A DNA stretch of 64,000 nucleotides from Escherichia phage phiWec188. The notes beneath the pieces are model-generated. The model did not search any database, was not told the DNA's origin, and saw only the letters and a program-made list of their open reading frames with translations. This document shows, one piece after another, positions 1 through 64,000 of this stretch. The stretch is taken from sequence record LC739537.1. The stretch is one strand, 5' to 3'. How positions within the stretch are numbered: position 1 is the stretch's first letter; the number at the start of each line of letters is the position of its first letter. A program made the position numbers and the translations under genes.

Positions 1-95
1 AAAATAAAAATTGTTTTGCATAAATCCTTCGAACCCCAAAATGGGGAGTAATCGGCATCTCCTCACTTTTAGTGTAGCACGAAGGTTATGTTAAG

Positions 96-287
96 TCAAC
101 TGGGAATAATCTTATCACGTTTGGTTTCGTAACCTGTCCACTCAAGATCTCCCCAACCCTCATCACCATCCATCAAGTTATCTTCTTCATCGTAAGATGA
201 AATGTTGTAAATTGACTTCGGATTACAAGACATACAATCTTTGATTGGGATGTGGTGCCACTTGCACGGATTCTCGCTGGTACTCAT
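96..287 (-). CDS. hypothetical protein (63 aa)
   Basis: ORF with GAGGAGAT Shine-Dalgarno immediately upstream of ATG on minus strand; divergent from the + strand block. Confidence 0.5.
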   Translation of the reverse strand: MSTSENPCKWHHIPIKDCMSCNPKSIYNISSYDEEDNLMDGDEGWGDLEWTGYETKRDKIIPS

Positions 288-599
288 GTTAATCTCCTCT
301 GTTATCGTGTTCTTGGGATGAACTCTAACATATGTAAGATCTAAAAGTCAACTAATTCTTTTAACTACTAACTAATAATAATTATTTTATTTTTTGTTAG
401 TTAGTTTGTTGATCAGTATAGAGCAGATCTGTTACTATCTAACTGTCTTTAAGATCTTTAAAACCTAAGTCTTTTAGATCGAGCATATACTTAACCAATA
501 AAAACAAGACCTTAACTCGCTGCGCTCGTTAATAGGTTTTTAGGGTATCACATTTCGATAATCAAAGTCAAGACAATTTTTCAAATTATTTTCATTGTG

Positions 600-640
600 C
601 AAAGCTTGTGTTCTTTGGTGTATGTGCTATAGTGAATAAA
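600..640 (+). promoter_or_regulatory. candidate sigma70-like promoter (TTGTGT-N16-TATAGT) upstream of first + strand gene; coordinates approximate
   Basis: -35/-10-like hexamers with 16-nt spacer about 30 nt upstream of RBS of the 664 gene. Confidence 0.25.
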
Positions 641-663
641 CTTAAACAAGAAAGGAGATATAA

Positions 664-876
664 ATGAGTATTGCTAAGACAGCCAATCAACGTATGAAAG
701 AAGGTATCAACCTAACACCACGACCTAAACCTGGAGGTCACTATGTAACACATGCAAAAACTTACTGGGTTGATCAGATAGTCGGTAGTCGTGAAGTAGA
801 TAGTCCAAAAGAGTTCGACCGCCTGTGTTATGGGTATAGCGATATGGAAGACTTCATAGATCGCATTGTGGATTGA
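664..876 (+). CDS. hypothetical protein (70 aa)
   Basis: AAGGAGAT RBS 5 nt upstream of ATG. Confidence 0.55.
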   Translation: MSIAKTANQRMKEGINLTPRPKPGGHYVTHAKTYWVDQIVGSREVDSPKEFDRLCYGYSDMEDFIDRIVD

Positions 877-948
877 TTAAGGTGTGAGGTAAGGTGATTT
901 ATCATCTTCATTAAAATATTGCGTTAGAGACGCGTTTAGGAGGGTAGA

Positions 949-1275
949 ATGAGGTTTACAAGACAAGAGGTGGTTGTGCTGGACGAGGCAATGACAATGA
1001 TTGTCTTTTACTATGAAGATATCTTCTGTGCAGCATATCATTTAAACGACATTCAAATTGAATGGCAGCAGATAGCGTTCCTGTTTGACAAGAGTAATCA
1101 TCTGGATGGATTTGAGTATTTGGAATGGGATGGTGCAAGACAAATCAAAATTGTTGGATTAAATCATGATCAGCTTGTTGACATTGATTGCAAGCTGTGT
1201 CATTATCAGTTCTCCAACAAAGTTAAACTCGAAAGACAATTGGAGGTAGTTAAAGATGATAGCACTAATCAGTGA
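949..1275 (+). CDS. hypothetical protein (108 aa)
   Basis: GGAGGG RBS upstream of ATG. Confidence 0.55.
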   Translation: MRFTRQEVVVLDEAMTMIVFYYEDIFCAAYHLNDIQIEWQQIAFLFDKSNHLDGFEYLEWDGARQIKIVGLNHDQLVDIDCKLCHYQFSNKVKLERQLEVVKDDSTNQ

Positions 1276-1368
1276 GCACCCATACCTGGCAACATTTGTT
1301 CTGATTTTTGCCCTTGCTGTAATTCACGATGTTCTGATAAGCTATTTTGACAACAAAGGAGGTAAGAA

Positions 1369-1563
1369 ATGAAAGACGTTATTCAAATGATTTTCCGTGT
1401 CACCCTGGATGATAATCATGTTGTTAAAGGCACCCAGAACTACACAGAAGCGAAAGAACATTTCCTGGAATGGATTGAGACGTTGAAGACACAAAACGTG
1501 TCCTACAGTCGCGTTACGCTCTCTGGCGACCATATGCCTATCATGGAGTATACAAAGAAATGA
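1369..1563 (+). CDS. hypothetical protein (64 aa)
   Basis: AAGGAGG RBS; stop overlaps next start (ATGA). Confidence 0.5.
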   Translation: MKDVIQMIFRVTLDDNHVVKGTQNYTEAKEHFLEWIETLKTQNVSYSRVTLSGDHMPIMEYTKK

Positions 1564-1799
1564 GTAAATATCCGATCACAGGTGTAACCTACTCGTGTGT
1601 AGGTAAAGGCGGTTTGTATTCGGTTGTGGAATTTCCAAAACCTGCTGGGGTATCTAAAGTCTTCGATCCTATCGTGATCTATGAAGACTTACGTACAGGA
1701 CAGCACTACTGGAGATTCCAGGGTGATTTTTTAGATCGTATGGAGGTAGTTAATGGCGACAACACCGAAGAAGTCATCAAAAACAAAAACCGCTACTAA
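1560..1799 (+). CDS. hypothetical protein (79 aa)
   Basis: start overlaps previous stop; co-directional packing. Confidence 0.45.
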   Translation: MSKYPITGVTYSCVGKGGLYSVVEFPKPAGVSKVFDPIVIYEDLRTGQHYWRFQGDFLDRMEVVNGDNTEEVIKNKNRY

Positions 1800-2109
1800 G
1801 AAACCAAAGAAGAACGAAGTTCTGAAGGTTGCTAAATCAGTCCCTAAGAAAGATAAATTTGATACGGAGGCATTCGTCTTTGACACAGCTATCGAGAAAA
1901 TTGAAGAAGCGTTGCAGCGTCTTGAGGAGCAGGAGGCAGACCCAATGGCTGAACCACTCACCCAAGACCAACTCTACTGGTTTGGATGGTGGACTCTCAA
2001 TCTCCCAGAAGCAAAAAAGCGAGGAATGACTTCAGTTCCTACTTGTGCAAAAGAGGCTGCTGTGTTAGGCTTATACGAGAAATCCAAGAAAGGGGGTAAA
2101 AAGAAATGA
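1753..2109 (+). CDS. hypothetical protein, lysine-rich N-terminus (118 aa)
   Basis: GGAGG RBS upstream of ATG; KK-rich basic N-terminal tail. Confidence 0.5.
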   Translation: MATTPKKSSKTKTATKKPKKNEVLKVAKSVPKKDKFDTEAFVFDTAIEKIEEALQRLEEQEADPMAEPLTQDQLYWFGWWTLNLPEAKKRGMTSVPTCAKEAAVLGLYEKSKKGGKKK

Positions 2110-2387
2110 CCAAGACTTTCCTGAAGTGTGTAAAAGCAAAAGAGAACGAATGGTACTCTGGACTCTTTACTGTAGGCAAGAAGTACGAGATCCTCAACGG
2201 GACAGGTAAGAAGTTTTCTCTTGTTGTAAACGACGAAGGTGCGGAGCAAATGGTATTTGCTGAAAGCTCTGTCTACGGTATCTTTGAAGTGGTGCAAGAA
2301 GGTTCTCCATTAGTCCTGGAATATCTTGGCACGAATCAACCATACACTGCCCTGGATGTTATCAACAACAAGAAGGATGCAAAATGA
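2106..2387 (+). CDS. hypothetical protein (93 aa)
   Basis: AAAGGGGG RBS; ATGA overlap with previous gene. Confidence 0.5.
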   Translation: MTKTFLKCVKAKENEWYSGLFTVGKKYEILNGTGKKFSLVVNDEGAEQMVFAESSVYGIFEVVQEGSPLVLEYLGTNQPYTALDVINNKKDAK

Positions 2388-2566
2388 TTTTGCTTTATTC
2401 CGGCAAGGCAAAATACATGCAAGGTGTTAAGCGTGTAGAGGTTACTAAGACGGTTACAATTGGAAAGTCTTTCGTGGTATACTGCTTCCTTGTTAACGGA
2501 ACAGAGTATGCTGTTGCAAAGACTTTGGTTGATAATGGTAAAACTTGGAAAGTGGAGGCACTATGA
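2384..2566 (+). CDS. hypothetical protein (60 aa)
   Basis: AAGGA RBS; ATGA overlap. Confidence 0.45.
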   Translation: MILLYSGKAKYMQGVKRVEVTKTVTIGKSFVVYCFLVNGTEYAVAKTLVDNGKTWKVEAL

Positions 2567-2760
2567 TCAGTGTGGCTGGATGGGTTGTACTGGCAACCCT
2601 CAACGGGAATGTCACCGTGGAGACTAAAACAGTCTTCAAAGCACCAGAAGATTGTTATAACTCTCTGGTGGCATGGCCTCGTGATGAGGATGATAAGGCA
2701 GAGTATCAGTGTTTTTACATTGAGGCTCAACCTGTTGAATTTGAGGTTAAAGTGAAATGA
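2563..2760 (+). CDS. hypothetical protein (65 aa)
   Basis: internal ATG of ORF 2545..2760 preceded by GGAGG; overlaps previous stop. Confidence 0.45.
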   Translation: MISVAGWVVLATLNGNVTVETKTVFKAPEDCYNSLVAWPRDEDDKAEYQCFYIEAQPVEFEVKVK

Positions 2761-3242
2761 AAATAAAAATTACTAAAGCAGAGGTAGATAACCCACAATT
2801 CTTTTCTTTGAATAAGAGTTACGATATTAAAAACGGAGACGAGTTTGATGTTGTAGATATGGTAACAGACTCTGATGGTGTAGACATTGGATATATGATT
2901 ATTCCGCCTTGTGGTGGTAGTCCTATTATCGTATTGCGTGACGAAGCTATAGAGGTATGTTCCGATGAACCTCCATATGACAGCCCATACATGACAGAGT
3001 GGGTTGTTGCTGTGGATGTTGGAGGTATGGTTTCTGTACTGAAAGCTCCTAATCTCCACCCTGGCTTCACAGAGAACGGTAAGACAGCTTTGGATTACGG
3101 GTTGCCGGAAGATGTTGACAATACACCGCCAGGCATGTATCGTTGGATCTGCTCTTTCCACGAAGAGAAGGATTGGGAATCAGGTCTTGTGGATGATTGG
3201 CATTTCAAAGTGGAGAGTTCTTTTTTAATCATGCCAGCTTAG
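2757..3242 (+). CDS. hypothetical protein (161 aa)
   Basis: ATGA overlap with previous gene; long ORF. Confidence 0.5.
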   Translation: MKIKITKAEVDNPQFFSLNKSYDIKNGDEFDVVDMVTDSDGVDIGYMIIPPCGGSPIIVLRDEAIEVCSDEPPYDSPYMTEWVVAVDVGGMVSVLKAPNLHPGFTENGKTALDYGLPEDVDNTPPGMYRWICSFHEEKDWESGLVDDWHFKVESSFLIMPA

Positions 3243-3252
3243 AGGAGGTTAT

Positions 3253-3597
3253 ATGAAAGTTTGGATAGATGATATGCGTAACCCAGCCGACTACGGACAG
3301 GAAGATGCCATTTGGTTTAAAACGTCACAAGAAGCTATGGAGTTTCTCAATGACCCTGCTAAACTGTATCGAAGAGTAACCGAGTGGTCCTTTGACAATG
3401 ACTTAGGTATGCAGTCAGACCAAGATGGGTATGACGTTTTCCTGCACTTGGAAGAACTCCTGGCGTTTGGTAAACCTTGCTTTGGTTCGCCTATCATCTT
3501 CGTGCATACTTCTAATCCCGCCGCTGGGGATAAATTCATGCTTGCAAAAGAATCCATGCTGCGTTATGGTATTCAAATGAAGCGTGTTCACTATTAA
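3253..3597 (+). CDS. hypothetical protein (114 aa)
   Basis: AGAGGAGG RBS upstream of ATG. Confidence 0.55.
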   Translation: MKVWIDDMRNPADYGQEDAIWFKTSQEAMEFLNDPAKLYRRVTEWSFDNDLGMQSDQDGYDVFLHLEELLAFGKPCFGSPIIFVHTSNPAAGDKFMLAKESMLRYGIQMKRVHY

Positions 3598-3606
3598 GGA
3601 GGTGTT

Positions 3607-3741
3607 ATGCTTTATGTTATTTGGGTAGATGAAGGGGATGGGTTTTATGTATACAAACACACTAACCATTGGCCCGATGTAGAAAAAGCACTTGCAACTT
3701 TTGAAGATTGCTTTTACGATATACATACAGACGAAGAGTAA
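3607..3741 (+). CDS. small ORF (44 aa), below ORF-track cutoff
   Basis: AAGGAGG RBS 4 nt after previous stop, ATG 9 nt later; fills an otherwise unexplained gap. Confidence 0.4.
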   Translation: MLYVIWVDEGDGFYVYKHTNHWPDVEKALATFEDCFYDIHTDEE

Positions 3742-3752
3742 GGAGAAACCTA

Positions 3753-4109
3753 ATGAGCAGTCTTGATCATAACATTTGTTACCAACCTCTCACTTGGATT
3801 GGTGAGGGTCATTATGCGCAACGTGTTATCGTCTGTGCTGCGAATAAGTATATTCTGAATAATGGTGAAGAGTTAATTATCCCTTGCGTTCGACATGCAA
3901 ATCCTGTACTATATGCACAGTTAAGCGTGTTGAAAGAAGCAGGTGCGATCAGCAAAACTTTGTGCACGCCAGATAATCAAGGTTTTATCGATCAGTATTA
4001 CAATTGGTGGAGTCGTGAGGATGCTTACATCATCGCGGAAAATGCTGACCAGATTGACCATGAGCGTAATGGTCACGACCATGAACTATTTAGCGAGGGA
4101 TTATACTAA
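3753..4109 (+). CDS. hypothetical protein (118 aa)
   Basis: internal ATG (MSSLDH...) of ORF 3708..4109 preceded by AAGGAGA. Confidence 0.5.
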   Translation: MSSLDHNICYQPLTWIGEGHYAQRVIVCAANKYILNNGEELIIPCVRHANPVLYAQLSVLKEAGAISKTLCTPDNQGFIDQYYNWWSREDAYIIAENADQIDHERNGHDHELFSEGLY

Positions 4110-4654
4110 TGTTTATTACAAGCGATTTGCATTTTATGCATAAACGTATTCGAGAGTTTGCTCCTGAATATCGTCCGTGGGAAGATATGGACCACATGAC
4201 AGAAGCCCTGATTGAAGCATGGAACAAATGTGCTACTACTCCTGGTGTTAAGATGTGGCATTTGGGCGACTTCTGTTTCGGGACTGAAGAAGATACCCGT
4301 AAGATTGCTTCCCGTCTCCAAGGAGATATCACTTATCTTGTTGGGAACCATGATTACAGCAAACACCGAGAAGTGCTTGCAGAGTATGGCGAAGTGAAGT
4401 ATTATGACGAAGTGAAATATCAGAAGCTGTTCTTCGTCTTAAGTCATTACCCTATTGCCTCCTGGAATAAACAGGGTCGCGGTAGTATTATGGTCCACGG
4501 GCATTCTCACGGATCTTTCCCTGATGAAGCCTACGGCAAGATGCTTGACGTTGGTTGGGATGCACATGGTAAGATTCTGCATTTTGATGAAGTTATTAAA
4601 ATGATGGAAAAGCGTGAAGTGATCACGGTAGACCATCACAAAATTATTCGATAG
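4109..4654 (+). CDS. calcineurin-like metallophosphoesterase / putative Ser-Thr protein phosphatase
   Basis: motifs D-x-H (SDLHF), GD (HLGDF), GNHD (LVGNHDY), GHxH (HGHSHG) typical of the metallophosphatase fold. Confidence 0.7.
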   Translation: MFITSDLHFMHKRIREFAPEYRPWEDMDHMTEALIEAWNKCATTPGVKMWHLGDFCFGTEEDTRKIASRLQGDITYLVGNHDYSKHREVLAEYGEVKYYDEVKYQKLFFVLSHYPIASWNKQGRGSIMVHGHSHGSFPDEAYGKMLDVGWDAHGKILHFDEVIKMMEKREVITVDHHKIIR

Positions 4655-4662
4655 GAGAGAAC

Positions 4663-4989
4663 ATGCAAATTTATACAGACGATCGTAAATATGAGACAAT
4701 TCTTGATGAAGACACTGGACGAATTACCGTTCTACGTCACGGTGAAGAATGGCGCGATGAGACTGGAGATAACTACATCTTATCTCTGATTCATGTTATT
4801 GAACAAATGCGCGATGATTACACTGAACTTCATTATGAAAATGAGCTAAACAAAGTAAAATTTGAAAACGCTCTTGAAGAGGAACGGGCTGAAATTAACA
4901 GTCTCAAAGAACTGGTTGCCCTACGTGATGAAGAAATCGACGGGCTGCAAGAAGAGATCTACGAACTTAACAGCGAACTGAACGGTTAA
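4663..4989 (+). CDS. hypothetical protein with C-terminal coiled coil (108 aa)
   Basis: GGAGAG RBS; heptad-like E/L-rich C-terminus. Confidence 0.5.
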   Translation: MQIYTDDRKYETILDEDTGRITVLRHGEEWRDETGDNYILSLIHVIEQMRDDYTELHYENELNKVKFENALEEERAEINSLKELVALRDEEIDGLQEEIYELNSELNG

Positions 4990-4998
4990 GGAGGAAAC

Positions 4999-5160
4999 AT
5001 GGTAACAACTTATGTGTTGTTTGCATTTTATATGCTTGGTAACGGTGTGAATGGTGACTACTCACACGATTTCGGATCTCAAGGTGCTTGCGAAATGGCT
5101 TTAGCAGAAGGAATCCGTCAGAATATATTTAAACGTGGATTCTGTACACCTAAAGGCTAA
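4999..5160 (+). CDS. small ORF (53 aa), hydrophobic N-terminus
   Basis: AAGGAGGAA RBS then ATG; fills the gap between 4989 and 5170. Confidence 0.4.
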   Translation: MVTTYVLFAFYMLGNGVNGDYSHDFGSQGACEMALAEGIRQNIFKRGFCTPKG

Positions 5161-5169
5161 GGAGCAATT

Positions 5170-5361
5170 ATGAAGAAAGATATCGTTGTTGTTGGTTGGC
5201 TGACTTGTCCTTGTGGCAGTCATGACATTACAGTAAACACGGAGGGTGATAAAGATTATTTGTTCTATGGTGATAAAATCACTTGCAATACCTGCGGACG
5301 TGTTGGTATTATAGAAACCGATGATTGTTGTGCTTTTGAATCTTGGGATGAAGAGGAATGA
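5170..5361 (+). CDS. small Cys-rich zinc-ribbon-like protein (63 aa)
   Basis: CPCGSH...CNTCGR pairs of Cys; AAGGAG RBS. Confidence 0.5.
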   Translation: MKKDIVVVGWLTCPCGSHDITVNTEGDKDYLFYGDKITCNTCGRVGIIETDDCCAFESWDEEE

Positions 5362-5585
5362 GTACTGCATTTTATGTACGTAACGAGGATGAAGATTTCC
5401 TTGCTTCTTTCGACGACGATTGCGATCTTGAAGAAATGTATGAAGACATGTTGGATTACGCCAAAGGTCAACGCTTTACGAGTGTTGATCATATGTTGGC
5501 AACTTCAACCATAATCTTGGATCAAGATTTGGATGAGATCTGCAATCGATTAAAAATTGCATTATTTACTTGGGACGAAACATAA
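5358..5585 (+). CDS. hypothetical acidic protein (75 aa)
   Basis: GAGGA RBS, ATGA overlap. Confidence 0.45.
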   Translation: MSTAFYVRNEDEDFLASFDDDCDLEEMYEDMLDYAKGQRFTSVDHMLATSTIILDQDLDEICNRLKIALFTWDET

Positions 5586-5809
5586 TGGCAACAACATTCT
5601 ATTTTGAAGGTAGTGAGAAAAAGACTTCCATTACCTTTCAAAGAAACACACCAGCAGAAGATTTCTTATGGATGATAATCGATCACCTGAAAAGCGAAGG
5701 TATTCACCATATAGACGAGTATTTCGCAGAGTCAACAGACTGGCAAAACGTTGTTATGGAAGATGTTATTTTCGAACTGCACCATATTATTACGGAGGAA
5801 GGAATTTGA
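5585..5809 (+). CDS. hypothetical protein (74 aa)
   Basis: ATG overlapping previous stop; alternative TTG start at 5570. Confidence 0.4.
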   Translation: MATTFYFEGSEKKTSITFQRNTPAEDFLWMIIDHLKSEGIHHIDEYFAESTDWQNVVMEDVIFELHHIITEEGI

Positions 5810-6921
5810 AACAGACAAATCAGACACTTTACGGTAAAGACTCAAATGGCAAACTGAAGCAATGGACTGTTTTCACAGACGGTGCAACAGTTACTGTAGC
5901 TCACGGTAAAGTTGGTGGAAAGATTACACAAAAATCATACGAAGCGGAAGCTAAAAATACTGGACGTGCAAATGCAACCACTCCAGAAGAACAAGCAGAA
6001 GCTGAAGCTTTTGCCAAGTGGACAAAACAACTGAAAAATGGTTATTATAAAACTATGGAAGAGGCGGAGAACCACGTCCCATCCACACCTATGAAATGCC
6101 AGGACTATAAAGATTTTGCGCATAAGGTGGTCTTCCCTGGATATGCACAATACAAACTGAATGGCTTACGTTCAATGATCAACATGAAGGGCGAATGTTT
6201 GTCTAAAGCTGGAGAAGTTTACAAACTCCCTCCGCACTGGCAAGGTATTCCAAACTTCATCAGCGAAGTTGTTGGTCATCCTCTGGATGGGGAAGTGTTC
6301 GCTGGTCTTGGTGTTCTTAGTTTGCAACAGATTAATAGTGCATGGAAAAAGCACAATGAGAACACGCCGCTCCTGAACTACTATGTTTACGATGTTCCTG
6401 TGGCAGATATGCCATTTGAGAAGCGTGTTGAAGTATTGGCGGCTCTTAAGGCTGTAGCTGAAGAGAGTGGTCTGGATGAACTGATCTGTGTCGTACATAC
6501 AGAGTATATTGAAAATCAAGAACAGTTGGATGCATTTTATGTTAAAGCTTTACTTGAAAAAGCTGAAGGTATCGTGTATCGTAATGCTCATGGTGTCTAT
6601 GAGTTTGATAAACGTTCCTATGACGTGATCAAACGAAAACCACGCCAGACTTTGGAAGTTAAAGTTATTTCTATGCGTTCTGATAAAAATAACGATGGGG
6701 TGTTGACAGGTGAGATGGAGAATGGTAAACTTGTTGAGTTCTTGATGCGAAAAGATGCTCACGAAACTATCAACTACCGTAAAGCAGAGAATGCCGAAAC
6801 TTTGATTGATCAGTTTGTTGAGATTGAGTATGAAGAATTTTCTGACGAAGGTATCCCAACTAAACCAGTCGGTGTACGTCTTCGTAAAATGATCCCAGGG
6901 ACTTGGGAGCCAGCAGAATAA
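5806..6921 (+). CDS. ATP-dependent DNA ligase-like nucleotidyltransferase (371 aa), probable TTG start
   Basis: covalent nucleotidyltransferase motifs: I KLNGLR (noncanonical N for D), III LDGEVF, IV EGIVYR, V VIKRK, C-terminal OB-like region; GGAGGAAGG RBS before in-frame TTG; N-terminal 46 codons of the ORF-track call overlap the upstream gene. Confidence 0.6.
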   Translation: MKQTNQTLYGKDSNGKLKQWTVFTDGATVTVAHGKVGGKITQKSYEAEAKNTGRANATTPEEQAEAEAFAKWTKQLKNGYYKTMEEAENHVPSTPMKCQDYKDFAHKVVFPGYAQYKLNGLRSMINMKGECLSKAGEVYKLPPHWQGIPNFISEVVGHPLDGEVFAGLGVLSLQQINSAWKKHNENTPLLNYYVYDVPVADMPFEKRVEVLAALKAVAEESGLDELICVVHTEYIENQEQLDAFYVKALLEKAEGIVYRNAHGVYEFDKRSYDVIKRKPRQTLEVKVISMRSDKNNDGVLTGEMENGKLVEFLMRKDAHETINYRKAENAETLIDQFVEIEYEEFSDEGIPTKPVGVRLRKMIPGTWEPAE

Positions 6922-6931
6922 AGGAGGTTGT

Positions 6932-7120
6932 ATGTTGATTTTAACAGTGTATATCTTGTTGTCAGTATTGGCTGTATGCTGTATGTTTCTTAGCTGTTGC
7001 AAAGATAAGACACTTTTAGTCTCTGTAGCAAAAACTATAGATGCGATAATGGCGGGTGTTGGGTACGCAGCAGTGATCTACATTTTCTGTTTTTACTTTG
7101 TGGCTGAATGGGTTAATTAA
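6932..7120 (+). CDS. small membrane protein (62 aa)
   Basis: AAAGGAGG RBS; two hydrophobic helices. Confidence 0.5.
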   Translation: MLILTVYILLSVLAVCCMFLSCCKDKTLLVSVAKTIDAIMAGVGYAAVIYIFCFYFVAEWVN

Positions 7121-7129
7121 GGGGGATTT

Positions 7130-7318
7130 ATGGGTGTTGAAGTTTTTCTGATTCTTTTGTTGCTTTCTATTGTGGCTTGTGGTATTATTATGGCTTCTAC
7201 ATTCCCATTAAACACTTGGTGGCGAAAATTAAGTCTGATGCTTATATACTGTGCAGCAGGTGCACAAATGGGTTCGGTTGTTGTCTACTTGACTGAACTC
7301 GCAAAAAACTATTTTTAA
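7130..7318 (+). CDS. small membrane protein (62 aa)
   Basis: AAGGGGGA RBS; hydrophobic. Confidence 0.5.
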   Translation: MGVEVFLILLLLSIVACGIIMASTFPLNTWWRKLSLMLIYCAAGAQMGSVVVYLTELAKNYF

Positions 7319-7331
7319 TAAGGAGAACAAG

Positions 7332-8060
7332 ATGATCGAGAACTTTTTTAAAGAGATTAAGGTAGATGTGGACTTCTATAAGAAAGCAGCTAAACATGTA
7401 ATCGATTGGAATGCAAAAGCGCGTGGCGGAGAACAGCCGGAATTTGACCAGGCAATGTTTGTTTCCCAAATCGGGTTTGTTCGTGAAGAACTGAAAGAGT
7501 ATGAAGAAGCCGCTAAAACTAATGATCACGTTGAACTCTTGGATGCAGCCGCCGATGTATTCGTTGTTTCCAGTTACCTGGTGTACATGTTCTTTGGTGA
7601 AGAAGCAACTCTGAAGTTCCTTGAGAATCAGGTTGGTACTGTCTTCACAGAAACAATCTACACCGATTTCGACAATATGGAAGCTACCTTCACTGATCCT
7701 GTTCAGATGGCAGTATTGAGTGCTGGTATTATGAACCTTGCGCGTGATACGCTGGTGCGTTCTGTTTATGCCGACAAAAAGATTATGAAAGAAGTTCTTG
7801 ACAGTAATGACTCTAAGTACCCTACTAAGAAGCAACTGCTGGCTGTATGGAATACTTCCGATATTGATCTTGCAATTTCACAAGAATGTGCAGCGATTGA
7901 AGAGCGTAATGCCAATCGTCCTGAAGGTGCTTACACTGGCGTACATGCTACGTACAATGAAAAACAGAAAGTTTATGTGTTCTTTGATGATAAAGGTAAG
8001 ATCATGAAGCCTTCTACCTTTGTTAAACCTGATATTGCAAAAATCATTACTAAGAAATAA
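7332..8060 (+). CDS. hypothetical protein; possible MazG-like all-alpha NTP pyrophosphohydrolase (242 aa)
   Basis: AAGGAGAA RBS; E-x-x-E-E...D acidic helix pattern (EELKEYEEAAKTNDHVELLDAAADV) reminiscent of MazG/HisE fold; weak. Confidence 0.3.
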   Translation: MIENFFKEIKVDVDFYKKAAKHVIDWNAKARGGEQPEFDQAMFVSQIGFVREELKEYEEAAKTNDHVELLDAAADVFVVSSYLVYMFFGEEATLKFLENQVGTVFTETIYTDFDNMEATFTDPVQMAVLSAGIMNLARDTLVRSVYADKKIMKEVLDSNDSKYPTKKQLLAVWNTSDIDLAISQECAAIEERNANRPEGAYTGVHATYNEKQKVYVFFDDKGKIMKPSTFVKPDIAKIITKK

Positions 8061-8065
8061 TCTGT

Positions 8066-8090
8066 AAGCCGCCCTTCGGGGCGGTTATTG
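8066..8090 (+). terminator. rho-independent terminator (GCCGCCC-TTCG-GGGCGG + T-rich)
   Basis: GC stem with tetraloop followed by TTATT just after stop codon; coordinates approximate. Confidence 0.5.
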
Positions 8091-8117
8091 TGAGAGTTAA
8101 ATAATAGGAGGAAATAT

Positions 8118-8996
8118 ATGTTCGTTAAATCTTTTAAATCTGCACTTCCGATGGTTGCTGGTGATAATGCTTCTGTAGCGTCTCTGAACGAGTTCAACGA
8201 ATTTCCGATTGACTTTGTACCTGCTGAAGGATCTCAAGCCCATACTATTGGTCTGGTTCGTTTTGAAGATGATGGGAAATACGTAAAAGAGTTCTCCGAT
8301 CTGGAACTCCTCCAGGTTGGTCAATCTGTTAAGAAAGTTGACAAGAAGAAAGTTAAACGTCTTCTTAATGAGCGCCTGGAAGAAATTCGAGTAGATATGG
8401 AAAGCCAAGGTCAAGAATTCTTTGTCGCTAAAGAAGACATGAAAGTCCTGAAAGCTGATATTGAATTTGGTCTGCTCCCAGAAACCGAACCGGAAGATTT
8501 CTTCAATTATGTGGTTCTGGATAAAACAACCAACCTGTTCTATGTGATCAACGGTAGTAAGAAAGTAGCGGAAGCTATTACTTGCTTCTTCCGTAATGTT
8601 TTGGGGACTTTCCCCTCTGTAGGTTTTAGTGTGCACGAAGAAGCAATTGTCAAAGGTTTTGGTACATTGTTGAAAGAACACGAAGCTGATCGCCTTACTC
8701 TTGGCAATTACATTAAACTGGAAGATAGTGAAGGTGTTGTTGTCTGGACGAAAGAATCTCTTTACGATTCCAAAGCAATCGAACTTAAAGAAGATGGTAA
8801 AGATGTTGTCGCTATTGGCTTGGAGTACGATGGTGTGCTGGAGTTTGTCGTAGATAAAGAGTTGAAGTTGAGCAAGCTTCGTTTCCCTAAATACTTCAAC
8901 GATGACGAAGGCTCTATTGAAGCATCTACTCTACTTTGCTTCAACGAGATTCGTGGTTTGATGGCAGATCTGACGAAAGCAACTATTCTTAAATAA
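8118..8996 (+). CDS. RdgC-like recombination-associated protein (292 aa)
   Basis: size and C-terminal segment GKDVVAIGLEYDGVLEFVVDKELKLSKLRF resembles E. coli RdgC [30 protein letters not shown]; from memory, unverified. Confidence 0.45.
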   Translation: MFVKSFKSALPMVAGDNASVASLNEFNEFPIDFVPAEGSQAHTIGLVRFEDDGKYVKEFSDLELLQVGQSVKKVDKKKVKRLLNERLEEIRVDMESQGQEFFVAKEDMKVLKADIEFGLLPETEPEDFFNYVVLDKTTNLFYVINGSKKVAEAITCFFRNVLGTFPSVGFSVHEEAIVKGFGTLLKEHEADRLTLGNYIKLEDSEGVVVWTKESLYDSKAIELKEDGKDVVAIGLEYDGVLEFVVDKELKLSKLRFPKYFNDDEGSIEASTLLCFNEIRGLMADLTKATILK

Positions 8997-8999
8997 GTG

Positions 9000-9030
9000 C
9001 TTGACTTGCAGACTTCATTGTGATACTATG
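9000..9030 (+). promoter_or_regulatory. sigma70-type promoter TTGACT-N17-TACTAT
   Basis: near-consensus -35 and -10 with 17-nt spacer; coordinates approximate. Confidence 0.45.
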
Positions 9031-9058
9031 CCTACCTACTCAACGAGGTAGGCTTTTA
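9030..9058 (+). promoter_or_regulatory. leader hairpin GCCTACCT...AGGTAGGC followed by TTTT (terminator-like, placed downstream of promoter)
   Basis: 8-bp inverted repeat + U-tract between promoter and RBS of 9068 gene. Confidence 0.4.
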
Positions 9059-9067
9059 GGAGGTGTT

Positions 9068-9277
9068 ATGAAAAAGACAATTGTGGCGTTACTGTTGGCA
9101 ACAAGTTTCTCGGCAGCGGCTGGACAAACTACTCTCATTCTTTCGGATGAGGAAGTTAGCGGCAATACTAAATATTGTTTCTATTCCAACTCCATCTACG
9201 ACAAAGTTATCCAGATCTCTGCGAGTCGGCAATGTCCTTACACAAAAACATTCAGTACGGATGATGACGATGAATAA
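9068..9277 (+). CDS. small secreted protein with signal peptide (69 aa)
   Basis: MKKTIVALLLATSFSAAAGQ signal-peptide-like N-terminus; AGGAGG RBS; internal start of ORF 9020..9277. Confidence 0.55.
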   Translation: MKKTIVALLLATSFSAAAGQTTLILSDEEVSGNTKYCFYSNSIYDKVIQISASRQCPYTKTFSTDDDDE

Positions 9278-9321
9278 TAGGGGGAATTATCAGCGGGTAC
9301 ATTTTAATAAAACCGGAAGAT

Positions 9322-10413
9322 TTGCACAAGTATGTTGACCTAAACACTGTTGTGGTTATCGATTATGACCAAGTGGCTTTCCAAGCAGCTTCTGCTGTAG
9401 AGAAGCGTCGTATATTGGCTAAACATGCAGCCTCCGGTTCCGAAAAAGAATTTGACAATAAGACAGAGTTTTGGGGTAAGAGTAAAACTGAAATTGGTGG
9501 TTGGCTTGGAGCATTGAATGCTAAACGAGAAGAGCAGGGTAAACGTCCTTTCACCAAAGAAGAGTTTGAAATTGTCGATGTGCAGTACGTACCAGACACT
9601 TTGTCACATGCTTTTCAAGCAGCTAAAACAAAAGTTCAAGCGATCTTAAAGCATTTAAGTTTAGAAAAATATTGCGGGGTTATTGGTGTAGGGAAAACCT
9701 TCCGACATGATTTTAAGATGCCTACCGAGTATAAATCTGAACGATCTGACATTAAGCCTTTACAACTATCCGATACCAAAGACTACTTGGTAGAGCAACA
9801 CAATGGGGATGTTGTTACGGTTATCGAAGCCGATGATGAATTAGAGAAGTACGGTTTCCAAGGTTACAAAGATTACAAACGCACAGGAAAATTCTCTTAC
9901 ATCCTGGCGTCAATAGATAAAGACAGCCTATCCACTCCAAGCATCCTCTTTAACTTCTACAAAGAAGACGGTGTATTCAAGAATCCAGATATCATCTTGA
10001 TAGACGAGTCCATCGGAGACTTGTGGATTGTTGAAAAGGGCAAGAAAAAAGAGGTGAAGGGTTGGGGATCTTTCTGGTTGGCCTATCAGATGCTGATGGG
10101 AGATAAAACGGATAGCATCCGTCCTTACCAGGATTTTGGTATTAAGTTTGGAGACGTTTCTTGCTTCAACTTGATATCTGAATGCAAGACCCAAGCTGAA
10201 CTTTTCCAGAAAGTGAAAGATACATTTTATACCTGGTTCCCTGAAGGTGTTAAATTTACATCTTGGGATCGGGAAGCAGTAGAATTAACAACCGATCAAT
10301 GGATCGAGACAATATTCCAACTTGTTTACATGAAGCGTTGGGATAACGATAACACAACTTTTGAGAGTATGCTTCAAGCGTACATTTCACAACAGGAGAC
10401 AATTAATGAGTAA
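9322..10413 (+). CDS. 5'-3' exonuclease / flap endonuclease, T4 RNase H-like (363 aa)
   Basis: N-terminal VVIDYDQVAFQAASA, GKTFRHDF and ILASIDKDSL segments parallel T4 RNase H (LIDFSQIAL, SGYWRRDF, ILIISSDGDF); probable TTG start. Confidence 0.6.
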   Translation: MHKYVDLNTVVVIDYDQVAFQAASAVEKRRILAKHAASGSEKEFDNKTEFWGKSKTEIGGWLGALNAKREEQGKRPFTKEEFEIVDVQYVPDTLSHAFQAAKTKVQAILKHLSLEKYCGVIGVGKTFRHDFKMPTEYKSERSDIKPLQLSDTKDYLVEQHNGDVVTVIEADDELEKYGFQGYKDYKRTGKFSYILASIDKDSLSTPSILFNFYKEDGVFKNPDIILIDESIGDLWIVEKGKKKEVKGWGSFWLAYQMLMGDKTDSIRPYQDFGIKFGDVSCFNLISECKTQAELFQKVKDTFYTWFPEGVKFTSWDREAVELTTDQWIETIFQLVYMKRWDNDNTTFESMLQAYISQQETINE

Positions 10414-11371
10414 ATTAACAACAGAGCAGAAAGTAGAAATCATTAGCCTTAAAACACAAGGTCTTTCTTCTCGCCAGATCGCTGCATTAGTTCTCGGTAG
10501 CGCGACAAAGAAAAGTACAGTGAACGATTTCTTGGTTCGTGAAAACTCTGCCAACGCTGGAACTCCTAAAGTTAAACCAGAAGGTCCAGTAGTTAAAATT
10601 ATTGACGTTGAAACAGCACCAGAAATTGCGTATACTTTCCGTCGATTCAAAGCTTTTATCTCTCCTGATCAGGTGATTCGCCGTGGTTACTTGTTGTCCT
10701 ACTCTTCCGCAGATCTGCGTACTGCTGAAGTTGAAGGTAAGAACTTGGCAAGCTACCCTCTGTTCGATATTGATCACACAGACGATTGGGAACTGTGCCA
10801 AGACATTTGGAAGCTTCTGGATGAAGCTGATATCGTTGTAGCTCACAACGGTGTTAAATTTGACCGTGCTTATATTAACCAGCGTTTCGCATACCACGGA
10901 ATGGTTCCTCCATCGAACTATGTTGTGGTCGATACTCTGAAAGCAGCTAAGAAACAATTCTTCTTACCATCTAATTCTCTGAAAGAGATGGGTGCTTACT
11001 TTGAAACAGAGAGCGAAAAACTTGATAACGAAGGGTTCCCGTTGTGGAAGGCTTGTTGTGAAGGTGATCGTGATGCGTTTGAACGTATGCAAACTTACAA
11101 CGATGGTGATGTAGTTTCTCTGCGAGATCTGTACATTAAGATTCTGGCGTGGATTCCGCAACATCCTAACGTATCTGCTTACTACGAAGATACTAAAGTT
11201 CGTTGCTCTCGTTGTGGCAGTGCACATGTGAATGTACTGGCAGATAAGAAGTACCACACAGCAGTAAGTTCTTTTGATATTATTCGTTGTGAAGATTGTG
11301 GTGGACTTTCTCGTGGACGTGTTAACAGCCGTTCCAAAGATAAGATGAAAAATACCATTGTCGGGATTTAA
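10406..11371 (+). CDS. DnaQ-like (DEDD) 3'-5' exonuclease with N-terminal HTH and C-terminal Cys4 element (321 aa)
   Basis: Exo I IIDVETAPE, Exo II VVAHNGVKFD, Exo III YNDGD motifs; CSRCG...CEDCGG zinc-ribbon; AGGAGA RBS, ATGA-type overlap. Confidence 0.55.
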   Translation: MSKLTTEQKVEIISLKTQGLSSRQIAALVLGSATKKSTVNDFLVRENSANAGTPKVKPEGPVVKIIDVETAPEIAYTFRRFKAFISPDQVIRRGYLLSYSSADLRTAEVEGKNLASYPLFDIDHTDDWELCQDIWKLLDEADIVVAHNGVKFDRAYINQRFAYHGMVPPSNYVVVDTLKAAKKQFFLPSNSLKEMGAYFETESEKLDNEGFPLWKACCEGDRDAFERMQTYNDGDVVSLRDLYIKILAWIPQHPNVSAYYEDTKVRCSRCGSAHVNVLADKKYHTAVSSFDIIRCEDCGGLSRGRVNSRSKDKMKNTIVGI

Positions 11372-11373
11372 TA

Positions 11374-11400
11374 AGAAAGGGGCTTCGGCCCCTTTTTTCA
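11374..11400 (+). terminator. rho-independent terminator (GGGGC-TTCG-GCCCC + TTTTTT)
   Basis: perfect 5-bp GC stem, tetraloop, 6-T run right after stop; coordinates approximate. Confidence 0.65.
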
Positions 11401-11407
11401 TTTAAGT

Positions 11408-11438
11408 GTTGACACAGAGAACTAATTGCGATACAATC
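11408..11438 (+). promoter_or_regulatory. sigma70-type promoter TTGACA-N17-TACAAT
   Basis: consensus -35, 17-nt spacer, good -10, about 45 nt upstream of ATG 11481. Confidence 0.5.
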
Positions 11439-11480
11439 TTTATCAACAAGGCATACCGCCTTAAACAAGAGGAGACTATC

Positions 11481-11939
11481 ATGAGTAAGAATATTATTGT
11501 TTTTCGTAACGCTGCTGATTTCCGTAATTATGCCGCAGAATCTGGTCGTAACAATGCAGCCCGTGCTTTGTATCGTCAGTTCTTACGTTTAAATAATCTG
11601 GACCGTAACGAGCTAATCCAGGATTCCTCTGGTTTGACAGTAGGGAAAGATAACCGTCAACAGGTACTTATCGGAGGTTGCCTGTACGGTGTGTCTGTGA
11701 ACGATAAAGGTGATTGCCGTCAGTACGACAGTGACTATGTTGGTCTGATTAATATCTCCCCGACTACGGGCAGAGTTCTACTGGCATTCACTAACGATTT
11801 GTCTTTACACAAGAAACCAAACTTGATCCGCACAAAAGGAAACAATGCATCTTATAACGCTGCTCTTAGCGAAGATGCTTCTGTAGAGCTTGAAAACTTT
11901 AAAATCTGGGATAATACCACTCCAGAACAAAATTACTAA
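11481..11939 (+). CDS. hypothetical protein (152 aa)
   Basis: internal ATG of ORF 11406..11939 preceded by AAGAGGAGA; ORF-track N-terminus would overlap the promoter. Confidence 0.55.
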   Translation: MSKNIIVFRNAADFRNYAAESGRNNAARALYRQFLRLNNLDRNELIQDSSGLTVGKDNRQQVLIGGCLYGVSVNDKGDCRQYDSDYVGLINISPTTGRVLLAFTNDLSLHKKPNLIRTKGNNASYNAALSEDASVELENFKIWDNTTPEQNY

Positions 11940-11948
11940 GGGGGTTGA

Positions 11949-12176
11949 ATGAGCATTACATTAACGGGTAATGAAATTTTTGAATTATTTGAAATGTTAG
12001 GGATGAGTTATTCTATTGACAAAGACCCTGATCTTCTAAATGTGGAGATCACCGTTTTAGAGAATGGTGAACTTCTTGATGATAACGGTAATGTTATGTA
12101 CCGTGGTCGCGTTGCTTATTACACAGACTACCCTGAAGAAGGTGGAGTCGGAATCCAGGAGGAAAATTATGTCTAA
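11949..12176 (+). CDS. hypothetical protein (75 aa)
   Basis: AAGGGGG RBS. Confidence 0.5.
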   Translation: MSITLTGNEIFELFEMLGMSYSIDKDPDLLNVEITVLENGELLDDNGNVMYRGRVAYYTDYPEEGGVGIQEENYV

Positions 12177-12567
12177 TGCATTTAATGATCAAGTTGACGG
12201 ACACCATTACACAGATATGGTAATGCAACCTATAGAGTTGGCTTATCTTGTAGGTGGCACACCTTGTTTCTGCAAGCTTGCTAAATACTCTACTCGTGTC
12301 AAGGGTGATCGCATGATCAACTTGGACAAAGCTATTCATTGCATCGCGCTGGAAGCTACCATGATGGAGAACCATAGTTTCATGGTACAGGAAAACTACC
12401 CAGCAGCCACAAGTAAGGCCAAAACTGATCAAGCCATGTTGCTGATTGACTTCTTCACAAAAGATCCCTTAATCCGCGAAGCTTTGAAGTGTATGTATTG
12501 TTCTTACTACCAAGATGCAATGATCGCTATCCGAAAACTTAAGGAACAAATTAGTAATGGCGAATAA
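12169..12567 (+). CDS. hypothetical protein, DUF3310-like (132 aa)
   Basis: AGGAGGAAAA RBS at internal ATG; GHHY...IELAYL...KYSTRVKG...DLDKA pattern as I recall for DUF3310 phage proteins. Confidence 0.35.
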   Translation: MSNAFNDQVDGHHYTDMVMQPIELAYLVGGTPCFCKLAKYSTRVKGDRMINLDKAIHCIALEATMMENHSFMVQENYPAATSKAKTDQAMLLIDFFTKDPLIREALKCMYCSYYQDAMIAIRKLKEQISNGE

Positions 12568-12748
12568 CACAAAACAGTACGGGGAAGGTGAGGTTTATAA
12601 AATTTATAACCGTAAAGGGGATAAGCTTTTAGTAACTATCACCATTCCAGAAAATATGTGCAAGGCAGGTTTGGATCGCCTGTTGTTCTTTAAACACAAT
12701 ATTCCACCTGGTGAATACACAATCAAGAAGGTGCCAATTGTCAAGTAA
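12557..12748 (+). CDS. hypothetical protein (63 aa)
   Basis: co-directional ORF with overlap to previous stop; weak RBS. Confidence 0.4.
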   Translation: MANNTKQYGEGEVYKIYNRKGDKLLVTITIPENMCKAGLDRLLFFKHNIPPGEYTIKKVPIVK

Positions 12749-12761
12749 AGAACCTAAAGTA

Positions 12762-13316
12762 ATGTGGGGCGAAGGAACGCCCTGGAAAACCCAATCGGAG
12801 TTCTATACATATTTACGGGGATGTTTACGTCAAGCATGGATGCGACACCCAAACAAAATCAAAGTTCTTCAAGCTAAACGTTACAAAGTTGACCGCCTTG
12901 ACAAAGACGGAAATGTGATGTTAGATAAGAAGACGGGTAAACCAAAACAAGTTTGGAACTGCAAATGTGAACTTTGTGGACATACAGGAGGAATGAAAGA
13001 CTTCCAGGTTGACCACATTCATGCAGCTAAAGCCTTGCAATGTTTTCAGGATATTCCTGACTTTGTTTTGCGTTTGATTTATGTCAAAGAAGAAGATTTG
13101 CGTATGGTTTGTAAGCTTTGCAACTCTATCTTAGCCTATGCAGATAAGCAGGGCATCTCCTTCGAGGCAGCAGCCGTTGAGAAGGAAGCTATTGCGATCT
13201 GTCAAGCGAAGAAAGATAAGAAGTGGTTGGAGTCCAAAGGTGTGACACCTGAATCCACAGCAGCAAAACGACGCAAACAAATAGTCCAAATCTTATTGAC
13301 CGAAAGAGGTCTTTGA
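12762..13316 (+). CDS. putative HNH-type endonuclease (184 aa)
   Basis: CELCGHTGG...FQVDHIH...CKLCN pattern resembles HNH motif (Cys pairs flanking DH); start uncertain. Confidence 0.35.
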   Translation: MWGEGTPWKTQSEFYTYLRGCLRQAWMRHPNKIKVLQAKRYKVDRLDKDGNVMLDKKTGKPKQVWNCKCELCGHTGGMKDFQVDHIHAAKALQCFQDIPDFVLRLIYVKEEDLRMVCKLCNSILAYADKQGISFEAAAVEKEAIAICQAKKDKKWLESKGVTPESTAAKRRKQIVQILLTERGL

Positions 13317-13347
13317 GGTACTATGAAATAACTGGAGAGGAGGGATT

Positions 13348-13965
13348 ATGAAGATAGTTTGTGATTGGGATCTGGTGGTTGCTCCACTGGATGTTGCTTG
13401 GCTGGAATGGTTGGTTAAAGTTAGCGGAGATTGTGTAGGCTTCTGCGGAGCTGTCAAAAATGTTGACTACGATCTTACTAAATACTTCCCAGGTTTCCGT
13501 GAGAAGTTTAACATCGATCCTTACGGCTTTCTGGATAATTCCCATCTCTACGATACAATGGGATGTATCAAACCTATGGCTAACTTCTTAGAAGGTGTTG
13601 TGAAAGAGGGAGATAATGCACTTATTGCAAGTGTGACTAAAGGTGGACACCTTAGCTCAAAACACAAACATGTTTTAAGAACTTTGCCAACCATCGATTT
13701 TGGTAAAGGTTCTGGTAATGGTTTCTTTGCCACAAAAGAAAAATACCTGTTGCCTTGTGATATTGCCATAGATGACAGGGCAGAAAACCTGTTGTATTTT
13801 CCAGACCATGTTGTTAAGATTTACTACAATACGATGTATAAAGATTTGTATTTGGAAGAATTAAAAAAGAAACCAAATGTAGTTGTCACAGGTTTGTACA
13901 ATCAAGCAGAAACCTGTTGGCAAGTTTATTCAATGTTAAAAGAACGAGGAGAAATTAATGTCTAA
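13348..13965 (+). CDS. HAD-superfamily 5'(3')-deoxyribonucleotidase-like protein (205 aa)
   Basis: N-terminal VCDWDLVV (HAD motif I DxDxV) and C-terminal AIDDR (motif IV); GGAGAGGAGGG RBS. Confidence 0.4.
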   Translation: MKIVCDWDLVVAPLDVAWLEWLVKVSGDCVGFCGAVKNVDYDLTKYFPGFREKFNIDPYGFLDNSHLYDTMGCIKPMANFLEGVVKEGDNALIASVTKGGHLSSKHKHVLRTLPTIDFGKGSGNGFFATKEKYLLPCDIAIDDRAENLLYFPDHVVKIYYNTMYKDLYLEELKKKPNVVVTGLYNQAETCWQVYSMLKERGEINV

Positions 13966-14953
13966 TATCAGTGCACAAGTCATCGCCCAGTCTATGAACG
14001 CAGAAGGGCAAGTGATTACAACTTTCGAACTGGAATACCCACGTATCATCCATTCTGAGTTGATGACGCACCGCTTATTCTCCCGCAACGCGGCTTCAAG
14101 CCGTGCTATTCCGGTGAAGACCCTGATTGAAATGGTTCGCAAAGAACCTGCTGCACCTGTTCGTTTTGGTCAACACCAACCTGGGATGCAGGATCAAGGC
14201 GTAGAATATGATGCTCTTATTGGGGCAGGTTACTCAGGTCGTGAGTGGTGGAATTTAGCTGCGCTTAGTGCAGCAAACTTTGCAGAACAAATGGCGGAAG
14301 CTGGTTACGCGAAGCAGGTTTGTAATCGCCTTCTTGAACCATTCCAGAGAATGAAGACGGTTCTGACAGCAACCGAGTATGAAAACTTCTGGTGGCTACG
14401 TGATGACGCTGATGCTGATCCGACTATTGAAGCTTTAGCTAAAGTTATGTTTGAAGCTTATGAAGCCTCTACTCCAGAACTGCTGGCTCCAGGACAATGG
14501 CATACGCCTTACGTAGATCACGTCTACGAGAACATCGGTCTGGAAGGTGATGATGTTTTGGTATTCGCTGGGTATAGCACTACAGATGAAAATGGTGATA
14601 CTGTCATGCTGTCGCTGGAAGAAGCACTTGCAATCTCTTCTTCTTGTTGCGCACAAGTGAGCTATCGTCGTCTGAATGCAACTAAAGATAAAGCTTTGGA
14701 TATCTACGGACGTTTGCTTACTGGTCGTAAAGTCCACGCTTCTCCGTTTGAACATCAAGCTACACCTATGCAAGCAACCTTGGAACTTCTTGGTGAGAAT
14801 TCGTCTGAAGATATTCTTATTAACGTTCCGTGGTATGCAGCTTCTTGGGAAGTAGGTATTACTCACAGCGATCGTAACGAAAAACTGTGGTCTGGAAATT
14901 TCAAAGGATTTATCCAGCACCGTCAGCTTTTAAATAATCATACTAAATGGTGA
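13958..14953 (+). CDS. thyX: FAD-dependent thymidylate synthase ThyX-like (331 aa)
   Basis: ThyX-type signature segment HSELMTHRLFSRNAASSRAIP (RHR...S..R-like) near N-terminus; size appropriate; located in nucleotide-metabolism cluster. Confidence 0.7.
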   Translation: MSNISAQVIAQSMNAEGQVITTFELEYPRIIHSELMTHRLFSRNAASSRAIPVKTLIEMVRKEPAAPVRFGQHQPGMQDQGVEYDALIGAGYSGREWWNLAALSAANFAEQMAEAGYAKQVCNRLLEPFQRMKTVLTATEYENFWWLRDDADADPTIEALAKVMFEAYEASTPELLAPGQWHTPYVDHVYENIGLEGDDVLVFAGYSTTDENGDTVMLSLEEALAISSSCCAQVSYRRLNATKDKALDIYGRLLTGRKVHASPFEHQATPMQATLELLGENSSEDILINVPWYAASWEVGITHSDRNEKLWSGNFKGFIQHRQLLNNHTKW

Positions 14954-14967
14954 TTCGAGTAAATTCT

Positions 14968-15000
14968 TATTGACTTTAGTATGAGATTTAGTGTAGTATA
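14968..15000 (+). promoter_or_regulatory. sigma70-type promoter TTGACT-N18-TAGTAT
   Basis: -35/-10 hexamers; coordinates approximate. Confidence 0.4.
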
Positions 15001-15009
15001 GCAAAACGT

Positions 15010-15034
15010 TGGGGGAGGTGAGATTCCCCCTTTA
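15010..15034 (+). promoter_or_regulatory. leader hairpin GGGGGA...TCCCCC followed by TTT
   Basis: 6-bp GC stem located between promoter and RBS of 15050 gene. Confidence 0.4.
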
Positions 15035-15049
15035 CAAAAGGAGAAAATT

Positions 15050-15460
15050 ATGTCATTAGTAAACACTACCACTTGGGCTACCGTGAGCATGTCTACCGTT
15101 AAGTCTACCCCAATCTGGAAGCAAGAGTCAGAAAAATACCGTGGTCATATTCCTCACGATCGTCACGCAGATGTACTTCGTGCCGCTCTGGTGTTCCTTG
15201 GTATGAACGAAGATGGCAACTTCTCTGTTGAGCGTAATGTTAACATTCGTAGTAACAACGACAACAGTTTGGTTTATATCAACACAACTCTTTATACTTT
15301 TGCTGTTAAAGAAAGCTGTCCTTTCAAACATATCTACCAAAAGAATGATATTTTTCATTATGGTGCTGAAGAATTTGGCGGTTGGGGTGTGACTCACACA
15401 AAAATGGACGATTTCGGTAATTCCTACGATCCTGCAAGAGCAGAAGACAATTCACTTTAA
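15050..15460 (+). CDS. hypothetical protein (136 aa)
   Basis: AAAGGAGAAAA RBS. Confidence 0.55.
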   Translation: MSLVNTTTWATVSMSTVKSTPIWKQESEKYRGHIPHDRHADVLRAALVFLGMNEDGNFSVERNVNIRSNNDNSLVYINTTLYTFAVKESCPFKHIYQKNDIFHYGAEEFGGWGVTHTKMDDFGNSYDPARAEDNSL

Positions 15461-15470
15461 GAGAGGGATA

Positions 15471-15716
15471 ATGACCGATAATAAATACGAAGGCTGTGAG
15501 ATTGAAGTTTACTTTGATGAGACAGTAGGCTGTAATGTTACAGTGATTTTAGATACTTCCAAACGCTTATCACCAAAACGACAAGAAGCAGATCGCAAAG
15601 CTAAAGCGAAAGGTTTCCACGATATAAATCATTTTGAAGGGTTCCTTTATGCGAACGGACTGTTTAACGAAATGAAATTTGGATACGATGTAGACGTGCT
15701 TGGGATTCATAGTTAA
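15471..15716 (+). CDS. hypothetical protein (81 aa)
   Basis: AGAGAGGGA RBS. Confidence 0.5.
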   Translation: MTDNKYEGCEIEVYFDETVGCNVTVILDTSKRLSPKRQEADRKAKAKGFHDINHFEGFLYANGLFNEMKFGYDVDVLGIHS

Positions 15717-15730
15717 GATAGGGAGGAGAA

Positions 15731-17971
15731 GTGATTCGATACGTTACTAAATCAAATGGCAAGACAGAAGAGTTTAATCCTGAAAAACTGCGTAAATGGT
15801 CTGAATTTGCAGCAGGGAAACTGAACTGGTCGGAAATTGAATTAGAAGCTGTGAAACGTTGTTACGATGGGGTGTCTACTCGTGATTTACATAAAGCTAT
15901 GATCGCCGCATGTATTGACAAAAAGACTCAAGCGTATAGCGACATGGCAGGTCGATTGCTTCTCGGTATGATTTACAAACAGGCTCACGGGGGATACCAC
16001 AGTATCCCTTCCCTGTACACCTTCTACCAGGATATGGTGAAGCGTGGACATTGGGCTAAGATGGATTATACCGAAGAAGAAATCAAAGAGATTGGTAAGA
16101 TTGTCAAACACAACAAGAATCTAACCTACGGTTATTCCGTTCTTCGTCAGATGGCAGATAAATACCTGGTTCGTGATGCTGTGAATGATGTTGTTCATGA
16201 GTCACCGCAATTCCTGTTTATTGGTGTGGCAATGCGTGTTATGGAGATCCAGCCTAAAGATCGTCGTATTGACGATATCAAAAAGCTGTACACATATGTA
16301 AGTGATCTTCAGATTAACTTACCATCTCCATATCTGACAACGTTACGTACTCCGATCAAGGGTAGCGCGTCTTGTTGTTTATTCCGTGCAGACGATACAG
16401 CAGAGTCTTTGGCTATTGCAAACTATTTGGCACACGAATACACGTTAAATAATGCAGGGATTGGTGTTAACCTCCAGACCCGTGCAACGGGACAGGGTGT
16501 TAAGAACAACCGTATCATTCATGGTGGTCTTCTCCCTTACCTGAAGTGGATGGAAGATAGTGTAGGAGCTTCTAAACAAGCGAGTCGTGGTGGTAGTGCA
16601 ACGGTTACGTTCACAATCTTGGAGCCAGATTTTGAAGATCTGATTCGACTGAAGAACCCAACCACTCCGATCGATAAGCGTGTTGATAAGCTGGATTATT
16701 CTGTTGTTGTAAACCGCTCCTTCCTTCGCCGTGCTGCTAAAGGTGAAGAGTGGATGCTTGTGAGTTGTGACGAAGCACCGGAACTTTACGAAGCACTGTA
16801 CAAAAGTGAAGAAGAGTTCGATGCTGTCTACGATAAAGTTAGTCGCCGTCGCATCAAAAAGAAAATTGTTAAGGCTCGTGACCTGTTGACTGAAATCATT
16901 GTTCAACGTGCAGAGACTGGACGTATTTATATGTTCTTCGCTGACAACGTAAACAATCACACTCCTTTCCTGGATACCGTGTATCAGTCGAACTTATGTC
17001 AGGAGATCTTTTTACCTACTAAAGCGTTCCATAAAATGACGGATCTCTTTACTGGTGAAAACACAGAAGATCAAGAATTGGCTTTATGCTTCTTGTCCTC
17101 TATCGTTGCTGGGCGAGTTACGCCGGAGCAATACGAAGATGTTGCGTACTACACTGTATTGACGATTGATAACGTTATTGAGACGATGGAATACCCATTC
17201 AAACATAACGAGATCACAGCTAAGGCTCGCCGCTCTATTGGCGTAGGTATTACAAACCTTGCACATTATCTGGCAAGCAACTTTGTAACCTATTCTGATC
17301 CTTATGCGAAGAAGCTGATGCATGAATTAGCAGAACGTCATTACTTCTGGTTGGCACAAGCCTCTCTGCGCTTGGCGAAAGAGAAAGGTAATGCCGAGTG
17401 GATGGATAAAACTAAGTGGCCTCAAGGTTGGCTCCCTATTGACACCTACGCTAAAGCAGTAGATACTATTGGGGACTTTGAACTGAAGCTGGATTGGGAA
17501 GGCTTACGTGCTGGTATCATTGAACAAGGCGGTATCCGTAACAGTGTGCTTGCAGCAGTGGCCCCGAACGAATCAAGTAGCTTGGTGAGTAACACTACCA
17601 ACTCACTCTACCCTGTACGTGACACGATCATGTACAAACAGAGTCAGAAAGGTAACGTACTGTTTATCGTACCGGATTACGAAAAACTGAAAATGTTCTA
17701 TCAGTCGGCGTGGGATACCCCGTCTAAAGATATTGCCGAGATGTACGGACTCTTCACTAAGTTTACGGATCAGGGTATCTCCTGTGATGCTTGGTTGGAT
17801 TATTCCAAAATGGAAGGTGGACGTTTATCAGTGAAAGCCGAGATGCAATTTATCTTGACATTTGCAAAGCTTGGTGGTAAATCTCTTTACTACCTGAACA
17901 GCCGAACCAAATCAGCAGAATCTATGGCCCAAGAAGATTCTGACGGTGGTTGTGAAGCTTGTAAAATGTAG
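15731..17971 (+). CDS. nrdA: ribonucleoside-diphosphate reductase class Ia alpha subunit (746 aa), GTG start
   Basis: N-terminal ATP-cone (VTKSNGKTEEFNPEKL), catalytic-site segments incl. SNLCQEI and C-terminal CxxC tail; AGGGAGGAG RBS. Confidence 0.95.
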   Translation: MIRYVTKSNGKTEEFNPEKLRKWSEFAAGKLNWSEIELEAVKRCYDGVSTRDLHKAMIAACIDKKTQAYSDMAGRLLLGMIYKQAHGGYHSIPSLYTFYQDMVKRGHWAKMDYTEEEIKEIGKIVKHNKNLTYGYSVLRQMADKYLVRDAVNDVVHESPQFLFIGVAMRVMEIQPKDRRIDDIKKLYTYVSDLQINLPSPYLTTLRTPIKGSASCCLFRADDTAESLAIANYLAHEYTLNNAGIGVNLQTRATGQGVKNNRIIHGGLLPYLKWMEDSVGASKQASRGGSATVTFTILEPDFEDLIRLKNPTTPIDKRVDKLDYSVVVNRSFLRRAAKGEEWMLVSCDEAPELYEALYKSEEEFDAVYDKVSRRRIKKKIVKARDLLTEIIVQRAETGRIYMFFADNVNNHTPFLDTVYQSNLCQEIFLPTKAFHKMTDLFTGENTEDQELALCFLSSIVAGRVTPEQYEDVAYYTVLTIDNVIETMEYPFKHNEITAKARRSIGVGITNLAHYLASNFVTYSDPYAKKLMHELAERHYFWLAQASLRLAKEKGNAEWMDKTKWPQGWLPIDTYAKAVDTIGDFELKLDWEGLRAGIIEQGGIRNSVLAAVAPNESSSLVSNTTNSLYPVRDTIMYKQSQKGNVLFIVPDYEKLKMFYQSAWDTPSKDIAEMYGLFTKFTDQGISCDAWLDYSKMEGGRLSVKAEMQFILTFAKLGGKSLYYLNSRTKSAESMAQEDSDGGCEACKM

Positions 17972-17975
17972 CAAT

Positions 17976-18000
17976 ATAGGGGCTTCGGCCCCTTTTTATT
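17976..18000 (+). terminator. rho-independent terminator (GGGGC-TTCG-GCCCC + TTTTTATT)
   Basis: identical stem-loop to terminator at 11.38 kb; follows nrdA stop. Confidence 0.6.
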
Positions 18001-18010
18001 GAGGAGGATT

Positions 18011-18349
18011 ATGAGCACACTTATAGTTTTACCTGGAGTAACCCCAATCTACCGACCTGGGTTTAAGCCTCTGTTGATTCGCCCTGAAGATTTTACCCCT
18101 ACTTGGTGTCACCATTATCTTGGTGGTCTTGAAATAGCTAACATGCAGATTTGGGAATCTTTTTATCCAGAAGCCACGGCTTACGCAATAACAAGGGCAA
18201 GAAGTGAAGAAACAGTGACTGTTATACTTGGTAGAAGCGTATGGGAAGCACTGGAAGCTTTCTACCGGAGCAATGATTTTGAGGAAGAAGATATTTTAAG
18301 CTTAAGAGGTTTTTGTGAAATAGTGGAGGATTTAAATGGCAGCAATTAA
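18011..18349 (+). CDS. hypothetical protein between nrdA and nrdB (112 aa)
   Basis: GAGGAGGA RBS at internal ATG of ORF 17999..18349. Confidence 0.5.
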   Translation: MSTLIVLPGVTPIYRPGFKPLLIRPEDFTPTWCHHYLGGLEIANMQIWESFYPEATAYAITRARSEETVTVILGRSVWEALEAFYRSNDFEEEDILSLRGFCEIVEDLNGSN

Positions 18350-19421
18350 TTTACATAACGAGACTTACAAAACAGGTAAATATCCAGTTTTCATGGGGGA
18401 ACAGTTGGGGATTTTTGATTCTATCAACGTGACTTACCCTGAAATGCACCGTCTGTATAAACTCCAGAAAGCCCAAGATTGGGATGAGAATGAAGTGGAT
18501 CTTAGTCAGACCCGTAAAGACTTTGTAGCGTGTTCAAAAAACAACTACGATGTTATGATCAAGAACTTGTCGTTCCAGTGGGAGAATGATTCCCTGGCAA
18601 AATCAATCATCACTTTGTTCTCTCCGTTTTTGAGCAACAATGAAGCTTGCGCTATGATGATGAAGCAGAGTGAAATGGAAGTGCTTCATGCTCTAACTTA
18701 CTCGGAGATCGTTCGCCAGTGTACTCCAAACCCTGTAGAAGTTATTGATCAGATTATGGAGAACGATAAGATCTTCAACCGTATGGGTATCATTGCAGAG
18801 ATCATGGGAGATTTGGAAGAAGCAGGTCACAAATATGCACTTGGTCTGATTGAAGCTGATGATAAACTACGTTTGCTGGTCATGAAAGGTCTGGTAGCCC
18901 TGATTGGTCTGGAAGGTATCCAGTTTATCTCTTCTTTCTCGGCAACGTTCGCCTTGGCAGAACAGCAACTGTTTGTAGGTGCTTGTAAACTGATTCAGAA
19001 AATCATGTTGGATGAAATCCTGCATGTTAAAATGGACTATGCTGTCATTGATGCTCTGATGCAAGATCCTGTGTGGAAGAAGATCTACGAAGATAACATC
19101 GAAGAACTTACAACTATTCTGGATACAGTTATCGCTCAAGAAGAGCAGTGGTGTGATTATCTGTTTAGTGAAGGACGTTTTATCGTTGGGCTGAATGCTG
19201 AACTATCCCGTCAATGGGTGTACTTCAATGCGGCTCCAATTTATCGTCGTCTGAAGATGAAGCACAGCTTTAAATCTCCTAAACAGAACCCACTACCTTG
19301 GATGGACATTTGGTTAAACCCAGATCAGATTCAAGCAGCGGCGCAAGAGATCCAGGTTACAGCTTATAAACTGAACTCGGCTAACAAAGATGTTTCTGAT
19401 GATATGGAGTTTGACTTTTAA
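18336..19421 (+). CDS. nrdB: ribonucleoside-diphosphate reductase class Ia beta subunit (361 aa)
   Basis: R2-type ferritin-like helices with conserved E/H iron ligands, adjacent to nrdA; GGAGGA RBS. Confidence 0.9.
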   Translation: MAAINLHNETYKTGKYPVFMGEQLGIFDSINVTYPEMHRLYKLQKAQDWDENEVDLSQTRKDFVACSKNNYDVMIKNLSFQWENDSLAKSIITLFSPFLSNNEACAMMMKQSEMEVLHALTYSEIVRQCTPNPVEVIDQIMENDKIFNRMGIIAEIMGDLEEAGHKYALGLIEADDKLRLLVMKGLVALIGLEGIQFISSFSATFALAEQQLFVGACKLIQKIMLDEILHVKMDYAVIDALMQDPVWKKIYEDNIEELTTILDTVIAQEEQWCDYLFSEGRFIVGLNAELSRQWVYFNAAPIYRRLKMKHSFKSPKQNPLPWMDIWLNPDQIQAAAQEIQVTAYKLNSANKDVSDDMEFDF

Positions 19422-19639
19422 TGAAACTTAAATGTGTAGGATTGATCGACACATTCAAAGACGTATTTGACAAAGGGGCTTCCTATGAAGCCTCGGAGTT
19501 AAAGAACGGTTTTTGTGATGTGCATGGTAAACGTCTTAAGAAAAACGGAGAACCCTGGCTTGGTGTTATGTCTTGTGGTCATATTGTGGTTAACGGTGTT
19601 GCAAAGTTTGAAATCGTAAAGGAGGAAGATAATGAGTGA
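19421..19639 (+). CDS. hypothetical protein (72 aa)
   Basis: TAATG overlap with nrdB stop. Confidence 0.5.
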   Translation: MKLKCVGLIDTFKDVFDKGASYEASELKNGFCDVHGKRLKKNGEPWLGVMSCGHIVVNGVAKFEIVKEEDNE

Positions 19640-19775
19640 GTTTCGTTTTTGCCCTATTTGTGGTGGTACAGGTAATGCCTTAATTAGTGCGGAGCAGTAC
19701 AGCCCGTGTTGGCATTGTTCTGGTAGTGGTTTGGTAGTTGAAGAAAACAAAGAGGAGGAAAAAGATGGGGATTGA
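19632..19775 (+). CDS. small zinc-ribbon ORF (47 aa)
   Basis: AAAGGAGGAAGA RBS; CPICGG...CWHCSGSG; overlaps neighbours by a few nt. Confidence 0.4.
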   Translation: MSEFRFCPICGGTGNALISAEQYSPCWHCSGSGLVVEENKEEEKDGD

Positions 19776-20091
19776 TATCGAGTGGAAGATGGTGCAAGGC
19801 GCACCATATAAGAAATGGGAAGAAGTGTTTAAAGGCGATCCGCAGATTGAAGATCAATTCGATGGGGATTTCAACTGGTTTCTTTACGAAGGTATTGGAC
19901 TGGTAAACGTATCCCCGTGGTATGATGCAGATCCTGAAGATTGTGTCTTTGGTATTGAACTTGCGTCAGGATGCAGCGCACGGGCAATAGACCTCACAAG
20001 CTTGGATAAAAAAGCAAACGAGATCTATTTTGAACTGCTTAATAAGTATAACATTGAAACTGAAACGTTAGTATCACAGAACGTCTGGTAA
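19765..20091 (+). CDS. hypothetical protein (108 aa)
   Basis: GAGGAGGAAAAAG RBS at internal ATG of ORF 19738..20091. Confidence 0.5.
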   Translation: MGIDIEWKMVQGAPYKKWEEVFKGDPQIEDQFDGDFNWFLYEGIGLVNVSPWYDADPEDCVFGIELASGCSARAIDLTSLDKKANEIYFELLNKYNIETETLVSQNVW

Positions 20092-20100
20092 GGAGATTAA

Positions 20101-20298
20101 ATGAAAGACCAAATGATTAATGGACCTCGTGTAACAGTTAGTCCTAAAACTTTTGCATCTCTTCTGGACGACACTGGTGAGGTTTATACTTACACAAGAG
20201 ATTCACTGCCTCTGCCTGAAAGTGCACAGGGTTCACGTTCGCTTTTTTATAAAGGTGTTCTTTTTACGGAAGCAAAAGAAGACAAGGAGACTAAATGA
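20101..20298 (+). CDS. hypothetical protein (65 aa)
   Basis: TAAGGAGA RBS. Confidence 0.5.
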   Translation: MKDQMINGPRVTVSPKTFASLLDDTGEVYTYTRDSLPLPESAQGSRSLFYKGVLFTEAKEDKETK

Positions 20299-21287
20299 GA
20301 TACCTGGTAACAGGTGGTCTTGGTTTCATTGGGAGCGCCGTAGTGCGCTCTCTTTGTCAAGATCCTAAAAATGAAGTTTTTGTTATTGATAAAATGGGCT
20401 ATGCTGCTGACATTGAAAATGTCGGAGATATTACTCATGCGAAACTAAGCATGACAGATCTGGTCGATGAAGCACAAGTTAAAAACTTGGTTGTTGAGTG
20501 TAACCCTGATTTCATCATTCACTTGGCAGCAGAGAGTCATGTAGACAATTCGATCAAGAATCCACGAGCTTTTATCGACTCTAACATCATCGGTACATAT
20601 AATCTGTTAGAAGCTGCAAGGCTTCTTCCTAAGAACAAGCTGAAGATGTTTGTACACGTCTCTACAGACGAAGTGTACGGCGATATGGAGGACTCTGGTG
20701 CTCCCTTTACCGAAGAGACAGCTTATGCTCCTTCAAGCCCATACAGCGCGTCTAAGGCGGCATCTGATCACCTTGTCAAAGCTTGGCACCGTACTTACGA
20801 TTTACCTGTAGTGATAACCAACTGTTCCAATAACTTTGGGCCTTACCAACACCCTGAAAAATTGATTCCAAAAGTGATCACGAACATCTTGACAGACCAA
20901 CCTATTCCCGTATACGGTAAAGGCGATCAGGTACGAGATTGGCTTTTCGTAGAAGATCATGCACGAGCTATTATTTTGGCAGCAACGGGCGGGGAAGTAG
21001 GACAAACCTACAACGTAGGTACACGCAATCCTAAAACAAACATGGAAATCATTTACATGATTTGTGATTACATGGATGCTGTTCACCCATCCTTCGGGAC
21101 ATACCCTGCTTCCGGTTTGATTAGTTTTGTTGAAGATCGTAAAGGTCATGACTTGCATTATGAAATCAATCCTGCTAAGATTGAATCTGAACTGGGTTGG
21201 AAAGCAAACTCTACATTCGAAGAAGACTTGTACTCTACGATTGAATGGTATTTAAATAATCCTCAATGGTGGAGTATGAAGATTTAA
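20295..21287 (+). CDS. rmlB: dTDP-glucose 4,6-dehydratase (330 aa)
   Basis: N-terminal Rossmann GGLGFIGS, catalytic YSASK (YxxxK), SDR extended family; first gene of 4-gene rml cluster. Confidence 0.85.
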
Positions 21288-21295
21288 GGAGGGTT

Positions 21296-22174
21296 ATGAA
21301 AGGTATTATTTTAGCGGGAGGAAGTGGAACCCGCCTACATCCTGTAACACGCAGTGTGAGCAAGCAATTGCTCCCTGTGTATGACAAACCTATGATTTAT
21401 TATCCTTTATCAGTCTTGATGTTGTCAGATATTAAGGATATCTTAATCATCACAACCCCAGGCGATCAGGAAGATTTTGAGTATCTTCTTGGAGATGGGT
21501 CTATGTTTGGAATAAAGATCACTTACGCAATGCAGTCTGAACCACGAGGTCTTGCAGATGCTTTCATCATCGGTAAAGATTTTATTGGGGAAGATTCTGT
21601 TGCTCTTATTTTAGGGGATAACTTGTTCTTCGGACAAAGTTTCGGAAAACTCCTTATCCAAGCCAGCGAAATGGTGGATGTTTGGGGTGGAGCTTGTATC
21701 TTCGGGTATCTGGTGAAAGATCCTGAACGATTCGGTGTTGTTGAGTTTGGAAGTAATCGCCAAGCTATCTCTATTGAAGAGAAACCGGAACATCCCAAAT
21801 CAGACTATGCAGTCACGGGTTTGTATTTCTATGACAACTCTGTTGTTCAACGTGCATTGGAAGTAACTCCTTCCGATCGTGGAGAACTGGAGATCACAGA
21901 TATCAATCGCAGCTACCTCGAAGACAGGAAGTTACAAGTGGAAGTTCTTGGAAGAGGATTCACTTGGTTGGATACAGGGACACACGCCAGTCTAATGGAA
22001 GCAGGTCAATTCGTGCAGACTATTGAGAACTGCCAAGGATTGAAGATTGCGTGCCTGGAAGAGATTGCTTTCAAAAAAGGGTGGATTTCTTTAGAGACTT
22101 TGGTGTATCATGGCAACTCATTGAAGAAAACAGAGTACGGGCAATATCTGTTAAAATTAGCGGAGGGTAAATGA
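21296..22174 (+). CDS. rmlA: glucose-1-phosphate thymidylyltransferase (292 aa)
   Basis: [16 protein letters not shown]...[18 protein letters not shown] signature of RmlA; TAAGGAGGG RBS. Confidence 0.9.
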
Positions 22175-22731
22175 AAATAAAAGAATTAAGTATTCCTGGT
22201 CTGGTTGTCTTTAAACCTCAAGTTTACAAAGATGATCGTGGTTCCTTCACGGAGACGTTTAACGAGAAGATTTACGAAGAGGTTATTGGCAAACAAACGT
22301 TTGTTCAGGATAACCATTCATTCTCTACTTTAGGTGTTCTTCGCGGAATGCACTTTCAAGTAAATAACCCGCAAGGTAAGCTTGTACGTTGCACACGAGG
22401 TGAAGTTTTTGACGTGGCTGTAGATCTTCGTGAAGGTAGTCCAACCTTCGGACAATGGGAAGGTGTGATTCTTAGTGGGTGTAACAATAAACAGTTGTGG
22501 ATTCCACCTGGCTTTGCACATGGTTTTGTTGTAACCTCTTATGAAGCCAACTTTGAATACAAGTGCACCAACTACTACGATCCGGCATCTGAACGTAGTT
22601 TGTTGTGGAACGATCCTACTGTGAATATTGATTGGGGTTTTGATATGATTTTCAATGATGAGAATTTTGTACCCATCATTTCGGAAAAGGATGCACAAGC
22701 TAAAACACTGAAGGAGCTTATGGGATCATGA
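22171..22731 (+). CDS. rmlC: dTDP-4-dehydrorhamnose 3,5-epimerase (186 aa)
   Basis: cupin-fold RmlC segments ([21 protein letters not shown]), ATGA overlap with rmlA. Confidence 0.85.
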
Positions 22732-23570
22732 AAACATATTTAGTATTGGGTGGTAATGGTCAATTAGGTCAGGCACTGCGTAAAGTGGTGCCGGAGAATG
22801 TGACTTTGGTGTATCCAGAAAAGCGTGTAGATATCACCAGTTTTGAAGCTGTGCGGAAAGCGATCATGGAAACCCCAAATATTAACGGTGTTATCAACTG
22901 TGCGGCATACACTGCTGTGGACAAAGCCGAGACAGATGTTGATGCAGCTATGGCTGTAAATTTACACGGGGCAGCTAATATTGCTGCCTTCTGTAAGGCT
23001 TGGGATATTGACATGGTGCATATTTCTACTGACTATGTGTTCAACAGCGATAAACCGTTGTTCCATCAGGATGAACCCAACCCTATCAATGTTTACGGGT
23101 TATCTAAAAGTTTGGGTGAAGCTGCTGTTCGTGGTATCTACCATAAAGCTTTTATTATCCGCACGGCTTCTGTGTATAGCGAGTTTGGTAACAACTTCCT
23201 GAAGACTATGGTATCTCGTTACAACGATGGTCAAAGAAACTTCTCGGTAGTTGCAGATCAAACATCTCGACCAACTTATGCCCCAGATTTGGCTAAGATG
23301 ATTTTCCAAGTGTTGGAAACAGGATATAACACCCGTACTTTGCATTACGCTGGGAACATCACTGTTTCGTGGCACCAGTTCGCAAAAATGATATTGACAC
23401 GTATGCCTGAATCTGTTATTATACACCCGACCTCTGCTGCAACCTATAATTCGGCAGCGATGCGACCAGCAAAGTCTATACTAATTACGTCTGGTTGGAA
23501 CGAACCTTCAAGCGTCGGACAAGGTATTGAAGAATCTTTAGCAGTATTACTTAATAAGGAGAGAGCATGA
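22728..23570 (+). CDS. rmlD: dTDP-4-dehydrorhamnose reductase (280 aa)
   Basis: N-terminal GGNGQLG Rossmann motif, ISTDYVF segment; follows rmlC with ATGA overlap. Confidence 0.8.
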   Translation: MKTYLVLGGNGQLGQALRKVVPENVTLVYPEKRVDITSFEAVRKAIMETPNINGVINCAAYTAVDKAETDVDAAMAVNLHGAANIAAFCKAWDIDMVHISTDYVFNSDKPLFHQDEPNPINVYGLSKSLGEAAVRGIYHKAFIIRTASVYSEFGNNFLKTMVSRYNDGQRNFSVVADQTSRPTYAPDLAKMIFQVLETGYNTRTLHYAGNITVSWHQFAKMILTRMPESVIIHPTSAATYNSAAMRPAKSILITSGWNEPSSVGQGIEESLAVLLNKERA

Positions 23571-23827
23571 ATTTTGTAATTTACGGCAAACCAAATTGCC
23601 AGTTCTGTGAAATGTCCAAACAACTCTTAACTATGCGTGAAAAAGAGTTTGAATATCTGACATTAGATCAAGATTATGATTTTGAAGTGATGACTCAAGC
23701 AGTGATCGCAGCAACAGGAATTGCACCTCGCACCTTCCCGCAGATCTTTGTGGAAGAGCTTGGAGCAGTAACCCACGTAGGCGGTTTTACCGAACTGCGT
23801 GATTTCATGGCTCAAATTGCGGAGTAA
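23567..23827 (+). CDS. glutaredoxin / NrdH-like redoxin (86 aa)
   Basis: CQFC active site, TFPQIFV and GG motifs of the glutaredoxin fold. Confidence 0.75.
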   Translation: MNFVIYGKPNCQFCEMSKQLLTMREKEFEYLTLDQDYDFEVMTQAVIAATGIAPRTFPQIFVEELGAVTHVGGFTELRDFMAQIAE

Positions 23828-23832
23828 TATAA

Positions 23833-23982
23833 ATGAAAAGTAAACAGAAACGTAAGATCTTTTCTCGTGCTTTAGCAAACGAGCTTAAGTCCAACACAAA
23901 GAAGACGAAACCGAAACGTGAGACTTCTCCTGAACATTTACTGTTTGACGAACTGGATCACGGAGTAGAGGACGACGAATAA
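23833..23982 (+). CDS. small basic/acidic ORF (49 aa)
   Basis: fills gap between glutaredoxin and lysozyme; GGAG 8 nt upstream. Confidence 0.3.
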   Translation: MKSKQKRKIFSRALANELKSNTKKTKPKRETSPEHLLFDELDHGVEDDE

Positions 23983-23990
23983 AGGAAAAC

Positions 23991-24494
23991 ATGGCTAAAA
24001 AAGTAGTAGATGAGTTTGACATGTTGGCTGTTGATGAAGGACTGAAGCTGACTGTTTACCCAGACACCTTGGGATATTGGACAGTCGGCATTGGACACCT
24101 CTTAACTAAAAAGAAAGATAAGGCGGAAGCTATTCGTATTCTGGATGCTCTTGTTGGTCGCAAGACTAACGGAGTTATCACAGAGAAAGAAGCCCGTGCT
24201 ATCTTTGCTGACGATGTTGAAAAGGCGAAAAAACAGATTAAAAACAGTTCCATTCTTGCCCCAATTTATGATAAGGTGAGTGAAACCCGTAAACTGGCAA
24301 TCATCAATATGGTGTTCCAGTTGGGGTTAACCGGAACGGAAGGCTTTAAAAATAGCTTGACTTTAATCAGTAATTCGTACTATACTCAAGCTGGTAAAAA
24401 CATGAGAGCCAGTAAATGGTACTCTCAAACGCCAAACCGTGCAGAACGAGTAATCAAGGTTCTAACATCTGGGACTCTTGATTCTTACAACTAA
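23991..24494 (+). CDS. T4-type lysozyme (GH24 endolysin) (167 aa)
   Basis: strong collinear similarity to T4 lysozyme from memory: DEGLKL...YPDT...GYWTVGIGHLLTK...INMVFQ...SKWYSQTPNRAERVI (catalytic Glu/Asp/Thr positions conserved). Confidence 0.9.
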   Translation: MAKKVVDEFDMLAVDEGLKLTVYPDTLGYWTVGIGHLLTKKKDKAEAIRILDALVGRKTNGVITEKEARAIFADDVEKAKKQIKNSSILAPIYDKVSETRKLAIINMVFQLGLTGTEGFKNSLTLISNSYYTQAGKNMRASKWYSQTPNRAERVIKVLTSGTLDSYN

Positions 24495-24495
24495 C

Positions 24496-24518
24496 AAAGG
24501 GGCGCAAGCCCCTTCTAT
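24496..24518 (+). terminator. terminator-like hairpin GGGGC-GCAA-GCCCC with weak U-tract
   Basis: stem-loop directly after lysozyme stop; coordinates approximate. Confidence 0.4.
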
Positions 24519-24531
24519 AAGGAGTGCTACT

Positions 24532-25287
24532 ATGGGAAAAACAGCTACCGCTAAATCACCGCGCCAGAAGTTAGCTTCTAATGCGAAAGTAGAAAGTCGT
24601 TATGCTGCAAAAGCAGTTGGAAATGATGACTATCGTTTAGATGGGTTTTCACCAGAAGGAGATCAGCAGCAAATCGTTCAAAGTATGATCTGGAATGATC
24701 TTACAGTCGTAAATGCTCCAGCAGGGACAGGCAAGACTTCCGTGACTTTATGGAAAGCTTTGCAGATGCTTCGAGCAGGAGATTTCCGTAAGCTTCTTTT
24801 TATTAAAAACCCGACTGAAGTTGGTGATGATCAGATTGGTTTCCTTTCGGGAGATAAAACTGATAAACTGGCGGCGCACTACGAATCAACCAAACGAATC
24901 TTCCAGCAGTTTATGACTGCAAACAAATTAGAGAATGATATTGGTTCCGGTAAGATTGAACTTAATATCCCGAACTACCTACTGGGTGCTACCCTGGACA
25001 ACACTATCGTGATCATTGATGAAGCACAGCTTATGTCTCCAGAAACATTAAAACTTCTGGTAGAGCGTGCAGGGATCAACACTCATGTTGTTGTTCTTGG
25101 AGATGTTCGTCAAACCTACGCTATCAAAAAGCGTGCAAACGGTTTGAAAGATCTTCTTGACAAAGTTGCCCCTGAAGGTGAAGATGGTGTTCGTGTCCCT
25201 CTGGTAGACTTTATCGGTTATGTGCAGTTAACCACAGATGACAACAAACGATCTCGTTTGTCTAAGTTCATCACGGAAATTTATTAA
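24532..25287 (+). CDS. phoH: PhoH-like ATPase (251 aa)
   Basis: Walker A APAGTGKTS, Walker B IVIIDEAQ, typical PhoH length; internal ATG with AAGGAG RBS. Confidence 0.85.
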   Translation: MGKTATAKSPRQKLASNAKVESRYAAKAVGNDDYRLDGFSPEGDQQQIVQSMIWNDLTVVNAPAGTGKTSVTLWKALQMLRAGDFRKLLFIKNPTEVGDDQIGFLSGDKTDKLAAHYESTKRIFQQFMTANKLENDIGSGKIELNIPNYLLGATLDNTIVIIDEAQLMSPETLKLLVERAGINTHVVVLGDVRQTYAIKKRANGLKDLLDKVAPEGEDGVRVPLVDFIGYVQLTTDDNKRSRLSKFITEIY

Positions 25288-25325
25288 TAACAAAAAGCAA
25301 GGATGCTTTATTAAAGGGAGGGTCG

Positions 25326-25823
25326 ATGGTACAGACAATTATAGATCGGACTGGTATTGATGAATGTTACCAAACTGGGCTTGTGAAGCCTAACGAGTTC
25401 CGACAGATTTGCGTGAATCATATTGAGAAAGAAATTGCACTAACTTTGGAGAACCTTACCCTCCGAGACAAGCTGTCAATGTTTGTGGCTTGGTGTAAAG
25501 GTGAAGATTGGTTATTGGCCCATTTTCAAGAACTTTCTGATAGTCAAGAAGGCTTATATGAATGTATAATAGGAATAGCTGGCTCCAATCCTGAACTTCT
25601 CCATTTGGAAGAAGAAGAGGCGAAGTTACTGTTCTTAAGCAACATGTTCAATCGTAAAGCATTGCTTGTTCGTGAGTGTAGTGATCTTTTAAATCATCCA
25701 CTGGCGATCACAAACGAAATACTGGTTGACAAAGAGACATTACGTGCGATAGACTATCTGCGCAAGTATGTCAACGGCGGGAAAGCAGTTCTTAAAACAT
25801 TAACAGAGGAGGAAGCAGAATGA
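25326..25823 (+). CDS. hypothetical protein (165 aa)
   Basis: AAAGGGAGGG RBS. Confidence 0.5.
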   Translation: MVQTIIDRTGIDECYQTGLVKPNEFRQICVNHIEKEIALTLENLTLRDKLSMFVAWCKGEDWLLAHFQELSDSQEGLYECIIGIAGSNPELLHLEEEEAKLLFLSNMFNRKALLVRECSDLLNHPLAITNEILVDKETLRAIDYLRKYVNGGKAVLKTLTEEEAE

Positions 25824-26506
25824 CTACAATTATCGCAACCAAAAACAAGATCCTTAGCGACGGTAAAGTAACTTTCGGTGGTCGTGTAGATTCAACCAAT
25901 TTCAAGAAAGTACGTAAGATTGGGGATTATCTCGTAGGTGGCGCAGGGCGTTTAACTTCGGTTTTAGCTTTCTTCCAGTGGTTCGAACAGAACCTGCAAT
26001 GTGAAGCGGCGCGTGAGGCAGTGCCTGGGTTGATGATCAGTTCTAACCCTGATCGTGAAGATGAAGAGTTTATTGCTCTCGTTGTTCACCCAGACGGACG
26101 TATTTTCCTGCATGAAGGTAATGATCCTACCCGTGCATACCCAATCGACGAAGAATACTACGCAGTAGGCAGTGGTTCCGATTTTGCGCTCGCAGCACTG
26201 GATGGTGGTGCTTCTCCAGAAGCTGCTATGGAGGTTGCCAAGAAGCGTGACGCATACTCTGGTGGCGAAACATTCGTTGAAGAATTAGACGAGATCATCG
26301 AACTGACTGACGAAGATCTCGAAAACTTCACCAAACAAGAACTGATCAACCTGCTTAAGTTTGGCGATCCTGCTGGTGAAGAAACTCCTCGTGACGTGGC
26401 AGGTGACGAGACGGCAGGAGAAGTTGTAGTAGAAAAAGACTTGACTTCAAAACCGGAAAATATTAATCTCGTAAATGTAGCGGATTTCGAGAATCCCGCT
26501 TCTTAA
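25820..26506 (+). CDS. HslV / proteasome beta-subunit-like Ntn-hydrolase with acidic C-terminal extension (228 aa)
   Basis: N-terminal MTTI (Thr directly after Met), KKVRKIG...VGGAG and AVGSGSDFALAAL segments parallel HslV (TTIV..., KKVRRL..AGFAGG, AIGSGG). Confidence 0.55.
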   Translation: MTTIIATKNKILSDGKVTFGGRVDSTNFKKVRKIGDYLVGGAGRLTSVLAFFQWFEQNLQCEAAREAVPGLMISSNPDREDEEFIALVVHPDGRIFLHEGNDPTRAYPIDEEYYAVGSGSDFALAALDGGASPEAAMEVAKKRDAYSGGETFVEELDEIIELTDEDLENFTKQELINLLKFGDPAGEETPRDVAGDETAGEVVVEKDLTSKPENINLVNVADFENPAS

Positions 26507-26511
26507 TAAAA

Positions 26512-26535
26512 CTGCCCCTTCGGGGGCATTTCTTA
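26512..26535 (+). terminator. rho-independent terminator (GCCCC-TTCG-GGGGC + ATTTCTT)
   Basis: GC stem-loop after stop; coordinates approximate. Confidence 0.5.
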
Positions 26536-26551
26536 CGCAGAGGAGATTACT

Positions 26552-26989
26552 ATGTTGAACGTTCCTGTTAAATTCGTCGATAGCTGTGTTAATGCTTACC
26601 AACAAACTTGTAAACGTGCCTCAAACTGTTTGCAGTCTTTGATTCAAACGCGGTACGTGATCCAAAAGAAAAGAAAGTGGTTTGGTAAGGATTCTTATAG
26701 TGTTAATGCGTTCGGGGAGTATCAACTCCAGTATGACGATAACATGCAACACATCTTAGAGTTTTTACTGATAAAAGATAAAATCTCCCCTGCGGATTAC
26801 CAGTTACTTAAATTCTACGATCAGAGTTTGTCTATTGAGGAAGTTATTCAAGATATCCTTTCTCGTAAGACAGATAAGAACACTGTTGGTATTACAAACT
26901 TAGAGATGCAATTGCTCAATGAGATCTTTTTGTTTGTGGAAGATGAGTCTGTAACTAAGGAGGAGCTTTTAAATGGCTTTAAGCTATGA
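26552..26989 (+). CDS. hypothetical protein (145 aa)
   Basis: GAGGAGA RBS. Confidence 0.5.
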   Translation: MLNVPVKFVDSCVNAYQQTCKRASNCLQSLIQTRYVIQKKRKWFGKDSYSVNAFGEYQLQYDDNMQHILEFLLIKDKISPADYQLLKFYDQSLSIEEVIQDILSRKTDKNTVGITNLEMQLLNEIFLFVEDESVTKEELLNGFKL

Positions 26990-27481
26990 TCGTCCAGAGT
27001 CCGATTACTATCCGACTCCGCAAAAAGCGATTAACTCGTTATTTAGCATTATTGATTTTAAAAATTTGAAAGAGGAAGGATTTACATTTGCAGAACCGTG
27101 TAGAGGACAAGCAGCGGCTATTTACCGTCACTTTCCTGAAGGTTCTCAGTATTGTGAGCTTGAAGAAGGTAAAGATTATTTTAGTCACGTATGGGAAAAT
27201 CGTCCCGACATTATAATCACGAATCCTCCATTCAAGCTGGCATTAGAGTTCTTGGAAAAGAGCTTGAAAGAAGCAGACGTGTCAGTCTACCTGCTTCGCC
27301 TGGGATTCCTTGAGTCAAAGAAACGTCGAGCGTTTCATCAAGAAAACCCCCTACGAATTTGATTGTACTCTCCGAACGTCCTTCGTTCGTAGCAGGTGGA
27401 ACAGATAAGACAGCGTATGCTTGGTACGTATACGATCCAAAACAAATTTTGGGTCTAACTCAACCATTTTATTTCGTTTAA
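26973..27481 (+). CDS. phage Dam-like N6-adenine DNA methyltransferase, interrupted by a -1 frame change at an A4C5 tract (about 27343-27351)
   Basis: frame 1 (26973..27362) carries YYPTP and IIITNPPF (motif IV-like); downstream -1 frame continues ...SERPSFVAGGTDKTAYAWYVYDP to a stop at about 27481; junction at GAAAACCCCC (heptamer A_AAC_CCC). Confidence 0.45.
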
Positions 27482-27491
27482 GGAGCACACT

Positions 27492-27728
27492 ATGGCTAAA
27501 TTTACTATGACCGTTTCTATTGATTTTGATGATGAGGACGGAGGCATTAACTTAGGTATTGCTCAGAGCCTGGAAGGTGATTTGAACCCGACACAAGCAG
27601 CTATGGCGGTATTCTTTAAAGATACCATAACAGTTACAGCAACACATTCTGCAAATCAAACTGTAGATTACGGTAGCATGGTTCAAGCCTTGGTTGATGC
27701 TCAAAACGGTGAAGATTGGGATGATTAA
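27492..27728 (+). CDS. hypothetical acidic protein (78 aa)
   Basis: TAAGGAG RBS. Confidence 0.5.
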   Translation: MAKFTMTVSIDFDDEDGGINLGIAQSLEGDLNPTQAAMAVFFKDTITVTATHSANQTVDYGSMVQALVDAQNGEDWDD

Positions 27729-27931
27729 TGGCTTATAATTATTATTGCGTTTACGCAAATGAAGCAAAGAAAGGCGACACTGGCACTAACGTCTATGCAG
27801 AATCAGAAACACATGCAAAAGAAATTGGTGCGATCCTTCTGTCACGTTGGACAGGTGGTAACTATTCTGCTGTGGATTTGTTCGCAGAAATGGATGATAC
27901 CATCCAAGAAGATACTATCACCACAACCTGA
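27728..27931 (+). CDS. hypothetical protein (67 aa)
   Basis: TAATG overlap. Confidence 0.45.
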   Translation: MAYNYYCVYANEAKKGDTGTNVYAESETHAKEIGAILLSRWTGGNYSAVDLFAEMDDTIQEDTITTT

Positions 27932-27995
27932 TATTGCTTGAAGTAGTTGGTACTCTCCTTGTTTCGGCAAGGAGGGTATTTTTAAGGAGGAAGTT

Positions 27996-28187
27996 ATGCA
28001 AGAGAATGAAGAGGTAGTTGTTAAAAAGTTCCCGACACGTACACAGGCAGTCAACTTTGCTTCTGATTTGCTTGTAGATGTGGAAGGAGTTCTCATTAGA
28101 CATGAAGGGGATTCCTGGAATGTCTCTTATAACGTAAACAGATCAATTATCTATTTAGGAGAAGAGAACTTCTCTCGTATAGATTGA
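27996..28187 (+). CDS. hypothetical protein (63 aa)
   Basis: TAAGGAGGAAG RBS. Confidence 0.5.
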   Translation: MQENEEVVVKKFPTRTQAVNFASDLLVDVEGVLIRHEGDSWNVSYNVNRSIIYLGEENFSRID

Positions 28188-28201
28188 TCGAAGGAGTAGT
28201 T

Positions 28202-28774
28202 ATGCGTTCTACTTACACAGGTAAGATTAATTCTGGTATCATTTTAGCAGTAGCAGGAATCATCAGCAAAACTTTCAAAGTGGCAAACCTACCAGAGTGT
28301 GTAGATTTTGACCACGTATTCAATCCATTAAATCCTTCTCGTTGTGTTGTTCGTAGCAACATTGAGAATCCAAACGAGAACTTGTTTTATGTAACATCGC
28401 CTTCACAAAGTATTCTAAACCAAGTGGAGGCTAAAATTATTACCGAAGGTAGTTATTTCTCATTGCTACCTTGTAAATCGGTGGCGATTGAAGATAGTAT
28501 CACCTTCGCAAATAACTTGGTCTTGACCATGTTCATGGTTTCTGATAAAGACTGTGGAGAGGATATGGTTTTAGCTGTAAGGAATGTTTATGACACATTG
28601 GGTATTGCTTATAGCTGTAAGTTGTGCGATGATTATAAATCTTGTTCAGACTTTTACATAAATGGTGTTCGGGTATGTCGTGTTGAATCCTACTGGGTGC
28701 AAGACACATACGTAACAGTAGCGAACGTGATCAATGAACCTATGTTCAGCCACGCTTTAGCGTTAATCATTTGA
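28202..28774 (+). CDS. hypothetical protein (190 aa)
   Basis: GAAGGAG RBS at internal ATG. Confidence 0.5.
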   Translation: MRSTYTGKINSGIILAVAGIISKTFKVANLPECVDFDHVFNPLNPSRCVVRSNIENPNENLFYVTSPSQSILNQVEAKIITEGSYFSLLPCKSVAIEDSITFANNLVLTMFMVSDKDCGEDMVLAVRNVYDTLGIAYSCKLCDDYKSCSDFYINGVRVCRVESYWVQDTYVTVANVINEPMFSHALALII

Positions 28775-28784
28775 GGAGGAAGGG

Positions 28785-29114
28785 ATGGAAATTACTACAG
28801 AACAGGCTCTTATCGACGAAGGGCGTAAAATCTTAGAGAAGCATTTGGGAGATATACATCAAACCCCTGGCTACTTAGGGTGGCGCATGGTTGAAGCTGT
28901 AGATTTCCTTCCTCGCACCAAACAAGACGTTGAAATGCGTTCTCTGTTTTTGCTTGTTAAGGTAGACGGAGATACGCCTTTCAAGCTGGCAGCTTCACAC
29001 ATTGAGAAGGTGGAGGAGAAAGCTTATTCAGAGTTTGCCGAACTCGTATTACAGGAGGATCTCGAAGGGAAGGTAAACATTTTTATTTTTCTGGATTTTG
29101 AGGAGGAGATATGA
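28785..29114 (+). CDS. hypothetical protein (109 aa)
   Basis: GAGGAGGAAGGG RBS. Confidence 0.5.
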   Translation: MEITTEQALIDEGRKILEKHLGDIHQTPGYLGWRMVEAVDFLPRTKQDVEMRSLFLLVKVDGDTPFKLAASHIEKVEEKAYSEFAELVLQEDLEGKVNIFIFLDFEEEI

Positions 29115-29848
29115 TTTTATATAAAGAGATTACCGTGGAGCAGGATCAAGACCTCTTCATTATCGGGGACTTGCATGGTTGCTACGATCTTTACTTGAAA
29201 GGTAAGAATTATCTTGGTATCCGAGATACAGATGTGGTTGTGTCTCTCGGAGATTTGACAGATCGTGGTAAACAAAACTTCAAATGTGTTGTAGAGTTTT
29301 GTCGCAAAGAGAATCGTTATGCTCTCTGTGGTAATCACGAAGATATGATGATTAAAGGCTTACTGGAAGGGGATCGTCGTTACTACGAATGTTGGTATCA
29401 GAATGGTGGTCATACGGTATTGGCAGAATGTGATGAAGAAGGATCTACTCTGCTCGCTACGATGGTTGAGGACAACCCTGTGATTTTGGTTGTGAACTAT
29501 CGAGGTATGAAGTTAGGGTTTATTCATGGTGGATATCCTTCCTCTTTTGAATATCTTCCCCTGACAGACATACCACACCTACGTATGAGCAAAGCAAAAG
29601 AAGCTACTTTCGCTGAAGCTTTGATGTGGGATCGTGATATGGTGGAGTGTGCCAAAGAAGGCATGAAACTTCCGGTTGTTATGGGTGTTGATTATGTGTT
29701 TCACGGGCACTCTTATGTGAAAGAACCTTTGATCAATGCTAATCGTGTTTATATGGATACTGGGTCTGTTTTCAATAACAACTTAACGTTTGCCTATTTT
29801 GATGCAGACGGTGGACTTCAGTTTTATTCAACTTTACAGGAGGATTAA
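29111..29848 (+). CDS. Ser/Thr protein phosphatase, lambda-PP-like (245 aa)
   Basis: GDLHGCYD, GDLTDRG, GNHE motifs of PPP-family phosphatases. Confidence 0.8.
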   Translation: MILYKEITVEQDQDLFIIGDLHGCYDLYLKGKNYLGIRDTDVVVSLGDLTDRGKQNFKCVVEFCRKENRYALCGNHEDMMIKGLLEGDRRYYECWYQNGGHTVLAECDEEGSTLLATMVEDNPVILVVNYRGMKLGFIHGGYPSSFEYLPLTDIPHLRMSKAKEATFAEALMWDRDMVECAKEGMKLPVVMGVDYVFHGHSYVKEPLINANRVYMDTGSVFNNNLTFAYFDADGGLQFYSTLQED

Positions 29849-30141
29849 TGTATAAAATTACAATCGTAGAATCTGTGGGCGAGATTCGTAAAGAAATTAT
29901 TCTGGAGACGGAAGATCTGGAACTGGTACGTGAAATCATAATTGGGAAGGATGTAGATAAGGTTGAGTCGGACGCTCCGAATCTGATGATCGATGATCAA
30001 TATGCAGAATTTCGTCGTATTTTTGAGGAGGAAAGGAAGAAGTGGGGCAAAGAACCACACGTTTTTCGTCCTTATAATCCATATCCTTCTGGTGATCCGT
30101 GGATCATGACTAACAGAAACCCGTTTGAAATAACCTGTTGA
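29848..30141 (+). CDS. hypothetical protein (97 aa)
   Basis: TAATG overlap. Confidence 0.45.
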   Translation: MYKITIVESVGEIRKEIILETEDLELVREIIIGKDVDKVESDAPNLMIDDQYAEFRRIFEEERKKWGKEPHVFRPYNPYPSGDPWIMTNRNPFEITC

Positions 30142-30149
30142 GGTGGCTT

Positions 30150-30728
30150 ATGAGCAACCTATTTTACACAGGTGTGGGAAGTCGAGAGATAACCCACGAA
30201 GAATGGGATTTAATGGTCGCTGTAGCAAAGTGGTTGGCTAACTGTGGTTTTACTTTACGTTCAGGTAATGCAAACGGTAGTGACTCTGCTTTCGAAACTG
30301 GTGTAGAAGAATCTAAAAACAAAACTCTCAAGGAGATTTATATCCCTTGGGAGAAGTTTGAAGGTAATGATATCCCAGGTGAGAAAATAGTGCTTGCTAA
30401 TCCTGACAGTATGAACTATGCTATCAGTCTCCAGTGGATAAAGGAAATCCATCCAGCATTTGATAAACTTAAACAAGGTGCACGTAAATTGCATCAACGT
30501 AACGTTCATCAGGTGTTGGGACAAGACCTGGAGCATCCTGTGCCTTCCTTATTCTTATTGGCATGTTCCAAAGAGGATAAGAAGGGAGATGTTATGGGTG
30601 GAACACGGACGGCGTGGCTCATCGCTAAAGCTAATAACGTTCCATGTTTTAACTTACGTGGTAAAACAAAGGAAGAACTTTATGCTTTTCTTAAACCGTT
30701 GGTCAAGGGGGCAATCAGTGGCAATTAA
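30150..30728 (+). CDS. Rossmann-fold protein, DprA/Smf- or SLOG-like (192 aa)
   Basis: YTGVGSR...SGNANGSDSAFETG glycine-rich pattern typical of DprA/SLOG nucleotide-binding domains; weak. Confidence 0.3.
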   Translation: MSNLFYTGVGSREITHEEWDLMVAVAKWLANCGFTLRSGNANGSDSAFETGVEESKNKTLKEIYIPWEKFEGNDIPGEKIVLANPDSMNYAISLQWIKEIHPAFDKLKQGARKLHQRNVHQVLGQDLEHPVPSLFLLACSKEDKKGDVMGGTRTAWLIAKANNVPCFNLRGKTKEELYAFLKPLVKGAISGN

Positions 30729-31242
30729 GTTAGATCGTGCAAACGTAGGTAATCGTTTTAACCTTAGTCGTATAAACGAGGACACAGATGTTACAGCAGA
30801 TATTGAAAAAATCATGCAGGGTATTGTCCATCACGGTTTGCGTTTTGCCAGAGATTTGGTAATCTTTCGTTATGACGGAGAAGATGATCGTTCAAAGAAT
30901 GATGGGATTATCTTCGTAGATAAAGATTTAACCCAAGCAGATATTGAACAGATCAACCGTTATTTTATTGGTGTAGGGGATCTTCAAGACACGCAGCTTG
31001 CACGTATGGCAGAAATTCTGGCGAATAAATTGTTGCAAGATATCGGAAAAGTTCTTGACAAAAATCCAAAACATGTTATAGTGACTATCCACAAAATGAG
31101 TTTTATTAAGTATCTTAACAAACCTGGTAAACTGGGTTATGGGTGGATACGCACAAGTGGACCACAAACCACTCTCGAAACCGAGATGTGCTATACAATT
31201 GAAGAAGTAAAACGTGAGGAGGGAGAGAATGGCGGAATTTAA
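30718..31242 (+). CDS. hypothetical protein (174 aa), probable GTG start
   Basis: AAGGGGG RBS 6 nt before GTG; ORF-track N-terminus overlaps upstream gene. Confidence 0.4.
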   Translation: MAIKLDRANVGNRFNLSRINEDTDVTADIEKIMQGIVHHGLRFARDLVIFRYDGEDDRSKNDGIIFVDKDLTQADIEQINRYFIGVGDLQDTQLARMAEILANKLLQDIGKVLDKNPKHVIVTIHKMSFIKYLNKPGKLGYGWIRTSGPQTTLETEMCYTIEEVKREEGENGGI

Positions 31243-31519
31243 TGAAGTGAAAAGTTACGAAAGCAACTTCGTAAGCAATTGGGAAGCATGGGATGAGATG
31301 GGTGTTGGTGAACTCTATTTCTACAATGTAACCCTTCGTCCAGAATATCAACATCTCATTCCAGAAGGCACTGTGCAGATCGGTATGTTCATGTCTTCTC
31401 AAGACGGTGTTGTGCAGTTTGAGTTTTACTCTGACACAGAACAGAACGAATTCACTTATCGTGCATTCAATATCGTATTAGCTTTAGGAGAGGAGAAATT
31501 TTATGACGACGAAGTATAA
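31229..31519 (+). CDS. hypothetical protein (96 aa)
   Basis: GAGGAGGGAGAGA RBS. Confidence 0.5.
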   Translation: MAEFNEVKSYESNFVSNWEAWDEMGVGELYFYNVTLRPEYQHLIPEGTVQIGMFMSSQDGVVQFEFYSDTEQNEFTYRAFNIVLALGEEKFYDDEV

Positions 31520-31700
31520 AACAGTAGCAGAAGCACTGAAAGCAGCACACGAAGCCATTGCAGAAGCTGAACAATTGGCTGATGAAACTGGCACAAGTTT
31601 TCACTTCTCAGTTGAATATGGGATGGGTGGTACTTATGACCCAGAAGATGAGAACGAATACACTGGGACCAACTGGCACCCATCTTCCCTCGGTTGTTAA
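31503..31700 (+). CDS. hypothetical protein (65 aa)
   Basis: AGGAGAGGAG RBS. Confidence 0.45.
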   Translation: MTTKYKTVAEALKAAHEAIAEAEQLADETGTSFHFSVEYGMGGTYDPEDENEYTGTNWHPSSLGC

Positions 31701-31714
31701 TAAGGAGAAATAAA

Positions 31715-31933
31715 ATGAGTGATCGTAATGCACAAGCATTAGCAGACAAAGCAAAAGCTATCATGTCCTTGGTAGATGAACTTACAAAAGAAGCAGAAAA
31801 GGAAGGTTTCGGTCTTAGCTTAGAAAACAATGCAATCTGTTTTGAAGATTGGCAATCTTCTGCTTGCTACGGCGAAGCTGATGATGGTTTCACCGTTGAC
31901 TCTGACGGTGTTTGGTACAGCAGTAATTGTTAA
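31715..31933 (+). CDS. hypothetical protein (72 aa)
   Basis: TAAGGAGAAA RBS at internal ATG. Confidence 0.5.
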   Translation: MSDRNAQALADKAKAIMSLVDELTKEAEKEGFGLSLENNAICFEDWQSSACYGEADDGFTVDSDGVWYSSNC

Positions 31934-31942
31934 GGAGGGATC

Positions 31943-32212
31943 ATGTCAGAAGGTATCGCCTTAATCAAGGCAAAAGTTAAAGAGATGGAAGCATCACAAC
32001 AGAAGTTCCGCAACGAGATTGAAGAACTTTGTGAGCAGTTCCAAGAACAAGCGTGGATCGGTGATTACGGGAATGGGGAAACTTATTACCCAACAGGAAC
32101 AAACGCAGAAGAACATTACCTCACCTATATCTGCGGAGATTATGATGTTGAGATTGACGAAAACGGTCTGATGACCCAAGGTCTTTGGGTGTCTTCCTCG
32201 GAAATGTGCTAA
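31943..32212 (+). CDS. hypothetical protein (89 aa)
   Basis: TAAGGAGGGA RBS. Confidence 0.5.
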   Translation: MSEGIALIKAKVKEMEASQQKFRNEIEELCEQFQEQAWIGDYGNGETYYPTGTNAEEHYLTYICGDYDVEIDENGLMTQGLWVSSSEMC

Positions 32213-32219
32213 TAAATAA

Positions 32220-32246
32220 TAACCCGCTTCGGCGGGTTTTTTATTG
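32220..32246 (+). terminator. rho-independent terminator (ACCCGC-TTCG-GCGGGT + TTTTTATT)
   Basis: perfect stem, tetraloop, T-run. Confidence 0.65.
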
Positions 32247-32253
32247 TGTGAGT

Positions 32254-32284
32254 GTTGACAAGACACGAAGAACCTGGTAGACTT
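32254..32284 (+). promoter_or_regulatory. candidate promoter TTGACA-N17-TAGACT
   Basis: consensus -35 just after terminator, weaker -10. Confidence 0.35.
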
Positions 32285-32311
32285 GTCTCATCAACTAAGA
32301 GAGGAGGATAT

Positions 32312-33256
32312 ATGAAAGTATTAATCGGTAGTCGTGCGTTGGAAATGATTTGTCGTTCTCGTGGTGTAGAACTGTATCGTGCTTGCGTAGATCTGGATTA
32401 CCTCTGCACTGAAGAAGAGTGGCAAGCAGAAGCCCAGAAATTCTCGAAAGATCGTTTCGTGGAAATTGTTGAACGTAAAGGTAACAAAGGGCATATCAAA
32501 ATGATCGCGGGTGCTCATCTGGAATACGATATTGCTCAACCAGGGGATTCTACAGAAGCATTGATCGAATATATTAAAGAGAATGCAGATCATCTGCCAC
32601 ATATTGGTTACGATGTGGTTGCACCTTTGGATGTTTTGTATCTCCTGAAAATGAGTCACCGTTTTAAGAAGGACAGTCCTCACTTCCTGAAAACAATGAA
32701 GGATATCCACTTCATGCGCAACCTTGGAGCGAAGATCCCTGAAGAGTTGGAAGATACATACAAACTGCGTCAGAAGGAGTCCTATAATTACGGGCACCCT
32801 AATCTGAACGTGAAAAGTAAAGATTTCTTCAAGGGTGATGAAGTGCCTTATGTGTATGATCACGATACCATCCATGAAGCTGTTGCCGTGTTGGGTGATC
32901 CCGCTTATAAATCATACATGAAAGACGATAGCGAAGTGATGACCAGTAAAGAGAAGTTCTTTGCACAACCTAAACATATCCGTTTGCTGGGTGTTTACGA
33001 AGAAGCTTGTGTCCTGGCATTAGAGCGTTCACAGATCCCGTTTGGGGAAGATGTAGATGGTCCAACTCCTAAACAAAGTTTTATGATGGCTTTATCCAAA
33101 GTTTGTACCTCGATCACCAGTGGATGGTTTCGTGAATATGCCTGGGAAAACTTCCAAGTTGTGGTAAAACTGTATGAGCAAATGGGCCAAGATGATTACG
33201 TGGCACGTTTTAAAGCAAATCTTCACATGGTGAAACCTTACGAAGGAGGTTATTGA
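32312..33256 (+). CDS. hypothetical protein (314 aa)
   Basis: AGAGGAGGA RBS at internal ATG of ORF 32252..33256. Confidence 0.55.
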   Translation: MKVLIGSRALEMICRSRGVELYRACVDLDYLCTEEEWQAEAQKFSKDRFVEIVERKGNKGHIKMIAGAHLEYDIAQPGDSTEALIEYIKENADHLPHIGYDVVAPLDVLYLLKMSHRFKKDSPHFLKTMKDIHFMRNLGAKIPEELEDTYKLRQKESYNYGHPNLNVKSKDFFKGDEVPYVYDHDTIHEAVAVLGDPAYKSYMKDDSEVMTSKEKFFAQPKHIRLLGVYEEACVLALERSQIPFGEDVDGPTPKQSFMMALSKVCTSITSGWFREYAWENFQVVVKLYEQMGQDDYVARFKANLHMVKPYEGGY

Positions 33257-33257
33257 T

Positions 33258-33656
33258 ATGGGTTGGTGTGATCAGTCCCAAAGTTACTTCAAAGTAACAC
33301 ATGTGGATCTCAATAAAGCAAGAGTGAAGTTGTTGAGTATTGAAAAAGAAACAGCAGCTATTGACAAACGCCTCCGAGAGAGTAAAGTGGTAATCACTTC
33401 TTGGTTCGGACTGAAACGTAAAATCCTTACGCAGCGAGAGCATGTAATTAAAAATATGCATGGTTGGGCTTGGTTCCACGACATGGCAAAACACCTGGGG
33501 TACATTTCTACTGAAGAACACGACCTCTTGGAGCTACGTTATCGCCTTCCAGATGTAGAAGATTTAGACTTGTGGATCAGTTCCGAACAAATCTTCTTAA
33601 CCGAGGGCGATTGGAAGAAAGTCAATATTTGTCTTAAATGGAGGGAGAATGAGTAA
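33258..33656 (+). CDS. hypothetical protein (132 aa)
   Basis: GAAGGAGG RBS. Confidence 0.5.
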   Translation: MGWCDQSQSYFKVTHVDLNKARVKLLSIEKETAAIDKRLRESKVVITSWFGLKRKILTQREHVIKNMHGWAWFHDMAKHLGYISTEEHDLLELRYRLPDVEDLDLWISSEQIFLTEGDWKKVNICLKWRENE

Positions 33657-34332
33657 AGTAGTTTTATCAACATTTGATGGATCTGGGATCATGGTACTTC
33701 GTTACGCAGAAGCAGGGCATAAATGCTACTGTGTAAATGCTGACGAAGGTGATCACGGGGCTTATGAAGTTCGCATGAAACATCCTAACATCACTTACGT
33801 GAACGCATGGATTGATTCCAACTTCAACCCTGAAGATTACGGTATTCCTAAGCCAGATATTATCTTTGGCTTCCCTCCATGTACCATGCTTGCTGGTTGC
33901 GGTAGTAAGCACGAACGTAGCGCAGAAGAATTGGAAGAAGCTTTGGCTAACATTCGTATCGTGGAAGCTTTAGGAAATAAATACAACGTTCCGTGGATGA
34001 TTGAGAATCCAGTGGGTAAACTGTCAACATTGTGGCGTAAACCGGATTTCTATTTCGATCCTTACGAATATGGCGGGTATCTGTTTGATGAAGAAGGCAG
34101 CTTCCACCCTAAAATGCCTACCCGCGACGGTTACACAAAGAAAACCTGTATTTGGCATGGCAATGGTTTTGTTAAGCCTGTGAAGAAGCCTGTGGAACAT
34201 ATTGGTTGCTTCTGGGGCTGGAAAAGTTTAGGCGGAGCAAGTGCGAAAACAAAACAACTCCGATCGTTAACTGCTCGCGGTTTTGCTCGTGCTGTGTTTT
34301 TATCTAACAACCTTTTAGATAAGGAGGAATGA
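33649..34332 (+). CDS. short DNA cytosine-C5 methyltransferase-like protein (227 aa)
   Basis: motif I-like FDGSG, motif IV GFPPC (PC dipeptide with catalytic Cys), motif VI-like ENPVG; shorter than canonical C5-MTases. Confidence 0.45.
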   Translation: MSKVVLSTFDGSGIMVLRYAEAGHKCYCVNADEGDHGAYEVRMKHPNITYVNAWIDSNFNPEDYGIPKPDIIFGFPPCTMLAGCGSKHERSAEELEEALANIRIVEALGNKYNVPWMIENPVGKLSTLWRKPDFYFDPYEYGGYLFDEEGSFHPKMPTRDGYTKKTCIWHGNGFVKPVKKPVEHIGCFWGWKSLGGASAKTKQLRSLTARGFARAVFLSNNLLDKEE

Positions 34333-34997
34333 TGACCCATTTAAAACCTTTTGGTGGAAAACCTATTGTGGCGTATCAAGTAGATCGTGATGATTGGGAA
34401 GGCAGTGTAGTTGTCTTTGGTAATCATTTCTTTGCTGTGCGTCGTAAAGGCGCAAGTATGTTGGATTGTGAGGAGGAGTATTGTCATGTCTCCCGCGCCA
34501 AAGAATTCGACCAGTATGCAGAAAAAGGTTTTGTGCCTGTCAAAGCTTTACTGGAGGCAGGATGGTGGATACACTCTGCTCATGATGGTGTTAGACTTGA
34601 CGAGTCTGTAGATAATCTTGAGGCAGATTTTGACGAATGGGAAGATGGCATGTATATTGAGGAGGATCTTGTATTTTCCCTTGACGAGAAAAGTGTGTGG
34701 AAGAACTGGGAAGAAATGGAACGTCACGCGCATTTTATCAACAACGCTTTGATTCGTAAAGCCTGGTTCACAGAGGCGGTGAAGGTAGCGTATCCGCAAT
34801 TCACCTTTACGGAGGTTTGGGGCGGTCCACACCACATCACCCATACAGCATTTTTCGACTTCCCTGGTTCACGTTACAAAGGTAATGTAATGTGGGACTG
34901 GGATGAGAATGAAGTACCATCTGTTCAAGACTTTCGTTGTTATGTTTGCCAAGGCGATCAAGAAGCCCTTGACAAATACCTGCAAAGTCTGGTATAG
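34329..34997 (+). CDS. hypothetical protein (222 aa)
   Basis: AAGGAGGAATG RBS, ATGA overlap. Confidence 0.5.
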   Translation: MMTHLKPFGGKPIVAYQVDRDDWEGSVVVFGNHFFAVRRKGASMLDCEEEYCHVSRAKEFDQYAEKGFVPVKALLEAGWWIHSAHDGVRLDESVDNLEADFDEWEDGMYIEEDLVFSLDEKSVWKNWEEMERHAHFINNALIRKAWFTEAVKVAYPQFTFTEVWGGPHHITHTAFFDFPGSRYKGNVMWDWDENEVPSVQDFRCYVCQGDQEALDKYLQSLV

Positions 34998-35011
34998 TGC
35001 AAGCAACTGAA

Positions 35012-35041
35012 CAAAGCCTCCTTTTCAGGGGGCTTTTCTTT
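35012..35041 (+). terminator. rho-independent terminator (AGCCTCC...GGGGGCT + TTTCTTTT)
   Basis: stem-loop + T-tract after stop. Confidence 0.5.
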
Positions 35042-35055
35042 TATGAGGAGGGAAT

Positions 35056-35550
35056 ATGTTTCAAGTAGAAATCCATGTGCACAACAGTTGTTCAAATTGC
35101 GAAACTTGTGGTTACAATAGTTCAACCATGATCACTATTAGCGGAGACTTAGGACATGCCAAGTTTGGCGAAGTCGCAAGCTGCTTCAGCGGAGAGGATG
35201 CAGATTGGCATGATATTGCTTTGTGGCTATGCGGAAGACTGAATGTAAATTGTAAAGACTTCCCTGAACTGTTGAGCCGAAATCTTGTCGATAGTCGGGA
35301 ACAAGCCTACAATATTTATGCCGCTTCTGTTTATGTTGATCATAAATGGGTAGAAGATGAAGAAGCTGAACGTTTGCTACGCCTCTACTATGAAGCAGAG
35401 GAAGCTTATGATAACTATTACAGCATGTCCAACATCCTGCGTTTGTTTGCAGAGTTTGATATTTACTTTGAAGTGAGTTATTCTGAAGATGAAGTGTATG
35501 ATTTTGATGACGATGATTACGAGGAGGATGAAGAATGCCAAGACGATTAA
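35056..35550 (+). CDS. hypothetical protein, Cys-rich N-terminus and strongly acidic C-terminus (164 aa)
   Basis: AGGAGGG RBS; CSNCETCG motif; DDDDYEEDEE tail. Confidence 0.5.
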   Translation: MFQVEIHVHNSCSNCETCGYNSSTMITISGDLGHAKFGEVASCFSGEDADWHDIALWLCGRLNVNCKDFPELLSRNLVDSREQAYNIYAASVYVDHKWVEDEEAERLLRLYYEAEEAYDNYYSMSNILRLFAEFDIYFEVSYSEDEVYDFDDDDYEEDEECQDD

Positions 35551-36338
35551 TAGTGATCAGCGGCGCTGGTCTAAGCGCCGATAGCGGTGTACAAACATTC
35601 CGTACAGAAACAGAGAGTGGAAAAGCATTATGGGACGAGTACGATTTAGAGGAGGTTTGTAATATTGGGGCATTCCAGGCAGGTTATCGTAGACGTACAT
35701 GTCCCGATTTACCTGTTATCGGAGGTGAGGATGAGGAAGGATACAACCTCTACAACAAGACCCATGATTTCTATAACAAGCGTCGTATAGAGTTGGATAA
35801 TATAGATCCAAACGCTGCACATCGTCTGATTGCTCGTTTATACTCAGAGTATGGCGCTGATCGTATTTTAAACATTACCACTAACGTAGACGATCTTTTG
35901 GAACGTGCTGGTGTTGTTCACGAAGATGTTCTGCATGTGCATGGCTACCTACCAGAAATTGTAGTGGATCGGAAGTTTATTAAAGAAATCGGTTATGCAA
36001 GTGTGGATGTGGATAAGTACGATTACGTGAAACCTAACGTTGTCTTCTTCGGGGAATCTGCTCCGCTGTACACAGAGATGTACCATATGCTCGATAATCT
36101 CACATCTCAGGATATGGTGATTGTTGTAGGTTGCTCTAATCAAGTGATCAACTTCAACTGGGAGTTGTTCCCAGCCCTCAATACAGGAACAAAGATGGTC
36201 GTAGTTAATCCTGGGGTTAATTACGAAGAAACACTTCTCTATGAAGATCGTGGAGTTTTTGTTTACCGAGAAAAAGCTGCAACAGCCTTCAGTAATGAAG
36301 GTTTCATTAAAATGATCGAAGACCACTTAAACAAATAA
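35535..36338 (+). CDS. SIR2-family (sirtuin-like) NAD-binding protein (267 aa)
   Basis: GAGLSADSGVQTFR (GAGxSxxSGIxxFR), TTNVDDLLERAG (TQNIDxLHxxAG), HG and VVFFGES motifs of Sir2 domain; canonical Cys4 Zn module not evident. Confidence 0.6.
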   Translation: MPRRLIVISGAGLSADSGVQTFRTETESGKALWDEYDLEEVCNIGAFQAGYRRRTCPDLPVIGGEDEEGYNLYNKTHDFYNKRRIELDNIDPNAAHRLIARLYSEYGADRILNITTNVDDLLERAGVVHEDVLHVHGYLPEIVVDRKFIKEIGYASVDVDKYDYVKPNVVFFGESAPLYTEMYHMLDNLTSQDMVIVVGCSNQVINFNWELFPALNTGTKMVVVNPGVNYEETLLYEDRGVFVYREKAATAFSNEGFIKMIEDHLNK

Positions 36339-36343
36339 ACCAA

Positions 36344-36369
36344 CCAAGGGGCTACGGCCCCTTTCTTAT
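36344..36369 (+). terminator. rho-independent terminator (GGGGC-TACG-GCCCC + TTTCTT)
   Basis: stem-loop after SIR2-like gene. Confidence 0.5.
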
Positions 36370-36381
36370 TAGGAGATTACT

Positions 36382-36654
36382 ATGCAACAAGAAACTTTCG
36401 ATTTTTATCTCGCCAATTATGTCTACTACTTCTCTAATGGTACACAGAAAGGGGAAGGCAATCTTTACTTGGCTACCAACACTGGAGCAGGTGTTCGTAA
36501 AGCCAATATTGATTTAGCAAGAGAAACAGTTCGTTCTGGACTGGAAGAGACGCTTGAAACTCCAGTTGTTGTGGTTATACAAACTATCAGTTACCTTGCA
36601 ACCTGTACTAAAGAGGATTTTGAGGCTCCTCAAACGCAATCTAACGAAGCATAA
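36382..36654 (+). CDS. hypothetical protein (90 aa), last + strand gene
   Basis: TAGGAGA RBS. Confidence 0.5.
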   Translation: MQQETFDFYLANYVYYFSNGTQKGEGNLYLATNTGAGVRKANIDLARETVRSGLEETLETPVVVVIQTISYLATCTKEDFEAPQTQSNEA

Positions 36655-36688
36655 AAGAAAGGCACCCACTTGGGTGCCTTTTCTATTT
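36653..36688. terminator. bidirectional terminator at convergence of + and - transcription (AAAAGAAA-GGCACCCA-CTTG-GGTGCC-TTTTCTATTT)
   Basis: perfect hairpin flanked by A-run on one side and T-run on the other. Confidence 0.65.
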
Positions 36689-36723
36689 GAGAGCGTCTCT
36701 GTGCGATTTAAGGGGGTTCTCGG

Positions 36724-36954
36724 CTATTTGTGAAGTGCTCTCTCGTACAACTCGATAATCAACTCGTCTTCGGCAGTAATACGGGCCATTTGATCTGTCT
36801 TCAGGATTGCTGGTTGGTAATGATGCATTTCACTGCTCAAGATACACTCCCACTCATCTTCCCCTACTCTCTCACCTACGTGAATCTTCACAGGATACCA
36901 GAAAGGATTGTCCACCAGGAATGCCATACAACCTTCTTCGATTTTGCTCAACAT
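36724..36954 (-). CDS. hypothetical protein (76 aa)
   Basis: AAAGGAGA RBS on minus strand. Confidence 0.5.
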   Translation of the reverse strand: MLSKIEEGCMAFLVDNPFWYPVKIHVGERVGEDEWECILSSEMHHYQPAILKTDQMARITAEDELIIELYERALHK

Positions 36955-36977
36955 AGTAATCTCCTTTGTTCAGATAT

Positions 36978-37000
36978 GAAAAAACCCGCCGAAGCGGGTT
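36978..37000 (-). terminator. minus-strand hairpin AACCCGC-TTCG-GCGGGTT + TTTTTT (terminator-like, downstream of candidate promoter at about 37020-37048)
   Basis: hairpin + U6 on minus strand between genes 37045..37329 and 36724..36954; preceded on minus strand by TTGACA-N17-GATACT. Confidence 0.45.
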
Positions 37001-37044
37001 CATGTGCTGCGGTAGGATCAGTATCCTACAACAAGAATTGTTTG

Positions 37045-37329
37045 TCAACGTTTAGAGTAGAAAAACTCCTCGTATTCTGATCGTGTGACTATTGCTGGGC
37101 GACCTTTAGTGCCGAAGAAGTTTGCGCTTGGGCCTTGTGCCATACCTTTATTGAACAAGCAGTAATCCCCACGCATATAAATCCCAGAGAATGTTTCAAC
37201 AACATCGTATTTGCCAACGCTGGAGAACTTAATTTCTCCATCTGCATCTCGAACTGCGATCACAGCTTGTTCAGGCCATTCTTCGTTGAGAGCTTTAAGA
37301 CCGTTGTAAACTTCTTGTACGAGTTCCAT
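37045..37329 (-). CDS. hypothetical protein (94 aa)
   Basis: AAGGAGG RBS. Confidence 0.5.
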   Translation of the reverse strand: MELVQEVYNGLKALNEEWPEQAVIAVRDADGEIKFSSVGKYDVVETFSGIYMRGDYCLFNKGMAQGPSANFFGTKGRPAIVTRSEYEEFFYSKR

Positions 37330-37338
37330 ATTACCTCC

Positions 37339-37512
37339 TTAAAGTACGATTTTTTCTTCGTCTGGTTTGTCATAATTTGGAGAGTAGACATGTGAAGGGT
37401 TGAAACCCTTGAAGCTACCACGTCCTTTACGAGGACAGTTGAAAGTACGAGCCTGATGATCACCGAAAGACTTACCACAATGCACACATTTGAAGTTGGT
37501 AACTTTATTCAT
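37339..37512 (-). CDS. small zinc-finger-like protein (57 aa)
   Basis: AAAGGAGAAGAAC RBS at internal ATG; CVHCGK...CPRKG. Confidence 0.45.
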   Translation of the reverse strand: MNKVTNFKCVHCGKSFGDHQARTFNCPRKGRGSFKGFNPSHVYSPNYDKPDEEKIVL

Positions 37513-37567
37513 GTTCTTCTCCTTTAGGTTAATAGGCTGCACCTATTAAGATGCAGCTTTTGATAGA

Positions 37568-37669
37568 TTATTTAGATGAGTCCAGAATATCTTTTACTTT
37601 GGCGATGATAACATCTTGATACTTATGGATGTGATATCCTACTACTAAACCTACGATAAATGCAATCAT
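37568..37669 (-). CDS. small hydrophobic ORF (33 aa)
   Basis: AGGAGAAAATA RBS; single predicted TM helix; below ORF-track cutoff. Confidence 0.3.
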   Translation of the reverse strand: MIAFIVGLVVGYHIHKYQDVIIAKVKDILDSSK

Positions 37670-37685
37670 TATTTTCTCCTATTAT

Positions 37686-38267
37686 TTAAAATGAAGCTTG
37701 CACTGGCATATCGAACCAGTAGAAAGATTGCGCCTGTTGCGGCGTAACTTTGCTATTGGTTGCTACAGCCAACACTCCAACATTGATACCTATCTGATCG
37801 TCGTCGATCTTATAATCTGAAGACCAGAGCTTAAGAGTCAACGGTGTTTTTCCAACGAGAAGATCAAGTCCTGCGTTTCCCCAGAGATTCACTTCAATCG
37901 CCTCGTCTTGAGATACATCTTGCTCTACTTCCTGTAGTTTGTCAAACACTTTCTGCACATCTTTTGGGTTAAGACGGATACTGTGCAGATAGTCAAACAT
38001 GTTCACAAAATCTTGTGCTCGTTTTGTGTTTTTAGATACAGGATGAAGACAGTGTGGCACTAACGGCGACACACGAATATATCCGCCCTCATCATACCAA
38101 CGCACAATAAACACATCTCGACTTGGTTGACGGTCTTTTGCTAAGATCGTAACTTCTTGACCCTCTTCAATGGATGGGTAGTCTGGATCATACGCTGATG
38201 CACCATAGACCAAAGCTATGTGTCCAACATCCAAAGGTGTTTTTCCGTCCCAATAAGTTGTTTCCAT
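37686..38267 (-). CDS. hypothetical protein (193 aa)
   Basis: AGGAGGGAAA RBS. Confidence 0.55.
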   Translation of the reverse strand: METTYWDGKTPLDVGHIALVYGASAYDPDYPSIEEGQEVTILAKDRQPSRDVFIVRWYDEGGYIRVSPLVPHCLHPVSKNTKRAQDFVNMFDYLHSIRLNPKDVQKVFDKLQEVEQDVSQDEAIEVNLWGNAGLDLLVGKTPLTLKLWSSDYKIDDDQIGINVGVLAVATNSKVTPQQAQSFYWFDMPVQASF

Positions 38268-38275
38268 TTTCCCTC

Positions 38276-38539
38276 CTAAATAAGATCTGTGAAGTAGTGA
38301 ATAACTTCAATATTATGGAAAAGCGTTTTACGCTCTTTTGTGTATTCTGTTGTCGTGACAGTCACCTTAGCCACCCCAAAATCTTTCATAGGGAACGTGG
38401 GTGCCTCTTTCAGAATATTCTGTACTGTTTGAATGGCTTCAAATTCTGTCTCCCAATAACTGAAGTAACCTTCGTCGTCCGTGACGAGATTCCTGCCTTC
38501 CAAGTTCACGAAACAATAAAACTCTCGCGGTGTTGTCAT
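38276..38539 (-). CDS. hypothetical protein (87 aa)
   Basis: GGAGAAGG RBS; ATGA overlap with upstream small ORF. Confidence 0.5.
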   Translation of the reverse strand: MTTPREFYCFVNLEGRNLVTDDEGYFSYWETEFEAIQTVQNILKEAPTFPMKDFGVAKVTVTTTEYTKERKTLFHNIEVIHYFTDLI

Positions 38540-38694
38540 TCCACCTTCTCCAGAGCTTTCTTGAAGAATGTGGCATGTAATAGATGACCCTCTGCATCAA
38601 ACCATGTCACTTTACAGGAGTCCCCGTAGTCCTCTGTGACGGTCATGATAACGGCTTCCCCACGTAAGGTTACAACATCACCTACTGTAATCAT
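38536..38694 (-). CDS. small ORF (52 aa)
   Basis: GGAGGA RBS; ATGA overlaps at both ends with flanking genes (translational coupling). Confidence 0.4.
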   Translation of the reverse strand: MITVGDVVTLRGEAVIMTVTEDYGDSCKVTWFDAEGHLLHATFFKKALEKVE

Positions 38695-39137
38695 AAATCC
38701 TCCGGTGTGCCAGCACGTAAAGCAGCTAAAGGTTCAGCCACAGCTTCCAGGGCAGCTTCAATCTGATCTTCAATCACATCACGAACCATTGCAATACGCT
38801 CATCGATATGCACAACGAAAGCATCGTTATAAGCACCAACTAACGTATTGTAAAATGTTTCTTGTGCGCTTAACGCGCCACTAAGAATGAAATTACGTTG
38901 ATCTTCAGGTAGTTGTTGGTGCTCTTCATATTTGGCAAACGTTTCACGGTTGATTTCCAACAGAGTCCCCATCATAAGGTCAAACTGCAACTCTTTGTCT
39001 GAGGGATTTCCCATTACAATGGTATTGTAAATGTTCAGCAAGCTGGTGCTAACACGAGCATTGTTTTCTACACCTTCCATCTGACGGAAAATAGTTAACA
39101 CATCAATAGTTTCTTCAATCTTTTCGTTTTGGTTCAT
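38691..39137 (-). CDS. hypothetical protein (148 aa)
   Basis: GAGGAGA RBS. Confidence 0.55.
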   Translation of the reverse strand: MNQNEKIEETIDVLTIFRQMEGVENNARVSTSLLNIYNTIVMGNPSDKELQFDLMMGTLLEINRETFAKYEEHQQLPEDQRNFILSGALSAQETFYNTLVGAYNDAFVVHIDERIAMVRDVIEDQIEAALEAVAEPLAALRAGTPEDL

Positions 39138-39315
39138 ATACGTTCTCCTCTATCATTGGAAGATATCCTGTAGTTTTACAGGGATTGCACTCATAAAGCT
39201 GGCCTACATCAACCATAACGTAGCCTAAACCTCCACAATATGGACACTCCATAGGGGTACAAGGCACAGGTGTTGTTGTGGTTACATCTGCAACACAGGC
39301 AATTCTCATTCCCAT
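39115..39315 (-). CDS. small zinc-ribbon protein (66 aa)
   Basis: CPYCGG...CNPCKTTG; AGGAGAATGGG RBS. Confidence 0.5.
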   Translation of the reverse strand: MGMRIACVADVTTTTPVPCTPMECPYCGGLGYVMVDVGQLYECNPCKTTGYLPMIEENVYEPKRKD

Positions 39316-39533
39316 TCTCCTATAAGCTGGGGATTCAAGGCGAATTGTGACATACGTTCAGTGGGAGAGTATAAGTACGGAGGTGTAATTTGCTCCAACA
39401 CCTTAGCTGCACGTACCTCATCTTCCACTCCAATATGAAGCCCACGCTCCATAGTTAATACACCATGATCGTTAAGAAGGAATAGAGATTCTACCCCATC
39501 CACCTTATCAATTGCAACATAAAGTTTAGTCAT
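39306..39533 (-). CDS. hypothetical protein, paralog pair B member 1 (75 aa)
   Basis: internal ATG with GGAGA RBS; C-terminus ...FALNPQLIGEWE shared with next gene. Confidence 0.5.
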   Translation of the reverse strand: MTKLYVAIDKVDGVESLFLLNDHGVLTMERGLHIGVEDEVRAAKVLEQITPPYLYSPTERMSQFALNPQLIGEWE

Positions 39534-39543
39534 ATTGTCTCCG

Positions 39544-39759
39544 TTACCATTCGGCAATCAGTTGAGGTTTGACAGCAAAAGCTTGAAAGGTAGTAATATC
39601 GTAAAGAAAAACATTATCCAATTCCTTAAGTTTAGCCGTCATGCCAGCTTTAGTTTCTCCGTCCCACGGGAAGATAGCAACACCATGTTCCCCGACCAAC
39701 CACCAGTGATAATTGCCGTCACGAAGATCTTTTGCTTTATAAAGATAATTAGTAATCAT
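39544..39759 (-). CDS. hypothetical protein, paralog pair B member 2 (71 aa)
   Basis: C-terminus ...FAVKPQLIAEW; start chosen at internal ATG (ORF-track N-terminal extension is low-complexity). Confidence 0.45.
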   Translation of the reverse strand: MITNYLYKAKDLRDGNYHWWLVGEHGVAIFPWDGETKAGMTAKLKELDNVFLYDITTFQAFAVKPQLIAEW

Positions 39760-39922
39760 TGCCACATTTCTCCCATCTTTGCATCGCCTGTAACCAGCCC
39801 TCGGCTCTTTCCCTGGTTTCGAAGTAGACAGGAATACCCGTCCCTGCAAATGTGACCCACCAAGTGAAGATCCACCAACCTGTTTTTATGCGATATCCTG
39901 TTTCATATTCGACCACTTTCAT
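39749..39922 (-). CDS. small Trp-rich membrane ORF (57 aa)
   Basis: AAAGGTGA RBS; hydrophobic TGWWIFTWWVTFAG segment; overlaps start of 39759 gene. Confidence 0.3.
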   Translation of the reverse strand: MKVVEYETGYRIKTGWWIFTWWVTFAGTGIPVYFETRERAEGWLQAMQRWEKCGNDY

Positions 39923-39950
39923 GAGTCACCTTTAAAATCGTCTCACTATA

Positions 39951-40193
39951 TCATTTACTATGTGCGTCTGTCAAGTTTTTCTTAGGGAAGAAGAGATCGC
40001 AATGATGGATGTAGAAGAGTTCCACCAAAGCTGCCTCCCTGTACGACAAACACTGCTCATACAATTGTTGTTCTTTATCTGCCGTCATGTTGTTAAGTCT
40101 TATCGCTCCGAAGAACACCAAGAGGAAAATACAGAATGCAACTATGACTGCTTGTAACCATTCTTTCACGATGTAACTCCAAAGTTTAGACAT
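39951..40193 (-). CDS. membrane protein (80 aa)
   Basis: AGGAGAAGG RBS; TM helix. Confidence 0.5.
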   Translation of the reverse strand: MSKLWSYIVKEWLQAVIVAFCIFLLVFFGAIRLNNMTADKEQQLYEQCLSYREAALVELFYIHHCDLFFPKKNLTDAHSK

Positions 40194-40252
40194 GCCTTCT
40201 CCTGTTATTTTACATTAAAGCCTGGGTAACAACCATCAGACAAATCTTAGTA

Positions 40253-40417
40253 TCATCTTATGGCTACAAGATAGAAACATAGAACACACCCAACCACACT
40301 TACTAAGAAACTAACATAAACAACAAGCTTGTTATCGTCCACAATAGCCACAGCTAATGCGGCAGATGTTACCACGAAAAGAACCATCAGCAGAATATCC
40401 CTGTTTACTACATCCAT
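40253..40417 (-). CDS. small membrane ORF (54 aa)
   Basis: GAGGAGGTG RBS; two hydrophobic segments; below ORF-track cutoff. Confidence 0.4.
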   Translation of the reverse strand: MDVVNRDILLMVLFVVTSAALAVAIVDDNKLVVYVSFLVSVVGCVLCFYLVAIR

Positions 40418-40442
40418 AGACACCTCCTCTTGTTAGTTACAG

Positions 40443-40475
40443 AGAGTATAATACCGGAACGTTACGATTACAACT
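40443..40475 (-). promoter_or_regulatory. candidate minus-strand promoter TTGTAA-N17-TATACT
   Basis: hexamers found on reverse complement about 25 nt upstream of the 40417 gene; coordinates approximate. Confidence 0.35.
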
Positions 40476-40703
40476 ACGAAGAACGGGTGATTTTGATTGA
40501 TAGGTAGGACTTATCTGAAAGGAATAATTGATAGGGAACGCTGTATTGACTTTTGCGAAAAAACATGCTACCCTAAACATATGTTTACGAGCGATAGCGA
40601 GTAGTGATTTGTATAGTATTATTGCATGTTACTCACGATAGGGAGTAAGCAATGTTAGTGAGGTAGACAGACTATGATCAACCATCTACCTACTAACTAT
40701 CTA

Positions 40704-40907
40704 TTACTCAGAGAAGGTACATTCGAATACAGTCCAGACTAATATTACAGTCCAAGATGCTAACAGTATTCTGAAGATAGTCCACCAACTAAACACATCT
40801 ACCGTAATCCAGTGTCCAGCTACCAGTGATCCTGCTAACCAACCTCCTACAACACTAATAATCCAAATAATAAAAGCTATTACGGAATACGTAGCAAATT
40901 TCATCAT
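40704..40907 (-). CDS. membrane protein (67 aa)
   Basis: AGAGGAGGTG RBS; W-rich hydrophobic helices. Confidence 0.5.
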   Translation of the reverse strand: MMKFATYSVIAFIIWIISVVGGWLAGSLVAGHWITVDVFSWWTIFRILLASWTVILVWTVFECTFSE

Positions 40908-41185
40908 ACACCTCCTCTGTAAAGTTTGTCTTCTCGTTTAACTTCAATCTTACCATCCTTGTCTACAAGAATCAACACTGAACATGAGTAATATCCTTCT
41001 GCAACAGTCTCGATCTGTTCTTCCAGATCCTTCGTCAATTCTTCTCCCATAAGATAGAAGGCAAACTTCGTGCAATGTAATAACTCTTCCTTGAAGTTAA
41101 CCATCTTGTAGATGTTCATCCCAGTCTTATGTTCATCTACTGTCCAACCGCTTGATCGAAGTCTGACTGCTGCGTTATGTCTCAT
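40904..41185 (-). CDS. hypothetical protein (93 aa)
   Basis: ATGA overlap with upstream small ORF. Confidence 0.5.
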   Translation of the reverse strand: MRHNAAVRLRSSGWTVDEHKTGMNIYKMVNFKEELLHCTKFAFYLMGEELTKDLEEQIETVAEGYYSCSVLILVDKDGKIEVKREDKLYRGGV

Positions 41186-41325
41186 CGTCCGTTACCATTC
41201 AATTGATCACGTAGCTTTTCTGCATCCCGTTTCTGTGGAAACGTGGCAACAGAGACATTGAACTCATTAACAACAGAAAAGGACTTATCCAGATTTTCAC
41301 GGATAGTAAAAGGTTTCTTGCTCAT
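41182..41325 (-). CDS. small ORF (47 aa)
   Basis: GGAGGGAG RBS; ATGA overlaps at both ends. Confidence 0.4.
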   Translation of the reverse strand: MSKKPFTIRENLDKSFSVVNEFNVSVATFPQKRDAEKLRDQLNGNGR

Positions 41326-41675
41326 AATCTCCCTCCATCTTTAAGACGACTCTTAACCCAGTGCAGACGATCTGGATCTGTGTGTTGTGAAGCATTTTCC
41401 GCATCCAGTAAATAAGACTTTCTTCCGAACGGATATGTTTCACATAGCTCTGCTTCAATAAACTGATTATACATCTCTTTCATAGTATCTTCGATTAAAT
41501 ACCAGTCACCTTCTGGAAGGTCTAAATCATACAACCAATACTCAAGATTGCCACACAAGCCTACAGAAGAGCTAAACACGTCTTCCATAACAAGGCCCGT
41601 CTCATCTCGATTTTCAGCCCAAGATAACCAAGCCTGATAAAAATCTAAAAGCAGTTTACTTGATGCAATCTTCAT
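41322..41675 (-). CDS. family-A small protein, paralog 1 of 9 (117 aa)
   Basis: shares FYxxWLxWAE...GLC...YPFG...H..(D/N)..RL.WVK.RL pattern with eight other genes; AGGAGAG RBS. Confidence 0.55.
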   Translation of the reverse strand: MKIASSKLLLDFYQAWLSWAENRDETGLVMEDVFSSSVGLCGNLEYWLYDLDLPEGDWYLIEDTMKEMYNQFIEAELCETYPFGRKSYLLDAENASQHTDPDRLHWVKSRLKDGGRL

Positions 41676-41677
41676 AC

Positions 41678-41863
41678 TCACTCTCCTACACTTTCTGGTG
41701 TGCCATCCCAAGCACCTAAGACTTCTTTCAGGTGTGCACGGGGTTCTTTAAAATACTCTTCCATTTTATCCAGAAGATCGTCTGTGTTTGGGCTGTATCC
41801 CAACATCCCACGTAAAACTCTTTCTTCTTGCAAGACCAACCATCTATGATAGCTTCGAATCAT
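41678..41863 (-). CDS. hypothetical protein (61 aa)
   Basis: GGAGGAATATT RBS at internal ATG. Confidence 0.4.
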   Translation of the reverse strand: MIRSYHRWLVLQEERVLRGMLGYSPNTDDLLDKMEEYFKEPRAHLKEVLGAWDGTPESVGE

Positions 41864-42278
41864 AATATTCCTCCAGGAGTTTCTCAATTCTCTGAACGGT
41901 CTTAGTATCCCAATAAACCTTCTTAAAGTCAAGTGTTCCGTGTGCATTTCTTTTTGTTTCGAAGTAATAACCACCTTCGCGCTCCAAGCGATCACGGATC
42001 ACTTCTATAAGATGATTTTTAGAGTTTTTTGTCAAGCAATAGTCATACTCTCCTTTTAAGAGATCTATAGAAGGTTGACGGTTATCTCCAACCTGGGAAA
42101 TCTTCCAGCTAACCAGCGATCCTTGGATACCAACATCTGTCTGCTTCACAGAGAAGCCTTTTGAACCCCAGCCTCCCAATGTGACCATTGTTAGCGGTTC
42201 TCCTGTTAGAGAGCAGCTAAGGGTGTCATTACGTGGTCCACCTAAAGTGGAAAACCATTTGAAAATCTTCTTAAACAT
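41844..42278 (-). CDS. hypothetical protein (144 aa)
   Basis: GAGAGGAGCAT RBS at internal ATG. Confidence 0.5.
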   Translation of the reverse strand: MFKKIFKWFSTLGGPRNDTLSCSLTGEPLTMVTLGGWGSKGFSVKQTDVGIQGSLVSWKISQVGDNRQPSIDLLKGEYDYCLTKNSKNHLIEVIRDRLEREGGYYFETKRNAHGTLDFKKVYWDTKTVQRIEKLLEEYYDSKLS

Positions 42279-42339
42279 TTTATGCTCCTCTCGTTCAACA
42301 TGCACAAACAATAACACCCTCCGAAGAGGGTGTCAATGA

Positions 42340-42549
42340 TTACTCGATCACAAAAAACGTAGCATTCAAACGTCTGAATGTCGCAGGGCTATATCCGTGA
42401 TCACACTCTTCAATGAACTGATCTGTAGTCTGATCGTAACTATAATACTGATCATTTTGGAAATGGAAGGACGCACAGAACAAATCATCTCCTACAGTCC
42501 ACACTGCCACAAAGTTCTTACCGAACGGATAACCTTCAACTGCTTTCAT
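42340..42549 (-). CDS. hypothetical protein (69 aa)
   Basis: AGAGGAGGGAAA RBS. Confidence 0.5.
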   Translation of the reverse strand: MKAVEGYPFGKNFVAVWTVGDDLFCASFHFQNDQYYSYDQTTDQFIEECDHGYSPATFRRLNATFFVIE

Positions 42550-42560
42550 TTTCCCTCCTC

Positions 42561-42830
42561 TTACCAAGAAACATACATAGAGTAAACAAGATCATTACAG
42601 TCTGTCGAGAACGTAGCACTGCAACCTTGAGATCTTAATTTGTCACAAATCCCGCGTACAATCGAAGCTTGTAGTTCTTTACCTTGCGGTAGACCTAAAG
42701 CTTTCACTGGGTGTTGAATCTGTATGCTGTAGTAACCCTCTTCGGCTGCTGTTGTGATTAAGGTTTTTGCTCGTTGGATATACTCAAAGTTCACAGAGTC
42801 TGCCAAAGCGTGTAAAGAATATGCGTCCAT
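42561..42830 (-). CDS. hypothetical protein (89 aa)
   Basis: GAGGAGG RBS. Confidence 0.5.
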   Translation of the reverse strand: MDAYSLHALADSVNFEYIQRAKTLITTAAEEGYYSIQIQHPVKALGLPQGKELQASIVRGICDKLRSQGCSATFSTDCNDLVYSMYVSW

Positions 42831-42839
42831 GTTACCTCC

Positions 42840-43175
42840 TCAAGAACGATCGAGTTTCATTAAAAATACAATCATAGCTGCACGCAGGGGCTTATCGTCT
42901 CCACGGGACGGTACACCTTCTGTTTTCGCAAGCCAACCGCGAGGAAAACCATCTTCCCCTGTTACAGGACTGATACAAATCCTGTGTTTTACTATGATAG
43001 CCCAAGCATCTGCTGGATCATTGCAGTAATCATACCAAGTGTAATTGCCGTTGCAGTCATTTCCCACTGATCGTCCATCTGCATTGTGCGGATAACCTAA
43101 AGGCTTGACACCGTGGACTGCTGCAAACACACGCTTGTTGATTTCAAAATCACTCATTACTCCATATTCTGTCAT
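42840..43175 (-). CDS. NinX/DUF2591-like protein (111 aa)
   Basis: pattern ...FEINKRVFAA..G...DGRSVG...W.DYCNDPADAWAII...I...P resembles phage NinX family as I recall it. Confidence 0.35.
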   Translation of the reverse strand: MTEYGVMSDFEINKRVFAAVHGVKPLGYPHNADGRSVGNDCNGNYTWYDYCNDPADAWAIIVKHRICISPVTGEDGFPRGWLAKTEGVPSRGDDKPLRAAMIVFLMKLDRS

Positions 43176-43501
43176 GTTTTCTCCTTGTTTTTGGATACTG
43201 GAAGGATGTTGATCATAACTACACCGTTATAATCATAAGTATCGTTAATTTGAGTCTCTACTTCCCGAATATCATCCAGAGTGGGAGGCCAATTTGTAAA
43301 TTGTACATCAATATTCCCCACACCCAGACTCTTACCCTCCCTCGGCCTGTAGTTGTACACAAAAACCGTATTGTAGGAGAGTTTTTGATGTTTGTTACGC
43401 TTCTTAAAAGTGCGGTCTAAGGCGTAGATGCTTCCTATGACACATACCGCTACAGCAACAACCACAATGTTAAAATAGAGTTCTTGTAGAATTGCACTCA
43501 T
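43172..43501 (-). CDS. membrane-anchored hypothetical protein (109 aa)
   Basis: AAAGGGGG RBS; N-terminal TM helix. Confidence 0.5.
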   Translation of the reverse strand: MSAILQELYFNIVVVAVAVCVIGSIYALDRTFKKRNKHQKLSYNTVFVYNYRPREGKSLGVGNIDVQFTNWPPTLDDIREVETQINDTYDYNGVVMINILPVSKNKEKT

Positions 43502-43503
43502 TG

Positions 43504-43833
43504 TTATTTACCCCCTTTCAGTTTTGATTTAACCCATGCCAACCGTTCTTTGTTCATATGTTGCGTGCCGTGCTCATAATCCTGCATATAAGCTAAGTCA
43601 CCAAATGGGTACAAGGTGTCTTGGAAATCTTTGAAAAGCATTTCTGCAAATGCTTCGGTAACTTCGTCAATTTCTTTTAATGAAAACCCTTGTTCCAGTA
43701 ACCAGTAAGACAAAGAGTCGCAAAGCCCAACAAGTGTGCTGAAGGGTTTGACATTCTCTCTTTTCGGAGCCACTTCAGCCCAGGCTAACCATGCCTTAAG
43801 AAATTGTTGGATAATCACTTCGTTCTTTGTCAT
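43504..43833 (-). CDS. family-A small protein, paralog 2 of 9 (109 aa)
   Basis: FLKAWLAWAEVAP...VGLC...YPFGD...H.N.ERLAWVKSKL. Confidence 0.55.
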   Translation of the reverse strand: MTKNEVIIQQFLKAWLAWAEVAPKRENVKPFSTLVGLCDSLSYWLLEQGFSLKEIDEVTEAFAEMLFKDFQDTLYPFGDLAYMQDYEHGTQHMNKERLAWVKSKLKGGK

Positions 43834-43841
43834 TTTAGCTC

Positions 43842-44522
43842 CTATTTAATGTTCAGTTTGTTAAGCAGACGTTGAACCGTATAAGGGTGCCATGTGGTAC
43901 TGCCACGAACAGTTTCAATTTTCTCTTCAGTAAAGATCTCTGCGATTCGAGTCAGAGATGCTCCTGCTTTCCTCATTAACGTAACTTTATCACGAAGCTT
44001 CTCGGCATACAAGGTGCTTTTATCATTTTTTCGAGATTGTCTGTAATCTTTACGAGACTCTTTATATTTTGGAGATGCAGATCCTAAGAGAATACCTTTG
44101 CTCTTAGCTACTGCCAAACCTTTTTTGATACGATCTGCCATACCACGTACTTCCTGTTCTGCAAGGACAGATAGAAGCTGAATAACCATCTTGTCTGCAT
44201 CCGGCATGATCGCAATCTTAACGTCAATCATTTCCAAGAGGATTGCTACCGAGGCGTTGTTACGACCTAAACGGTCCACTTTAGCTACCAAAAGCGTTGC
44301 TCCTGTAGCTTTACACATCTCAACAGCCTTGACAAGTTCTTTACGTTGCTTCCAGTCGCCTTTACCTGAATAAAATTCAGAAAACTCTCCGATCACTTCA
44401 GCCTCCGGCACAGATTCCAAGAAATAACGGATATCGTTTTCCTGGCTCTGCATACCATACTGGGCTTCACCTTTCTTCTGTTTAGACAAACGGCTGTAAA
44501 CAACAAACTTTTTCATGATCAA
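43842..44522 (-). CDS. serine recombinase (resolvase/invertase family) (226 aa)
   Basis: N-terminal catalytic domain VVYSRLSKQKKG (YxRxS with Ser nucleophile), DRLGRN motif, C-terminal HTH; GAGGAG RBS. Confidence 0.8.
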   Translation of the reverse strand: MIMKKFVVYSRLSKQKKGEAQYGMQSQENDIRYFLESVPEAEVIGEFSEFYSGKGDWKQRKELVKAVEMCKATGATLLVAKVDRLGRNNASVAILLEMIDVKIAIMPDADKMVIQLLSVLAEQEVRGMADRIKKGLAVAKSKGILLGSASPKYKESRKDYRQSRKNDKSTLYAEKLRDKVTLMRKAGASLTRIAEIFTEEKIETVRGSTTWHPYTVQRLLNKLNIK

Positions 44523-44526
44523 CTCC

Positions 44527-44733
44527 TCAATCGTTATCAGGATTCCATTTTACAAACTTGAAGCAGTTATTGTCAAGGAATTTATTGGCATCTTTTTCCT
44601 GTTTCCAAACGGTGCATTGTTCTTTAAGGGCTATCTGCTCATTCTGCACGTCTGATACCGCATTAGCAAAGAGGATCAGAAATCCAAAAAAGACCAACAT
44701 CAATAACAGATTAAAGAAAGTTTGAAAACTCAT
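44527..44733 (-). CDS. small membrane-anchored protein (68 aa)
   Basis: GGGAGGATG RBS at internal ATG; hydrophobic N-terminus. Confidence 0.45.
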   Translation of the reverse strand: MSFQTFFNLLLMLVFFGFLILFANAVSDVQNEQIALKEQCTVWKQEKDANKFLDNNCFKFVKWNPDND

Positions 44734-44984
44734 ACATCCTCCCATTTGATCCACAGAATCATTTCTTCAACGTAAACCTCTTTACCTTTGTTATTGATGA
44801 AAGTGTATTCTATGAACTCCGCTGTATACTTTTTGTTGTATTGCTCCGCTGCTGGGATCGGACACTTTGTCATACGTGTCTCAACCCATTGACGATGAAT
44901 CGTTGCCTTGTTTTTGGGGTCAAACGGGTGTAAATAGTGCGGTTCTCCCTCTTGACTATGCCCCATTTTATTCTTCTTCGCCAT
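44730..44984 (-). CDS. hypothetical protein (84 aa)
   Basis: GGAGGAGG RBS at internal ATG. Confidence 0.45.
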   Translation of the reverse strand: MAKKNKMGHSQEGEPHYLHPFDPKNKATIHRQWVETRMTKCPIPAAEQYNKKYTAEFIEYTFINNKGKEVYVEEMILWIKWEDV

Positions 44985-45312
44985 GCTGCACCTCCTCCAG
45001 ACGGTCATACACCCAAGCAAGACGATCGAAGTTTTTGTGTTGGGTGCCGGACTTCTTCTCAATCCAATAACAAGGAATCCAACCTGACAGATCCCACTCG
45101 CCATCGAACGGATAGTTCCATTCTAAACCTTCCGCTTCAAACTGCTCTACCATTTCATCAGAGAGGGAAAGATACAAATCTTGGTCTTCCCCGCAATACA
45201 CTTCCACTGCATGACACAAACCGCAAGCTTTGATGTTTTCGTTCGGATCTTGGCTCATAGCCTGATCCAACCACCACTCATAAAATTCCAGTAAAGCTTC
45301 ACTTGACCTCAT
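44968..45312 (-). CDS. family-A small protein, paralog 3 of 9 (114 aa)
   Basis: LLEFYEWWLDQAM...CGLC...YPFDG...H.N.DRLAWVYDRL. Confidence 0.5.
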   Translation of the reverse strand: MRSSEALLEFYEWWLDQAMSQDPNENIKACGLCHAVEVYCGEDQDLYLSLSDEMVEQFEAEGLEWNYPFDGEWDLSGWIPCYWIEKKSGTQHKNFDRLAWVYDRLEEVQHGEEE

Positions 45313-45685
45313 TTTCTTCCCCTCCCCCTTTTCCAATAAGCGGCGAAGCCGCGATCATCGACTTATAGACAACTTCGGCTGTTCGGGTTAGCCCCGTCCA
45401 GTCCTTCGCTGCCTCCAACATTTCTGGGGTAGGCTCTTTCGGGACCAAGACATACCCTTCTGGGATACACATTCCACTCGCTTTCTTTTCAGCTTCTTCC
45501 GACATAACTTGCCACACTCCGTAGCTGCAATTCTCGAACAAACAATAGAGTTCAGATCCTTCATCATCCACGACAATGAAACAGTTCTCATCTGCTACTT
45601 TGGCGTTGTAAATCCGACCTATGGTCAAATAGTCTCGGACATTAATAAACTTAGAGGCAAGAAACTTCACACGAATGTTTTTCAT
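45299..45685 (-). CDS. hypothetical protein (128 aa)
   Basis: GGAG RBS. Confidence 0.5.
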   Translation of the reverse strand: MKNIRVKFLASKFINVRDYLTIGRIYNAKVADENCFIVVDDEGSELYCLFENCSYGVWQVMSEEAEKKASGMCIPEGYVLVPKEPTPEMLEAAKDWTGLTRTAEVVYKSMIAASPLIGKGGGEENEVK

Positions 45686-45921
45686 TTCTTAAACTCCGAA
45701 AAGCAACCCAAAGAGATGACCCCGCCATTATAGACGATAGCAAACTGGCACCCTGTCTTTGTGTCTGTGATGATGTAATCTAAAGCCCCAGTCATGCCAG
45801 TTTGAACAAAGCGATCCTTGGTTACAACTTTTGAGTCCGAGAAGCCGTTAACTTCCGGCACAGTGTCTGCCATAACAGCAGGAGTCACCAGAAACAATGC
45901 GATCAGTAATGCCTTTTTCAT
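45682..45921 (-). CDS. small secreted protein with signal peptide (79 aa)
   Basis: MKKALLIALFLVTPAVMA|DT signal peptide; TGGAGGG RBS. Confidence 0.55.
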   Translation of the reverse strand: MKKALLIALFLVTPAVMADTVPEVNGFSDSKVVTKDRFVQTGMTGALDYIITDTKTGCQFAIVYNGGVISLGCFSEFKK

Positions 45922-45942
45922 AAACCCTCCAGTAACCTTTGG

Positions 45943-46257
45943 TTAGCCTTGAAATGAATTGCGACGACCAATACGGGCACAGCGATCACCTTCATAAGAG
46001 GTGAAATCCAAACTCACTCGGAAGCCAGGGTGGGTATCAGAGATCCCCACATTCTTCACCCACATCTCGAAACTGCCGATATGTAAGGTCATAATGTTTA
46101 CATACCATTCCAGCGTCACTTCTGTGCCGTCTACACCTGTGATGTAAAACTCACGAGCGAAATGGGTGTCGTGCTTCTCTTTCTGACGCTCATACTTAGC
46201 GATTGCACCTTTCTCAACAGCCGCTTTCAGGATCACTTCTAATTCTTCTATTTGCAT
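45943..46257 (-). CDS. hypothetical protein (104 aa)
   Basis: AGAGGAGAGAG RBS. Confidence 0.5.
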   Translation of the reverse strand: MQIEELEVILKAAVEKGAIAKYERQKEKHDTHFAREFYITGVDGTEVTLEWYVNIMTLHIGSFEMWVKNVGISDTHPGFRVSLDFTSYEGDRCARIGRRNSFQG

Positions 46258-46312
46258 GTTCTCTCTCCTCTTGTTGTTGATGCAATCACTATAATATGTC
46301 TGACACTCTCTG

Positions 46313-46528
46313 TCAAATGTTTTCTGCTTCCAGTACTACTCTCTGGATCTGCACATCATCAATGTTTGCAAGACAAGTCCCTAAGATAAGACCTGCTCGG
46401 AAAGGGGCTTGGAATTTGGACGAAGCTCCCACTCGGACAGAGTATTCCACACCACACATGGTGTAATCTACACGATACATATTCAAACCCATGAACATCA
46501 GTTCTTCTTCCGACTCTTCGATTTGCAT
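46313..46528 (-). CDS. hypothetical protein (71 aa)
   Basis: AAGAGGAGAT RBS. Confidence 0.5.
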   Translation of the reverse strand: MQIEESEEELMFMGLNMYRVDYTMCGVEYSVRVGASSKFQAPFRAGLILGTCLANIDDVQIQRVVLEAENI

Positions 46529-46540
46529 TTTTATCTCCTC

Positions 46541-47095
46541 TTAGTTCCAACTTATAATGATGTGTTTGATAATCCCAAAAATACTGTGCTCTGCGTTTGC
46601 CAACGTTACATCCAAACCTTTTGCACGTAACATTGTAGCTACAACATTTACCCCTCTTTTCTGTTCACTTATCTGCTCATAAGAAGAAGGGCTATTGCAC
46701 AAACCAAAACTGGAAGGTTCAAAGTATTTTTCAAACTTCCCTTGCTCCGCACAATCTTCGATCTCTAACAGAACGGAGTCTACCATCTCTGTAAAATGAG
46801 AATTTGCTTGCAGTGCTTTATTACGCAGTTTATCACGTAAACTTCCCACATACGCTTCCTGACCTTCTTCCTGCTCTTCTTCGTAAAAAGGATGAAGTTC
46901 AGCCCACTCCCAAACATCTCCCTCTAAAGCAAACGTGGTGTTGTAGTTGAAGAAGGTGCAACGTGGAAGTTCCCCGTTGAAAGAGTCCTTCAGCAAAATG
47001 TATTTCTTACCATTTGCGTGGAAGAGTTCTCCTTTGATAACCTTGCCTCTCTGGATATCGCTGTTGGTGGAACGGGTGCAGATAAACTGTTTCAT
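46541..47095 (-). CDS. hypothetical protein (184 aa)
   Basis: AGAGGAGAAAA RBS. Confidence 0.55.
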   Translation of the reverse strand: MKQFICTRSTNSDIQRGKVIKGELFHANGKKYILLKDSFNGELPRCTFFNYNTTFALEGDVWEWAELHPFYEEEQEEGQEAYVGSLRDKLRNKALQANSHFTEMVDSVLLEIEDCAEQGKFEKYFEPSSFGLCNSPSSYEQISEQKRGVNVVATMLRAKGLDVTLANAEHSIFGIIKHIIISWN

Positions 47096-47149
47096 GATTT
47101 TCTCCTCTCTGTTTCGATGAGATGATTATGCCAAAGACAGATCCTTCTG

Positions 47150-47470
47150 TCAACCAATTATTTCTTCTGCTACACGTTCTTTTACCCAGTTCACACGATC
47201 CACATTCAAATGACAACGGCTTTTTTCCGCTTCTAAGGTGTACTTTCCAAAATTACTATTGAAAGGCAACACCATAACCAAATCTTTGTGGTAGAACTGC
47301 TCATGCATTTCATCCAGTACAGGTTCGTATCGTTCGCTTTCTCCCATATCGTAAAAATCATAGAGGTTCGTGCACAAACCTGTGCAACGGGTGAACGGTT
47401 TACCTTCAGGAGCACCAGCTTCCAACCATGCCAAATACGTGCGGTAAAATGTTAATAGTTCTTCGCTCAT
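47150..47470 (-). CDS. family-A small protein, paralog 4 of 9 (106 aa)
   Basis: LLTFYRTYLAWLEAGAPEGKPF...TGLCTNL...LPFN...HLNVDRVNWVKERV; AAGGAGAG RBS. Confidence 0.55.
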   Translation of the reverse strand: MSEELLTFYRTYLAWLEAGAPEGKPFTRCTGLCTNLYDFYDMGESERYEPVLDEMHEQFYHKDLVMVLPFNSNFGKYTLEAEKSRCHLNVDRVNWVKERVAEEIIG

Positions 47471-47679
47471 TTCCACTCTCCTTCGTGATAGTAAACCTCA
47501 AAAGAATAGTAAGTGAACATGCTCATTGTAACACCTCCCATTTCTGGATCAACGGAAGTGTTGTTATATATGTCAACTACTGCCTGACCCGCTGCTTTGG
47601 CATGTGCTGCCGAATCACAGGCACAAACATCTTTCTCCCACGGAAACTTGCCATCATACTTAAGACGGACAATCCACAT
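47467..47679 (-). CDS. hypothetical protein (70 aa)
   Basis: GGAGGAATAAG RBS. Confidence 0.5.
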   Translation of the reverse strand: MWIVRLKYDGKFPWEKDVCACDSAAHAKAAGQAVVDIYNNTSVDPEMGGVTMSMFTYYSFEVYYHEGEWK

Positions 47680-47681
47680 GC

Positions 47682-47909
47682 TTATTCCTCCATCTCAAAC
47701 CATTCAGGGAACACTTTACGGAAGACACGGGTTGTTTCCAAAAGGAATTCCAATTCTTTTTCCAGATCTGCGTTCCAATCATGCACTTTAACATTGATCG
47801 CCAATGCACTTGCACGACGACTCAATTCTTGACAGATCGGGTCGCGCAACACTATTGAATCATAAAACTGACAAACAGCTTCAAGTTCATACCAATTATA
47901 AGCAGCCAT
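47682..47909 (-). CDS. hypothetical protein (75 aa)
   Basis: AGAGGAGGATG RBS. Confidence 0.5.
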   Translation of the reverse strand: MAAYNWYELEAVCQFYDSIVLRDPICQELSRRASALAINVKVHDWNADLEKELEFLLETTRVFRKVFPEWFEMEE

Positions 47910-48235
47910 TATTCATCCTCCTCTGCAATACGATCTCTCACCCAATTAATCCTGTCCACGTTCAGGTGACAGGCATCTGCGTCTGACTCTAAAACATATG
48001 CATCATAGTTCTCATTGAAAGGGAGTTCTTGACTCAACCCTTTATAGTGGAACTGCGCGTGCATTTCATCTGATAAGGTTGTTATAATAGGATTGTAATT
48101 ATCTCTGTGCACGTAATCGAACAAATTGGCACACAAACCACAATTTGGCAGAAACGGTCTACCGTAAGGGGCACCATCTTCGATCCAGGCAAGGTACTTT
48201 TTGTAAAACTTCATCAGATCTTTACTTGTTTTCAT
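47909..48235 (-). CDS. family-A small protein, paralog 5 of 9 (108 aa)
   Basis: LMKFYKKYLAWIEDGAPYGRPF...CGLCANL...LPFN...HLNVDRINWVRDRI. Confidence 0.55.
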   Translation of the reverse strand: MKTSKDLMKFYKKYLAWIEDGAPYGRPFLPNCGLCANLFDYVHRDNYNPIITTLSDEMHAQFHYKGLSQELPFNENYDAYVLESDADACHLNVDRINWVRDRIAEEDE

Positions 48236-48473
48236 TTAGCCACCTCGTCAGTTTTTCTTGCTCTTTGTTTGCGCGTTCTAAGCTTCTAAACTTTGAACAA
48301 AGGGAAAGAGTATCCATACCCATGCACAAGCTTTCATCTAAACTGTGCTCCCCGACCAACCAAAGAGAATATGTTTGAACATCTAACCCGTAGTTTCTGT
48401 CTTTCCATAATCTGACCCCAACAACATCAAAAGGCGCTTCCGCGACTAAAGAAAGAAACCGATCTTTATTCAT
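48222..48473 (-). CDS. hypothetical protein (83 aa)
   Basis: GAGGTGGTG RBS. Confidence 0.5.
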   Translation of the reverse strand: MNKDRFLSLVAEAPFDVVGVRLWKDRNYGLDVQTYSLWLVGEHSLDESLCMGMDTLSLCSKFRSLERANKEQEKLTRWLNENK

Positions 48474-48474
48474 G

Positions 48475-48819
48475 TTACACCACCTCTACCACATGAATGG
48501 ACACATCGTCACGGTAGTATTTATCATCCCCGTAAATCTGACCCAAACGTACACATGCGTCGTAGATAGAAAGGGCTGGGATCTGATAAGTTTTAATACT
48601 GCCGTTATCTTTTGTATATCGGATTTCGAAGAGACGCATCACATCTTCAGCTACCACCTCAAAAGTGGCGCACCCCATTCTCAACTCAATAACACAATCT
48701 GTTCCGTCATCACTATTGATCCAGTAGTAATCTACATCCTCGTCCGTATTTGTCACAGGGTATTGCTTACCAACAGTGAAATATGGAACGGAAGATGATA
48801 CGCACAAAAGTTTAGTCAT
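48475..48819 (-). CDS. hypothetical protein (114 aa)
   Basis: AAGGAGAGAAAA RBS at internal ATG. Confidence 0.5.
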   Translation of the reverse strand: MTKLLCVSSSVPYFTVGKQYPVTNTDEDVDYYWINSDDGTDCVIELRMGCATFEVVAEDVMRLFEIRYTKDNGSIKTYQIPALSIYDACVRLGQIYGDDKYYRDDVSIHVVEVV

Positions 48820-48879
48820 TTTTCTCTCCTTATTGTCTTGATGTGGTAAGCATACCATACAGAAATCAGGTGTCAAGCT

Positions 48880-49080
48880 TTATCGACACAGATAGTTGTA
48901 ACGATCTGCTTTATCCTCTGCTTCAGCAAAGTCAGCAATCAAGGAAGTTTTGAGTTCTTCCAACTCTTTCACCCAAGAGTCGTAATCACTCTGTGTTTCC
49001 CCAATGGTTTGGAGAAAACAATCGTCGTAGCCGATAGACATGGCTAACTCGATAATACGTTCCAGTTTTTCTTCCATCAT
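48880..49080 (-). CDS. hypothetical protein (66 aa)
   Basis: GAAGGAGAGAAA RBS. Confidence 0.5.
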   Translation of the reverse strand: MMEEKLERIIELAMSIGYDDCFLQTIGETQSDYDSWVKELEELKTSLIADFAEAEDKADRYNYLCR

Positions 49081-49601
49081 TTCTCTCCTTCTACAGATTC
49101 TTGCTTAATATGATAATAGGCACCCCGTGCCAGATACACTTCGTGTTCTACATCGCTGATCGGGAACCCATCAGGACTGGAAAGTCCTTGCTCAATAGTG
49201 AGAATAAGGCTTCGCAAACTAAGAGCCAGCAATTCTATACGTGCTTCAAGCACACGGTTGTGTTTACGAGAAATATCGTAGTTGCGCTGCGCTTCCTTCC
49301 ATTGTTCAACGGCATGTTCCAGACTACGGAGAAGGGTAGCTTTCTCCTGTTCAGCCTTAGATACTTCCCAGTTCACAGAAGTGTCAGCAGGAACAAGAAT
49401 GAAAGGTTCTTCTTTCTCTCCCACAATAGACCAACGCCCCAGCTTACTATCTTTCAATGTATCCCACGCATAGTCCCCATCGTCACAAGTAAATCGGAAT
49501 ACCTCTCCTTCCTTGTCCTCCCATTCAGCCTCGTAAGTTTTACCAGTGGTAACAAAGGAATGCTTAGAGAGACTACAGTAAACAGCGAATACCTTGCTCA
49601 T
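49077..49601 (-). CDS. hypothetical protein with central coiled coil (174 aa)
   Basis: GAGGAGG RBS. Confidence 0.55.
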   Translation of the reverse strand: MSKVFAVYCSLSKHSFVTTGKTYEAEWEDKEGEVFRFTCDDGDYAWDTLKDSKLGRWSIVGEKEEPFILVPADTSVNWEVSKAEQEKATLLRSLEHAVEQWKEAQRNYDISRKHNRVLEARIELLALSLRSLILTIEQGLSSPDGFPISDVEHEVYLARGAYYHIKQESVEGEK

Positions 49602-49843
49602 TCTACCTCCTCATTGGAGATTACAGACAAAGAGAGCGTAGCTAAACCTACAGAGATTGCTCGCCCCTCGTCAATAGCTTCGTTAATCATATAACTTACC
49701 AAACTGGTAGTGGCAAAATCACCATCTTCGGTAAGGCGAAACACTTCTTGATCCGGTTCGGTAATGAAAGGCAGAAGGTATTCTTTCTTTGTATCCAGGA
49801 AACGTACTACATGGAATAAACGGGTTTTATTTCCGTAAGACAT
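49598..49843 (-). CDS. hypothetical protein (81 aa)
   Basis: AAAGGAGAGAAAG RBS at internal ATG. Confidence 0.45.
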   Translation of the reverse strand: MSYGNKTRLFHVVRFLDTKKEYLLPFITEPDQEVFRLTEDGDFATTSLVSYMINEAIDEGRAISVGLATLSLSVISNEEVE

Positions 49844-50108
49844 TCTTTCTCTCCTTTGCTTTGGGATACTCCCAACCCTCTGGGAGATCTTCGTTAAGCA
49901 TCCACTCAAAAGGCCAGCGACAATAGCTATGCCACTTTCCATCCAAGTAGAGGCAATCTTCATCTACTGGTCCACAAGGATTGATAACTACAACACACCC
50001 TTTTGCTCGCCAATACTGAACTATTTCAGGGTAAAAACAAGAAACGTCAGTCCACTCCCAAACACGTTCATCATTCAGACGATATGCTGCTGGTAATGTT
50101 TCTTTCAT
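49827..50108 (-). CDS. hypothetical Cys/Trp-rich protein (93 aa)
   Basis: start placed just downstream of stop of 50113 gene; weak RBS. Confidence 0.4.
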   Translation of the reverse strand: MKETLPAAYRLNDERVWEWTDVSCFYPEIVQYWRAKGCVVVINPCGPVDEDCLYLDGKWHSYCRWPFEWMLNEDLPEGWEYPKAKERKNVLRK

Positions 50109-50112
50109 AGTA

Positions 50113-50559
50113 TTAAACCTGAACCAAGGAATCACGCCAATCTTTACTGCTACCCACGCCAAGGAAGTAATAGTCTGAGGTACTAACAGAAGTACGCCAA
50201 GCATGAATCCAATCAGGAACCTCCGGCTTATGGCTGTAGCCATAGCGATCACCACTTGAGTCTGTTGCGATGTAATTGACAAACTCTGGCACATCTAAAG
50301 TTTCACCTTGATACTCTACACGCTTGAAGCCATCTTCCACTTGTTCCTCCCCTTCCACCAGAAGGGCAAGAAGCTGAATATGTGGACAAGTGAAGTCTTG
50401 CCCTGGATAACGGGAGCGAATATCTGTTAACAGTGCGATCACTGCCTTCGACAGGGTTTCATAATCTTCATACTTCACATATGTCCCTTCTGTCGGATCA
50501 TCCGAACACATAAGCCAAGCGTCGTTGGGATTTACACCATAATGTTTCACTTTACTCAT
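50113..50559 (-). CDS. hypothetical protein (148 aa)
   Basis: GTAGGAGGTTTAA RBS. Confidence 0.55.
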   Translation of the reverse strand: MSKVKHYGVNPNDAWLMCSDDPTEGTYVKYEDYETLSKAVIALLTDIRSRYPGQDFTCPHIQLLALLVEGEEQVEDGFKRVEYQGETLDVPEFVNYIATDSSGDRYGYSHKPEVPDWIHAWRTSVSTSDYYFLGVGSSKDWRDSLVQV

Positions 50560-50640
50560 TTAAACCTCCTACTCGTACATTAAGAAACCTAAAATAATAA
50601 TCAGGACAACGAAAATAATAGTCTCTATCATACCACATTC

Positions 50641-50853
50641 TCACTTATTCATAGAAGCAGGAAGAATCGAGTGACACTTCCTGCACACTTTCACTTTAAC
50701 AAGATTATCACTACATTCTGCGTAAATCAAGGCTTCTTTCAACTTATTCCCACATGAACAATACCCTGTTAGGTCCAGAGGAACATCAAAAAGCCCATAA
50801 TCACTCTCATATTGCTTTTCACACAACGAAATAACTCTTGTAAAGTAAGACAT
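50641..50853 (-). CDS. small Cys-rich protein (70 aa)
   Basis: GAAGGATAGG RBS; CSCG...CRKCH. Confidence 0.5.
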   Translation of the reverse strand: MSYFTRVISLCEKQYESDYGLFDVPLDLTGYCSCGNKLKEALIYAECSDNLVKVKVCRKCHSILPASMNK

Positions 50854-50856
50854 TTC

Positions 50857-51012
50857 CTATCCTTCTGCTTGATTAATTAATTCTTTACACCTTAAGGCAA
50901 ACTCTCGTGTAGACTGGAAGTGGACGTAAGCTGTTGACCACTTTTGGAGTTCTTCTCTACCAAGGGCTATCAACTCTTTATCTGTAAGTTTCATAGCTTC
51001 TTGTACTGTCAT
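50857..51012 (-). CDS. small ORF (51 aa)
   Basis: GAGGAATAACGCG RBS; below ORF-track cutoff. Confidence 0.35.
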   Translation of the reverse strand: MTVQEAMKLTDKELIALGREELQKWSTAYVHFQSTREFALRCKELINQAEG

Positions 51013-51016
51013 CGCG

Positions 51017-51238
51017 TTATTCCTCGATCACTTCCACATCCCAAGAGAAGAATACATAGTCGCAACCTTCCCAAACATCATCTTCCAGGATCTCACAACC
51101 TTCCACTTTAGCCATCTCCTCTTGGGAAACGAAGAATGTTTGCAAATCATCGCTGAAAAGGTGTGCTTCAACAACAAAAGGAAGTTGAACATTTTCAAAA
51201 CCTACGTAACCTGTAACATCGATAACTTTAATCTTCAT
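51017..51238 (-). CDS. hypothetical acidic protein (73 aa)
   Basis: AAAGGAGAACC RBS. Confidence 0.5.
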   Translation of the reverse strand: MKIKVIDVTGYVGFENVQLPFVVEAHLFSDDLQTFFVSQEEMAKVEGCEILEDDVWEGCDYVFFSWDVEVIEE

Positions 51239-51429
51239 GAGGGTTCTCCTTTATAAAGTAAACCTCTTAGTTCACATTCCGCAACCAATAGACGGTTAGC
51301 TTGATTGTCCATAGACACGTCTATCTCCACACTCCAAGCATTAATATACACTTCGTTGATCTTTGCGTCAAGCATTTGTGCAACTAAAGCTACCGCTCCG
51401 GCGTACTCCAGTTTAATCTCTATAATCAT
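51235..51429 (-). CDS. hypothetical protein (64 aa)
   Basis: AAGGGA RBS at second ATG. Confidence 0.45.
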   Translation of the reverse strand: MIIEIKLEYAGAVALVAQMLDAKINEVYINAWSVEIDVSMDNQANRLLVAECELRGLLYKGEPS

Positions 51430-51713
51430 TTGAGATGATCCCTTACCCATTGGATACGGACAGCATTGAGATGAGAACCATCTTCCTTATACTCTCTCGC
51501 GTAATCATCCCAATCTTTATTGAACGGGAGTTCTGGGTCCAACCCCGCAGCTTCGAACTGCTTTGACATTTCATATAGCAAATCATCATCACAATAACCG
51601 AAGAAATAGAGATTAGTGCATAAACCCCATTCACGGCGGAAAGGATTGCCGTCTGGCGCTCCCGCGTCCACCCAATCTGCGTAAGCTTGATAGAACTCTC
51701 GTAATGTTTTCAT
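51426..51713 (-). CDS. family-A small protein, paralog 6 of 9 (95 aa)
   Basis: LREFYQAYADWVDAGAPDGNPF...WGLCTNL...LPFN...HLNAVRIQWVRDHL. Confidence 0.55.
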   Translation of the reverse strand: MKTLREFYQAYADWVDAGAPDGNPFRREWGLCTNLYFFGYCDDDLLYEMSKQFEAAGLDPELPFNKDWDDYAREYKEDGSHLNAVRIQWVRDHLK

Positions 51714-52066
51714 CGTTTAATGTTCTCCATCAAAAATTTGATAGCCTCTGCCTGGTCTTGACGGTGATCCAGGTACTCTTTATCCCAATTTATATTGTAA
51801 CCGCCCTGAATACAAGGGTGAATGACCCCACGAATCAGATCGTAGTTATCAATCAGACGGATAACCTTAATATCATCGATCAGAATCCTCCAACCTGGCG
51901 GCAAATCTACAGGAACGCCGAGAAACAATGGCAGATCCTTCGCAGGTTCTTGATAAAGAGCGATCAGGTCTTCCAGGGTTTCAATTAAAAGCTGTGCAGT
52001 GACCGATGGATTTGAGAGGCTCATATAAGCATCACGTAGGTTTTCGTAGTAAGCTAATGTTTTCAT
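51710..52066 (-). CDS. hypothetical protein (118 aa)
   Basis: AAAGGAGAAAACC RBS at internal ATG. Confidence 0.5.
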   Translation of the reverse strand: MKTLAYYENLRDAYMSLSNPSVTAQLLIETLEDLIALYQEPAKDLPLFLGVPVDLPPGWRILIDDIKVIRLIDNYDLIRGVIHPCIQGGYNINWDKEYLDHRQDQAEAIKFLMENIKR

Positions 52067-52374
52067 TGGTTTTCTCCTTTTTCTAAGTGGTTTCTTACCC
52101 AAGCAATACGATTAAGGTCAAGGTGCATGTTGTTTTGGTCCAAACATAAATCAAAAGCTTCTTCCCCGAAAGGATAGGCAGCAGAGAGTCCCGCATCTTC
52201 AAACTGATCGGCAAGTTGACGCTCTAAGCGAGTAAGTATCGAGATATTGTCAGCGCCAGTGTAATATCGAAGATTGCTACACAGCCCTACACCACGGGAG
52301 AAAGGTCGGTAAGGCGGAGCGCCATTATCTAACCAATCTGCGTATGCCTTGTAATACCCTTCTAATGTTTTCAT
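52063..52374 (-). CDS. family-A small protein, paralog 7 of 9 (103 aa)
   Basis: LEGYYKAYADWLDNGAPPYRPF...VGLCSNL...YPFG...HLDLNRIAWVRNHL; AAGGGGTGG RBS. Confidence 0.55.
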   Translation of the reverse strand: MKTLEGYYKAYADWLDNGAPPYRPFSRGVGLCSNLRYYTGADNISILTRLERQLADQFEDAGLSAAYPFGEEAFDLCLDQNNMHLDLNRIAWVRNHLEKGENQ

Positions 52375-52529
52375 AACCACCCCTTATCTTGATAACCTTT
52401 AGAAAACCCTTCTTCCCACTCTTGAAACTTTTCAGGATGTTTATTGGGATCGTAAGGATTGTGGCGGCAAAACATACCGAATTTATAACCCTGTGCGTAG
52501 CCTTTATCGAATGCGTTCTTACTCTCCAT
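52371..52529 (-). CDS. small ORF (52 aa)
   Basis: GAGGAGAGAACA RBS; stop overlaps next ATG (ATGA). Confidence 0.4.
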   Translation of the reverse strand: MESKNAFDKGYAQGYKFGMFCRHNPYDPNKHPEKFQEWEEGFSKGYQDKGWL

Positions 52530-52541
52530 TGTTCTCTCCTC

Positions 52542-52814
52542 TTATTCAACGTTCCAGAAAACACCACGTTTGTCTGTAATGTCTATATGATACTCCTCCC
52601 ACATCTTAGTTACAAGAGGTCTTTCCACATAACCATGAAAATAAACTTCAGAATGCACCCCGTAAGCTGTGTAATTGTCAACAGTCCCTTCTACCTTGAA
52701 GATCACCATGTCCCCACCTAAAAATCTTTCAAAGACCAAGGTGAAACAGTCGAACTTAACAACGTCTCCCTCGAAGAGGGAGATATCTTTCACCTTACAG
52801 AAATGTCCGATCAT
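52542..52814 (-). CDS. hypothetical protein (90 aa)
   Basis: AAGGAGAGAAAA RBS. Confidence 0.5.
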   Translation of the reverse strand: MIGHFCKVKDISLFEGDVVKFDCFTLVFERFLGGDMVIFKVEGTVDNYTAYGVHSEVYFHGYVERPLVTKMWEEYHIDITDKRGVFWNVE

Positions 52815-52823
52815 TTTCTCTCC

Positions 52824-53015
52824 TTAATACACATCACCTACAAACCAGATTTCTGGATCGCCATACTGATCCTTCTCGTAAGATTTGTAGACACTACAGC
52901 AATATTTCAAAACACCGTCCACAAGGATTGTTGATCTTTCTTCTGGAATCTCTGTGATCTCCCCTTTACGGGTTTCGAAGATGGTATCACCCTTTTCAAT
53001 CAGTCGGATTTTCAT
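52824..53015 (-). CDS. hypothetical protein (63 aa)
   Basis: GAAGGAGGCATG RBS. Confidence 0.5.
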   Translation of the reverse strand: MKIRLIEKGDTIFETRKGEITEIPEERSTILVDGVLKYCCSVYKSYEKDQYGDPEIWFVGDVY

Positions 53016-53016
53016 A

Positions 53017-53214
53017 TCATGCCTCCTTCAGTGCGATTAGTGCGTTCACCAGATTATCAACACCTTGATCATCCAGTGCAATAACATCAAAGTTAAACCC
53101 TGTATCAGTTGGTACTTTACGTGTTATGGTGTAATAGTCCCCTGCATGACGTTCAACATATGCGTATGGGTAACTGGTGTTCGGATCATGTTTTACGCGA
53201 ATAGATGTTTTCAT
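53017..53214 (-). CDS. hypothetical protein (65 aa)
   Basis: AGAGGAGAACAAAAC RBS. Confidence 0.5.
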   Translation of the reverse strand: MKTSIRVKHDPNTSYPYAYVERHAGDYYTITRKVPTDTGFNFDVIALDDQGVDNLVNALIALKEA

Positions 53215-53684
53215 GTTTTGTTCTCCTCTTTAGTTGCAACACGGAACTTATTAGCTTCTCTCACCTGGAACATGAAGTCTTTCTTCTTCATAATCCCGAT
53301 GGACATTTCATCCAGTTCTTCTGGGTGGATCTGGAGATTACGGCGATCAGACAGGAACCAAGTTTTCTCCCACCAGAAGCGTTGATCCTCTTCTTCGTGA
53401 TACCTGTATGCCTCTTTCTCTTCTTCGGTGAGAAGTTTGAAGCGATTCTTTCCTTCCCAACGCATTGCTGTGTTAAAAGGAATACCGTTATCCCCATTAT
53501 ACACTGCGGAAGTAGGAAGGCAATAGCCAGTTTCTGCGTCGATCATTTGGTAGTGAAATTCACATCCCAGTTCAACGTACTCTAAATCCCCATAAAAATC
53601 ACTGATCAAGAAAGCAATGTAAGTTTCACCATGTTCGGGAACAAATTCTTGCTTTGTCAACATTTCCAGTTTCAAACCTGCCAT
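53211..53684 (-). CDS. hypothetical protein (157 aa)
   Basis: AAAGGAGAAAGC RBS. Confidence 0.55.
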   Translation of the reverse strand: MAGLKLEMLTKQEFVPEHGETYIAFLISDFYGDLEYVELGCEFHYQMIDAETGYCLPTSAVYNGDNGIPFNTAMRWEGKNRFKLLTEEEKEAYRYHEEEDQRFWWEKTWFLSDRRNLQIHPEELDEMSIGIMKKKDFMFQVREANKFRVATKEENKT

Positions 53685-53696
53685 TGCTTTCTCCTT

Positions 53697-53930
53697 TTAG
53701 TCGAACCAGTTATATTCGGAAGGGTAACGCGCATAGTTTGGCTTATACCCCAGCCTTTTCATCTTAACAGACATACGAGTGAAGCCAAAGGTTTTTTTGC
53801 CCTTAGACATAAACTTCTTCCCACTCTTCATTGGCTTCTTAGGATCTTTGATCGTCTGGTTTAACGCTCGCGCAAGCCACAAAGTGTATGCGCTCGGCAC
53901 TTGATTAACTTTCATCTTGTTACCTTTCAT
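53697..53930 (-). CDS. small lysine-rich basic protein (77 aa)
   Basis: GGAGGTGAAATA RBS at internal ATG; K-rich, possible nucleic-acid binder. Confidence 0.45.
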   Translation of the reverse strand: MKGNKMKVNQVPSAYTLWLARALNQTIKDPKKPMKSGKKFMSKGKKTFGFTRMSVKMKRLGYKPNYARYPSEYNWFD

Positions 53931-54229
53931 TATTTCACCTCCGACCAATCAACAGTGATCCACTCATATGCTCCATCAGAGTCCATTTCTCTATAAACAA
54001 CAAGCCCACGCTCACGAAGAATTGCTACTGCTTCATCCATCCACTTCACTTGATTGGAGATCGCCTCTGGATGGATAGGCGAATTAGCCAAACCAAAATC
54101 AGAGGGCGTGAAATTCTTTGAGAAGTTTCCCGCCCGTGCTTCAGAAAAACAGGTTTCAATCACCTCTTCAATAGGGAATTGGAAGGAAGCCTCTTTTGCA
54201 ATACGGCGCAGTTGATCAGTCAAATTCAT
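53930..54229 (-). CDS. hypothetical protein (99 aa)
   Basis: GAGAGGAGAAATG RBS. Confidence 0.5.
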   Translation of the reverse strand: MNLTDQLRRIAKEASFQFPIEEVIETCFSEARAGNFSKNFTPSDFGLANSPIHPEAISNQVKWMDEAVAILRERGLVVYREMDSDGAYEWITVDWSEVK

Positions 54230-54294
54230 TTCATTTCTCCTCTCATTTGTGTATGCAATGATTATCTACCAACGTGATCCTTATGTCAAGCTAT

Positions 54295-54807
54295 TTATTC
54301 AAAATAAACTTTAACTTGTGCCGTGCTGTAGCGATTGTAAATCTCAACCACGGCTTTAGCGTTATCTTCTTTATAGGATTGTGCCAGATCTTCCGCATCT
54401 CGGATATTTCCGGCAACACCCACGAGAACAAGATCCACCATTACAAGATATTTTTTATCTTCTGGACTCTCTTGAGAAGGCTCTTGTACTGGCTCTTCCT
54501 TTGGTTCTGGTGGCAAACCAACCTCTGCCTCAACATAAGAGTCAAACCAAGTGATATCGTTAAAATGCTTTAACTCATGTTTGGACAGCAACATACCACA
54601 ATCAACGAAAGCACCTGCATTAGCTTCAAAGACATGTCCTTCAAATGTTTGGAACTTAACCACATCCCCTTTTTCTGTTGTCTCCAACACCAGGAAGTGT
54701 TTTGGACCCAGCAGATCTGAAATCTTACGGTTCAGATTGACAGCTTCACGGAACGCATTGTACTCTTTTGTATTTTTGAATTTATAGGAATGCCCTTGAA
54801 TAAACAT
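54295..54807 (-). CDS. hypothetical protein, paralog pair C member 1 (170 aa)
   Basis: AGAGGAGACTATT RBS; shares N-terminal MF..G..Y.F, Pro-rich linker and C-terminal ...VEIYNRYSTAQVKVYFE with next gene. Confidence 0.55.
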   Translation of the reverse strand: MFIQGHSYKFKNTKEYNAFREAVNLNRKISDLLGPKHFLVLETTEKGDVVKFQTFEGHVFEANAGAFVDCGMLLSKHELKHFNDITWFDSYVEAEVGLPPEPKEEPVQEPSQESPEDKKYLVMVDLVLVGVAGNIRDAEDLAQSYKEDNAKAVVEIYNRYSTAQVKVYFE

Positions 54808-54819
54808 AATAGTCTCCTC

Positions 54820-55338
54820 TTAGTCAAATATCACATTACTTACGAGTTTCGCTGTGCTACGCAGAGTATAAATCTCCACAAGCTTCCCTGGACTCTCTTT
54901 CTTCGCTTTCGTGGCTCTTTCTTGCGCCTCTGAAAAAGATGATACAGTATGCACTACTACGTAGTCAACAATAACTGCAAACTTTTTAGGCACAATATCT
55001 GCATCAGGGCGATCGTCGTGTGCGGAAACCTCCTTGCCTGGCTGCGGTGCCAGCGGCGGCAAGCCCACCATTAACAACGGACCTCCGTCAAAGAAATATC
55101 CGATCTCATCGTGCCCAATAAGGAAGCGATCCATTTGAGCATCACCTACTCCCTGATCCCAGAACAGCTTCTTATCTTCTACGAAGATGATAAGAGATAG
55201 GACATTCCCGTAAGCGTCTGTTTTGACTACTTCAAACCAAAACTCTCCGATCGCTTCAGCCAACTTTTTAGAAATTGATTGAAACAACTCTTGGTACGTG
55301 CCTTGTCTGAAACGATAGATATTACCTGGTTTAAACAT
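54820..55338 (-). CDS. hypothetical protein, paralog pair C member 2 (172 aa)
   Basis: AGAGGAGACAC RBS; C-terminus ...VEIYTLRSTAKLVSNVIFD. Confidence 0.55.
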   Translation of the reverse strand: MFKPGNIYRFRQGTYQELFQSISKKLAEAIGEFWFEVVKTDAYGNVLSLIIFVEDKKLFWDQGVGDAQMDRFLIGHDEIGYFFDGGPLLMVGLPPLAPQPGKEVSAHDDRPDADIVPKKFAVIVDYVVVHTVSSFSEAQERATKAKKESPGKLVEIYTLRSTAKLVSNVIFD

Positions 55339-55360
55339 TAGTGTCTCCTCTTATGTTAAA

Positions 55361-55819
55361 TTATTGTTCTACTTCACGCAACCACGCTAAAGCCTCTTCT
55401 GGAGATTTATCGAAGTCGTTGAGCAGTTCCTGCTCCAACTCCTCTTTCATTTCATTCAGCACTTGTAGTTGACGTGCCTTTTTCCACAAGGCTACACGAT
55501 AATCAACACCTTGTGGTGCTTCTTCTGCCACTTTTACATTACCTGTCGGGCAGCGAGGAAGATAGTCTTCAATATCTTCCAAGGCACGGCGATAATTGGG
55601 GTCCATGTAGTTCACACGAACACGATTACATTCTAACAAAGTGGCACGGAACACTTCATAACGTGTTTCGGATAGAATGTGTTTCACACAGACAGCACCA
55701 GTATCTTCTGAAATTACACTATACACTTCCAGTAGGCTGGAGTTTCTCTTGACATAATCTGTAACACATTGCACATATGCTCCCAATATTGTGGAAGCTC
55801 TCACTGGTTTTTCGCTCAT
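55361..55819 (-). CDS. hypothetical protein (152 aa)
   Basis: GGGGAGGTAGAAA RBS. Confidence 0.55.
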   Translation of the reverse strand: MSEKPVRASTILGAYVQCVTDYVKRNSSLLEVYSVISEDTGAVCVKHILSETRYEVFRATLLECNRVRVNYMDPNYRRALEDIEDYLPRCPTGNVKVAEEAPQGVDYRVALWKKARQLQVLNEMKEELEQELLNDFDKSPEEALAWLREVEQ

Positions 55820-56055
55820 TTTCTACCTCCCCATAATGCCACCATTTTATTAAAGATGGAAGCGCGTCGTGCACGAGATGCTAACATACGATTGGCTTCT
55901 TCGTAGCCATCGAACAAACGATCTGTCAATACCAACGCCAGTGTCTTCTCTTGCAGAGACTGGCAATTATGTTCAGGACGACAGTCGTGCCCTGCATCGA
56001 AGTACAGATTGTTCAGATAATTGTTTGCTCTCTCATTCTGCTTTGCAGTGATCAC
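55816..56055 (-). CDS. hypothetical protein (79 aa), probable GTG start
   Basis: AAGGAGGGATT RBS before GTG. Confidence 0.45.
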   Translation of the reverse strand: MITAKQNERANNYLNNLYFDAGHDCRPEHNCQSLQEKTLALVLTDRLFDGYEEANRMLASRARRASIFNKMVALWGGRK

Positions 56056-56064
56056 AATCCCTCC

Positions 56065-56295
56065 TTAGTGAACAATTTCATATTCATGAGGAAGGAAAAC
56101 ATAATCTTCCCCTTCACCTGCATCTTCTTCATCCCAGAAGAAACCTGGTATCTCAATCATCTTCGAAAAGCGCACATGGGCCAGCCCACTATACCCTATT
56201 TGTGCATTCAGCACAACGGGTAACTCTGCACCAATCAGACCTACATACCCACAAGCGGTTTCAATACGAATTTTCATACGTTTCATGTTATGCAT
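56065..56295 (-). CDS. hypothetical protein (76 aa)
   Basis: GGAGAA RBS. Confidence 0.45.
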   Translation of the reverse strand: MHNMKRMKIRIETACGYVGLIGAELPVVLNAQIGYSGLAHVRFSKMIEIPGFFWDEEDAGEGEDYVFLPHEYEIVH

Positions 56296-56497
56296 CTTTC
56301 ATATTCTCCACGAAGTGACGAGCAACAGGATTCCCGTAGAAATATTCATTGATGAAATCGATCACACACGTTTCACTGCCTGTCACAACGGACGGTGCGA
56401 AGTTTCGGAACTGCACGAGTACACGACTTGCGTTAGCAAGGGTGTGCACACGATCAGTGTTAGCTAAATACAAGGATACAGTTTTCATATTTGACAT
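56288..56497 (-). CDS. hypothetical protein (69 aa)
   Basis: TGAGGAGATTGAA RBS. Confidence 0.45.
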   Translation of the reverse strand: MSNMKTVSLYLANTDRVHTLANASRVLVQFRNFAPSVVTGSETCVIDFINEYFYGNPVARHFVENMKDA

Positions 56498-56556
56498 TTC
56501 AATCTCCTCATTGGCTATCTGTTATGCGCGGTATGCAAACCACTATACAGACATTT

Positions 56557-56919
56557 TTATTCAATGCAAGCATTATTTACATCTTCGATACGATCTTCCA
56601 CCCATTGCACACGCAGTTTGTTGAGATGACATTTTCTGTTTTCACATTCTTCCTCGTAGTCGAAGAAGTCAGTATTGAAAGGTGTGCTTTTAGACAACCC
56701 TGCATAGATAAACTGTATCATCATTTCATCACCTAAAGCTTCACGCATCTCCCAGAACATATCCACATCAGCCCCATGCTTCGGATATAATACTTCCCAT
56801 GCAAAATTGCCTAAACATACGCACAAGCCATTCGCTGTGTTCGCCAACTCACTACGGTTAGCCATCCAATTCTTATAGAACATCAGAAGAGTATCACTAC
56901 TCAAGGGAATATTTTTCAT
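56557..56919 (-). CDS. family-A small protein, paralog 8 of 9 (120 aa)
   Basis: LLMFYKNWMAN...NGLCVCL...TPFN...HLNKLRVQWVEDRI. Confidence 0.55.
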   Translation of the reverse strand: MKNIPLSSDTLLMFYKNWMANRSELANTANGLCVCLGNFAWEVLYPKHGADVDMFWEMREALGDEMMIQFIYAGLSKSTPFNTDFFDYEEECENRKCHLNKLRVQWVEDRIEDVNNACIE

Positions 56920-56920
56920 A

Positions 56921-57301
56921 TCAGGCTCCTTTACGATTATGCAAACAATCTTTCACTCGTTCTTGCACCCACTCTACACGAAGCTTGTTTTCATGCGCTC
57001 TGCTGTGGTTATACTCTCGCACATATTCTTCGTAGTTCACATTAAAGGGAACACTGACAGACAATCCTGCGCAACGGAATTGTTTCTTCATTTCTTTTAA
57101 TGTTGCATCACTTATGGCACAAAGCTGTTTTGCCTGTTCCTCACTGAAATTACGGTCCCACATCTCATCCCAGATAAAGGTATCCAAGCATACACATAAC
57201 CCATTCCTTGTGCGCTCTTTGGTATGATGATCAGCAAGCCAACTTTCATAGAAGGCTAACAACATTGGACTACTCAACGGAACATTTTTACTCTCTTGCA
57301 T
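56921..57301 (-). CDS. family-A small protein, paralog 9 of 9 (126 aa)
   Basis: LLAFYESWLAD...NGLCVCL...VPFN...HENKLRVEWVQERV; AGAGGAGATT RBS at internal ATG. Confidence 0.55.
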   Translation of the reverse strand: MQESKNVPLSSPMLLAFYESWLADHHTKERTRNGLCVCLDTFIWDEMWDRNFSEEQAKQLCAISDATLKEMKKQFRCAGLSVSVPFNVNYEEYVREYNHSRAHENKLRVEWVQERVKDCLHNRKGA

Positions 57302-58882
57302 GATAATCTCCTCTCTTGGTTTCATGACAAACATCGTAACTCTCAACGAGGAACATCTTACGATCAATCCTCGGCAATTACAATTCATTTATCATTGGTA
57401 TTCCCTATCAATTATTCCATATATACCTGTTATTTTTGACACCCCTTTGGTCAAATATTAATCGGCAAAATATCTGGGGGGAGAGATTATTTCGATACCC
57501 TCTGTTCCTGCGATTTATCGGCAAGAATATCATCGGCAAAGAGACAGAAAAGCCTTTGGTAGCAAGGATTTATGGCGAGTACGTCAGGACTGCTGAACGC
57601 GAATTTTCCGGCCCCTCCACTTCTGCGCGCCGGAATCTTCAAATATCAATGAGAATAATTATCATTATCATTCGCATTCAATAACTTAGGCGATCTTTTC
57701 CCCTGCTATAAGGTTGGGCCTAACTTAAGCACTACTTTTTAAACAATCCTTTATCAATCAACTACTTAACAACCTAAACATATGATTACTACGGTGTAAA
57801 GGTGCCGCCCATAACAGACTACCTATAAAATAAATGAGAATGATTATTATTCAGACAATTCTTACAACAAATCGACCAATAAATCAAGATTTTTCTGATT
57901 TTATTTACGTTTAAGAGAACGTGCTCAACATATCCGCCATAGGCGGCTATCTTTCCCCCGCAAACATTAAGCCTTTATCTTTCATCTTTCTGTATATCTG
58001 TACACTATGCAACCTGTCGCTATTCGCTCATGTTGCTACGTGCTAATCCTTCACCATGCTAATGATGATCACACTGAACGATAGTGATAACTCATGTAAT
58101 AATTACATTGATTATTATATTACGCTTAACTATTCTTACATACAATGCTAATAATAAGCCAGCGTAATTAGTGTAAGCGTAATACGCTTGCAATAATTGC
58201 AAGCTACATAATCACAAGAAATAACTATCACCGATAGTTATGATTGTGGGGGTGTAGTTGGCTTATTATTAGCTCGCTACGTGTCCGGCGTAGCGTGCTA
58301 ATGATGAGGCTTGGAATGATTCATTTTACAATTATTACAGTCTTCACTATTTCGGCAATAGGCACTATTTTACTAATAGTTGTTATTTTAATGATTTCAT
58401 TTGTTATCGTTAGTTAGTTGGTTGTTTTGTCGTGTTATCGTTATCTTGCTTAGTATTCATCATGGTTTGATTGTTTGTCGTTATCAATCATCTTTCTATT
58501 ATTCCTTTGATTATGATTAGTTTGCTTATTGTTTTAGGTTGTTGGTTGGTTAGTTGTTGCGAACTATTATCAACATTATAGTTATGCACTTATATTGCAT
58601 AGATACGCAAGGTTAGATGATAATGGTTATCATTGCACTGGAAAGGAGGAAAACAGCCTTTTTCGGTTGTTTGTTGTTGGTTGTTGATCGATTTTAACCG
58701 CTCTAAATAGCTCTCTAACAGCCTGTTGCCCTGGGAGGTATGGTTATTCGTTTGCTGGTTGATTAGCTCGATACCGCGATTTATTCATTTTTGTTCTGTG
58801 TCGGTTTTTCATAGGCGGAAGCTATCAACATTATTTGGACAAAAAGAAAGGGCGCTTAGTGCGCCCCTTGTTTTGTTGTCGA
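57302..58882. other. about 1.6 kb non-coding region: AT-rich, palindromes and direct repeats, followed by a GT-skewed low-complexity tract
   Basis: no ORF of 60 aa or more on the gene-bearing minus strand; palindromes near 58175-58204 (AAGCGTAATACGCTT, GCTTGCAATAATTGCAAGC) and 58221-58241 (ATAACTATCACCGATAGTTAT); repeated ATCGGCAA and GCTAATGATGA words; T/G-rich iteron-like tract about 58380-58700. Confidence 0.6.
58849..58873 (-). terminator. minus-strand terminator (GGGGCGCACTAAGCGCCC + TTTCTTT)
   Basis: GC hairpin + U-tract immediately downstream of gene 58883..59302. Confidence 0.5.
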
Positions 58883-59302
58883 TTATAAAGCTTCATAGAT
58901 TGAGTATATCCGGTTCGCCAGGTCATTACGAAAGCGGAATTTTTCATCACGTTTAATCATCAGATCCTTAAAACCGCATTCTTTCAATGCTTCGTTAACT
59001 TTACTGCGGCATACTTTCATATTGTCCTGCGCGTCACCAATAAACTTATTGCTATGATGCATTGCTTTGATCTCTTCTTCCAGGACCAGGGCAACTACAC
59101 GGATCGGATCAAGCTGATACGCGGTAACATCCATGCGGCATTGTAAACGGCTTTTAACGTCTGCCACCGGATATACTGCAACCTCTTCCCCGTCAACGTT
59201 CACGATAACCAGTTTACCATCAATTTCGAAGCCTTTAGCGGCGCTACCGTGACAAAAAGCGTTGTCGAAGGAGTAAGCTGGATTATTTGATTTAATGTTC
59301 AT
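58883..59302 (-). CDS. hypothetical protein (139 aa)
   Basis: long ORF; AAAGGA 9 nt upstream; own promoter upstream. Confidence 0.55.
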   Translation of the reverse strand: MNIKSNNPAYSFDNAFCHGSAAKGFEIDGKLVIVNVDGEEVAVYPVADVKSRLQCRMDVTAYQLDPIRVVALVLEEEIKAMHHSNKFIGDAQDNMKVCRSKVNEALKECGFKDLMIKRDEKFRFRNDLANRIYSIYEAL

Positions 59303-59344
59303 GGTGTTGTCCTTTGTTTCGTTTCGTTGTTTGCTGCCAGTGAG

Positions 59345-59380
59345 TTAAATATAATATAACGCCGATCCCCTGTCAATAGG
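59345..59380 (-). promoter_or_regulatory. promoter TTGACA-N17-TATATT flanked by inverted repeat CCCCT...AGGGG
   Basis: hexamers on reverse complement upstream of 59302 gene; coordinates approximate. Confidence 0.45.
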
Positions 59381-59409
59381 GGATAGCGCATTATTTACAT
59401 TTCTTTACG

Positions 59410-59433
59410 TTAAAGGGCGCTTAGTGCGCCCTT
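59410..59433 (-). terminator. minus-strand terminator-like hairpin (AGGGCGCACTAAGCGCCCTTT)
   Basis: same hairpin sequence as at 58.85 kb, downstream of gene 59442..59810. Confidence 0.45.
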
Positions 59434-59441
59434 GTACAATC

Positions 59442-59810
59442 TTACTTTGTGCGGTTGTAAACGTTATCGCGTTCAACCATCAAGGCAAGGCGGATCAGTT
59501 GATCAGTTGTATCGCGTAAGCTGTCAGGCCATGTTTTATTGTTCCAGCTATCTAAATTTGATTGAATATAGGTTTCAATGGCTTGATCCATATTGTCGAA
59601 CAAGTTTGCCTCCAGGCTCTCGGCTGTTTCACACTGGAAAGCATCAGCGACACTATTAATCAATAAGCAAGCCAGTAGATCAGCGTTGCGCCAATTTTTA
59701 CGGATAGTTTCATCTTTCAGATAACCAACGAGATCAACCTTTGCGCCAGTGGTGGACGTTGCGATCACTTCTTGCGCTTTTTCAACTGCTTTAATTGCTG
59801 ATTTGCTCAT
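59442..59810 (-). CDS. hypothetical protein (122 aa)
   Basis: AAGAGGAAAAGAAG RBS. Confidence 0.55.
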   Translation of the reverse strand: MSKSAIKAVEKAQEVIATSTTGAKVDLVGYLKDETIRKNWRNADLLACLLINSVADAFQCETAESLEANLFDNMDQAIETYIQSNLDSWNNKTWPDSLRDTTDQLIRLALMVERDNVYNRTK

Positions 59811-59825
59811 CTTCTTTTCCTCTTT

Positions 59826-59890
59826 GTGGGCTTGCTGTATTGCTCGCCCTACGCAATAACTATAAGTTAACAGGGTGTATAAAGCAAGCT
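59826..59890 (-). promoter_or_regulatory. promoter-leader cassette (TTGCTT-N17-TATAGT, then ...CGTAGGGCGAGC hairpin)
   Basis: member of repeated cassette family; coordinates approximate. Confidence 0.35.
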
Positions 59891-60122
59891 ATTTTTTATA
59901 AAATTTTTCTGCTGTGATATTCTTCCCTGTAGGCTTAACCGCTTGCAAGATCTTATCATGCGCCGGACGTCCAAAGGAATAAGATCCATAAACGGTAAAC
60001 CAATAATCCCCGTCAGGTTGAACGGTTACGGCGGCGTAGGGTGTACCTCTCTCATTATCACCGATAAAGTGTGAAACATTGCCGTTAACGTTCGATTTAG
60101 TGCTTTTAATTTGTCCGATCAT
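59889..60122 (-). CDS. hypothetical protein (77 aa)
   Basis: weak RBS; own promoter cassette upstream. Confidence 0.5.
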   Translation of the reverse strand: MIGQIKSTKSNVNGNVSHFIGDNERGTPYAAVTVQPDGDYWFTVYGSYSFGRPAHDKILQAVKPTGKNITAEKFYKK

Positions 60123-60139
60123 GGTGTTATTCCTATATT

Positions 60140-60202
60140 AGACGGGAAACATTCCCGCCCTACGTGATAAATAATAATATAAGCGTGATCCGGTGTCAAT
60201 AG
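60140..60202 (-). promoter_or_regulatory. promoter-leader cassette (TTGACA-N17-TATTAT, CACGTAGGGCGGGAA-TGT-TTCCCG hairpin)
   Basis: conserved GATCCGGTGTCAATAG upstream element and CCCTACGTGATAAAT leader on + strand. Confidence 0.45.
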
Positions 60203-60373
60203 GTAGAATTGTAAAGATTTGATAGTTTATCTCTTTGATGTTTTGTTGTTTGATAGGTGTTAGCTATCAATATATAGCGGGGTCGTCCGGTGATTACCTC
60301 CCCCGTTGCCAGTGCCGCCCGTTCAATAAGCATAACAAAAAACAGGACAAAAACAAGCCCTGTTTTGTAAAGA

Positions 60374-60577
60374 TTAGATGATCTGCATATCCTCCACGAT
60401 AATTTCTAATTTCCAAACAAGATGATCTAAGCTCCCTGATAAAAATGATTCCGATACATAACCGCCATCGGACACCGTAGCAAGGATCTCGCCATTTGCT
60501 TGCTCTTTGATTTGAACATCCAGGCGGTTAGCCTTTGCTTTATTCAGGACGGCGATCAGGCGGTTAGCTGTAGTCAT
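60374..60577 (-). CDS. hypothetical protein (67 aa)
   Basis: GGAAGGAAAAACACC RBS at internal ATG. Confidence 0.5.
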   Translation of the reverse strand: MTTANRLIAVLNKAKANRLDVQIKEQANGEILATVSDGGYVSESFLSGSLDHLVWKLEIIVEDMQII

Positions 60578-60597
60578 GGTGTTTTTCCTTCCAGTTG

Positions 60598-60660
60598 TGA
60601 GCGGCACCATTGCCGCCCTACGAAATACATCTTACACTATCCGGCACATCATGCAAGCTA
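60598..60660 (-). promoter_or_regulatory. promoter-leader cassette (TTGCAT-N16-TAAGAT, CGTAGGGCGGCA-ATGG-TGCCGC hairpin)
   Basis: member of repeated cassette family. Confidence 0.4.
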
Positions 60661-60662
60661 TT

Positions 60663-60854
60663 TTATACTTCGTCACCTATATAATCAGATCTGTTCTTCT
60701 CTGTCATACGCTTAAGCAATTCCTGCATATGGCTTATAGCTTGCAATGTGTCTTCTTCCAGGCTTGAATCCACATAATCAGGATCATTCTTTACCTTGCT
60801 ATGGTTGTGATAACGCAACGCTGCTAATACCTTTCTAACTTGTTCTGCATTCAT
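60663..60854 (-). CDS. hypothetical protein (63 aa)
   Basis: TAAGGAGTAATAAAA RBS. Confidence 0.5.
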   Translation of the reverse strand: MNAEQVRKVLAALRYHNHSKVKNDPDYVDSSLEEDTLQAISHMQELLKRMTEKNRSDYIGDEV

Positions 60855-60866
60855 TTTTATTACTCC

Positions 60867-61001
60867 TTAAAACCAGGTGCCAACCGTTTCCAATAGGTCA
60901 CTGACTACCAGAACAACACCGATTAGCACATATTTAACCAGGAAGGGGATTAGCGCCAGCGTTGCTACTATGATCCCCATTGTCATGATTACCTTTCTCA
61001 T
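60867..61001 (-). CDS. small membrane ORF (44 aa)
   Basis: ATG overlaps stop of upstream gene (ATGA); two hydrophobic segments. Confidence 0.35.
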   Translation of the reverse strand: MRKVIMTMGIIVATLALIPFLVKYVLIGVVLVVSDLLETVGTWF

Positions 61002-61288
61002 TGTTGGCGGTTTACGTAAGCTTTACCGTTTACGGTCATCGGTATGGCCTCAAGGTCTGGATCTTCCTTAAGGTCGCGTGCAAGCTCACCGCACCGGACA
61101 CCCTCGAATCCGTGGTATTCTGTTTCCCCGTCCTTAAAAGTTTTAGCGGCAAGGCATAGGCGATAATTAACCCCGATCCGGTTTACTGCGTTGATATCGG
61201 TTAACGTGATCGATTCAGGCAAATCGTTAGCCATTACAGGCGCGTTAATACCAACAACCAGGGCAACTACTGCGATCATCTTTTTCAT
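60998..61288 (-). CDS. secreted protein with signal peptide (96 aa)
   Basis: MKKMIAVVALVVGINAPVMA|ND signal peptide; GGAAGAGGATAG RBS. Confidence 0.55.
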   Translation of the reverse strand: MKKMIAVVALVVGINAPVMANDLPESITLTDINAVNRIGVNYRLCLAAKTFKDGETEYHGFEGVRCGELARDLKEDPDLEAIPMTVNGKAYVNRQQ

Positions 61289-61339
61289 GTTGTCTATCCT
61301 CTTCCTATTGCGTTTAATGGGGCGTTGCCGCCCCGCTGA

Positions 61340-61564
61340 TTAATTACGTTGGCTGTTTTCTACTATCGACTTTAAAATAAAGTCAGTTACGCCCTTTGTG
61401 TCATCCGGCGGGAAGTTATCAGCATAGCACCAGGCATAAGCGCCATCAACTGGAAGCGGGAAGATATGCACGCTTAGATCCCCATAATCATATTCAGTTA
61501 TTTCTACCTTGAGATCCGACAATTCAGCCAGTTTAATAGCTTGTAACATTCTAACAATACTCAT
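61340..61564 (-). CDS. hypothetical protein (74 aa)
   Basis: AGAAAGGAAAAG RBS; GGGCGGCAACGCCCC hairpin in 5' leader. Confidence 0.5.
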   Translation of the reverse strand: MSIVRMLQAIKLAELSDLKVEITEYDYGDLSVHIFPLPVDGAYAWCYADNFPPDDTKGVTDFILKSIVENSQRN

Positions 61565-61603
61565 AATCTTTTCCTTTCTGATAGTGGGGCGTTGCCGCCC
61601 TTT

Positions 61604-61849
61604 TTAGAATTGACGCGTTACGCGATCGGTGTTTTCTTCCTTTACAACCTTACCTGTTGCTACCATTTCGCTGATTTTTTCATCGTTGATAATGTTGTTA
61701 TTCTCTTTGATCCAGGTCCAACGATTACCCATCAAAGTATTCCCTTTTAACGCATAATACCAAATGTTGTTAGGCATTTTGATCCAAGCCATACCGCGCG
61801 AATTTTTCGGGTCGTGGTAGATATTGCCAATTTTAGTTGTCTGGTACAT
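61604..61849 (-). CDS. hypothetical protein (81 aa)
   Basis: AAAGGTAAAACATC RBS. Confidence 0.5.
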   Translation of the reverse strand: MYQTTKIGNIYHDPKNSRGMAWIKMPNNIWYYALKGNTLMGNRWTWIKENNNIINDEKISEMVATGKVVKEENTDRVTRQF

Positions 61850-61869
61850 GATGTTTTACCTTTTTCCAG

Positions 61870-61932
61870 GAAGCGGGAACTATTCCCGCCCTACGTGGTA
61901 AATATTATCATATTGACGATCCGTGTCAATAG
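61870..61932 (-). promoter_or_regulatory. promoter-leader cassette (TTGACA-N16-TAATAT, CACGTAGGGCGGGAA-TAG-TTCCCGC hairpin)
   Basis: conserved GATCCGTGTCAATAG and CCCTACGTGGTAAATATTATCA elements. Confidence 0.45.
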
Positions 61933-61949
61933 TTTTTTGGAGTTTTTAC

Positions 61950-62351
61950 TTACAGGCCCAAGATAGCCCGTGCATCGTTACGCTGTTTAGTCTCAGTCAT
62001 GATCATATTTAAAATGGTCGGATTAATATAACCTTTCTCCATAGCTTCGCGGACTGGTACATCATAAGCACCGAAACCAGTGCGAACGATACGCACATCA
62101 TTCAGATTAGTGTTATAGATCCCGCCTAAATCAACCGACTGGAAAACGGCATCAACACTATATTCAGTGTTGCCATCGTTGACGTTTTCGATCTCAATGT
62201 TGCGAGACACCGCCCAACGTTTACAGCCTCCAATCAGGTAGCATTGTTCCTTTGTCAGATTACCATTGGAAACCGCATATTTCAGGGCTTCAGCGCCGAA
62301 AGTTTTAGCAATGTTAACAACGTCAGTATAAGAAAGGATCGTAATGTTCAT
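61950..62351 (-). CDS. hypothetical protein (133 aa)
   Basis: GGAG RBS; own promoter cassette. Confidence 0.55.
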   Translation of the reverse strand: MNITILSYTDVVNIAKTFGAEALKYAVSNGNLTKEQCYLIGGCKRWAVSRNIEIENVNDGNTEYSVDAVFQSVDLGGIYNTNLNDVRIVRTGFGAYDVPVREAMEKGYINPTILNMIMTETKQRNDARAILGL

Positions 62352-62369
62352 GGTTATAACTCCAAATGG

Positions 62370-62435
62370 TGAGCGGCACCATTGCCGCCCTACGTGGTAA
62401 ATATTATCACACTGGTGATCTGTGTCAATACTATT
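62370..62435 (-). promoter_or_regulatory. promoter-leader cassette (TTGACA-N16-TAATAT with TG extension, CACGTAGGGCGGCA-ATGG-TGCCGC hairpin)
   Basis: near-identical to cassette at 61.9 kb. Confidence 0.45.
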
Positions 62436-62453
62436 TATTCAATATAAATAAAA

Positions 62454-62669
62454 TTATGATGTGCGCTCAATTATGATAATGGTCTGTGGGATCTCGTTTT
62501 CTGCCACTATCAGGGCTTTTTTCTGCGTGATAGTTATTTTAACACGTTGCAACGATGCGGTAAAGTCTTTCATTTCGTTATGTGCGGACTTGCTGCAATG
62601 CCAGATCTCAGGCTTACCAACTTGTAAGCCGCGTAAAAATTCCGTTTTGCCTGCTTTGTTCGTGAACAT
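62454..62669 (-). CDS. hypothetical protein (71 aa)
   Basis: AAGGTGAAACAA RBS at ATG. Confidence 0.45.
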   Translation of the reverse strand: MFTNKAGKTEFLRGLQVGKPEIWHCSKSAHNEMKDFTASLQRVKITITQKKALIVAENEIPQTIIIIERTS

Positions 62670-62679
62670 TTGTTTCACC

Positions 62680-62784
62680 TTAACCGATACCGTGAGAAGA
62701 TAGGATCATATTAGCCATAGTTGCAACCACTCCAACCGATAACGCCAGGCCAACTATTGCAACCGTGAAAATTTTCTCTAACAT
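62680..62784 (-). CDS. small membrane peptide (34 aa)
   Basis: AAAGAGGGTAGCATC RBS; single TM helix; ORF-track N-terminal extension would overlap promoter cassette. Confidence 0.3.
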   Translation of the reverse strand: MLEKIFTVAIVGLALSVGVVATMANMILSSHGIG

Positions 62785-62867
62785 GATGCTACCCTCTTTA
62801 ATGGGCGTTGCCTTATTGCCCCGCCCTACGTGATACACTTTACCAGAAAACAAAATACTGTCAAGAT

Positions 62868-63005
62868 TTATTTTACTTCCCAAACGGAAAATTCACTACC
62901 TGGCGGGATCATTCTTTTAATCTTGTTTGCTGCTGCTACCAGGTCCACGGCTTGCACTGTAATAATATAACCAATTGTCGAGGCTGTTGCATTGAAAGTT
63001 TTCAT
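62868..63005 (-). CDS. small ORF (45 aa)
   Basis: GGTGAGGGTAATATA RBS; own cassette upstream. Confidence 0.35.
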   Translation of the reverse strand: MKTFNATASTIGYIITVQAVDLVAAANKIKRMIPPGSEFSVWEVK

Positions 63006-63021
63006 TATATTACCCTCACCA

Positions 63022-63075
63022 TCGGCGGCACCATTGCCGCCCTACAAGATGAATACTACGCGCTTACTTTGCTGT
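63022..63075 (-). promoter_or_regulatory. promoter-leader cassette (TTGACA-N17-TAGTAT, TTGTAGGGCGGCA-ATGG-TGCCGCC hairpin)
   Basis: member of repeated cassette family. Confidence 0.4.
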
Positions 63076-63246
63076 TGTCAACAAGGGGCGAAAAAACTTT
63101 TTGATCTGGCTTGCTGTTAGGCGCATATCTGCTTTGAGCGTTGCCAGGCGATAAGCCTTACCCTTAATCAGTTTATGGTGTCCGGTGCCGTTGCCGATGA
63201 TAACATCAATTTCACACAATACACGGGAAGAATCAATCTTTTTCAT
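63064..63246 (-). CDS. hypothetical protein (60 aa)
   Basis: AGAAAGGTAACAAG RBS; GGGGCGACAAGCGCCCC hairpin in leader. Confidence 0.4.
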   Translation of the reverse strand: MKKIDSSRVLCEIDVIIGNGTGHHKLIKGKAYRLATLKADMRLTASQIKKFFRPLLTTAK

Positions 63247-63294
63247 CTTGTTACCTTTCTTGTTATGGGGCGCTTGTCGCCCCTGGTTTATGGT

Positions 63295-63480
63295 TTATTT
63301 GACTATGTGACGATCATTATATTCAGTGTAAAACTCGCAACCATCGTCACGACTATCAAGTTTAACAATGTAACCAGTTTGATAACGTTCAATAGATACC
63401 ATTGCATAAAACTTACCATTCAGGATATTTCTAACCAGATCGCCTTTTACCAATTCTTTCGTTTTCTTGTAAGTAGTCAT
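63295..63480 (-). CDS. hypothetical protein (61 aa)
   Basis: internal ATG; cassette upstream. Confidence 0.45.
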   Translation of the reverse strand: MTTYKKTKELVKGDLVRNILNGKFYAMVSIERYQTGYIVKLDSRDDGCEFYTEYNDRHIVK

Positions 63481-63497
63481 GATGTTTTCTCTTCTGT

Positions 63498-63560
63498 TAG
63501 GCGGGGCGCTTGTCGCCCCTATGTGATACATCTTATCAGGTTGATTCAGCTTGTCAAACT
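63498..63560 (-). promoter_or_regulatory. promoter-leader cassette (TTGACA-N16-TAAGAT, CACATAGGGGCGACAAGCGCCCC hairpin)
   Basis: member of repeated cassette family. Confidence 0.4.
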
Positions 63561-63738
63561 ATTTGTTAGCCGGATTATATGCCAGGACCGCGCCACTTGC
63601 TTTCACGCTTTCCGCTTCATAGTTGCGCAGATCGTTTTCTGTAAGATTGAGCGCGATCACTTCCTCGATCTCAATACCAGTGGCAAGGGCGATCTCTTTA
63701 ATGATGTTTGATGATCTGATAACGTTTACTGTTTTCAT
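63559..63738 (-). CDS. hypothetical protein (59 aa)
   Basis: AAGGTG RBS at internal ATG. Confidence 0.45.
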   Translation of the reverse strand: MKTVNVIRSSNIIKEIALATGIEIEEVIALNLTENDLRNYEAESVKASGAVLAYNPANK

Positions 63739-63748
63739 GGTGTGCACC

Positions 63749-63868
63749 TTATAAGATGATTGATAAGATAGTGATAACGAAAGCGATAACACCAACGGCG
63801 ATCGTAGTCTTACGCCCTTCGGATACTGCCGGATTCTCTACCGTGTATTCTACTGTGTATTTGTTCAT
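63749..63868 (-). CDS. small membrane ORF (39 aa)
   Basis: GAGGATAACACA RBS; C-terminal TM helix. Confidence 0.35.
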   Translation of the reverse strand: MNKYTVEYTVENPAVSEGRKTTIAVGVIAFVITILSIIL

Positions 63869-63884
63869 TGTGTTATCCTCTCGC

Positions 63885-63945
63885 TTGCTTTGGGAACTAT
63901 TCCCGCCGCCCTATGAATTAAATATACACTATCTCAAAATGATTG
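63885..63945 (-). promoter_or_regulatory. promoter-leader cassette (TTGCAA-N16-TATATT, CATAGGGCGGCGGGAA-TAG-TTCCC hairpin)
   Basis: member of repeated cassette family at window end. Confidence 0.35.
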
Positions 63946-64000
63946 CAAACCTTTTTCTAAATTATTTTTATGCAGTAAATAAACCATCGTTTACAACGGC

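Follow-up and report, generated by a model that had tools for sequence, protein, structure and literature searches.

The 376 bp at positions 288-663 of the window (the whole stretch of 64,000 nucleotides analysed here, from Escherichia phage phiWec188, LC739537.1) probably form a compound two-way sigma-70 promoter region that carries a conserved promoter-hairpin unit, as judged from sequence evidence. The gap is genuinely non-coding, a control region of ordinary type, and an earlier, sequence-only reading correctly placed it between a minus-strand gene at 96-287 on one side and a plus-strand gene at 664-876 on the other. The palindrome and the GATC sites to which that reading drew attention are mostly incidental, and matter little as parts of an ordinary two-way promoter region.

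Setting and flanking genes

Over its first 1,500 bases the window agrees letter for letter with the reverse strand of Escherichia phage phiWec190 (LC739539.1), and the genome-wide counts given below refer to the 150,689-bp (150.7-kb) genome of that phage. phiWec190 belongs to the Stephanstirmvirinae and its record stands under Phapecoctavirus; a new genus, 'Wecvirus', has been proposed for it (PMC12695924). In the annotated record, the leftward block beyond the gap consists of three small genes, about 11 tRNA genes and then larger genes, while the rightward block consists of dozens of small genes. The features of the gap and its borders are as follows.

96-287, minus strand: first gene of the leftward block, coding for 63 aa with no assigned function (phrog_26411) and preceded by the ribosome-binding site GGAGA at 297..293
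322-351, minus strand: P_L2, predicted proximal leftward promoter; -35 box TTGACT at 351..346, extended -10 TGTTAGAGT at 330..322
338-349 (plus), 445-456 (minus) and 469-480 (minus): three copies of the 12-mer GATCTWAAAGWC, which hold three of the five GATC sites
352-408, no strand: A/T-rich tract between the -35 boxes of P_L2 and P_R2, holding the inverted repeat
367-375 and 397-405: arms of the inverted repeat, ACTAACTAA and TTAGTTAGT, perfect over 9 bp
409-438, plus strand: P_R2, predicted distal rightward promoter; -35 box TTGATC at 409-414, extended -10 TGTTACTAT at 430-438
506-534, minus strand: invariant core, ACCTTAACTCGCTGCGCTCGTTAATAG on the plus strand; predicted hairpin UUAA-C-GA-GC-GCA-GC-GA-G-UUAA, with CGAGCGCAGCGAG at 528..516
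542-571, minus strand: P_L1, predicted leftward promoter, distal and part of the conserved unit; -35 box TTGACT at 571..566, extended -10 TGATACCCT at 550..542
606-633, plus strand: P_R1, proximal rightward promoter and the weakest candidate; -35 box TTGTGT at 606-611, TGCTATAGT at 625-633
664-876, plus strand: first rightward gene, 70 aa, an orphan found only in the phiWec190 lineage and missing in phAPEC8-type relatives

Searches of PHROGs and Pfam gave no functional assignment for any of the flanking proteins, and the 70-aa product of 664-876 has neither a family match nor a homologue beyond the phiWec190 lineage. Other kinds of content were considered for the gap. A hidden RNA gene was rejected, the Rfam search up to E = 1 giving one match in 1-1000, at chance level (E = 0.45), and the gap holds no tRNA-like match. 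No small open reading frame is conserved between the two sequence types described below, and the small coding sequences annotated here in PsgM04F are apparently spurious. The terminator scan found no intrinsic terminator in 1-1200.

Promoters

Promoters were sought with a strict pattern, TTGAC-N, 13-15 nt and TGnTAnnnT, and with shuffled sequences that keep the local composition as the control. The pattern has 33 matches in the 150.7-kb genome and 1.2 +/- 1.1 in the shuffles, and the direction of the match is that of the gene-strand block in 32 of the 33. The enrichment and the agreement with gene direction argue that the pattern marks real sigma-70 extended -10 promoters. Three strict matches lie in 71-571, all of them leftward: 99..71, 351..322 (P_L2) and 571..542 (P_L1). 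P_L2, with a predicted start at about 315, has an AGATCT in its spacer (337-342) and is represented by TTGATC-N17-TACAGT in the phAPEC8 type and by TTGACTTTAGATCT...TAGAGT in the distant L066 and L067. The predicted start of P_L1 is at about 535.

The rightward promoters are less sharply defined. P_R2 comes from a relaxed scan which has 30 matches against 8.1 in shuffles, so that about one match in four would be expected by chance. Its predicted start is at about 445, and it too has an AGATCT in the spacer (425-430). The phAPEC8 type has TTGAT(A/C)-N15-TGATACACT at this place and the distant L066 has TTGTTA-N14-TGTTAGTAT; across both, the defining positions of the promoter are constant and the free ones vary. 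P_R1, with a predicted start at about 640, has a weak -35 box and is only partly conserved, its -10 box in the phAPEC8 type being TATA(G/A)C, with the final T missing. The divergent promoters suspected in the sequence-only reading are thus borne out in silico as two leftward and one or two rightward promoters of sigma-70 type, with consensus positions kept in diverged relatives. From these patterns we infer that the promoters fire, and where their transcripts start.

Host RNA polymerase with sigma-70 would initiate in both directions from 288-663, using four interleaved promoters. P_L2 and P_R2 would stand back to back and share the A/T-rich tract as upstream DNA, while P_R2 and P_L1 would be convergent, with transcripts that share about 90 nt. 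The candidate P_R1 would sit just upstream of gene 664. Much of this arrangement is common to the divergent early sigma-70 regions of lytic coliphages, which have TTGACA-like -35 boxes, 16-18 bp spacing, TGn with TAnnnT, serial promoters before blocks of small genes and an A/T-rich, UP-like tract upstream of the -35 boxes. The present region differs from them in that the two directions are interleaved, P_R2 and P_L1 being predicted to fire at each other, and in that one promoter combines a conserved but unusual -10 box, TACCCT, with a leader hairpin of fixed form. Face-to-face promoters about 90 bp apart, which fire inward and give overlapping 5' transcripts, are also found in phages of the P2/186 type; those, however, are lysis-lysogeny switches with known repressors, whereas this phage is virulent and no repressor is known. 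Literature searches for published phapecoctavirus promoters, start sites or termini, and for the promoter and hairpin strings, returned nothing relevant. What is gained is a concrete, testable map of the early transcription starts to be expected in a group of phages that are commonly isolated for therapeutic use against E. coli and Klebsiella.

The inverted repeat noticed in the sequence-only reading lies between the back-to-back -35 boxes. The repeat is there, even though its arms are perfect over 9 bp and not 10, the tenth base being unpaired, and its 21-nt spacer, described as pure A/T, contains one G. With imperfect arms of 18 nt (367-384 and 388-405) it is 83% complementary, and as a single strand it folds with -7.5 kcal/mol (z = -4.95 against local shuffles). 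Since the genome has 18 perfect inverted repeats of at least 9 bp with loops of 3-30 nt, and shuffles have 11-24, the repeat is unexceptional genome-wide. It does not resemble a terminator, having an A/U stem, a 21-nt loop and a U run on neither strand. Its carriers, five of 70 phage records, one IMG/VR contig and one metagenome contig, make up the phiWec190 lineage, and it is missing from most related phages. A lineage-restricted repeat that is genome-wide unexceptional and lies within the A/T-rich spacer of two -35 boxes lends no support to the operator-like palindrome that was proposed. The best 40-nt window of the tract is 90% A+T, the highest downstream value among the 32 strict promoter matches scored, and relatives keep the A/T-rich character of 352-408 and not its sequence.

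Conservation among relatives

Only five phage records (phiWec190, phiWec179, phiWec181, phiWec186 and PsgM04F) keep the gap over its full length, with an identity of about 98%; the IMG/VR contig and the metagenome contig mentioned above have it as well. Beyond this lineage, the 98 bp at 506-603 are the sole part that matches about 65 other phapecoctavirus records, with about 82% identity, and they lie outside every feature singled out by the sequence-only reading. P_L1 lies within them, and so does a 27-mer that shows no difference among the 14 sequences aligned and has a single copy in the genome.

Alignment of the 14 sequences reveals two sequence types. The phAPEC8 type has neither the 9-bp repeat nor gene 664-876; it has 2-4 GATC sites, and over the same 250 bp GTAC occurs 8-10 times instead. 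The order of elements recurs in diverged lineages: the divergent gene is followed by P_L1 and the hairpin, about 100-150 nt, the A/T tract, the second promoter and the leftward gene. P_L1, together with the invariant hairpin predicted at the 5' end of its transcript, is on this comparative evidence the functionally constrained part of the gap.

The promoter-hairpin unit

The hairpin begins about 7 nt past the predicted start of P_L1, and the same combination is found elsewhere. Three of the four promoters with a TACCCT -10 box have CGAGC-(GCA, GATA or GGGA)-GCGAG 13 nt downstream on the sense strand. Conversely, CGAGC-N3-5-GCGAG occurs three times in the genome, against 0.26 expected, and every copy lies on the sense strand 13 nt past a TTGACT-N14-15-TG(A/C)TACCCT promoter. 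The second copy is located as follows.

40546-40601, plus strand: unit copy 2, TTGACT-N14-TGCTACCCT, then CGAGC-GATA-GCGAG

Copy 2 is oriented against its own gene block, and is so in several genera. Within about 360 nt of it, before its transcription would enter a leftward gene in the antisense direction, there is no open reading frame with a ribosome-binding site; reading frames of at least 35 aa appear only from +566 on, and these have no ribosome-binding site. With 121 nt around copy 2 as the query, matches were obtained in 133 phage records, mostly two per record; among these records are Phapecoctavirus, Justusliebigvirus, and members of the subfamily that infect Klebsiella and Citrobacter. 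Genomes of the subfamily carry the unit in three copies each. No annotation records the unit in any of the 133. Few lineages were added by scanning IMG/VR for the leftward protein, for the core sequence or for the pattern of the unit.

Among 14 distinct sequences of the unit, ten core bases and the two ends of the loop (G...A) never vary, while three pairs outside the core covary. The closing pair is AU in six and CG in six, the second is AU, UA, GU or CG, and the third is UA, UG or CG. Covariation of the outer stem is 0.356, against 0.207 +/- 0.045 in shuffles, none of 500 of which reaches the observed value; controls with the stem slid out of register give at most 0.17. The predicted structure is capped by a G-N-A or G-N-N-A loop and includes two G.A pairs in tandem. 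For two copies out of three, nearest-neighbour folding is no better than in shuffles (z = -0.3 and z = -0.4); the support for the predicted hairpin is comparative, not energetic. Wider homology among the three units was looked for and rejected, downstream similarity having z values of 1.4, 2.3 and -0.6 against shuffles; since it is not above shuffles, the impression of a shared TGATCAAC...ACTAACTA was dropped.

The invariant core has no match in 5,426 genomes of E. coli. An invariant 21-mer is found in a few unrelated bacterial contigs, where it caps longer hairpins belonging to repeated elements between genes, and Rfam returned nothing at the hairpin for nine unrelated loci that share it. This recurrence is probably convergence on a very stable hairpin.

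Invariant bases carried on a covarying stem point to recognition by a specific partner. The unit, TTGACT-N15-TGCTACCCT followed 13-16 nt on by a hairpin whose core C-GA-GC-G(N1-2)A-GC-GA-G never varies and whose outer stem covaries, could well be an undescribed regulatory element of the Stephanstirmvirinae, even though we stop short of calling this probable. It would be either the site at which a phage antitermination or RNA-stability factor binds or the marker of three transcription-primed origins, in which case 352-408 would be one unwinding element. In either case, antitermination site or origin, it would give a first handle on the timing of expression or the initiation of replication in the subfamily, and the units would be sites to avoid or to exploit in phage engineering.

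Possible roles of the unit

The reading preferred here, tentatively, is that the hairpin serves as an RNA signal. It would act in the leader of the transcript and be bound by a specific protein that stabilises the RNA or prevents termination. It would resemble nut sites of the lambda type, in which a small hairpin, its top invariant and its loop of the form G...A, likewise lies just past specific promoters; such sites occur in few copies per genome and leave the lower stem free to covary. Several differences are evident: there is no boxA on the sense strand here, the hairpin has tandem G.A pairs, its loops are of 3-4 nt and not 5, it lies at about +7 and not tens of bases downstream, and no N-like protein has been identified. 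A boxA-like stretch, CGCTCGTTAA, is found only on the strand opposite the sense strand of the hairpin. CGAGCGCAGCGAG may resemble a stretch near the primosome assembly site of pBR322.

The loops bring a second reading into view. GCGAAGC and GCGCAGC are the hallmark of unusually stable DNA mini-hairpins and not of RNA tetraloops, so a role at the level of DNA fits these loops better than one in RNA. Most loops of the units, with three bases G-N-A on a GC stem, give one of these two sequences. The units might be replication origins: the P_L1 transcript would stay hybridised, the displaced sense strand would fold into the hairpin and the A/T tract at 352-408 would unwind, the three units being three origins, as in T4. 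We consider this unlikely. It would fit the strand-specificity of the hairpin, found in each case on the strand that is sense for a strong promoter, and the combination of G-N-A or G-N-N-A loops, GC stem and flanking tandem G.A pairs, which matches the d(GCGNAGC) mini-hairpin family. It would also fit the position of A/T tracts (88-100% over 40 nt) 55-145 nt past the hairpin at copy 1 in three lineages and at some other copies. In the present sequence the tract at copy 1 is 90% A+T and lies 116-155 nt past the hairpin, with a similar arrangement in several relatives, and the region downstream of P_L1 leads the scored strict matches in A+T, as noted above. The orientation of copy 2 against its gene block, with no well-initiated reading frame close behind it, points the same way. 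However, copies 2 and 3 in phiWec190 have no strongly A/T-rich tract (0.70-0.72), and the deposited genome of nieznany (MN850598) includes a variant in which 66 bp of the A/T tract are missing. No DnaA box with at most one mismatch is present in 1-1000, and of the 112 sites in the genome that are like the A/T-rich oriC 13-mer GATCTnTTnTTTT, a single one lies here. The cumulative GC skew has a minimum here and another at 77.4 kb, but it tracks gene direction; GC skew was rejected as an origin marker, since it follows gene direction only. Known origins that begin with a promoter, oriF and oriG of T4, the T7 primary origin and ColE1, share with copy 1 of the unit a promoter followed by an easily unwound A/T-rich tract, and T4 has several such sites per genome. 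Unlike in those, the tract here is 125-180 nt downstream and not adjacent, and two of the three units are without one.

The 12-mer and the GATC sites

The 12-mer GATCTWAAAGWC has all of its three genome copies here, which is beyond chance with 0.1 expected in 150.7 kb, and it was defined post hoc, after being seen. The three copies could be operators at which some lineage-specific factor binds, or could be left over from an inverted duplication of the core of P_L2. As an operator array, the 12-mers would bind a phage protein, perhaps the 70-aa product of 664-876, that shuts P_L2 and P_R2. The rarity of the motif is consistent with this, and so are its positions, which would suit promoter occlusion: one copy overlaps the -35 box and spacer of P_L2, and the other two lie at about +1 to +36 of P_R2. 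The full array of three copies and gene 664-876 are both confined to the phiWec190 lineage, and the phAPEC8 type has a different short repeat in the equivalent interval (AGTACNG, giving 8-10 GTAC sites). Yet the post hoc choice of the motif weakens the count, and the copy at 338 is the core of P_L2 itself, which is kept in a distant lineage without the other two copies; L066 and L067 have a version of it that is shorter by one base. The copies at 445 and 469 may be relics of local inverted duplication, and the 70-aa protein matches no family and lacks homologues beyond the lineage. The operator reading is a doubtful one, to which we would give little credence.

The sequence-only reading counted four GATC sites; there are five (338, 411, 426, 453 and 477), the one at 411 having been overlooked and that at 453 placed at 462. 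The three AGATCT sites it reported are present, at 337, 425 and 452, and a further AGATCT lies at 145, inside gene 96-287. The site at 411 is in the -35 box of P_R2, those at 338 and 426 are in the spacers of P_L2 and P_R2, that at 453 is among the first transcribed bases of P_R2, at about +8 of the predicted start, and that at 477 is in the third copy of the 12-mer, about 30 nt into the predicted P_R2 transcript. Genome-wide there are 844 GATC sites, a 1.66-fold over-representation. Clusters as tight as, or tighter than, five GATC within 139 bp occur six times per genome, and random placement gives at least one in 99.6% of trials (P = 0.996). Clustering of AGATCT is borderline, with P = 0.10 for three within 115 bp and P = 0.034 for four within 307 bp. 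The clustering of GATC is accounted for by a GATC-rich genome together with a locally repeated 12-mer. Two GATC clusters elsewhere, at 42.3 kb and 63.6 kb, were considered as promoter-linked and set aside, both being inside coding sequence.

It had been suggested that these sites form a Dam-methylation switch, in which methylation of the clustered GATC would set protein binding or promoter strength in both directions. The placement of GATC in a -35 box, in two spacers and at about +8 of P_R2 would allow it, and single sites recur elsewhere: TTGATC -35 boxes and the AGATCT at 452 in the phAPEC8 type, TTGACTTTAGATCT in L066 and L067, and AGATCTGTTA in L106. The density, however, is at the chance level for a GATC-rich genome. 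The set also varies by lineage, the phAPEC8 type having 2-4 sites; the full set is found in the phiWec190 lineage only, while the sites at 338, 411, 426 and 453 each recur singly in some lineage. No regulator motif spanning pairs of GATC sites was identified among the motifs scanned for. Dam-regulated systems such as Mu mom, IS10 pIN, pap and agn43 likewise have GATC in or beside promoter elements, but here the clustering is within chance and the set as a whole is kept in the phiWec190 lineage only. A switch of this kind is very unlikely. Since GATC or AGATCT in -35 boxes or spacers does recur elsewhere, methylation may affect individual promoters.

A packaging site or physical genome end, the other landmark proposed, is highly improbable. 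The record of one relative, nieznany, is linearised within this gap, but its two ends share about 210 bp, from which 66 bp are deleted in one of them, as if the assembly had broken where the sequence is polymorphic. The phiWec190 record opens at another place, its ends overlapping by 149 bp, and further records open at many points. The published description mentions terminal repeats, none of them placed at the gap (PMC12695924).

A separate observation concerns the tetranucleotide CTAG, which is absent from the 150,689-bp genome, even though about 236 sites would be expected in the 64-kb window alone. It is equally absent from all same-lineage fragments examined, while in phAPEC8-type phages and other relatives it occurs 1.1-3.3 times per kb.

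Other copies of the promoter-hairpin unit and a promoter-cassette array

The promoter-hairpin unit, a TACCCT-type promoter followed by a sense-strand hairpin, has two further copies in the genome besides the one in the gap (window 288-663):

40546-40601, + strand: second copy, in the window
Genome position ~79,220 (L019 about 9400-9470), minus strand of the record: third copy

The copy at 40.5 kb is oriented opposite to the surrounding minus-strand genes, and beyond it lies a leftward gene that it reads in antisense. The ~360 nt that follow this copy contain no ORF with a ribosome-binding site, and ORFs of at least 35 aa occur only from +566 on, all of them lacking such a site. The same arrangement recurs in Citrobacter phage Tr1, Klebsiella phage phi1_175008 and ESCO13.

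Small genes form an array on the minus strand from about 61,880 to 63,560 of the window, and this array extends as far as genome coordinate ~70.8 kb. Each small gene is preceded by a near-identical promoter cassette, which consists of TTGACA-N13-TGATAATAT or TGATAAGAT and then a conserved leader starting TTACCACGTAGGGCGG.

The gap and gene 664-876 in related phages

Gene 664-876, which encodes 70 aa, is an orphan found in the phiWec190 lineage only. It appears to have been inserted between P_R1, the predicted rightward promoter at 606-633, and a conserved stretch, GAGGTAAGGTGATTTATC; in phAPEC8 this stretch sits directly in front of the gene 949-1275 orthologue.

The deposited genome of Escherichia phage nieznany (MN850598.1) is cut within the homologous gap (L007 1-200 and L008 985-1199), and the ends of the record overlap by about 210 bp. 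In one copy of this overlap, 66 bp are missing from the A/T-rich tract and the region of P_R2, a second predicted rightward promoter. This suggests that the sequenced stock contained a deletion variant and that the missing stretch may be dispensable.

In the phAPEC8-type relatives, the stretch homologous to window 290-510 (L002 2290-2490, with its equivalents in L003 and L010-L017) carries 8-10 GTAC sites in its 250 bp, including a run of AGTACNG repeats; the whole 5.1-kb phAPEC8-type locus has 14-16 GTAC sites. The phiWec190 window has fewer GTAC sites than expected (0.57-fold).

Absence of CTAG and the assignment of records

The tetranucleotide CTAG does not occur in the 64-kb window, where about 236 sites are expected from base composition, nor anywhere in the phiWec190 genome (150,689 bp; L001, L018 and L019). 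Fragments from the same lineage lack it as well, namely those of phiWec179 and PsgM04F and of one IMG/VR and one metagenome contig. Since phAPEC8-type phages, Justusliebigvirus and other relatives have 1.1-3.3 sites per kb, CTAG is a site that the phiWec190 lineage has purged. The paper describing these phages (PMC12695924) makes no mention of this absence.

Pseudomonas phage PsgM04F (OR584014.1) was deposited with Pseudomonas coronafaciens as its host. Its assignment to Pseudomonas looks doubtful, because it is 98.7% identical to this coliphage across the first 1.5 kb and has both the tRNA cluster and the lack of CTAG in common with phiWec190. In LC739539.1, an assembly overlap repeats the first 149 bp at the end of the record. 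Between the window and LC739539.1 there is a difference of one indel (about 857 bp), located somewhere in the last 21 kb of the window (beyond 42,912).

The core 21-mer in unrelated bacteria

The 21-mer TTAACTCGCTGCGCTCGTTAA from the invariant core also occurs, as an exact match, in metagenome and MAG contigs (L020-L033), at the tip of longer hairpins whose lower stems covary. Unrelated bacteria carry these hairpins in repeated intergenic elements, for which Rfam gives no match. Six contigs from a single metagenome provide one example of the elements and a PVC-group MAG another, while in an Ignavibacterium MAG the 21-mer has a tRNA gene next to it, with a duplicated tRNA 3' end alongside.

Follow-up and report, generated by a model that had tools for sequence, protein, structure and literature searches.

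Composite promoter/stem-loop cassettes as probable stop-and-restart elements between genes of an Escherichia phage

Three intergenic sites of Escherichia phage phiWec188 have a sigma-70-like promoter that is followed by a hairpin ahead of the ribosome-binding site (RBS) of the next gene. In the window, that is, the whole 64-kb stretch of DNA analysed (genus Phapecoctavirus, subfamily Stephanstirmvirinae; 87 kb of the genome lie outside it), the sequences reported for sites 1 to 3 by the first-pass annotation were recovered in the order promoter, hairpin, RBS, and the order terminator then promoter that it gave for 11.38 kb and 32.22 kb was correct. Its proposal for all three sites, attenuation or antitermination or else a 5'-end stabilizer, is a fair reading of site 3 as attenuation, fits site 2 as 5' stabilization and does not fit site 1; the three sites are three different things. 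What probably unites them with further examples in the window is that they are composite promoter/stem-loop intergenic cassettes working like the promoter-early stem-loops (PeSLs) of T4-like phages. The first job of the stem-loop would be to stop or thin transcription coming from the upstream gene, and a host sigma-70 promoter packed against it would restart transcription for the next gene, with an effect of the hairpin on the promoter's own RNA that varies with the register between the two.

A generic scan for sigma-70-like promoters returned no excess over shuffled sequence (47 vs 43, 41 vs 40 and 58 vs 44), so that promoter hexamers by themselves prove nothing, and a generic terminator scan listed only site 3 among the three sites. 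Support above chance comes from functional promoter positions that are kept in relatives while the spacers have diverged, from stems with compensatory changes, and from hairpin enrichment. Nine of the 21 intergenic promoters whose -35 matches 5/6 positions or better carry a hairpin of -11 kcal/mol or lower in the leader, compared with 3.5% of 600 random 50-mers drawn from the window (binomial probability ~2e-8). Leader lengths at these promoters are bimodal, with ten leaders of 23-35 nt without a hairpin and nine of 39-66 nt carrying one of -11 kcal/mol or lower; the two intermediate leaders follow promoter 59376 (46 nt, no hairpin) and promoter 11409 (44 nt, -5 kcal/mol). The cassette promoters match the consensus at 9-11 of the 12 hexamer positions and are of near-consensus sigma-70 type, and all transcription start sites (TSSs) given here are predicted, at the usual 7-9 nt after the -10. 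Phylogenetic footprints argue that the promoters of site 1, site 2, site 3 (within Phapecoctavirus) and a site at 35 kb (across two genera) are real, as compensatory double changes in the stems do for the hairpins of sites 1 and 2.

At site 1, on the plus strand after rdgC, the promoter TTGACT-N17-TG-a-TACTAT, with an extended -10 TG, occupies positions 9001..9029 (TTGACT at 9001-9006, TACTAT at 9024-9029) and begins 5 nt past the rdgC stop codon. The hairpin GCCTACCT-loop-AGGTAGGC with its TTTT tail fills 9030..9057 (stem-loop 9030-9053) and is followed by AGGAGG and an ATG at 9068. Across an alignment of ten homologues, TTGAC, TG, TA..AT and the opening GCC of the hairpin stay invariant, whereas the spacer diverges, a footprint that holds down to 42% RdgC identity. 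No nucleotide separates the -10 from the hairpin in 16/16 homologous loci, a pyrimidine-A step is found at positions 8-9, and the stem covaries through double compensatory changes at pairs 4-6 (8 variants). Positions 9026-9062 fold at -14.4 kcal/mol (z -3.74; hairpin alone, -12.7), and the homologous hairpin of phage Schickermooser is annotated as an ARNold terminator. The U-tract is borderline, with four T then A here and TTTTT or TTTTTATT in relatives, and with just four U the hairpin may be a weak terminator. The predicted TSS (9036-9038) coincides with the end of the hairpin 5' arm or the first loop base, and an RNA begun at 9037 is without significant structure (-3.7 kcal/mol, z +0.39). 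Provided that the usual 7-9 nt spacing applies, the promoter's own RNA could not form the terminator, since it would start at the end of the 5' arm; lacking that arm, the new transcript would escape termination, and the hairpin would be no leader element of its own promoter but a terminator acting solely on read-through arriving from rdgC. The earlier reading of site 1 as a hairpin within a leader is contradicted by this geometry. Site 1 would represent an unusually clean natural example of a terminator blind to its own promoter purely by register, with a fixed register and a covarying stem even among relatives in which the flanking protein is down to 42% identity, and it could serve synthetic biology as a compact 71-bp stop-and-restart insulator part. 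A long shot is that the invariant abutment of -10 and hairpin makes a termination-reinitiation device, which would hand polymerase released at the hairpin directly back to the overlapping promoter.

Site 2 (14970-15030, plus strand) lies between thyX and a gene for a 136-aa protein. The hexamers of its promoter, TTGACT-N18-TAGTAT (14970..14999), are kept in nine homologues, down to ~37-43% identity of the downstream protein. The hairpin (15011..15030; -13.0 kcal/mol) has a purine-rich 5' arm and a CCUCC-like 3' arm, starts ~5 nt past the predicted TSS (A15006, inside a conserved ACGTT), leaving 4-6 unpaired 5' nucleotides, and is followed by TTTAC and an ATG at 15050. Its stem varies among relatives with pairing always kept (GGGGGA/TCCCCC, GGGAGGA/TCCTCCC, AGGAGAGC/GCTCTCCT, GAGAGGGAA/TTCCCTCTC). 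None of the nine homologues has a U-tract: one to four T are found among the 8 nt that follow their stems, and site 2 itself has only three. Judged by its sequence, the element is a 5'-leader hairpin, and of the two options raised earlier for this site, that of a 5'-stabilizing hairpin fits and that of a terminator does not (1-4 T per 8 nt).

Nine repeated cassettes in the early region (59810..63960, minus strand), recognized from repeats and folds, have a sigma-70-like promoter, 6-7 nt, an (AC)GTAGGGCGG-type hairpin, a Shine-Dalgarno sequence (SD) and an ATG. This unit of promoter and ACGTAGGGCGG-hairpin is repeated with motif starts at 59852, 60163, 60621, 61894, 62393, 62829, 63045, 63522 and 63914, and GTAGGGCG has seven exact matches in the cassettes, all on the minus strand, and no other exact match in the window. 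The cassettes form repeat families of 21-62 nt, and their hairpins (-8 to -15 kcal/mol) are without U-tracts. The boundaries of homology blocks shared with tuntematon and TSP7_1 fall at the cassettes, in one case inside GTAGGGC; the cassettes bound mosaic breakpoints and flank small ORFans. These nine cases at 59.8-63.9 kb, like a fourth site at 34969-35044, are additional to those of the first-pass annotation.

At site 2 and in the nine early cassettes, a hairpin 2-6 nt past the start and without a U-tract would ride at the 5' end of the mRNA, where its most likely effect would be to impede the 5'-end-dependent decay that RppH and RNase E carry out, in the manner of an ompA-type 5' stem-loop. 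A 5'-terminal stabilizing stem-loop was reportedly described by Emory, Bouvet and Belasco in 1992 in the leader of E. coli ompA, and the hairpins considered here resemble it in being stable, a few nucleotides from the predicted 5' end and upstream of the SD. The 4-6 unpaired 5' nucleotides of site 2 lie at the upper bound for protection in ompA, the effect here being proposed by analogy, and protection from RNase E may be partial, given 4-6 unpaired nucleotides at site 2 and 8-12 at site 3 and the 35-kb site. Site 2 and the early cassettes share a conserved ACGTWGGG start, a hint of sequence-specific recognition that a PeSL-like model leaves unexplained.

Site 3 (37048-36979, minus strand) has a promoter directly past the upstream stop codon, TTGACA-N17-GATACT (37020..37048, TTGACA from 37048), of which TTGACA and GATAnT at N17 are kept in nieznany, dw-ec and anhysbys with the spacer rewritten. 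The promoter is absent from Justusliebigvirus relatives, where the same terminator comes immediately after the stop codon. An inverted repeat, GTAGGAT-ACTG-ATCCTAC (37012..37029, minus strand), overlaps the -10 and is present only in RNA from upstream; in relatives its outer pair changes from G-C to A-T (ATAGGAT...ATCCTAT). The canonical intrinsic terminator AACCCGC-TTCG-GCGGGTT with its T6 run (36979..37001, hairpin at 37000-36983; found by the terminator scan; -13.1 kcal/mol, z -2.52) starts ~13 nt past the predicted TSS (A37013), the run ending at 36979 ahead of an ATG at 36954, and is identical in all relatives, promoter-less ones included. RNA reading through from upstream folds into two hairpins (-24.6 kcal/mol, z -5.09). 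At the 35-kb site (34969-35044, plus strand), the promoter TTGACA-N18-TG-g-TATAGT (34969..34998; 11/12 match with TG) overlaps the final codons and stop of the upstream gene, and seven sequences from two genera show no substitutions in the hexamers or TG and 3-4 in the spacer, wobble positions being unchanged within the hexamers and changed within the spacer. A canonical terminator, AAAGCCTCC-loop-GGGGGCTTT followed by TCTTTT (35013..35044; terminator scan; -14.4 kcal/mol), starts ~8 nt past the predicted TSS and extends into the RBS; in Justusliebigvirus the stem differs in sequence with pairing kept (AAAGCCCC/GGGGCTTT).

At these two sites, canonical terminators lie wholly within the predicted leader, and self-attenuation is plausible at these sites only. 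With a full terminator and U-tract spanning roughly +8 to +40, some of the promoter's own transcripts would end as ~37-nt RNAs, and the remaining RNA would read through with a 5' hairpin, amounting to a constitutive attenuation that damps a strong promoter. Counting against this picture, a strong promoter would seem squandered on an efficient terminator if nothing regulates the pair. A classical attenuator or riboswitch leader, in which an alternative antiterminator pairing, a leader peptide or a ligand-binding domain precedes the terminator, was rejected for the terminator-bearing leaders, which have only 8-13 nt before the terminator, single-hairpin folds and no Rfam match at E<=1.

Regulated antitermination, in which a Q-, N- or P7-like phage factor or a cis put-like leader RNA would make the terminators switches delaying expression, is unlikely. 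It would suit the canonical terminators at 35.0 and 37.0 kb, which fall inside the predicted leaders of conserved promoters close to consensus, the conserved ACGTWGGG-hairpin leader common to site 2 and the early cassettes, and the six hairpin terminators of the 36-kb plus-strand block that have no promoter before the next gene (for instance, AGGGGCTTCGGCCCCT+TTTTT between nrdA and the nrdB group), so that read-through is needed there anyway; however, leaky terminators account equally well for such read-through. Moreover, site 1 is predicted to evade its terminator by geometry, the hairpins of site 2 and of the early cassettes appear not to be terminators, no leader motif is common to sites 1-3 and the 35-kb site, and a -10-like pause element was not seen when the initial transcribed regions were read. 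The systems for comparison are the HK022 put RNA and lambda pR'-tR'. Promoter then terminator before the genes served is an order shared with lambda, but there the terminator is ~190 nt downstream and antitermination depends on the Q protein together with a Q-binding element and a sigma-dependent pause, none of which was found here. The Rfam search, which gave no matches even at E<=1, detected no put-like RNA. Following the earlier suggestion of a phage antiterminator elsewhere in the genome, no Q-, N-, Psu- or NusG-type family was found among the Pfam families listed for 154 window proteins, where 13 plus-strand families fall outside the listing, ORFans make up most of the early proteins and the window stops short of another 87 kb of genome. 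A long shot is that an undescribed mechanism of this phage subfamily renders the host RNA polymerase resistant to termination, with the 35.0-kb, 37.0-kb and six promoter-less terminators being read through and the ACGUWGGG-hairpin of early transcripts acting as a cis put-like signal or factor loading site.

That the hairpins are ordinary terminators of upstream genes beside chance promoter-like hexamers, leaving the downstream genes to be transcribed by read-through only, is improbable. Promoter-like sites are indeed no commoner than in shuffled sequence, the -10 of site 3 (GATACT) is weak, its whole promoter is missing in Justusliebigvirus with the terminator kept, and the 35-kb promoter lies partly in coding sequence. 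Yet the hexamers and extended -10 TG are invariant, with diverged, non-coding spacers, at loci with 42-66% protein identity, the spacing is held at 17-18, and at 35 kb wobble positions are fixed in the hexamers and changing in the spacer. The phylogenetic footprint of the promoters likewise contradicts the alternative set out in the first-pass annotation, that of ordinary terminators with mispredicted promoters. We give similarly little credence to the inverted repeats acting mainly as DNA, as phage-repressor operators or recombination hotspots, rather than as RNA hairpins. The palindrome overlapping the site 3 -10, the conservation of the GTAGGGCGG motif beyond pairing at +1 to +25, where repressors act, and phage homology breakpoints at or inside cassettes would all be in keeping with a role in DNA. 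The stems of sites 1 and 2, however, change freely with pairing kept, including G-U wobble, which fits RNA and not a protein-binding site, and the coding strand is the only one on which U-tracts come after the stems, with loops varying in length.

The favored reading, that of PeSL-like cassettes, has experimental precedent. PeSLs, known from the T4-like phages RB49/phi1, PST/T4 and nt-1/KVP40 (Arbiol et al. 2010, PMC2839356; Comeau et al. 2014, PMC4122927), consist of a strong sigma-70 promoter and a stem-loop that takes one of five registers, among them just downstream of the -10, and both promoter and terminator activities have been demonstrated by lacZ fusions (PMC2839356). The cassettes described here are likewise built from a near-consensus sigma-70 promoter and a G/C-rich stem-loop, which would terminate upstream transcription and sits next to the promoter or overlaps it, in the gap that separates the upstream stop codon from the SD of the next gene. 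Of the PeSL registers, the window has a hairpin within the spacer at 42.3 kb, one that abuts the -10 at 9.0 kb, one overlapping the -10 (the 37.0-kb palindrome) and hairpins upstream of the -35 at 11.4 and 32.2 kb. In the 42.3-kb composite (42308..42336, minus strand; folds and scans), the hairpin GACACCCTC-TTCG-GAGGGTGTT sits within the spacer that separates the TTGACA -35 from the TATTGT -10, the T-rich tail of the terminator doubles as the -10, and the 61-nt intergenic region folds at -24.1 kcal/mol (z -4.77). The conventional order is represented on the plus strand by GGGGCTTCGGCCCC + T6 followed by TTGACA-N17-TACAAT (11376..11437) and by AACCCGCTTCGGCGGGTT + T followed by TTGACA-N17-TAGACT (32221..32283), the latter with the same hairpin sequence as site 3. 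By prediction, the stem-loop lies outside the promoter's own transcript at site 1 and at 42.3 kb, as in PeSL registers, whereas in most of the cassettes (sites 2 and 3, the 35-kb site and the nine early units) it lies past the predicted start, in the promoter's own RNA, unlike in the five PeSL subclasses. The early cassettes also resemble PeSLs in being repeated, next to small ORFans and at mosaic breakpoints, the bounding of breakpoints being confined to them. Apart from the different phage subfamily, sites 1-3 depart from PeSLs in being single-copy, syntenic across genera and located in a replication/nucleotide-metabolism block rather than a hyperplastic region; not being repeated mobile cassettes in such a region, they would work like PeSLs without fitting the full definition.

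ONT-cappable-seq of six Pseudomonas phages revealed terminators right after promoters, with 42 termination sites in 5' UTRs, and the phiKZ terminator T102 terminates >90% (Putzeys et al. 2024, PMC10914365). Site 3 and the 35-kb site are predicted to behave like these 5'-UTR terminators, giving a short RNA and a read-through fraction, although the Pseudomonas ends are mapped and yield RNAs of ~70-250 nt (PMC10914365), compared with only ~37 nt predicted here. Such space-saving packing of promoter and hairpin is known from T4-like phages and is not a new kind of regulation; the present cases would extend composite promoter/terminator cassettes, so far from those phages, to the phi92/phAPEC8 subfamily. 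They bear on the annotation of therapeutic coliphages, where terminator predictors otherwise imply silenced downstream genes, and the two true promoter-proximal terminators, together with the repeated ACGTAGGGCGG leader, offer specific, cheap targets for transcript-end mapping.

The observation made in the first-pass annotation, that three promoters in the window are immediately followed by a hairpin ahead of the ribosome-binding site (RBS), is confirmed and extended by our analysis; the sequences quoted for the three sites read exactly as written, and the order of terminator then promoter reported at 11.38 and 32.22 kb is correct. Generic scans for promoters and for terminators were uninformative: neither showed enrichment relative to shuffled sequence, sigma-70-like promoter matches being no more common than expected from it, and the site 3 hairpin is the only one at sites 1-3 to pass the terminator criteria, so that the case for these sites rests on comparative evidence. 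For site 1 (9001-9057, plus strand), located downstream of rdgC, 16 homologous loci were collected from GenBank relatives and from IMG/VR contigs retrieved with an RdgC alignment as the query, which was needed because an IMG/VR protein search with a single RdgC sequence yielded only one near-identical contig; the RdgC identity in the most distant locus is 42%. The order of elements is the same at all 16 loci, namely, the stop codon, TTGAC(T/A), a 17-nt spacer, TG-n-TAnnAT, the hairpin, 3-5 T, and the RBS, and the hairpin invariably opens with GCC at the base right after the -10 element. In an alignment of 10 sequences, TTGAC, TG, positions 1, 2, 5, and 6 of the -10 element, and GCC are invariant and the spacer is variable, a pattern that, judging by sequence, identifies an extended -10 sigma-70 promoter. 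Double compensatory substitutions affect stem pairs 4 (T-A/C-G), 5 (A-T/T-A/C-G), and 6 (C-G/T-A), counted from the stem base after separate folding of each variant because MAFFT misaligned the 3' arms of hairpins differing in loop length. The annotation of phage Schickermooser lists the homologue of this hairpin as an ARNold terminator (-13.9).

Transcription from sigma-70 promoters usually starts 7-9 nt past the -10 element. From this geometry, we infer that the site 1 start lies at 9036-9038, that is, at the final bases of the 5' arm or the opening base of the loop; a pyrimidine-A step at positions 8-9 is kept in every variant. RNA folded from 9037 is not significantly structured (-3.7 kcal/mol, z +0.39), and read-through RNA forms the complete hairpin (-14.4 kcal/mol, z -3.74). 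Because the predicted start falls within the hairpin and the RNA from 9037 is unstructured, the hairpin lies outside the leader of its own promoter. Given the predicted start, the terminator of site 1 overlaps its promoter and is thus blind to it: the hairpin would stop only transcripts reading through from rdgC, and transcription would restart from the promoter inside the hairpin.

Site 2 (14970-15030, plus strand), between thyX and the gene for a 136-aa protein, has a different character. The promoter hexamers are kept in nine homologues, and the stem pairing is maintained while the sequence differs (GGGGGA/TCCCCC, GGGAGGA/TCCTCCC, AGGAGAGC/GCTCTCCT, and GAGAGGGAA/TTCCCTCTC), with only 1-4 T in the 8 nt past the stem in every homologue. 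Conserved pairing combined with the paucity of T implies a conserved leader hairpin rather than a terminator, and the three T found in phiWec190 are incidental. If the start is taken 7 nt past the -10 element, the RNA begins with ACGUU and has 2-5 unpaired nucleotides ahead of the stem; for this predicted start, the hairpin of site 2 is at the 5' end of the RNA and non-terminating.

Site 3 (37048-36979, minus strand) and a fourth site, missed in the first pass, at 35 kb (34969-35044, plus strand) each consist of a promoter followed by a canonical terminator. Three other Phapecoctavirus genomes retain the site 3 hexamers TTGACA and GATA(C/G)T and their 17-nt spacing, with the spacer sequence itself rewritten. 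In Justusliebigvirus, the same terminator directly follows the stop codon and lacks the promoter, indicating that the terminator is ancestral and the promoter lineage-specific. The 35-kb promoter (34969-34998), an 11/12 match with an extended -10 element, lies partly in the final codons of the upstream gene and is followed by the terminator at 35013-35044; seven sequences from two genera show substitutions in the spacer and none in the hexamers or TG, and a protein-based IMG/VR search for the 35-kb gene recovered two phi92-like loci only. In both cases, the entire terminator lies 8-13 nt past the predicted start, and therefore RNA made from these promoters should often end at about 37 nt; given these starts, both are true promoter-proximal terminators. 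A 7-bp inverted repeat, GTAGGAT-ACTG-ATCCTAC (37012-37029, minus strand), overlaps the -10 element of site 3 and shows a compensatory change of the outer pair in relatives. Among transcripts, only read-through RNA contains it, and this RNA forms two hairpins (z -5.09); the repeat could serve as an operator or as the second hairpin of the read-through RNA.

The first-pass annotation had proposed attenuation or antitermination-dependent expression, or a 5'-stabilizing structure, for all three sites, an interpretation that is partly supported. Attenuation can reasonably be proposed for site 3 and the 35-kb site, and for these two places only; it does not fit site 1, where the hairpin is outside the leader of its own promoter, or site 2, which has no conserved U-tract. 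That regulated antitermination governs the promoter-proximal terminators appears unlikely. The phage antiterminator search suggested earlier returned no Rfam match in the window, whether gathering thresholds were applied or the cutoff was relaxed to E<=1. None of the Pfam families listed for the 154 window proteins is of the Q, N, Psu, or NusG-like type, in a set in which 13 families are not displayed and most early proteins are ORFans, with 87 kb of the genome lying outside the window. Pairing of the leader CCGC with GCGG as an alternative antiterminator of site 3 was rejected because it spans only 4 bp; RNase III sites were likewise rejected, the stems being only 6-10 bp long. Six further plus-strand hairpin terminators (8070-8095, 17978-17998, 24497-24515, 26513-26535, 27955-27985, and 36346-36370), one of them between nrdA and the nrdB group, have an RBS 3-15 nt downstream and lack an intervening promoter. 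Read-through of terminators is thus routine in this genome, and the genes downstream of these six must depend on it. Terminator sequences also recur: AACCCGCTTCGGCGGGTT is found at two unrelated loci on opposite strands (32221-32238, plus; 36983-37000, minus) and in a relative (L009, about 6262-6285), and GGGGCTTCGGCCCC at 11380 and 17979.

A survey of intergenic promoters on the coding strand, limited to -35 matches of 5/6 or better, yielded 21 cases. Ten have leaders of 23-35 nt without a hairpin. In nine, the leader is 39-66 nt long and contains a hairpin of -11 kcal/mol or stronger, a strength reached by 3.5% of 600 random 50-mers from the window (binomial about 2e-8); the remaining two are intermediate (59376, 46-nt leader, no hairpin; 11409, 44-nt leader, -5 kcal/mol hairpin). 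T-tracts follow only three of the nine strong hairpins. A composite at 42.3 kb, with the hairpin between -35 and -10 (42308..42336, minus strand), occurs in close relatives only and hence offers no covariation information.

Nine repeated cassettes occupy 59810-63960 on the minus strand, each comprising a promoter and, 6-7 nt further on, an (AC)GTAGGGCGG-type hairpin, followed by an SD sequence and ATG. These promoter and ACGTAGGGCGG hairpin units flank small ORFans and share the ACGTWGGG start with site 2; the window contains seven exact matches to GTAGGGCG, every one of them within this region (59.8-63.9 kb) and on the minus strand. Homology blocks between phiWec190 and tuntematon and TSP7_1 begin or end at the cassettes, with one break inside the GTAGGGC motif, and pieces of the cassette region also have matches, several per genome, in rV5-like and jumbo PBECO4-like phages. 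In T4-like phages, promoter-early stem-loops (PeSLs) combine an intergenic strong sigma-70 promoter with a stem-loop terminating upstream transcription, located between -35 and -10, over either box, upstream of -35, or just past -10; lacZ fusions demonstrated both activities, and the copies recombine with one another, shuffling ORFans (Arbiol et al. 2010, PMC2839356; Comeau et al. 2014, PMC4122927). In six Pseudomonas phages, 42 termination sites were mapped in 5' UTRs directly past promoters, some terminating >90% of transcripts (Putzeys et al. 2024, PMC10914365). By analogy, the elements in the window would work like PeSLs and these 5'-UTR terminators. The early cassettes show the PeSL traits open to sequence testing; sites 1-3 are single-copy, syntenic, and embedded in the replication block. 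In most cassettes of the window, the hairpin lies past the predicted start, a register outside the five published ones. The cassette region looks, from its sequence, like PeSL-type modular shuffling outside T4-like phages. Literature searches on Phapecoctavirus transcriptomics, phAPEC8 promoters, and the GTAGGGCGG motif found nothing relevant.

Over the stretches queried, the window is 100% identical to the phiWec190 record LC739539.1 (Stephanstirmvirinae, Phapecoctavirus). Placing 154 annotated genes from this record on the window delineates a plus-strand block (664 to 36654) for nucleotide and DNA metabolism (RdgC, exonuclease, ThyX, NrdAB, and dTDP-sugar enzymes) and a minus-strand block (36724 to the window end) dominated by tiny ORFans, which are early genes. 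The former includes, at 20295-23570, a complete dTDP-rhamnose-type pathway (RffG, glucose-1-phosphate thymidylyltransferase, and RfbC and RfbD homologues) inside the replication genes. The minus-strand genes (36.7-63.5 kb) encode one early protein matching the Resolvase N-terminal domain (E 1.7e-16) and several paralogous ORFan families (phrog_2510, nine members; phrog_6418, seven). The point where the two ends of the linear LC739539.1 record meet falls inside the window, at about 42830-42840; the first 148 nt of the record recur at its end and are single-copy in the window. At about 27346-27352, the window has C5 and the record C6, a homopolymer length difference or sequencing error that cuts the annotated gene 26973-27482 to an ORF ending at 27362. 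OR584014.1, labeled Pseudomonas phage PsgM04F, is 94-97% identical to window positions 8000-16000 and 42000-42700, and its host label may be worth checking. No tRNAs were found in the window. A 1.58-kb AT-rich stretch (57302-58882), devoid of annotated genes, tRNAs, and Rfam matches, separates the early cassettes from the remaining minus-strand block and could be an origin or packaging region.

Follow-up and report, generated by a model that had tools for sequence, protein, structure and literature searches.

The window analysed here, a stretch of 64,000 nucleotides from Escherichia phage phiWec188, carries on its plus strand a compact run of sugar-nucleotide genes, rmlB-rmlA-rmlC-rmlD, set within a block of nucleotide metabolism and closed by a glutaredoxin gene. 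From 5' to 3', a 65-aa ORF of PHROG 27883, a family with no function assigned (20101-20298; present in phi92 as gp068, missing from ESCO5), is followed by rmlB for dTDP-D-glucose 4,6-dehydratase (20295-21287, 330 aa), rmlA for glucose-1-phosphate thymidylyltransferase (21296-22174, 292 aa), rmlC for dTDP-4-dehydrorhamnose 3,5-epimerase (22171-22731, 186 aa), rmlD for dTDP-4-dehydrorhamnose reductase (22728-23570, 280 aa) and grx for a glutaredoxin-like protein (23567-23827, 86 aa), the positions from rmlB to grx being exactly those given in a preliminary description of this DNA. The translational coupling put forward in that description holds at most junctions, with 4-nt ATGA overlaps between the 65-aa ORF and rmlB, rmlA and rmlC, rmlC and rmlD, and rmlD and grx, but not between rmlB and rmlA, where a gap of 8 nt comes with a strong Shine-Dalgarno sequence of its own; because the ATG at 21296 follows this sequence (AAGGAGG) at a distance of 5 nt, a longer rmlA ORF from 21266 is unlikely. 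The nucleotide-metabolism setting is evident from the 5' genes for class Ia ribonucleotide reductase, nrdA (15731-17971, plus strand) and nrdB (18336-19421, plus strand) with a small ORF between them, together with a ThyX-family thymidylate synthase and a MazG-like pyrophosphohydrolase, and 3' of grx a 49-aa ORF precedes the expected lysozyme (GH24, PF00959) and PhoH (PF02562) genes. Scanning 15-26 kb for promoters and terminators gave counts not above those of shuffled controls, so that the ends of the operon are not definable, and the only convincing element was a hairpin followed by a T-run 3' of nrdA (17978-17993).

The four Rml signatures recognised earlier are all substantiated when family assignment is made to depend on a score above the curated NCBIfam equivalog cut-off together with the catalytic motifs. 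RmlB scores 429 bits on TIGR01181 (cut-off 365), has the NAD-binding GxxGxxG (G7GLGFIG), T124-D125-E126 and YxxxK (Y150SASK154) motifs in place, and aligns end to end with Salmonella enterica RmlB (1g1a, E 4e-112). RmlA reaches 464 bits on TIGR01207 (cut-off 361), retains G8GSGTRL, K23, D108 (GDN), K163 (EKP) and D226 (DTGT), and matches 4ho0 (E 9e-123) and E. coli RffH (1mc3, E 5e-118). In RmlC (TIGR01221, 244 bits, cut-off 156; 2ixi, E 6e-61), residues H61, K70, Y130 and D174 line up with the catalytic His, Lys, Tyr and Asp of Pseudomonas aeruginosa RmlC, and RmlD (TIGR01214, 245 bits, cut-off 224; 3sc6, E 1e-49) shows its GxxGxxG (G8GNGQLG), T101 and YxxxK (Y123GLSK127) motifs intact. All four proteins thus align over their full length with biochemically characterised structures, with the catalytic residues present. 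The motifs are invariant across phi92, ESCO5, ESCO37 and Klebsiella phage KP13-26, and dN/dS values of 0.04-0.30 (0.05 for rmlB against ESCO5) place all four genes under purifying selection. Taken together, invariant motifs and selection rule out catalytically dead enzymes, a possibility raised at the outset, as well as a decaying relic, and the phage is understood to encode a complete and apparently functional pathway to dTDP-L-rhamnose, as judged from its sequence.

The glutaredoxin does follow rmlD directly, as described before, but belongs to the nrdAB module and not to the sugar pathway. It scores 41.8 bits on PF00462 (cut-off 22.9) and falls below every NCBIfam glutaredoxin cut-off, which leaves its subfamily undefined; the CxxC motif (C11QFC14, conserved across five lineages), expected near the N-terminus of a protein with the thioredoxin fold, and the association with ribonucleotide reductase, with the gene adjacent to nrdAB, identify it as a glutaredoxin, and it would presumably act as the reductant of the phage NrdAB in the manner of T4 NrdC. 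According to the phi92 record, Grx (gp063) matches PVP-SE1 gp141 and NrdB matches gp139, so that the PVP-SE1 orthologue adjoins nrdB. Because the counterparts of NrdB and Grx are numbered in this way, gene order indicates that grx was ancestrally part of the nrdAB module and that rml was inserted between nrdB and grx.

The presence of the operon in this phage group is already known. The GenBank records of phiWec190 and phi92 already annotate the genes, and the operon was reportedly noted in print in the phi92 genome paper of 2012. It has also been discussed by Olsen 2020 (PMC7552041) and remarked on by Maffei 2021 (PMC8594841). That a dTDP-sugar pathway is uncommon in phages agrees with our counts, RmlC homologues occurring in only 169 of 50,697 phage records, of which some 131 fall in one subfamily, and around 130 related phage genomes carry the rml operon. 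In phi92 (gp067-gp064), phAPEC8, ESCO5 and other Stephanstirmvirinae, the order B-A-C-D between nrdB and glutaredoxin is the same as here, and lysozyme and PhoH genes likewise come next. What sets apart the clade of phiWec190, phiWec179, phiWec181, phiWec186 and PsgM04F from the phi92/ESCO5 type is a divergent rmlC-rmlD segment with 64-67% amino acid identity to every other lineage: identity to ESCO5 is 90% for rmlB and 97% for rmlA, whereas RmlC and RmlD share 64% and 66% of their residues with it, and the segment in phiWec190 is a recombinant allele. Bacterial RmlABCD systems (E. coli/Salmonella rfbBDAC, P. aeruginosa rmlBDAC) comprise the same four families with the same catalytic residues and have the same predicted product, dTDP-L-rhamnose. 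Their loci, however, sit in O-antigen or capsule clusters, unlike the phage operon, which adjoins no rhamnosyltransferase, flippase or polymerase, and the phage enzymes are far from the enterobacterial ones, with rmlB and rmlA at about 65% nucleotide identity and RmlD nearest to Bacteroidota/Firmicutes types.

Within this phage group, rmlC-rmlD appears to form the core of the operon. In ESCO37 and Klebsiella phage KP13-26, nrdB is followed by small ORFs, rmlC, rmlD and grx, with both rmlB and rmlA missing, and a relative of this kind is on record (PMC10269720). The first two steps of the pathway should be feasible in every E. coli by way of RffH and RffG, the enzymes of enterobacterial common antigen (ECA) synthesis, whereas RmlC and RmlD would be available in only some serotypes. 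By blastn, 5406 of 5426 E. coli genomes contain DNA resembling rmlB-rmlA and 1481 contain DNA resembling rmlC-rmlD, in a search at about 65% identity that underestimates divergent rfbC and rfbD alleles. The gene content of ESCO37 and KP13-26 agrees with the host's RffH and RffG carrying out the first two steps, and such relatives may keep rmlC-rmlD alone because those steps are supplied by the host and RmlC/RmlD are host-variable. Both phages are accordingly predicted to depend on RffH and RffG of their hosts.

Users of the sugar nucleotide would have to be sought outside the window, which contains no glycosyltransferase (GT), as noted previously; the equivalent stretch of the PHROG-annotated PsgM04F lists none either. 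The search of the remaining genome that had been proposed uncovered four adjacent GT ORFs (GT1 to GT4) at 91206-94346 of LC739539.1, about 70-80 kb from rml, which match PHROG glycosyltransferase families with E values of 1e-74 to 1e-138 and are deposited in phiWec190 as 'hypothetical protein'. Located next to replication genes (primase/helicase, DNA polymerase I), the cluster comprises two GT-B/GT4-like paralogues, one minimal GT-A enzyme with a DxD motif and one GT of 187 aa. As no hydrophobic segment is present in any of them, the four are called soluble; lipid-linked acceptors are nevertheless compatible with a lack of transmembrane segments. The model of GT3 (pLDDT 87), which has an invariant DDD motif, shows a GT-A fold with the viral glycosyltransferase A197 of STIV as best PDB match. 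That of GT1 (pLDDT 94) shows a GT-B/GT4 fold, with the protein-glycan GTs Gtf3, GtfC and SdgB among its matches. The fold matches of the two models have TM-scores of only 0.4-0.6 and also comprise enzymes that act on lipids or small molecules (PglA, WaaG, MshA and BshA), and the searches with modelled GT1 and GT3 are taken to give the fold class and not to discriminate the class of acceptor. With GT1 and GT4 as queries, a search of PDB sequences gave no match even at E<=1. RmlC (at least 60% identity) occurs in 131 phage records and GT3 (at least 60%) in 126, plus Klebsiella relatives at about 35%, with nearly identical organism breakdowns, a co-distribution that consists of counts and breakdowns within one subfamily. 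Shared ancestry alone could yield such a pattern without functional coupling. From the sequence evidence, the four GTs are most probably the users of dTDP-L-rhamnose.

We therefore propose, with moderate confidence, that a functional dTDP-L-rhamnose pathway resident in the nrd module of the phage feeds the phage's own four-GT cluster. RmlA would convert dTTP and glucose-1-phosphate into dTDP-glucose, RmlB would convert this into dTDP-4-keto-6-deoxyglucose, and RmlC and RmlD would complete the route to dTDP-L-rhamnose. Placed among dTTP-supplying genes, the operon would be read together with the nrd module; the infected cell would yield dTDP-L-rhamnose regardless of host serotype, and the four soluble GTs would build from it a rhamnose-containing glycan. 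Structural proteins of the virion are mildly favoured as the acceptor, on a tentative basis. A parallel is offered by Che8 and other Cheoctovirus phages of cluster F1, which like the present phage encode soluble GTs away from the structural module; virion glycosylation has been shown for Che8 (Freeman et al. 2023, as summarised in PMC11256854). In tblastn, GT3 has matches in about 231 mycobacteriophages, and a GT3-like GT-A domain is part of a GT at the same right-end locus of many Cheoctovirus genomes. What GT3 matches is only a domain of this alternative Cheoctovirus GT, at 23-25% identity (BuzzLyseyear gp108), and the relation is a positional, allelic one. Neither blastp nor profile searches with GT1-GT4 gave a significant match to Che8 gp108-110; GT3 is consequently rejected as a direct orthologue of the Che8 virion-glycosylation GTs, and the argument for a virion-protein acceptor is weak for the same reason. 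The mycobacteriophages, moreover, have no rml operon and use host nucleotide sugars, unlike the present phage with its own rml, and reports of glycosylated virion proteins exist for Che8 but not for Stephanstirmvirinae, the literature on this phage group holding nothing beyond genome descriptions on pathway function, sugar product or glycosylated virions. A further parallel is Mimivirus, whose UDP-L-rhamnose pathway serves fibril glycosylation. It resembles the present case as a virus that combines a deoxysugar-nucleotide pathway with GTs of its own for host-independent glycosylation, and differs in the carrier (UDP instead of dTDP), in the enzymes and in having a eukaryotic host. An acceptor of some other kind, outside the three classes considered here, is almost as likely as the virion.

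Lipid-linked envelope glycans of the host are a somewhat doubtful acceptor. Here, the soluble GTs would extend undecaprenyl-linked intermediates of ECA, O-antigen or LPS core with rhamnose-containing units on the inner face of the membrane, and host flippases and ligases would export the glycans, thus masking receptors against superinfecting phages or against loss of progeny on debris. Structural neighbours of GT1 such as PglA, WaaG, PimB' and TarM, which use lipid- or polymer-linked acceptors and are not membrane-spanning, are consistent with this. Because the rff pathway of ECA synthesis and the rml pathway diverge at dTDP-4-keto-6-deoxyglucose, RmlC and RmlD would also divert an ECA precursor, and phages of this group bind surface glycans that include ECA and LPS core (PMC8594841). 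However, the phages encode no priming transferase, flippase, polymerase or ligase; being strictly lytic, they leave little time for surface remodelling; the known seroconversion systems (GtrABC, O-acetylases) are membrane proteins of temperate phages; and no report of changes to LPS or ECA upon infection was found in the literature.

Transfer of rhamnose to a modified base of the phage DNA, with evasion of host nucleases as in T4, is improbable. This acceptor was proposed by Olsen 2020 (PMC7552041), and gene position speaks for it, both loci lying among genes of DNA metabolism: rml is flanked by nrdB and grx, and the genes for primase/helicase and DNA polymerase I adjoin the GTs. The N-terminal part of GT3 furthermore has a weak match to the PHROG of T-even beta-glucosyl-HMC alpha-glucosyltransferase (E 3e-7) and one below threshold to Pfam TAGT (E 0.002), both of which, however, are confined to that part of the GT-A fold which binds nucleotide sugars in general, and the top 50 fold matches of GT1 include neither the alpha- nor the beta-glucosyltransferase of T4. 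T4 likewise has its sugar-transfer capacity among genes of DNA metabolism, but it relies on hydroxymethylase and dCTPase activities absent here and on host UDP-glucose instead of a sugar nucleotide of its own. The whole-genome annotation of a 94%-identical relative lists no enzyme that would create the acceptor base (ThyA-type dCMP/dUMP hydroxymethylase or TET/JBP protein) and no dCTPase or dNMP kinase, and the one thymidylate synthase present belongs to the ThyX family (PF02511, 36.9 bits; THRxxSxxxxSxR motif). In contrast to T4, which is not sensitive to restriction-modification (RM), phi92-like phages carrying rml and GT3, relatives of phiWec190 and not that phage itself, have been described as 'exceptionally susceptible' to RM systems of types I, II and III (PMC8594841). 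Because of this sensitivity and the lack of a base-hydroxymethylating enzyme, modification of its own DNA, offered in the preliminary description as one of three options, becomes the least likely of them, and the DNA is unlikely to be glycosylated in bulk. These arguments do not extend to sparse modification. L-Rhamnose or a rhamnose oligosaccharide placed, from the phage-made dTDP donor, at sparse or sequence-specific DNA sites outside the tested RM systems is rather improbable as well; if true, it would represent a previously unknown DNA hypermodification involving GT-A and GT-B transferases beside replisome genes.

The reading that the segment comes from the host (by chimeric assembly, by transduction or through capture in the very recent past), or that it is a functionless decaying relic, as might be suspected from rml genes being typical of bacterial O-antigen loci and from ESCO37 managing without rmlB and rmlA, has a negligible probability and is rejected: the segment is 100% identical to Escherichia phage phiWec190 (Phapecoctavirus), 126 phage genomes sequenced independently of one another carry the block in the corresponding place, GC and GC3 of the rml genes are like those of the flanking genes, the best E. 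coli DNA match covers no more than 35% of the query, at 64-66% nucleotide identity and with a different gene order (rfbB-D-A-C in the host), the closest cellular RmlD proteins, from Bacteroidota, are only 37-44% identical, and the selection and motif conservation described above speak against a relic.

As a finding, the operon is ordinary; its importance lies in the use to which a strictly lytic coliphage puts a deoxysugar of its own making. The conserved four-GT cluster, as the probable user, together with the natural variants lacking rmlB and rmlA and their predicted dependence on RffH and RffG, makes this question testable. Were the acceptor the virion, the phages would constitute a glycan-coated coliphage group equipped with its own sugar-nucleotide pathway. 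Since Phapecoctavirus and phi92-like phages are often proposed as therapeutic phages, virion glycosylation would then also bear on phage therapy, through antibody recognition and pharmacokinetics.

Five genes follow one another on the plus strand at exactly the positions assigned to them in the preliminary description, and four of these are recovered by NCBIfam equivalog profiles as a complete rml set for dTDP-L-rhamnose: rmlB (20295-21287; 429 bits, cut-off 365), rmlA (21296-22174; 464 bits, cut-off 361), rmlC (22171-22731; 244 bits, cut-off 156) and rmlD (22728-23570; 245 bits, cut-off 224). The fifth, grx (23567-23827), encodes a protein with a CQFC motif that scores above the Pfam glutaredoxin threshold and, in the profile search, below every NCBIfam glutaredoxin cut-off; the order glutaredoxin, lysozyme (GH24) and PhoH is likewise as described, with a 49-aa ORF directly 3' of grx. 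The initial observation and its gene-level interpretation are correct. Regarding the translational coupling proposed for the whole operon, 4-nt ATGA overlaps occur at rmlA/rmlC, rmlC/rmlD and rmlD/grx, as well as between a preceding 65-aa ORF and rmlB, but rmlB and rmlA are separated by 8 nt and do not overlap. The AAGGAGG within this gap places the start of rmlA at 21296 rather than in the longer ORF from 21266. Genes for NrdA and NrdB (the ribonucleotide reductase), a ThyX-family thymidylate synthase, an NT5C-like and a MazG-like protein lie 5' of the operon. Directly after nrdA (17978-17993), a hairpin rich in G+C, AGGGGCTTCGGCCCCT, precedes a T-run and constitutes the sole convincing terminator-like site across 15-26 kb; transcription passing from nrdA into nrdB and on through rml may be attenuated there. 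Further along the window, the ORF at 26973-27362 shows a 1-nt deletion near 27347 (C5, compared to C6 in LC739539.1, the record of phage phiWec190) that shortens a DNA-methyltransferase-like protein to 129 aa from 169 aa. A sequencing error could account for the deletion, as could a frameshift that is natural or phase-variable; either way, the window is not an exact copy of the GenBank entry. A sign change of the GC skew at ~36000-37000, together with a plus-to-minus switch of the coding strand at about 36.6 kb, marks the boundary of two divergently oriented gene blocks.

The encoded enzymes align end to end with biochemically characterised proteins of known crystal structure: RmlB with that of S. 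enterica (1g1a, E 4e-112), RmlA with RmlA 4ho0 and also with E. coli RffH (1mc3), RmlC with that of P. aeruginosa (2ixi) and RmlD with that of B. anthracis (3sc6). Catalytic and cofactor motifs are all in place (RmlB: G7xxGxxG, T124-D125-E126, Y150xxxK154; RmlA: G8GSGTRL, K23, D108, K163, D226; RmlC: H61, K70, Y130, D174; RmlD: G8xxGxxG, T101, Y123xxxK127), and those of the four proteins are unchanged in the orthologues from the related phages phi92, ESCO5, ESCO37 and KP13-26. Together with pairwise dN/dS values of 0.04-0.30 (comparisons with unsaturated dS), the intact and invariant motifs rule out catalytically dead Rml proteins.

The segment is identical (100%) to that of Escherichia phage phiWec190 (LC739539.1; Phapecoctavirus, Stephanstirmvirinae), and the rml block occupies the same genomic position in 126 phage records. 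GC and GC3 of the rml genes resemble those of their neighbours. The closest match among 5,426 complete E. coli genomes reaches 64-66% nucleotide identity over no more than 35% of the query, and the host order is rfbB-D-A-C, compared to B-A-C-D in the phage. The nearest cellular RmlD proteins (one genome per species, ~185,000 prokaryotic species) are 37-44% identical and all from Bacteroidota. The number of phage records, the matching composition, the ~65% identity to E. coli, the different gene order and the distance of cellular RmlD rule out that the segment is host DNA. The rml genes form an old operon resident in the phage. Among the database matches, "Pseudomonas phage PsgM04F" (OR584014.1; 94% nucleotide identity to the coliphage over the rml block) and the "Campylobacter phages" B15, A150 and A110a (MG065650.1, MG065639.1, MG065689.1; ~81%) belong to Stephanstirmvirinae; the hosts named in these records seem doubtful, perhaps because coliphages were present as contaminants.

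In the phi92 record, NrdB matches gp139 and the glutaredoxin gp141 of PVP-SE1, a Vequintavirinae relative that lacks rml. Since nrdB and grx are thus nearly adjacent in that phage, the rml genes represent an insertion into an nrdAB-grx arrangement; the glutaredoxin, which had been grouped with the sugar operon, is reassigned to the ribonucleotide reductase module. The operon is itself a recombination mosaic. Amino acid identity between phiWec190 and ESCO5 is high for NrdB (89%), RmlB (90%) and RmlA (97%), drops for RmlC (64%), RmlD (66%) and glutaredoxin (74%), and recovers for lysozyme and PhoH (86% each), from which it follows that rmlC-rmlD(-grx), at 22171-23827, was replaced in the phiWec190 clade. 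The rmlC-rmlD segment of phiWec190 is about equidistant from the ESCO5, phi92 and KP13-26 alleles (RmlC 64-68%), and at least four such alleles circulate in the subfamily.

The conserved core of the operon is rmlC-rmlD. In ESCO37, reported to lack rmlA and rmlB (PMC10269720), and in KP13-26, a Klebsiella phage of Stephanstirmvirinae, the region comprises nrdB, small ORFs, rmlC, rmlD and grx but neither rmlB nor rmlA. Within the limits of blastn sensitivity, which apply to both counts, 5,406 of the 5,426 E. coli genomes contain recognisable counterparts of the phage rmlB-rmlA DNA, and just 1,481 contain rmlC-rmlD-like DNA, there always as rfbC of the O-antigen locus. Many of the rmlB-rmlA matches fall at about 4.6-4.9 Mb, the location of the cluster for the enterobacterial glycan ECA. 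RffH and RffG are paralogues of RmlA and RmlB and, as is well established, serve ECA synthesis in all Enterobacterales. With RffH/RffG-type genes in the host and rmlC-rmlD patchy, the first two steps are host-redundant and the last two are not, which identifies dTDP-L-rhamnose itself as the product under selection.

The window contains no glycosyltransferase gene, consistent with the preliminary description, and the search it recommended in the rest of the genome revealed four. The PHROG-annotated, 94%-identical PsgM04F genome has four adjacent "glycosyltransferase" genes between the endolysin and primase/helicase plus DNA polymerase I; the same ORFs (GT1-GT4) are found in phiWec190 (LC739539.1, 91206-94346), deposited as hypothetical proteins and matching PHROG glycosyltransferases at E 1e-74 to 1e-138. 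GT1 and GT2 are GT-B paralogues (42% identical) with a weak match to Pfam Glyco_trans_1_2, GT3 (227 aa) is of GT-A type with an invariant F-D-D-D motif, and GT4 (187 aa) has no Pfam match; hydrophobic segments are absent from all four. AlphaFold yields confident models. That of GT3 (pLDDT 87) shows a minimal GT-A fold; its best PDB match is A197, a glycosyltransferase from the archaeal virus STIV, and further GT-A enzymes, collagen and mucin-type ones included, come next, with TM-scores of only 0.4-0.5. That of GT1 (pLDDT 94) adopts a GT-B/GT4-like fold neighbouring GlgM, MshA, BshA, PglA, WaaG and TarM as well as the protein-glycan enzymes Gtf3, GtfC and SdgB, the T4 DNA glucosyltransferases not being among its best 50 fold matches. 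Among 5.8 billion proteins, the GT3 and GT1 families are small, with 17 and 35 clusters respectively, essentially from phage-like contigs only. On one unrelated 51-kb contig of this kind (JGI metagenome 3300005614, 9276-11546), Glycos_transf_2, GT2-like (39% identity) and GT4-like (37% identity) genes are consecutive and adjoin replication genes (SSB, helicase, AAA_25); the multi-glycosyltransferase module appears to be mobile among phages. At 60% identity or above, RmlC is found in 131 and GT3 in 126 of 50,697 phage records, with nearly the same distribution and organism breakdown; Klebsiella relatives add GT3 at 35%, and KP13-26 has both.

Regarding the acceptor, virion proteins are mildly favoured because the glycosyltransferases are soluble and cytoplasmic without encoded export machinery, because GT3 is structurally closest to an enzyme of viral origin, and because ~231 tblastn matches of GT3 lie in mycobacteriophages of Cheoctovirus, a genus for which capsid glycosylation has been demonstrated (PMC11256854). 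This link is weaker than it first appeared, since GT3 has no significant similarity to gp108-110 of Che8 and matches just one domain of an alternative 478-aa glycosyltransferase, which BuzzLyseyear and its relatives encode at this right-end locus. Lipid-linked envelope glycans of the host are a serious alternative: GT4-like enzymes, PglA and WaaG among them, act on such acceptors without transmembrane segments, and RmlC together with RmlD would consume the ECA branch-point intermediate. The acceptors initially suggested were reasonable, but phage DNA belongs last among them and is the least likely, given that GT3's weak matches to the T-even DNA glycosyltransferase PHROG and Pfam TAGT are confined to the generic donor-binding region, that neither a ThyA-type hydroxymethylase, a dCTPase or a dNMP kinase nor a TET/JBP enzyme is annotated in the genome, and that restriction-modification systems efficiently restrict phi92-like phages bearing rml and GT3, described by Maffei et al. 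(2021) as exceptionally sensitive "despite" putative dTDP glycosylation machinery (PMC8594841). The sole thymidylate synthase of the genome (13958-14953) is a divergent, C-terminally extended ThyX-family protein of 331 aa, with THR in place of RHR in the ThyX motif and a score below the TIGR02170 cut-off and above that of Pfam Thy1; as a presumably ordinary ThyX, it also speaks against DNA as acceptor.

The operon is not new. Its four genes were already annotated in the phiWec190 record and, as gp067-gp064, in phi92, and the operon of this phage group was taken up by Olsen et al. (PMC7552041); for this phage and ~130 relatives it has thus been both annotated and published. No functional study of the pathway in these phages was found in the literature. 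What the pathway does for the phage is now a more testable question, which gives the finding a modest interest.
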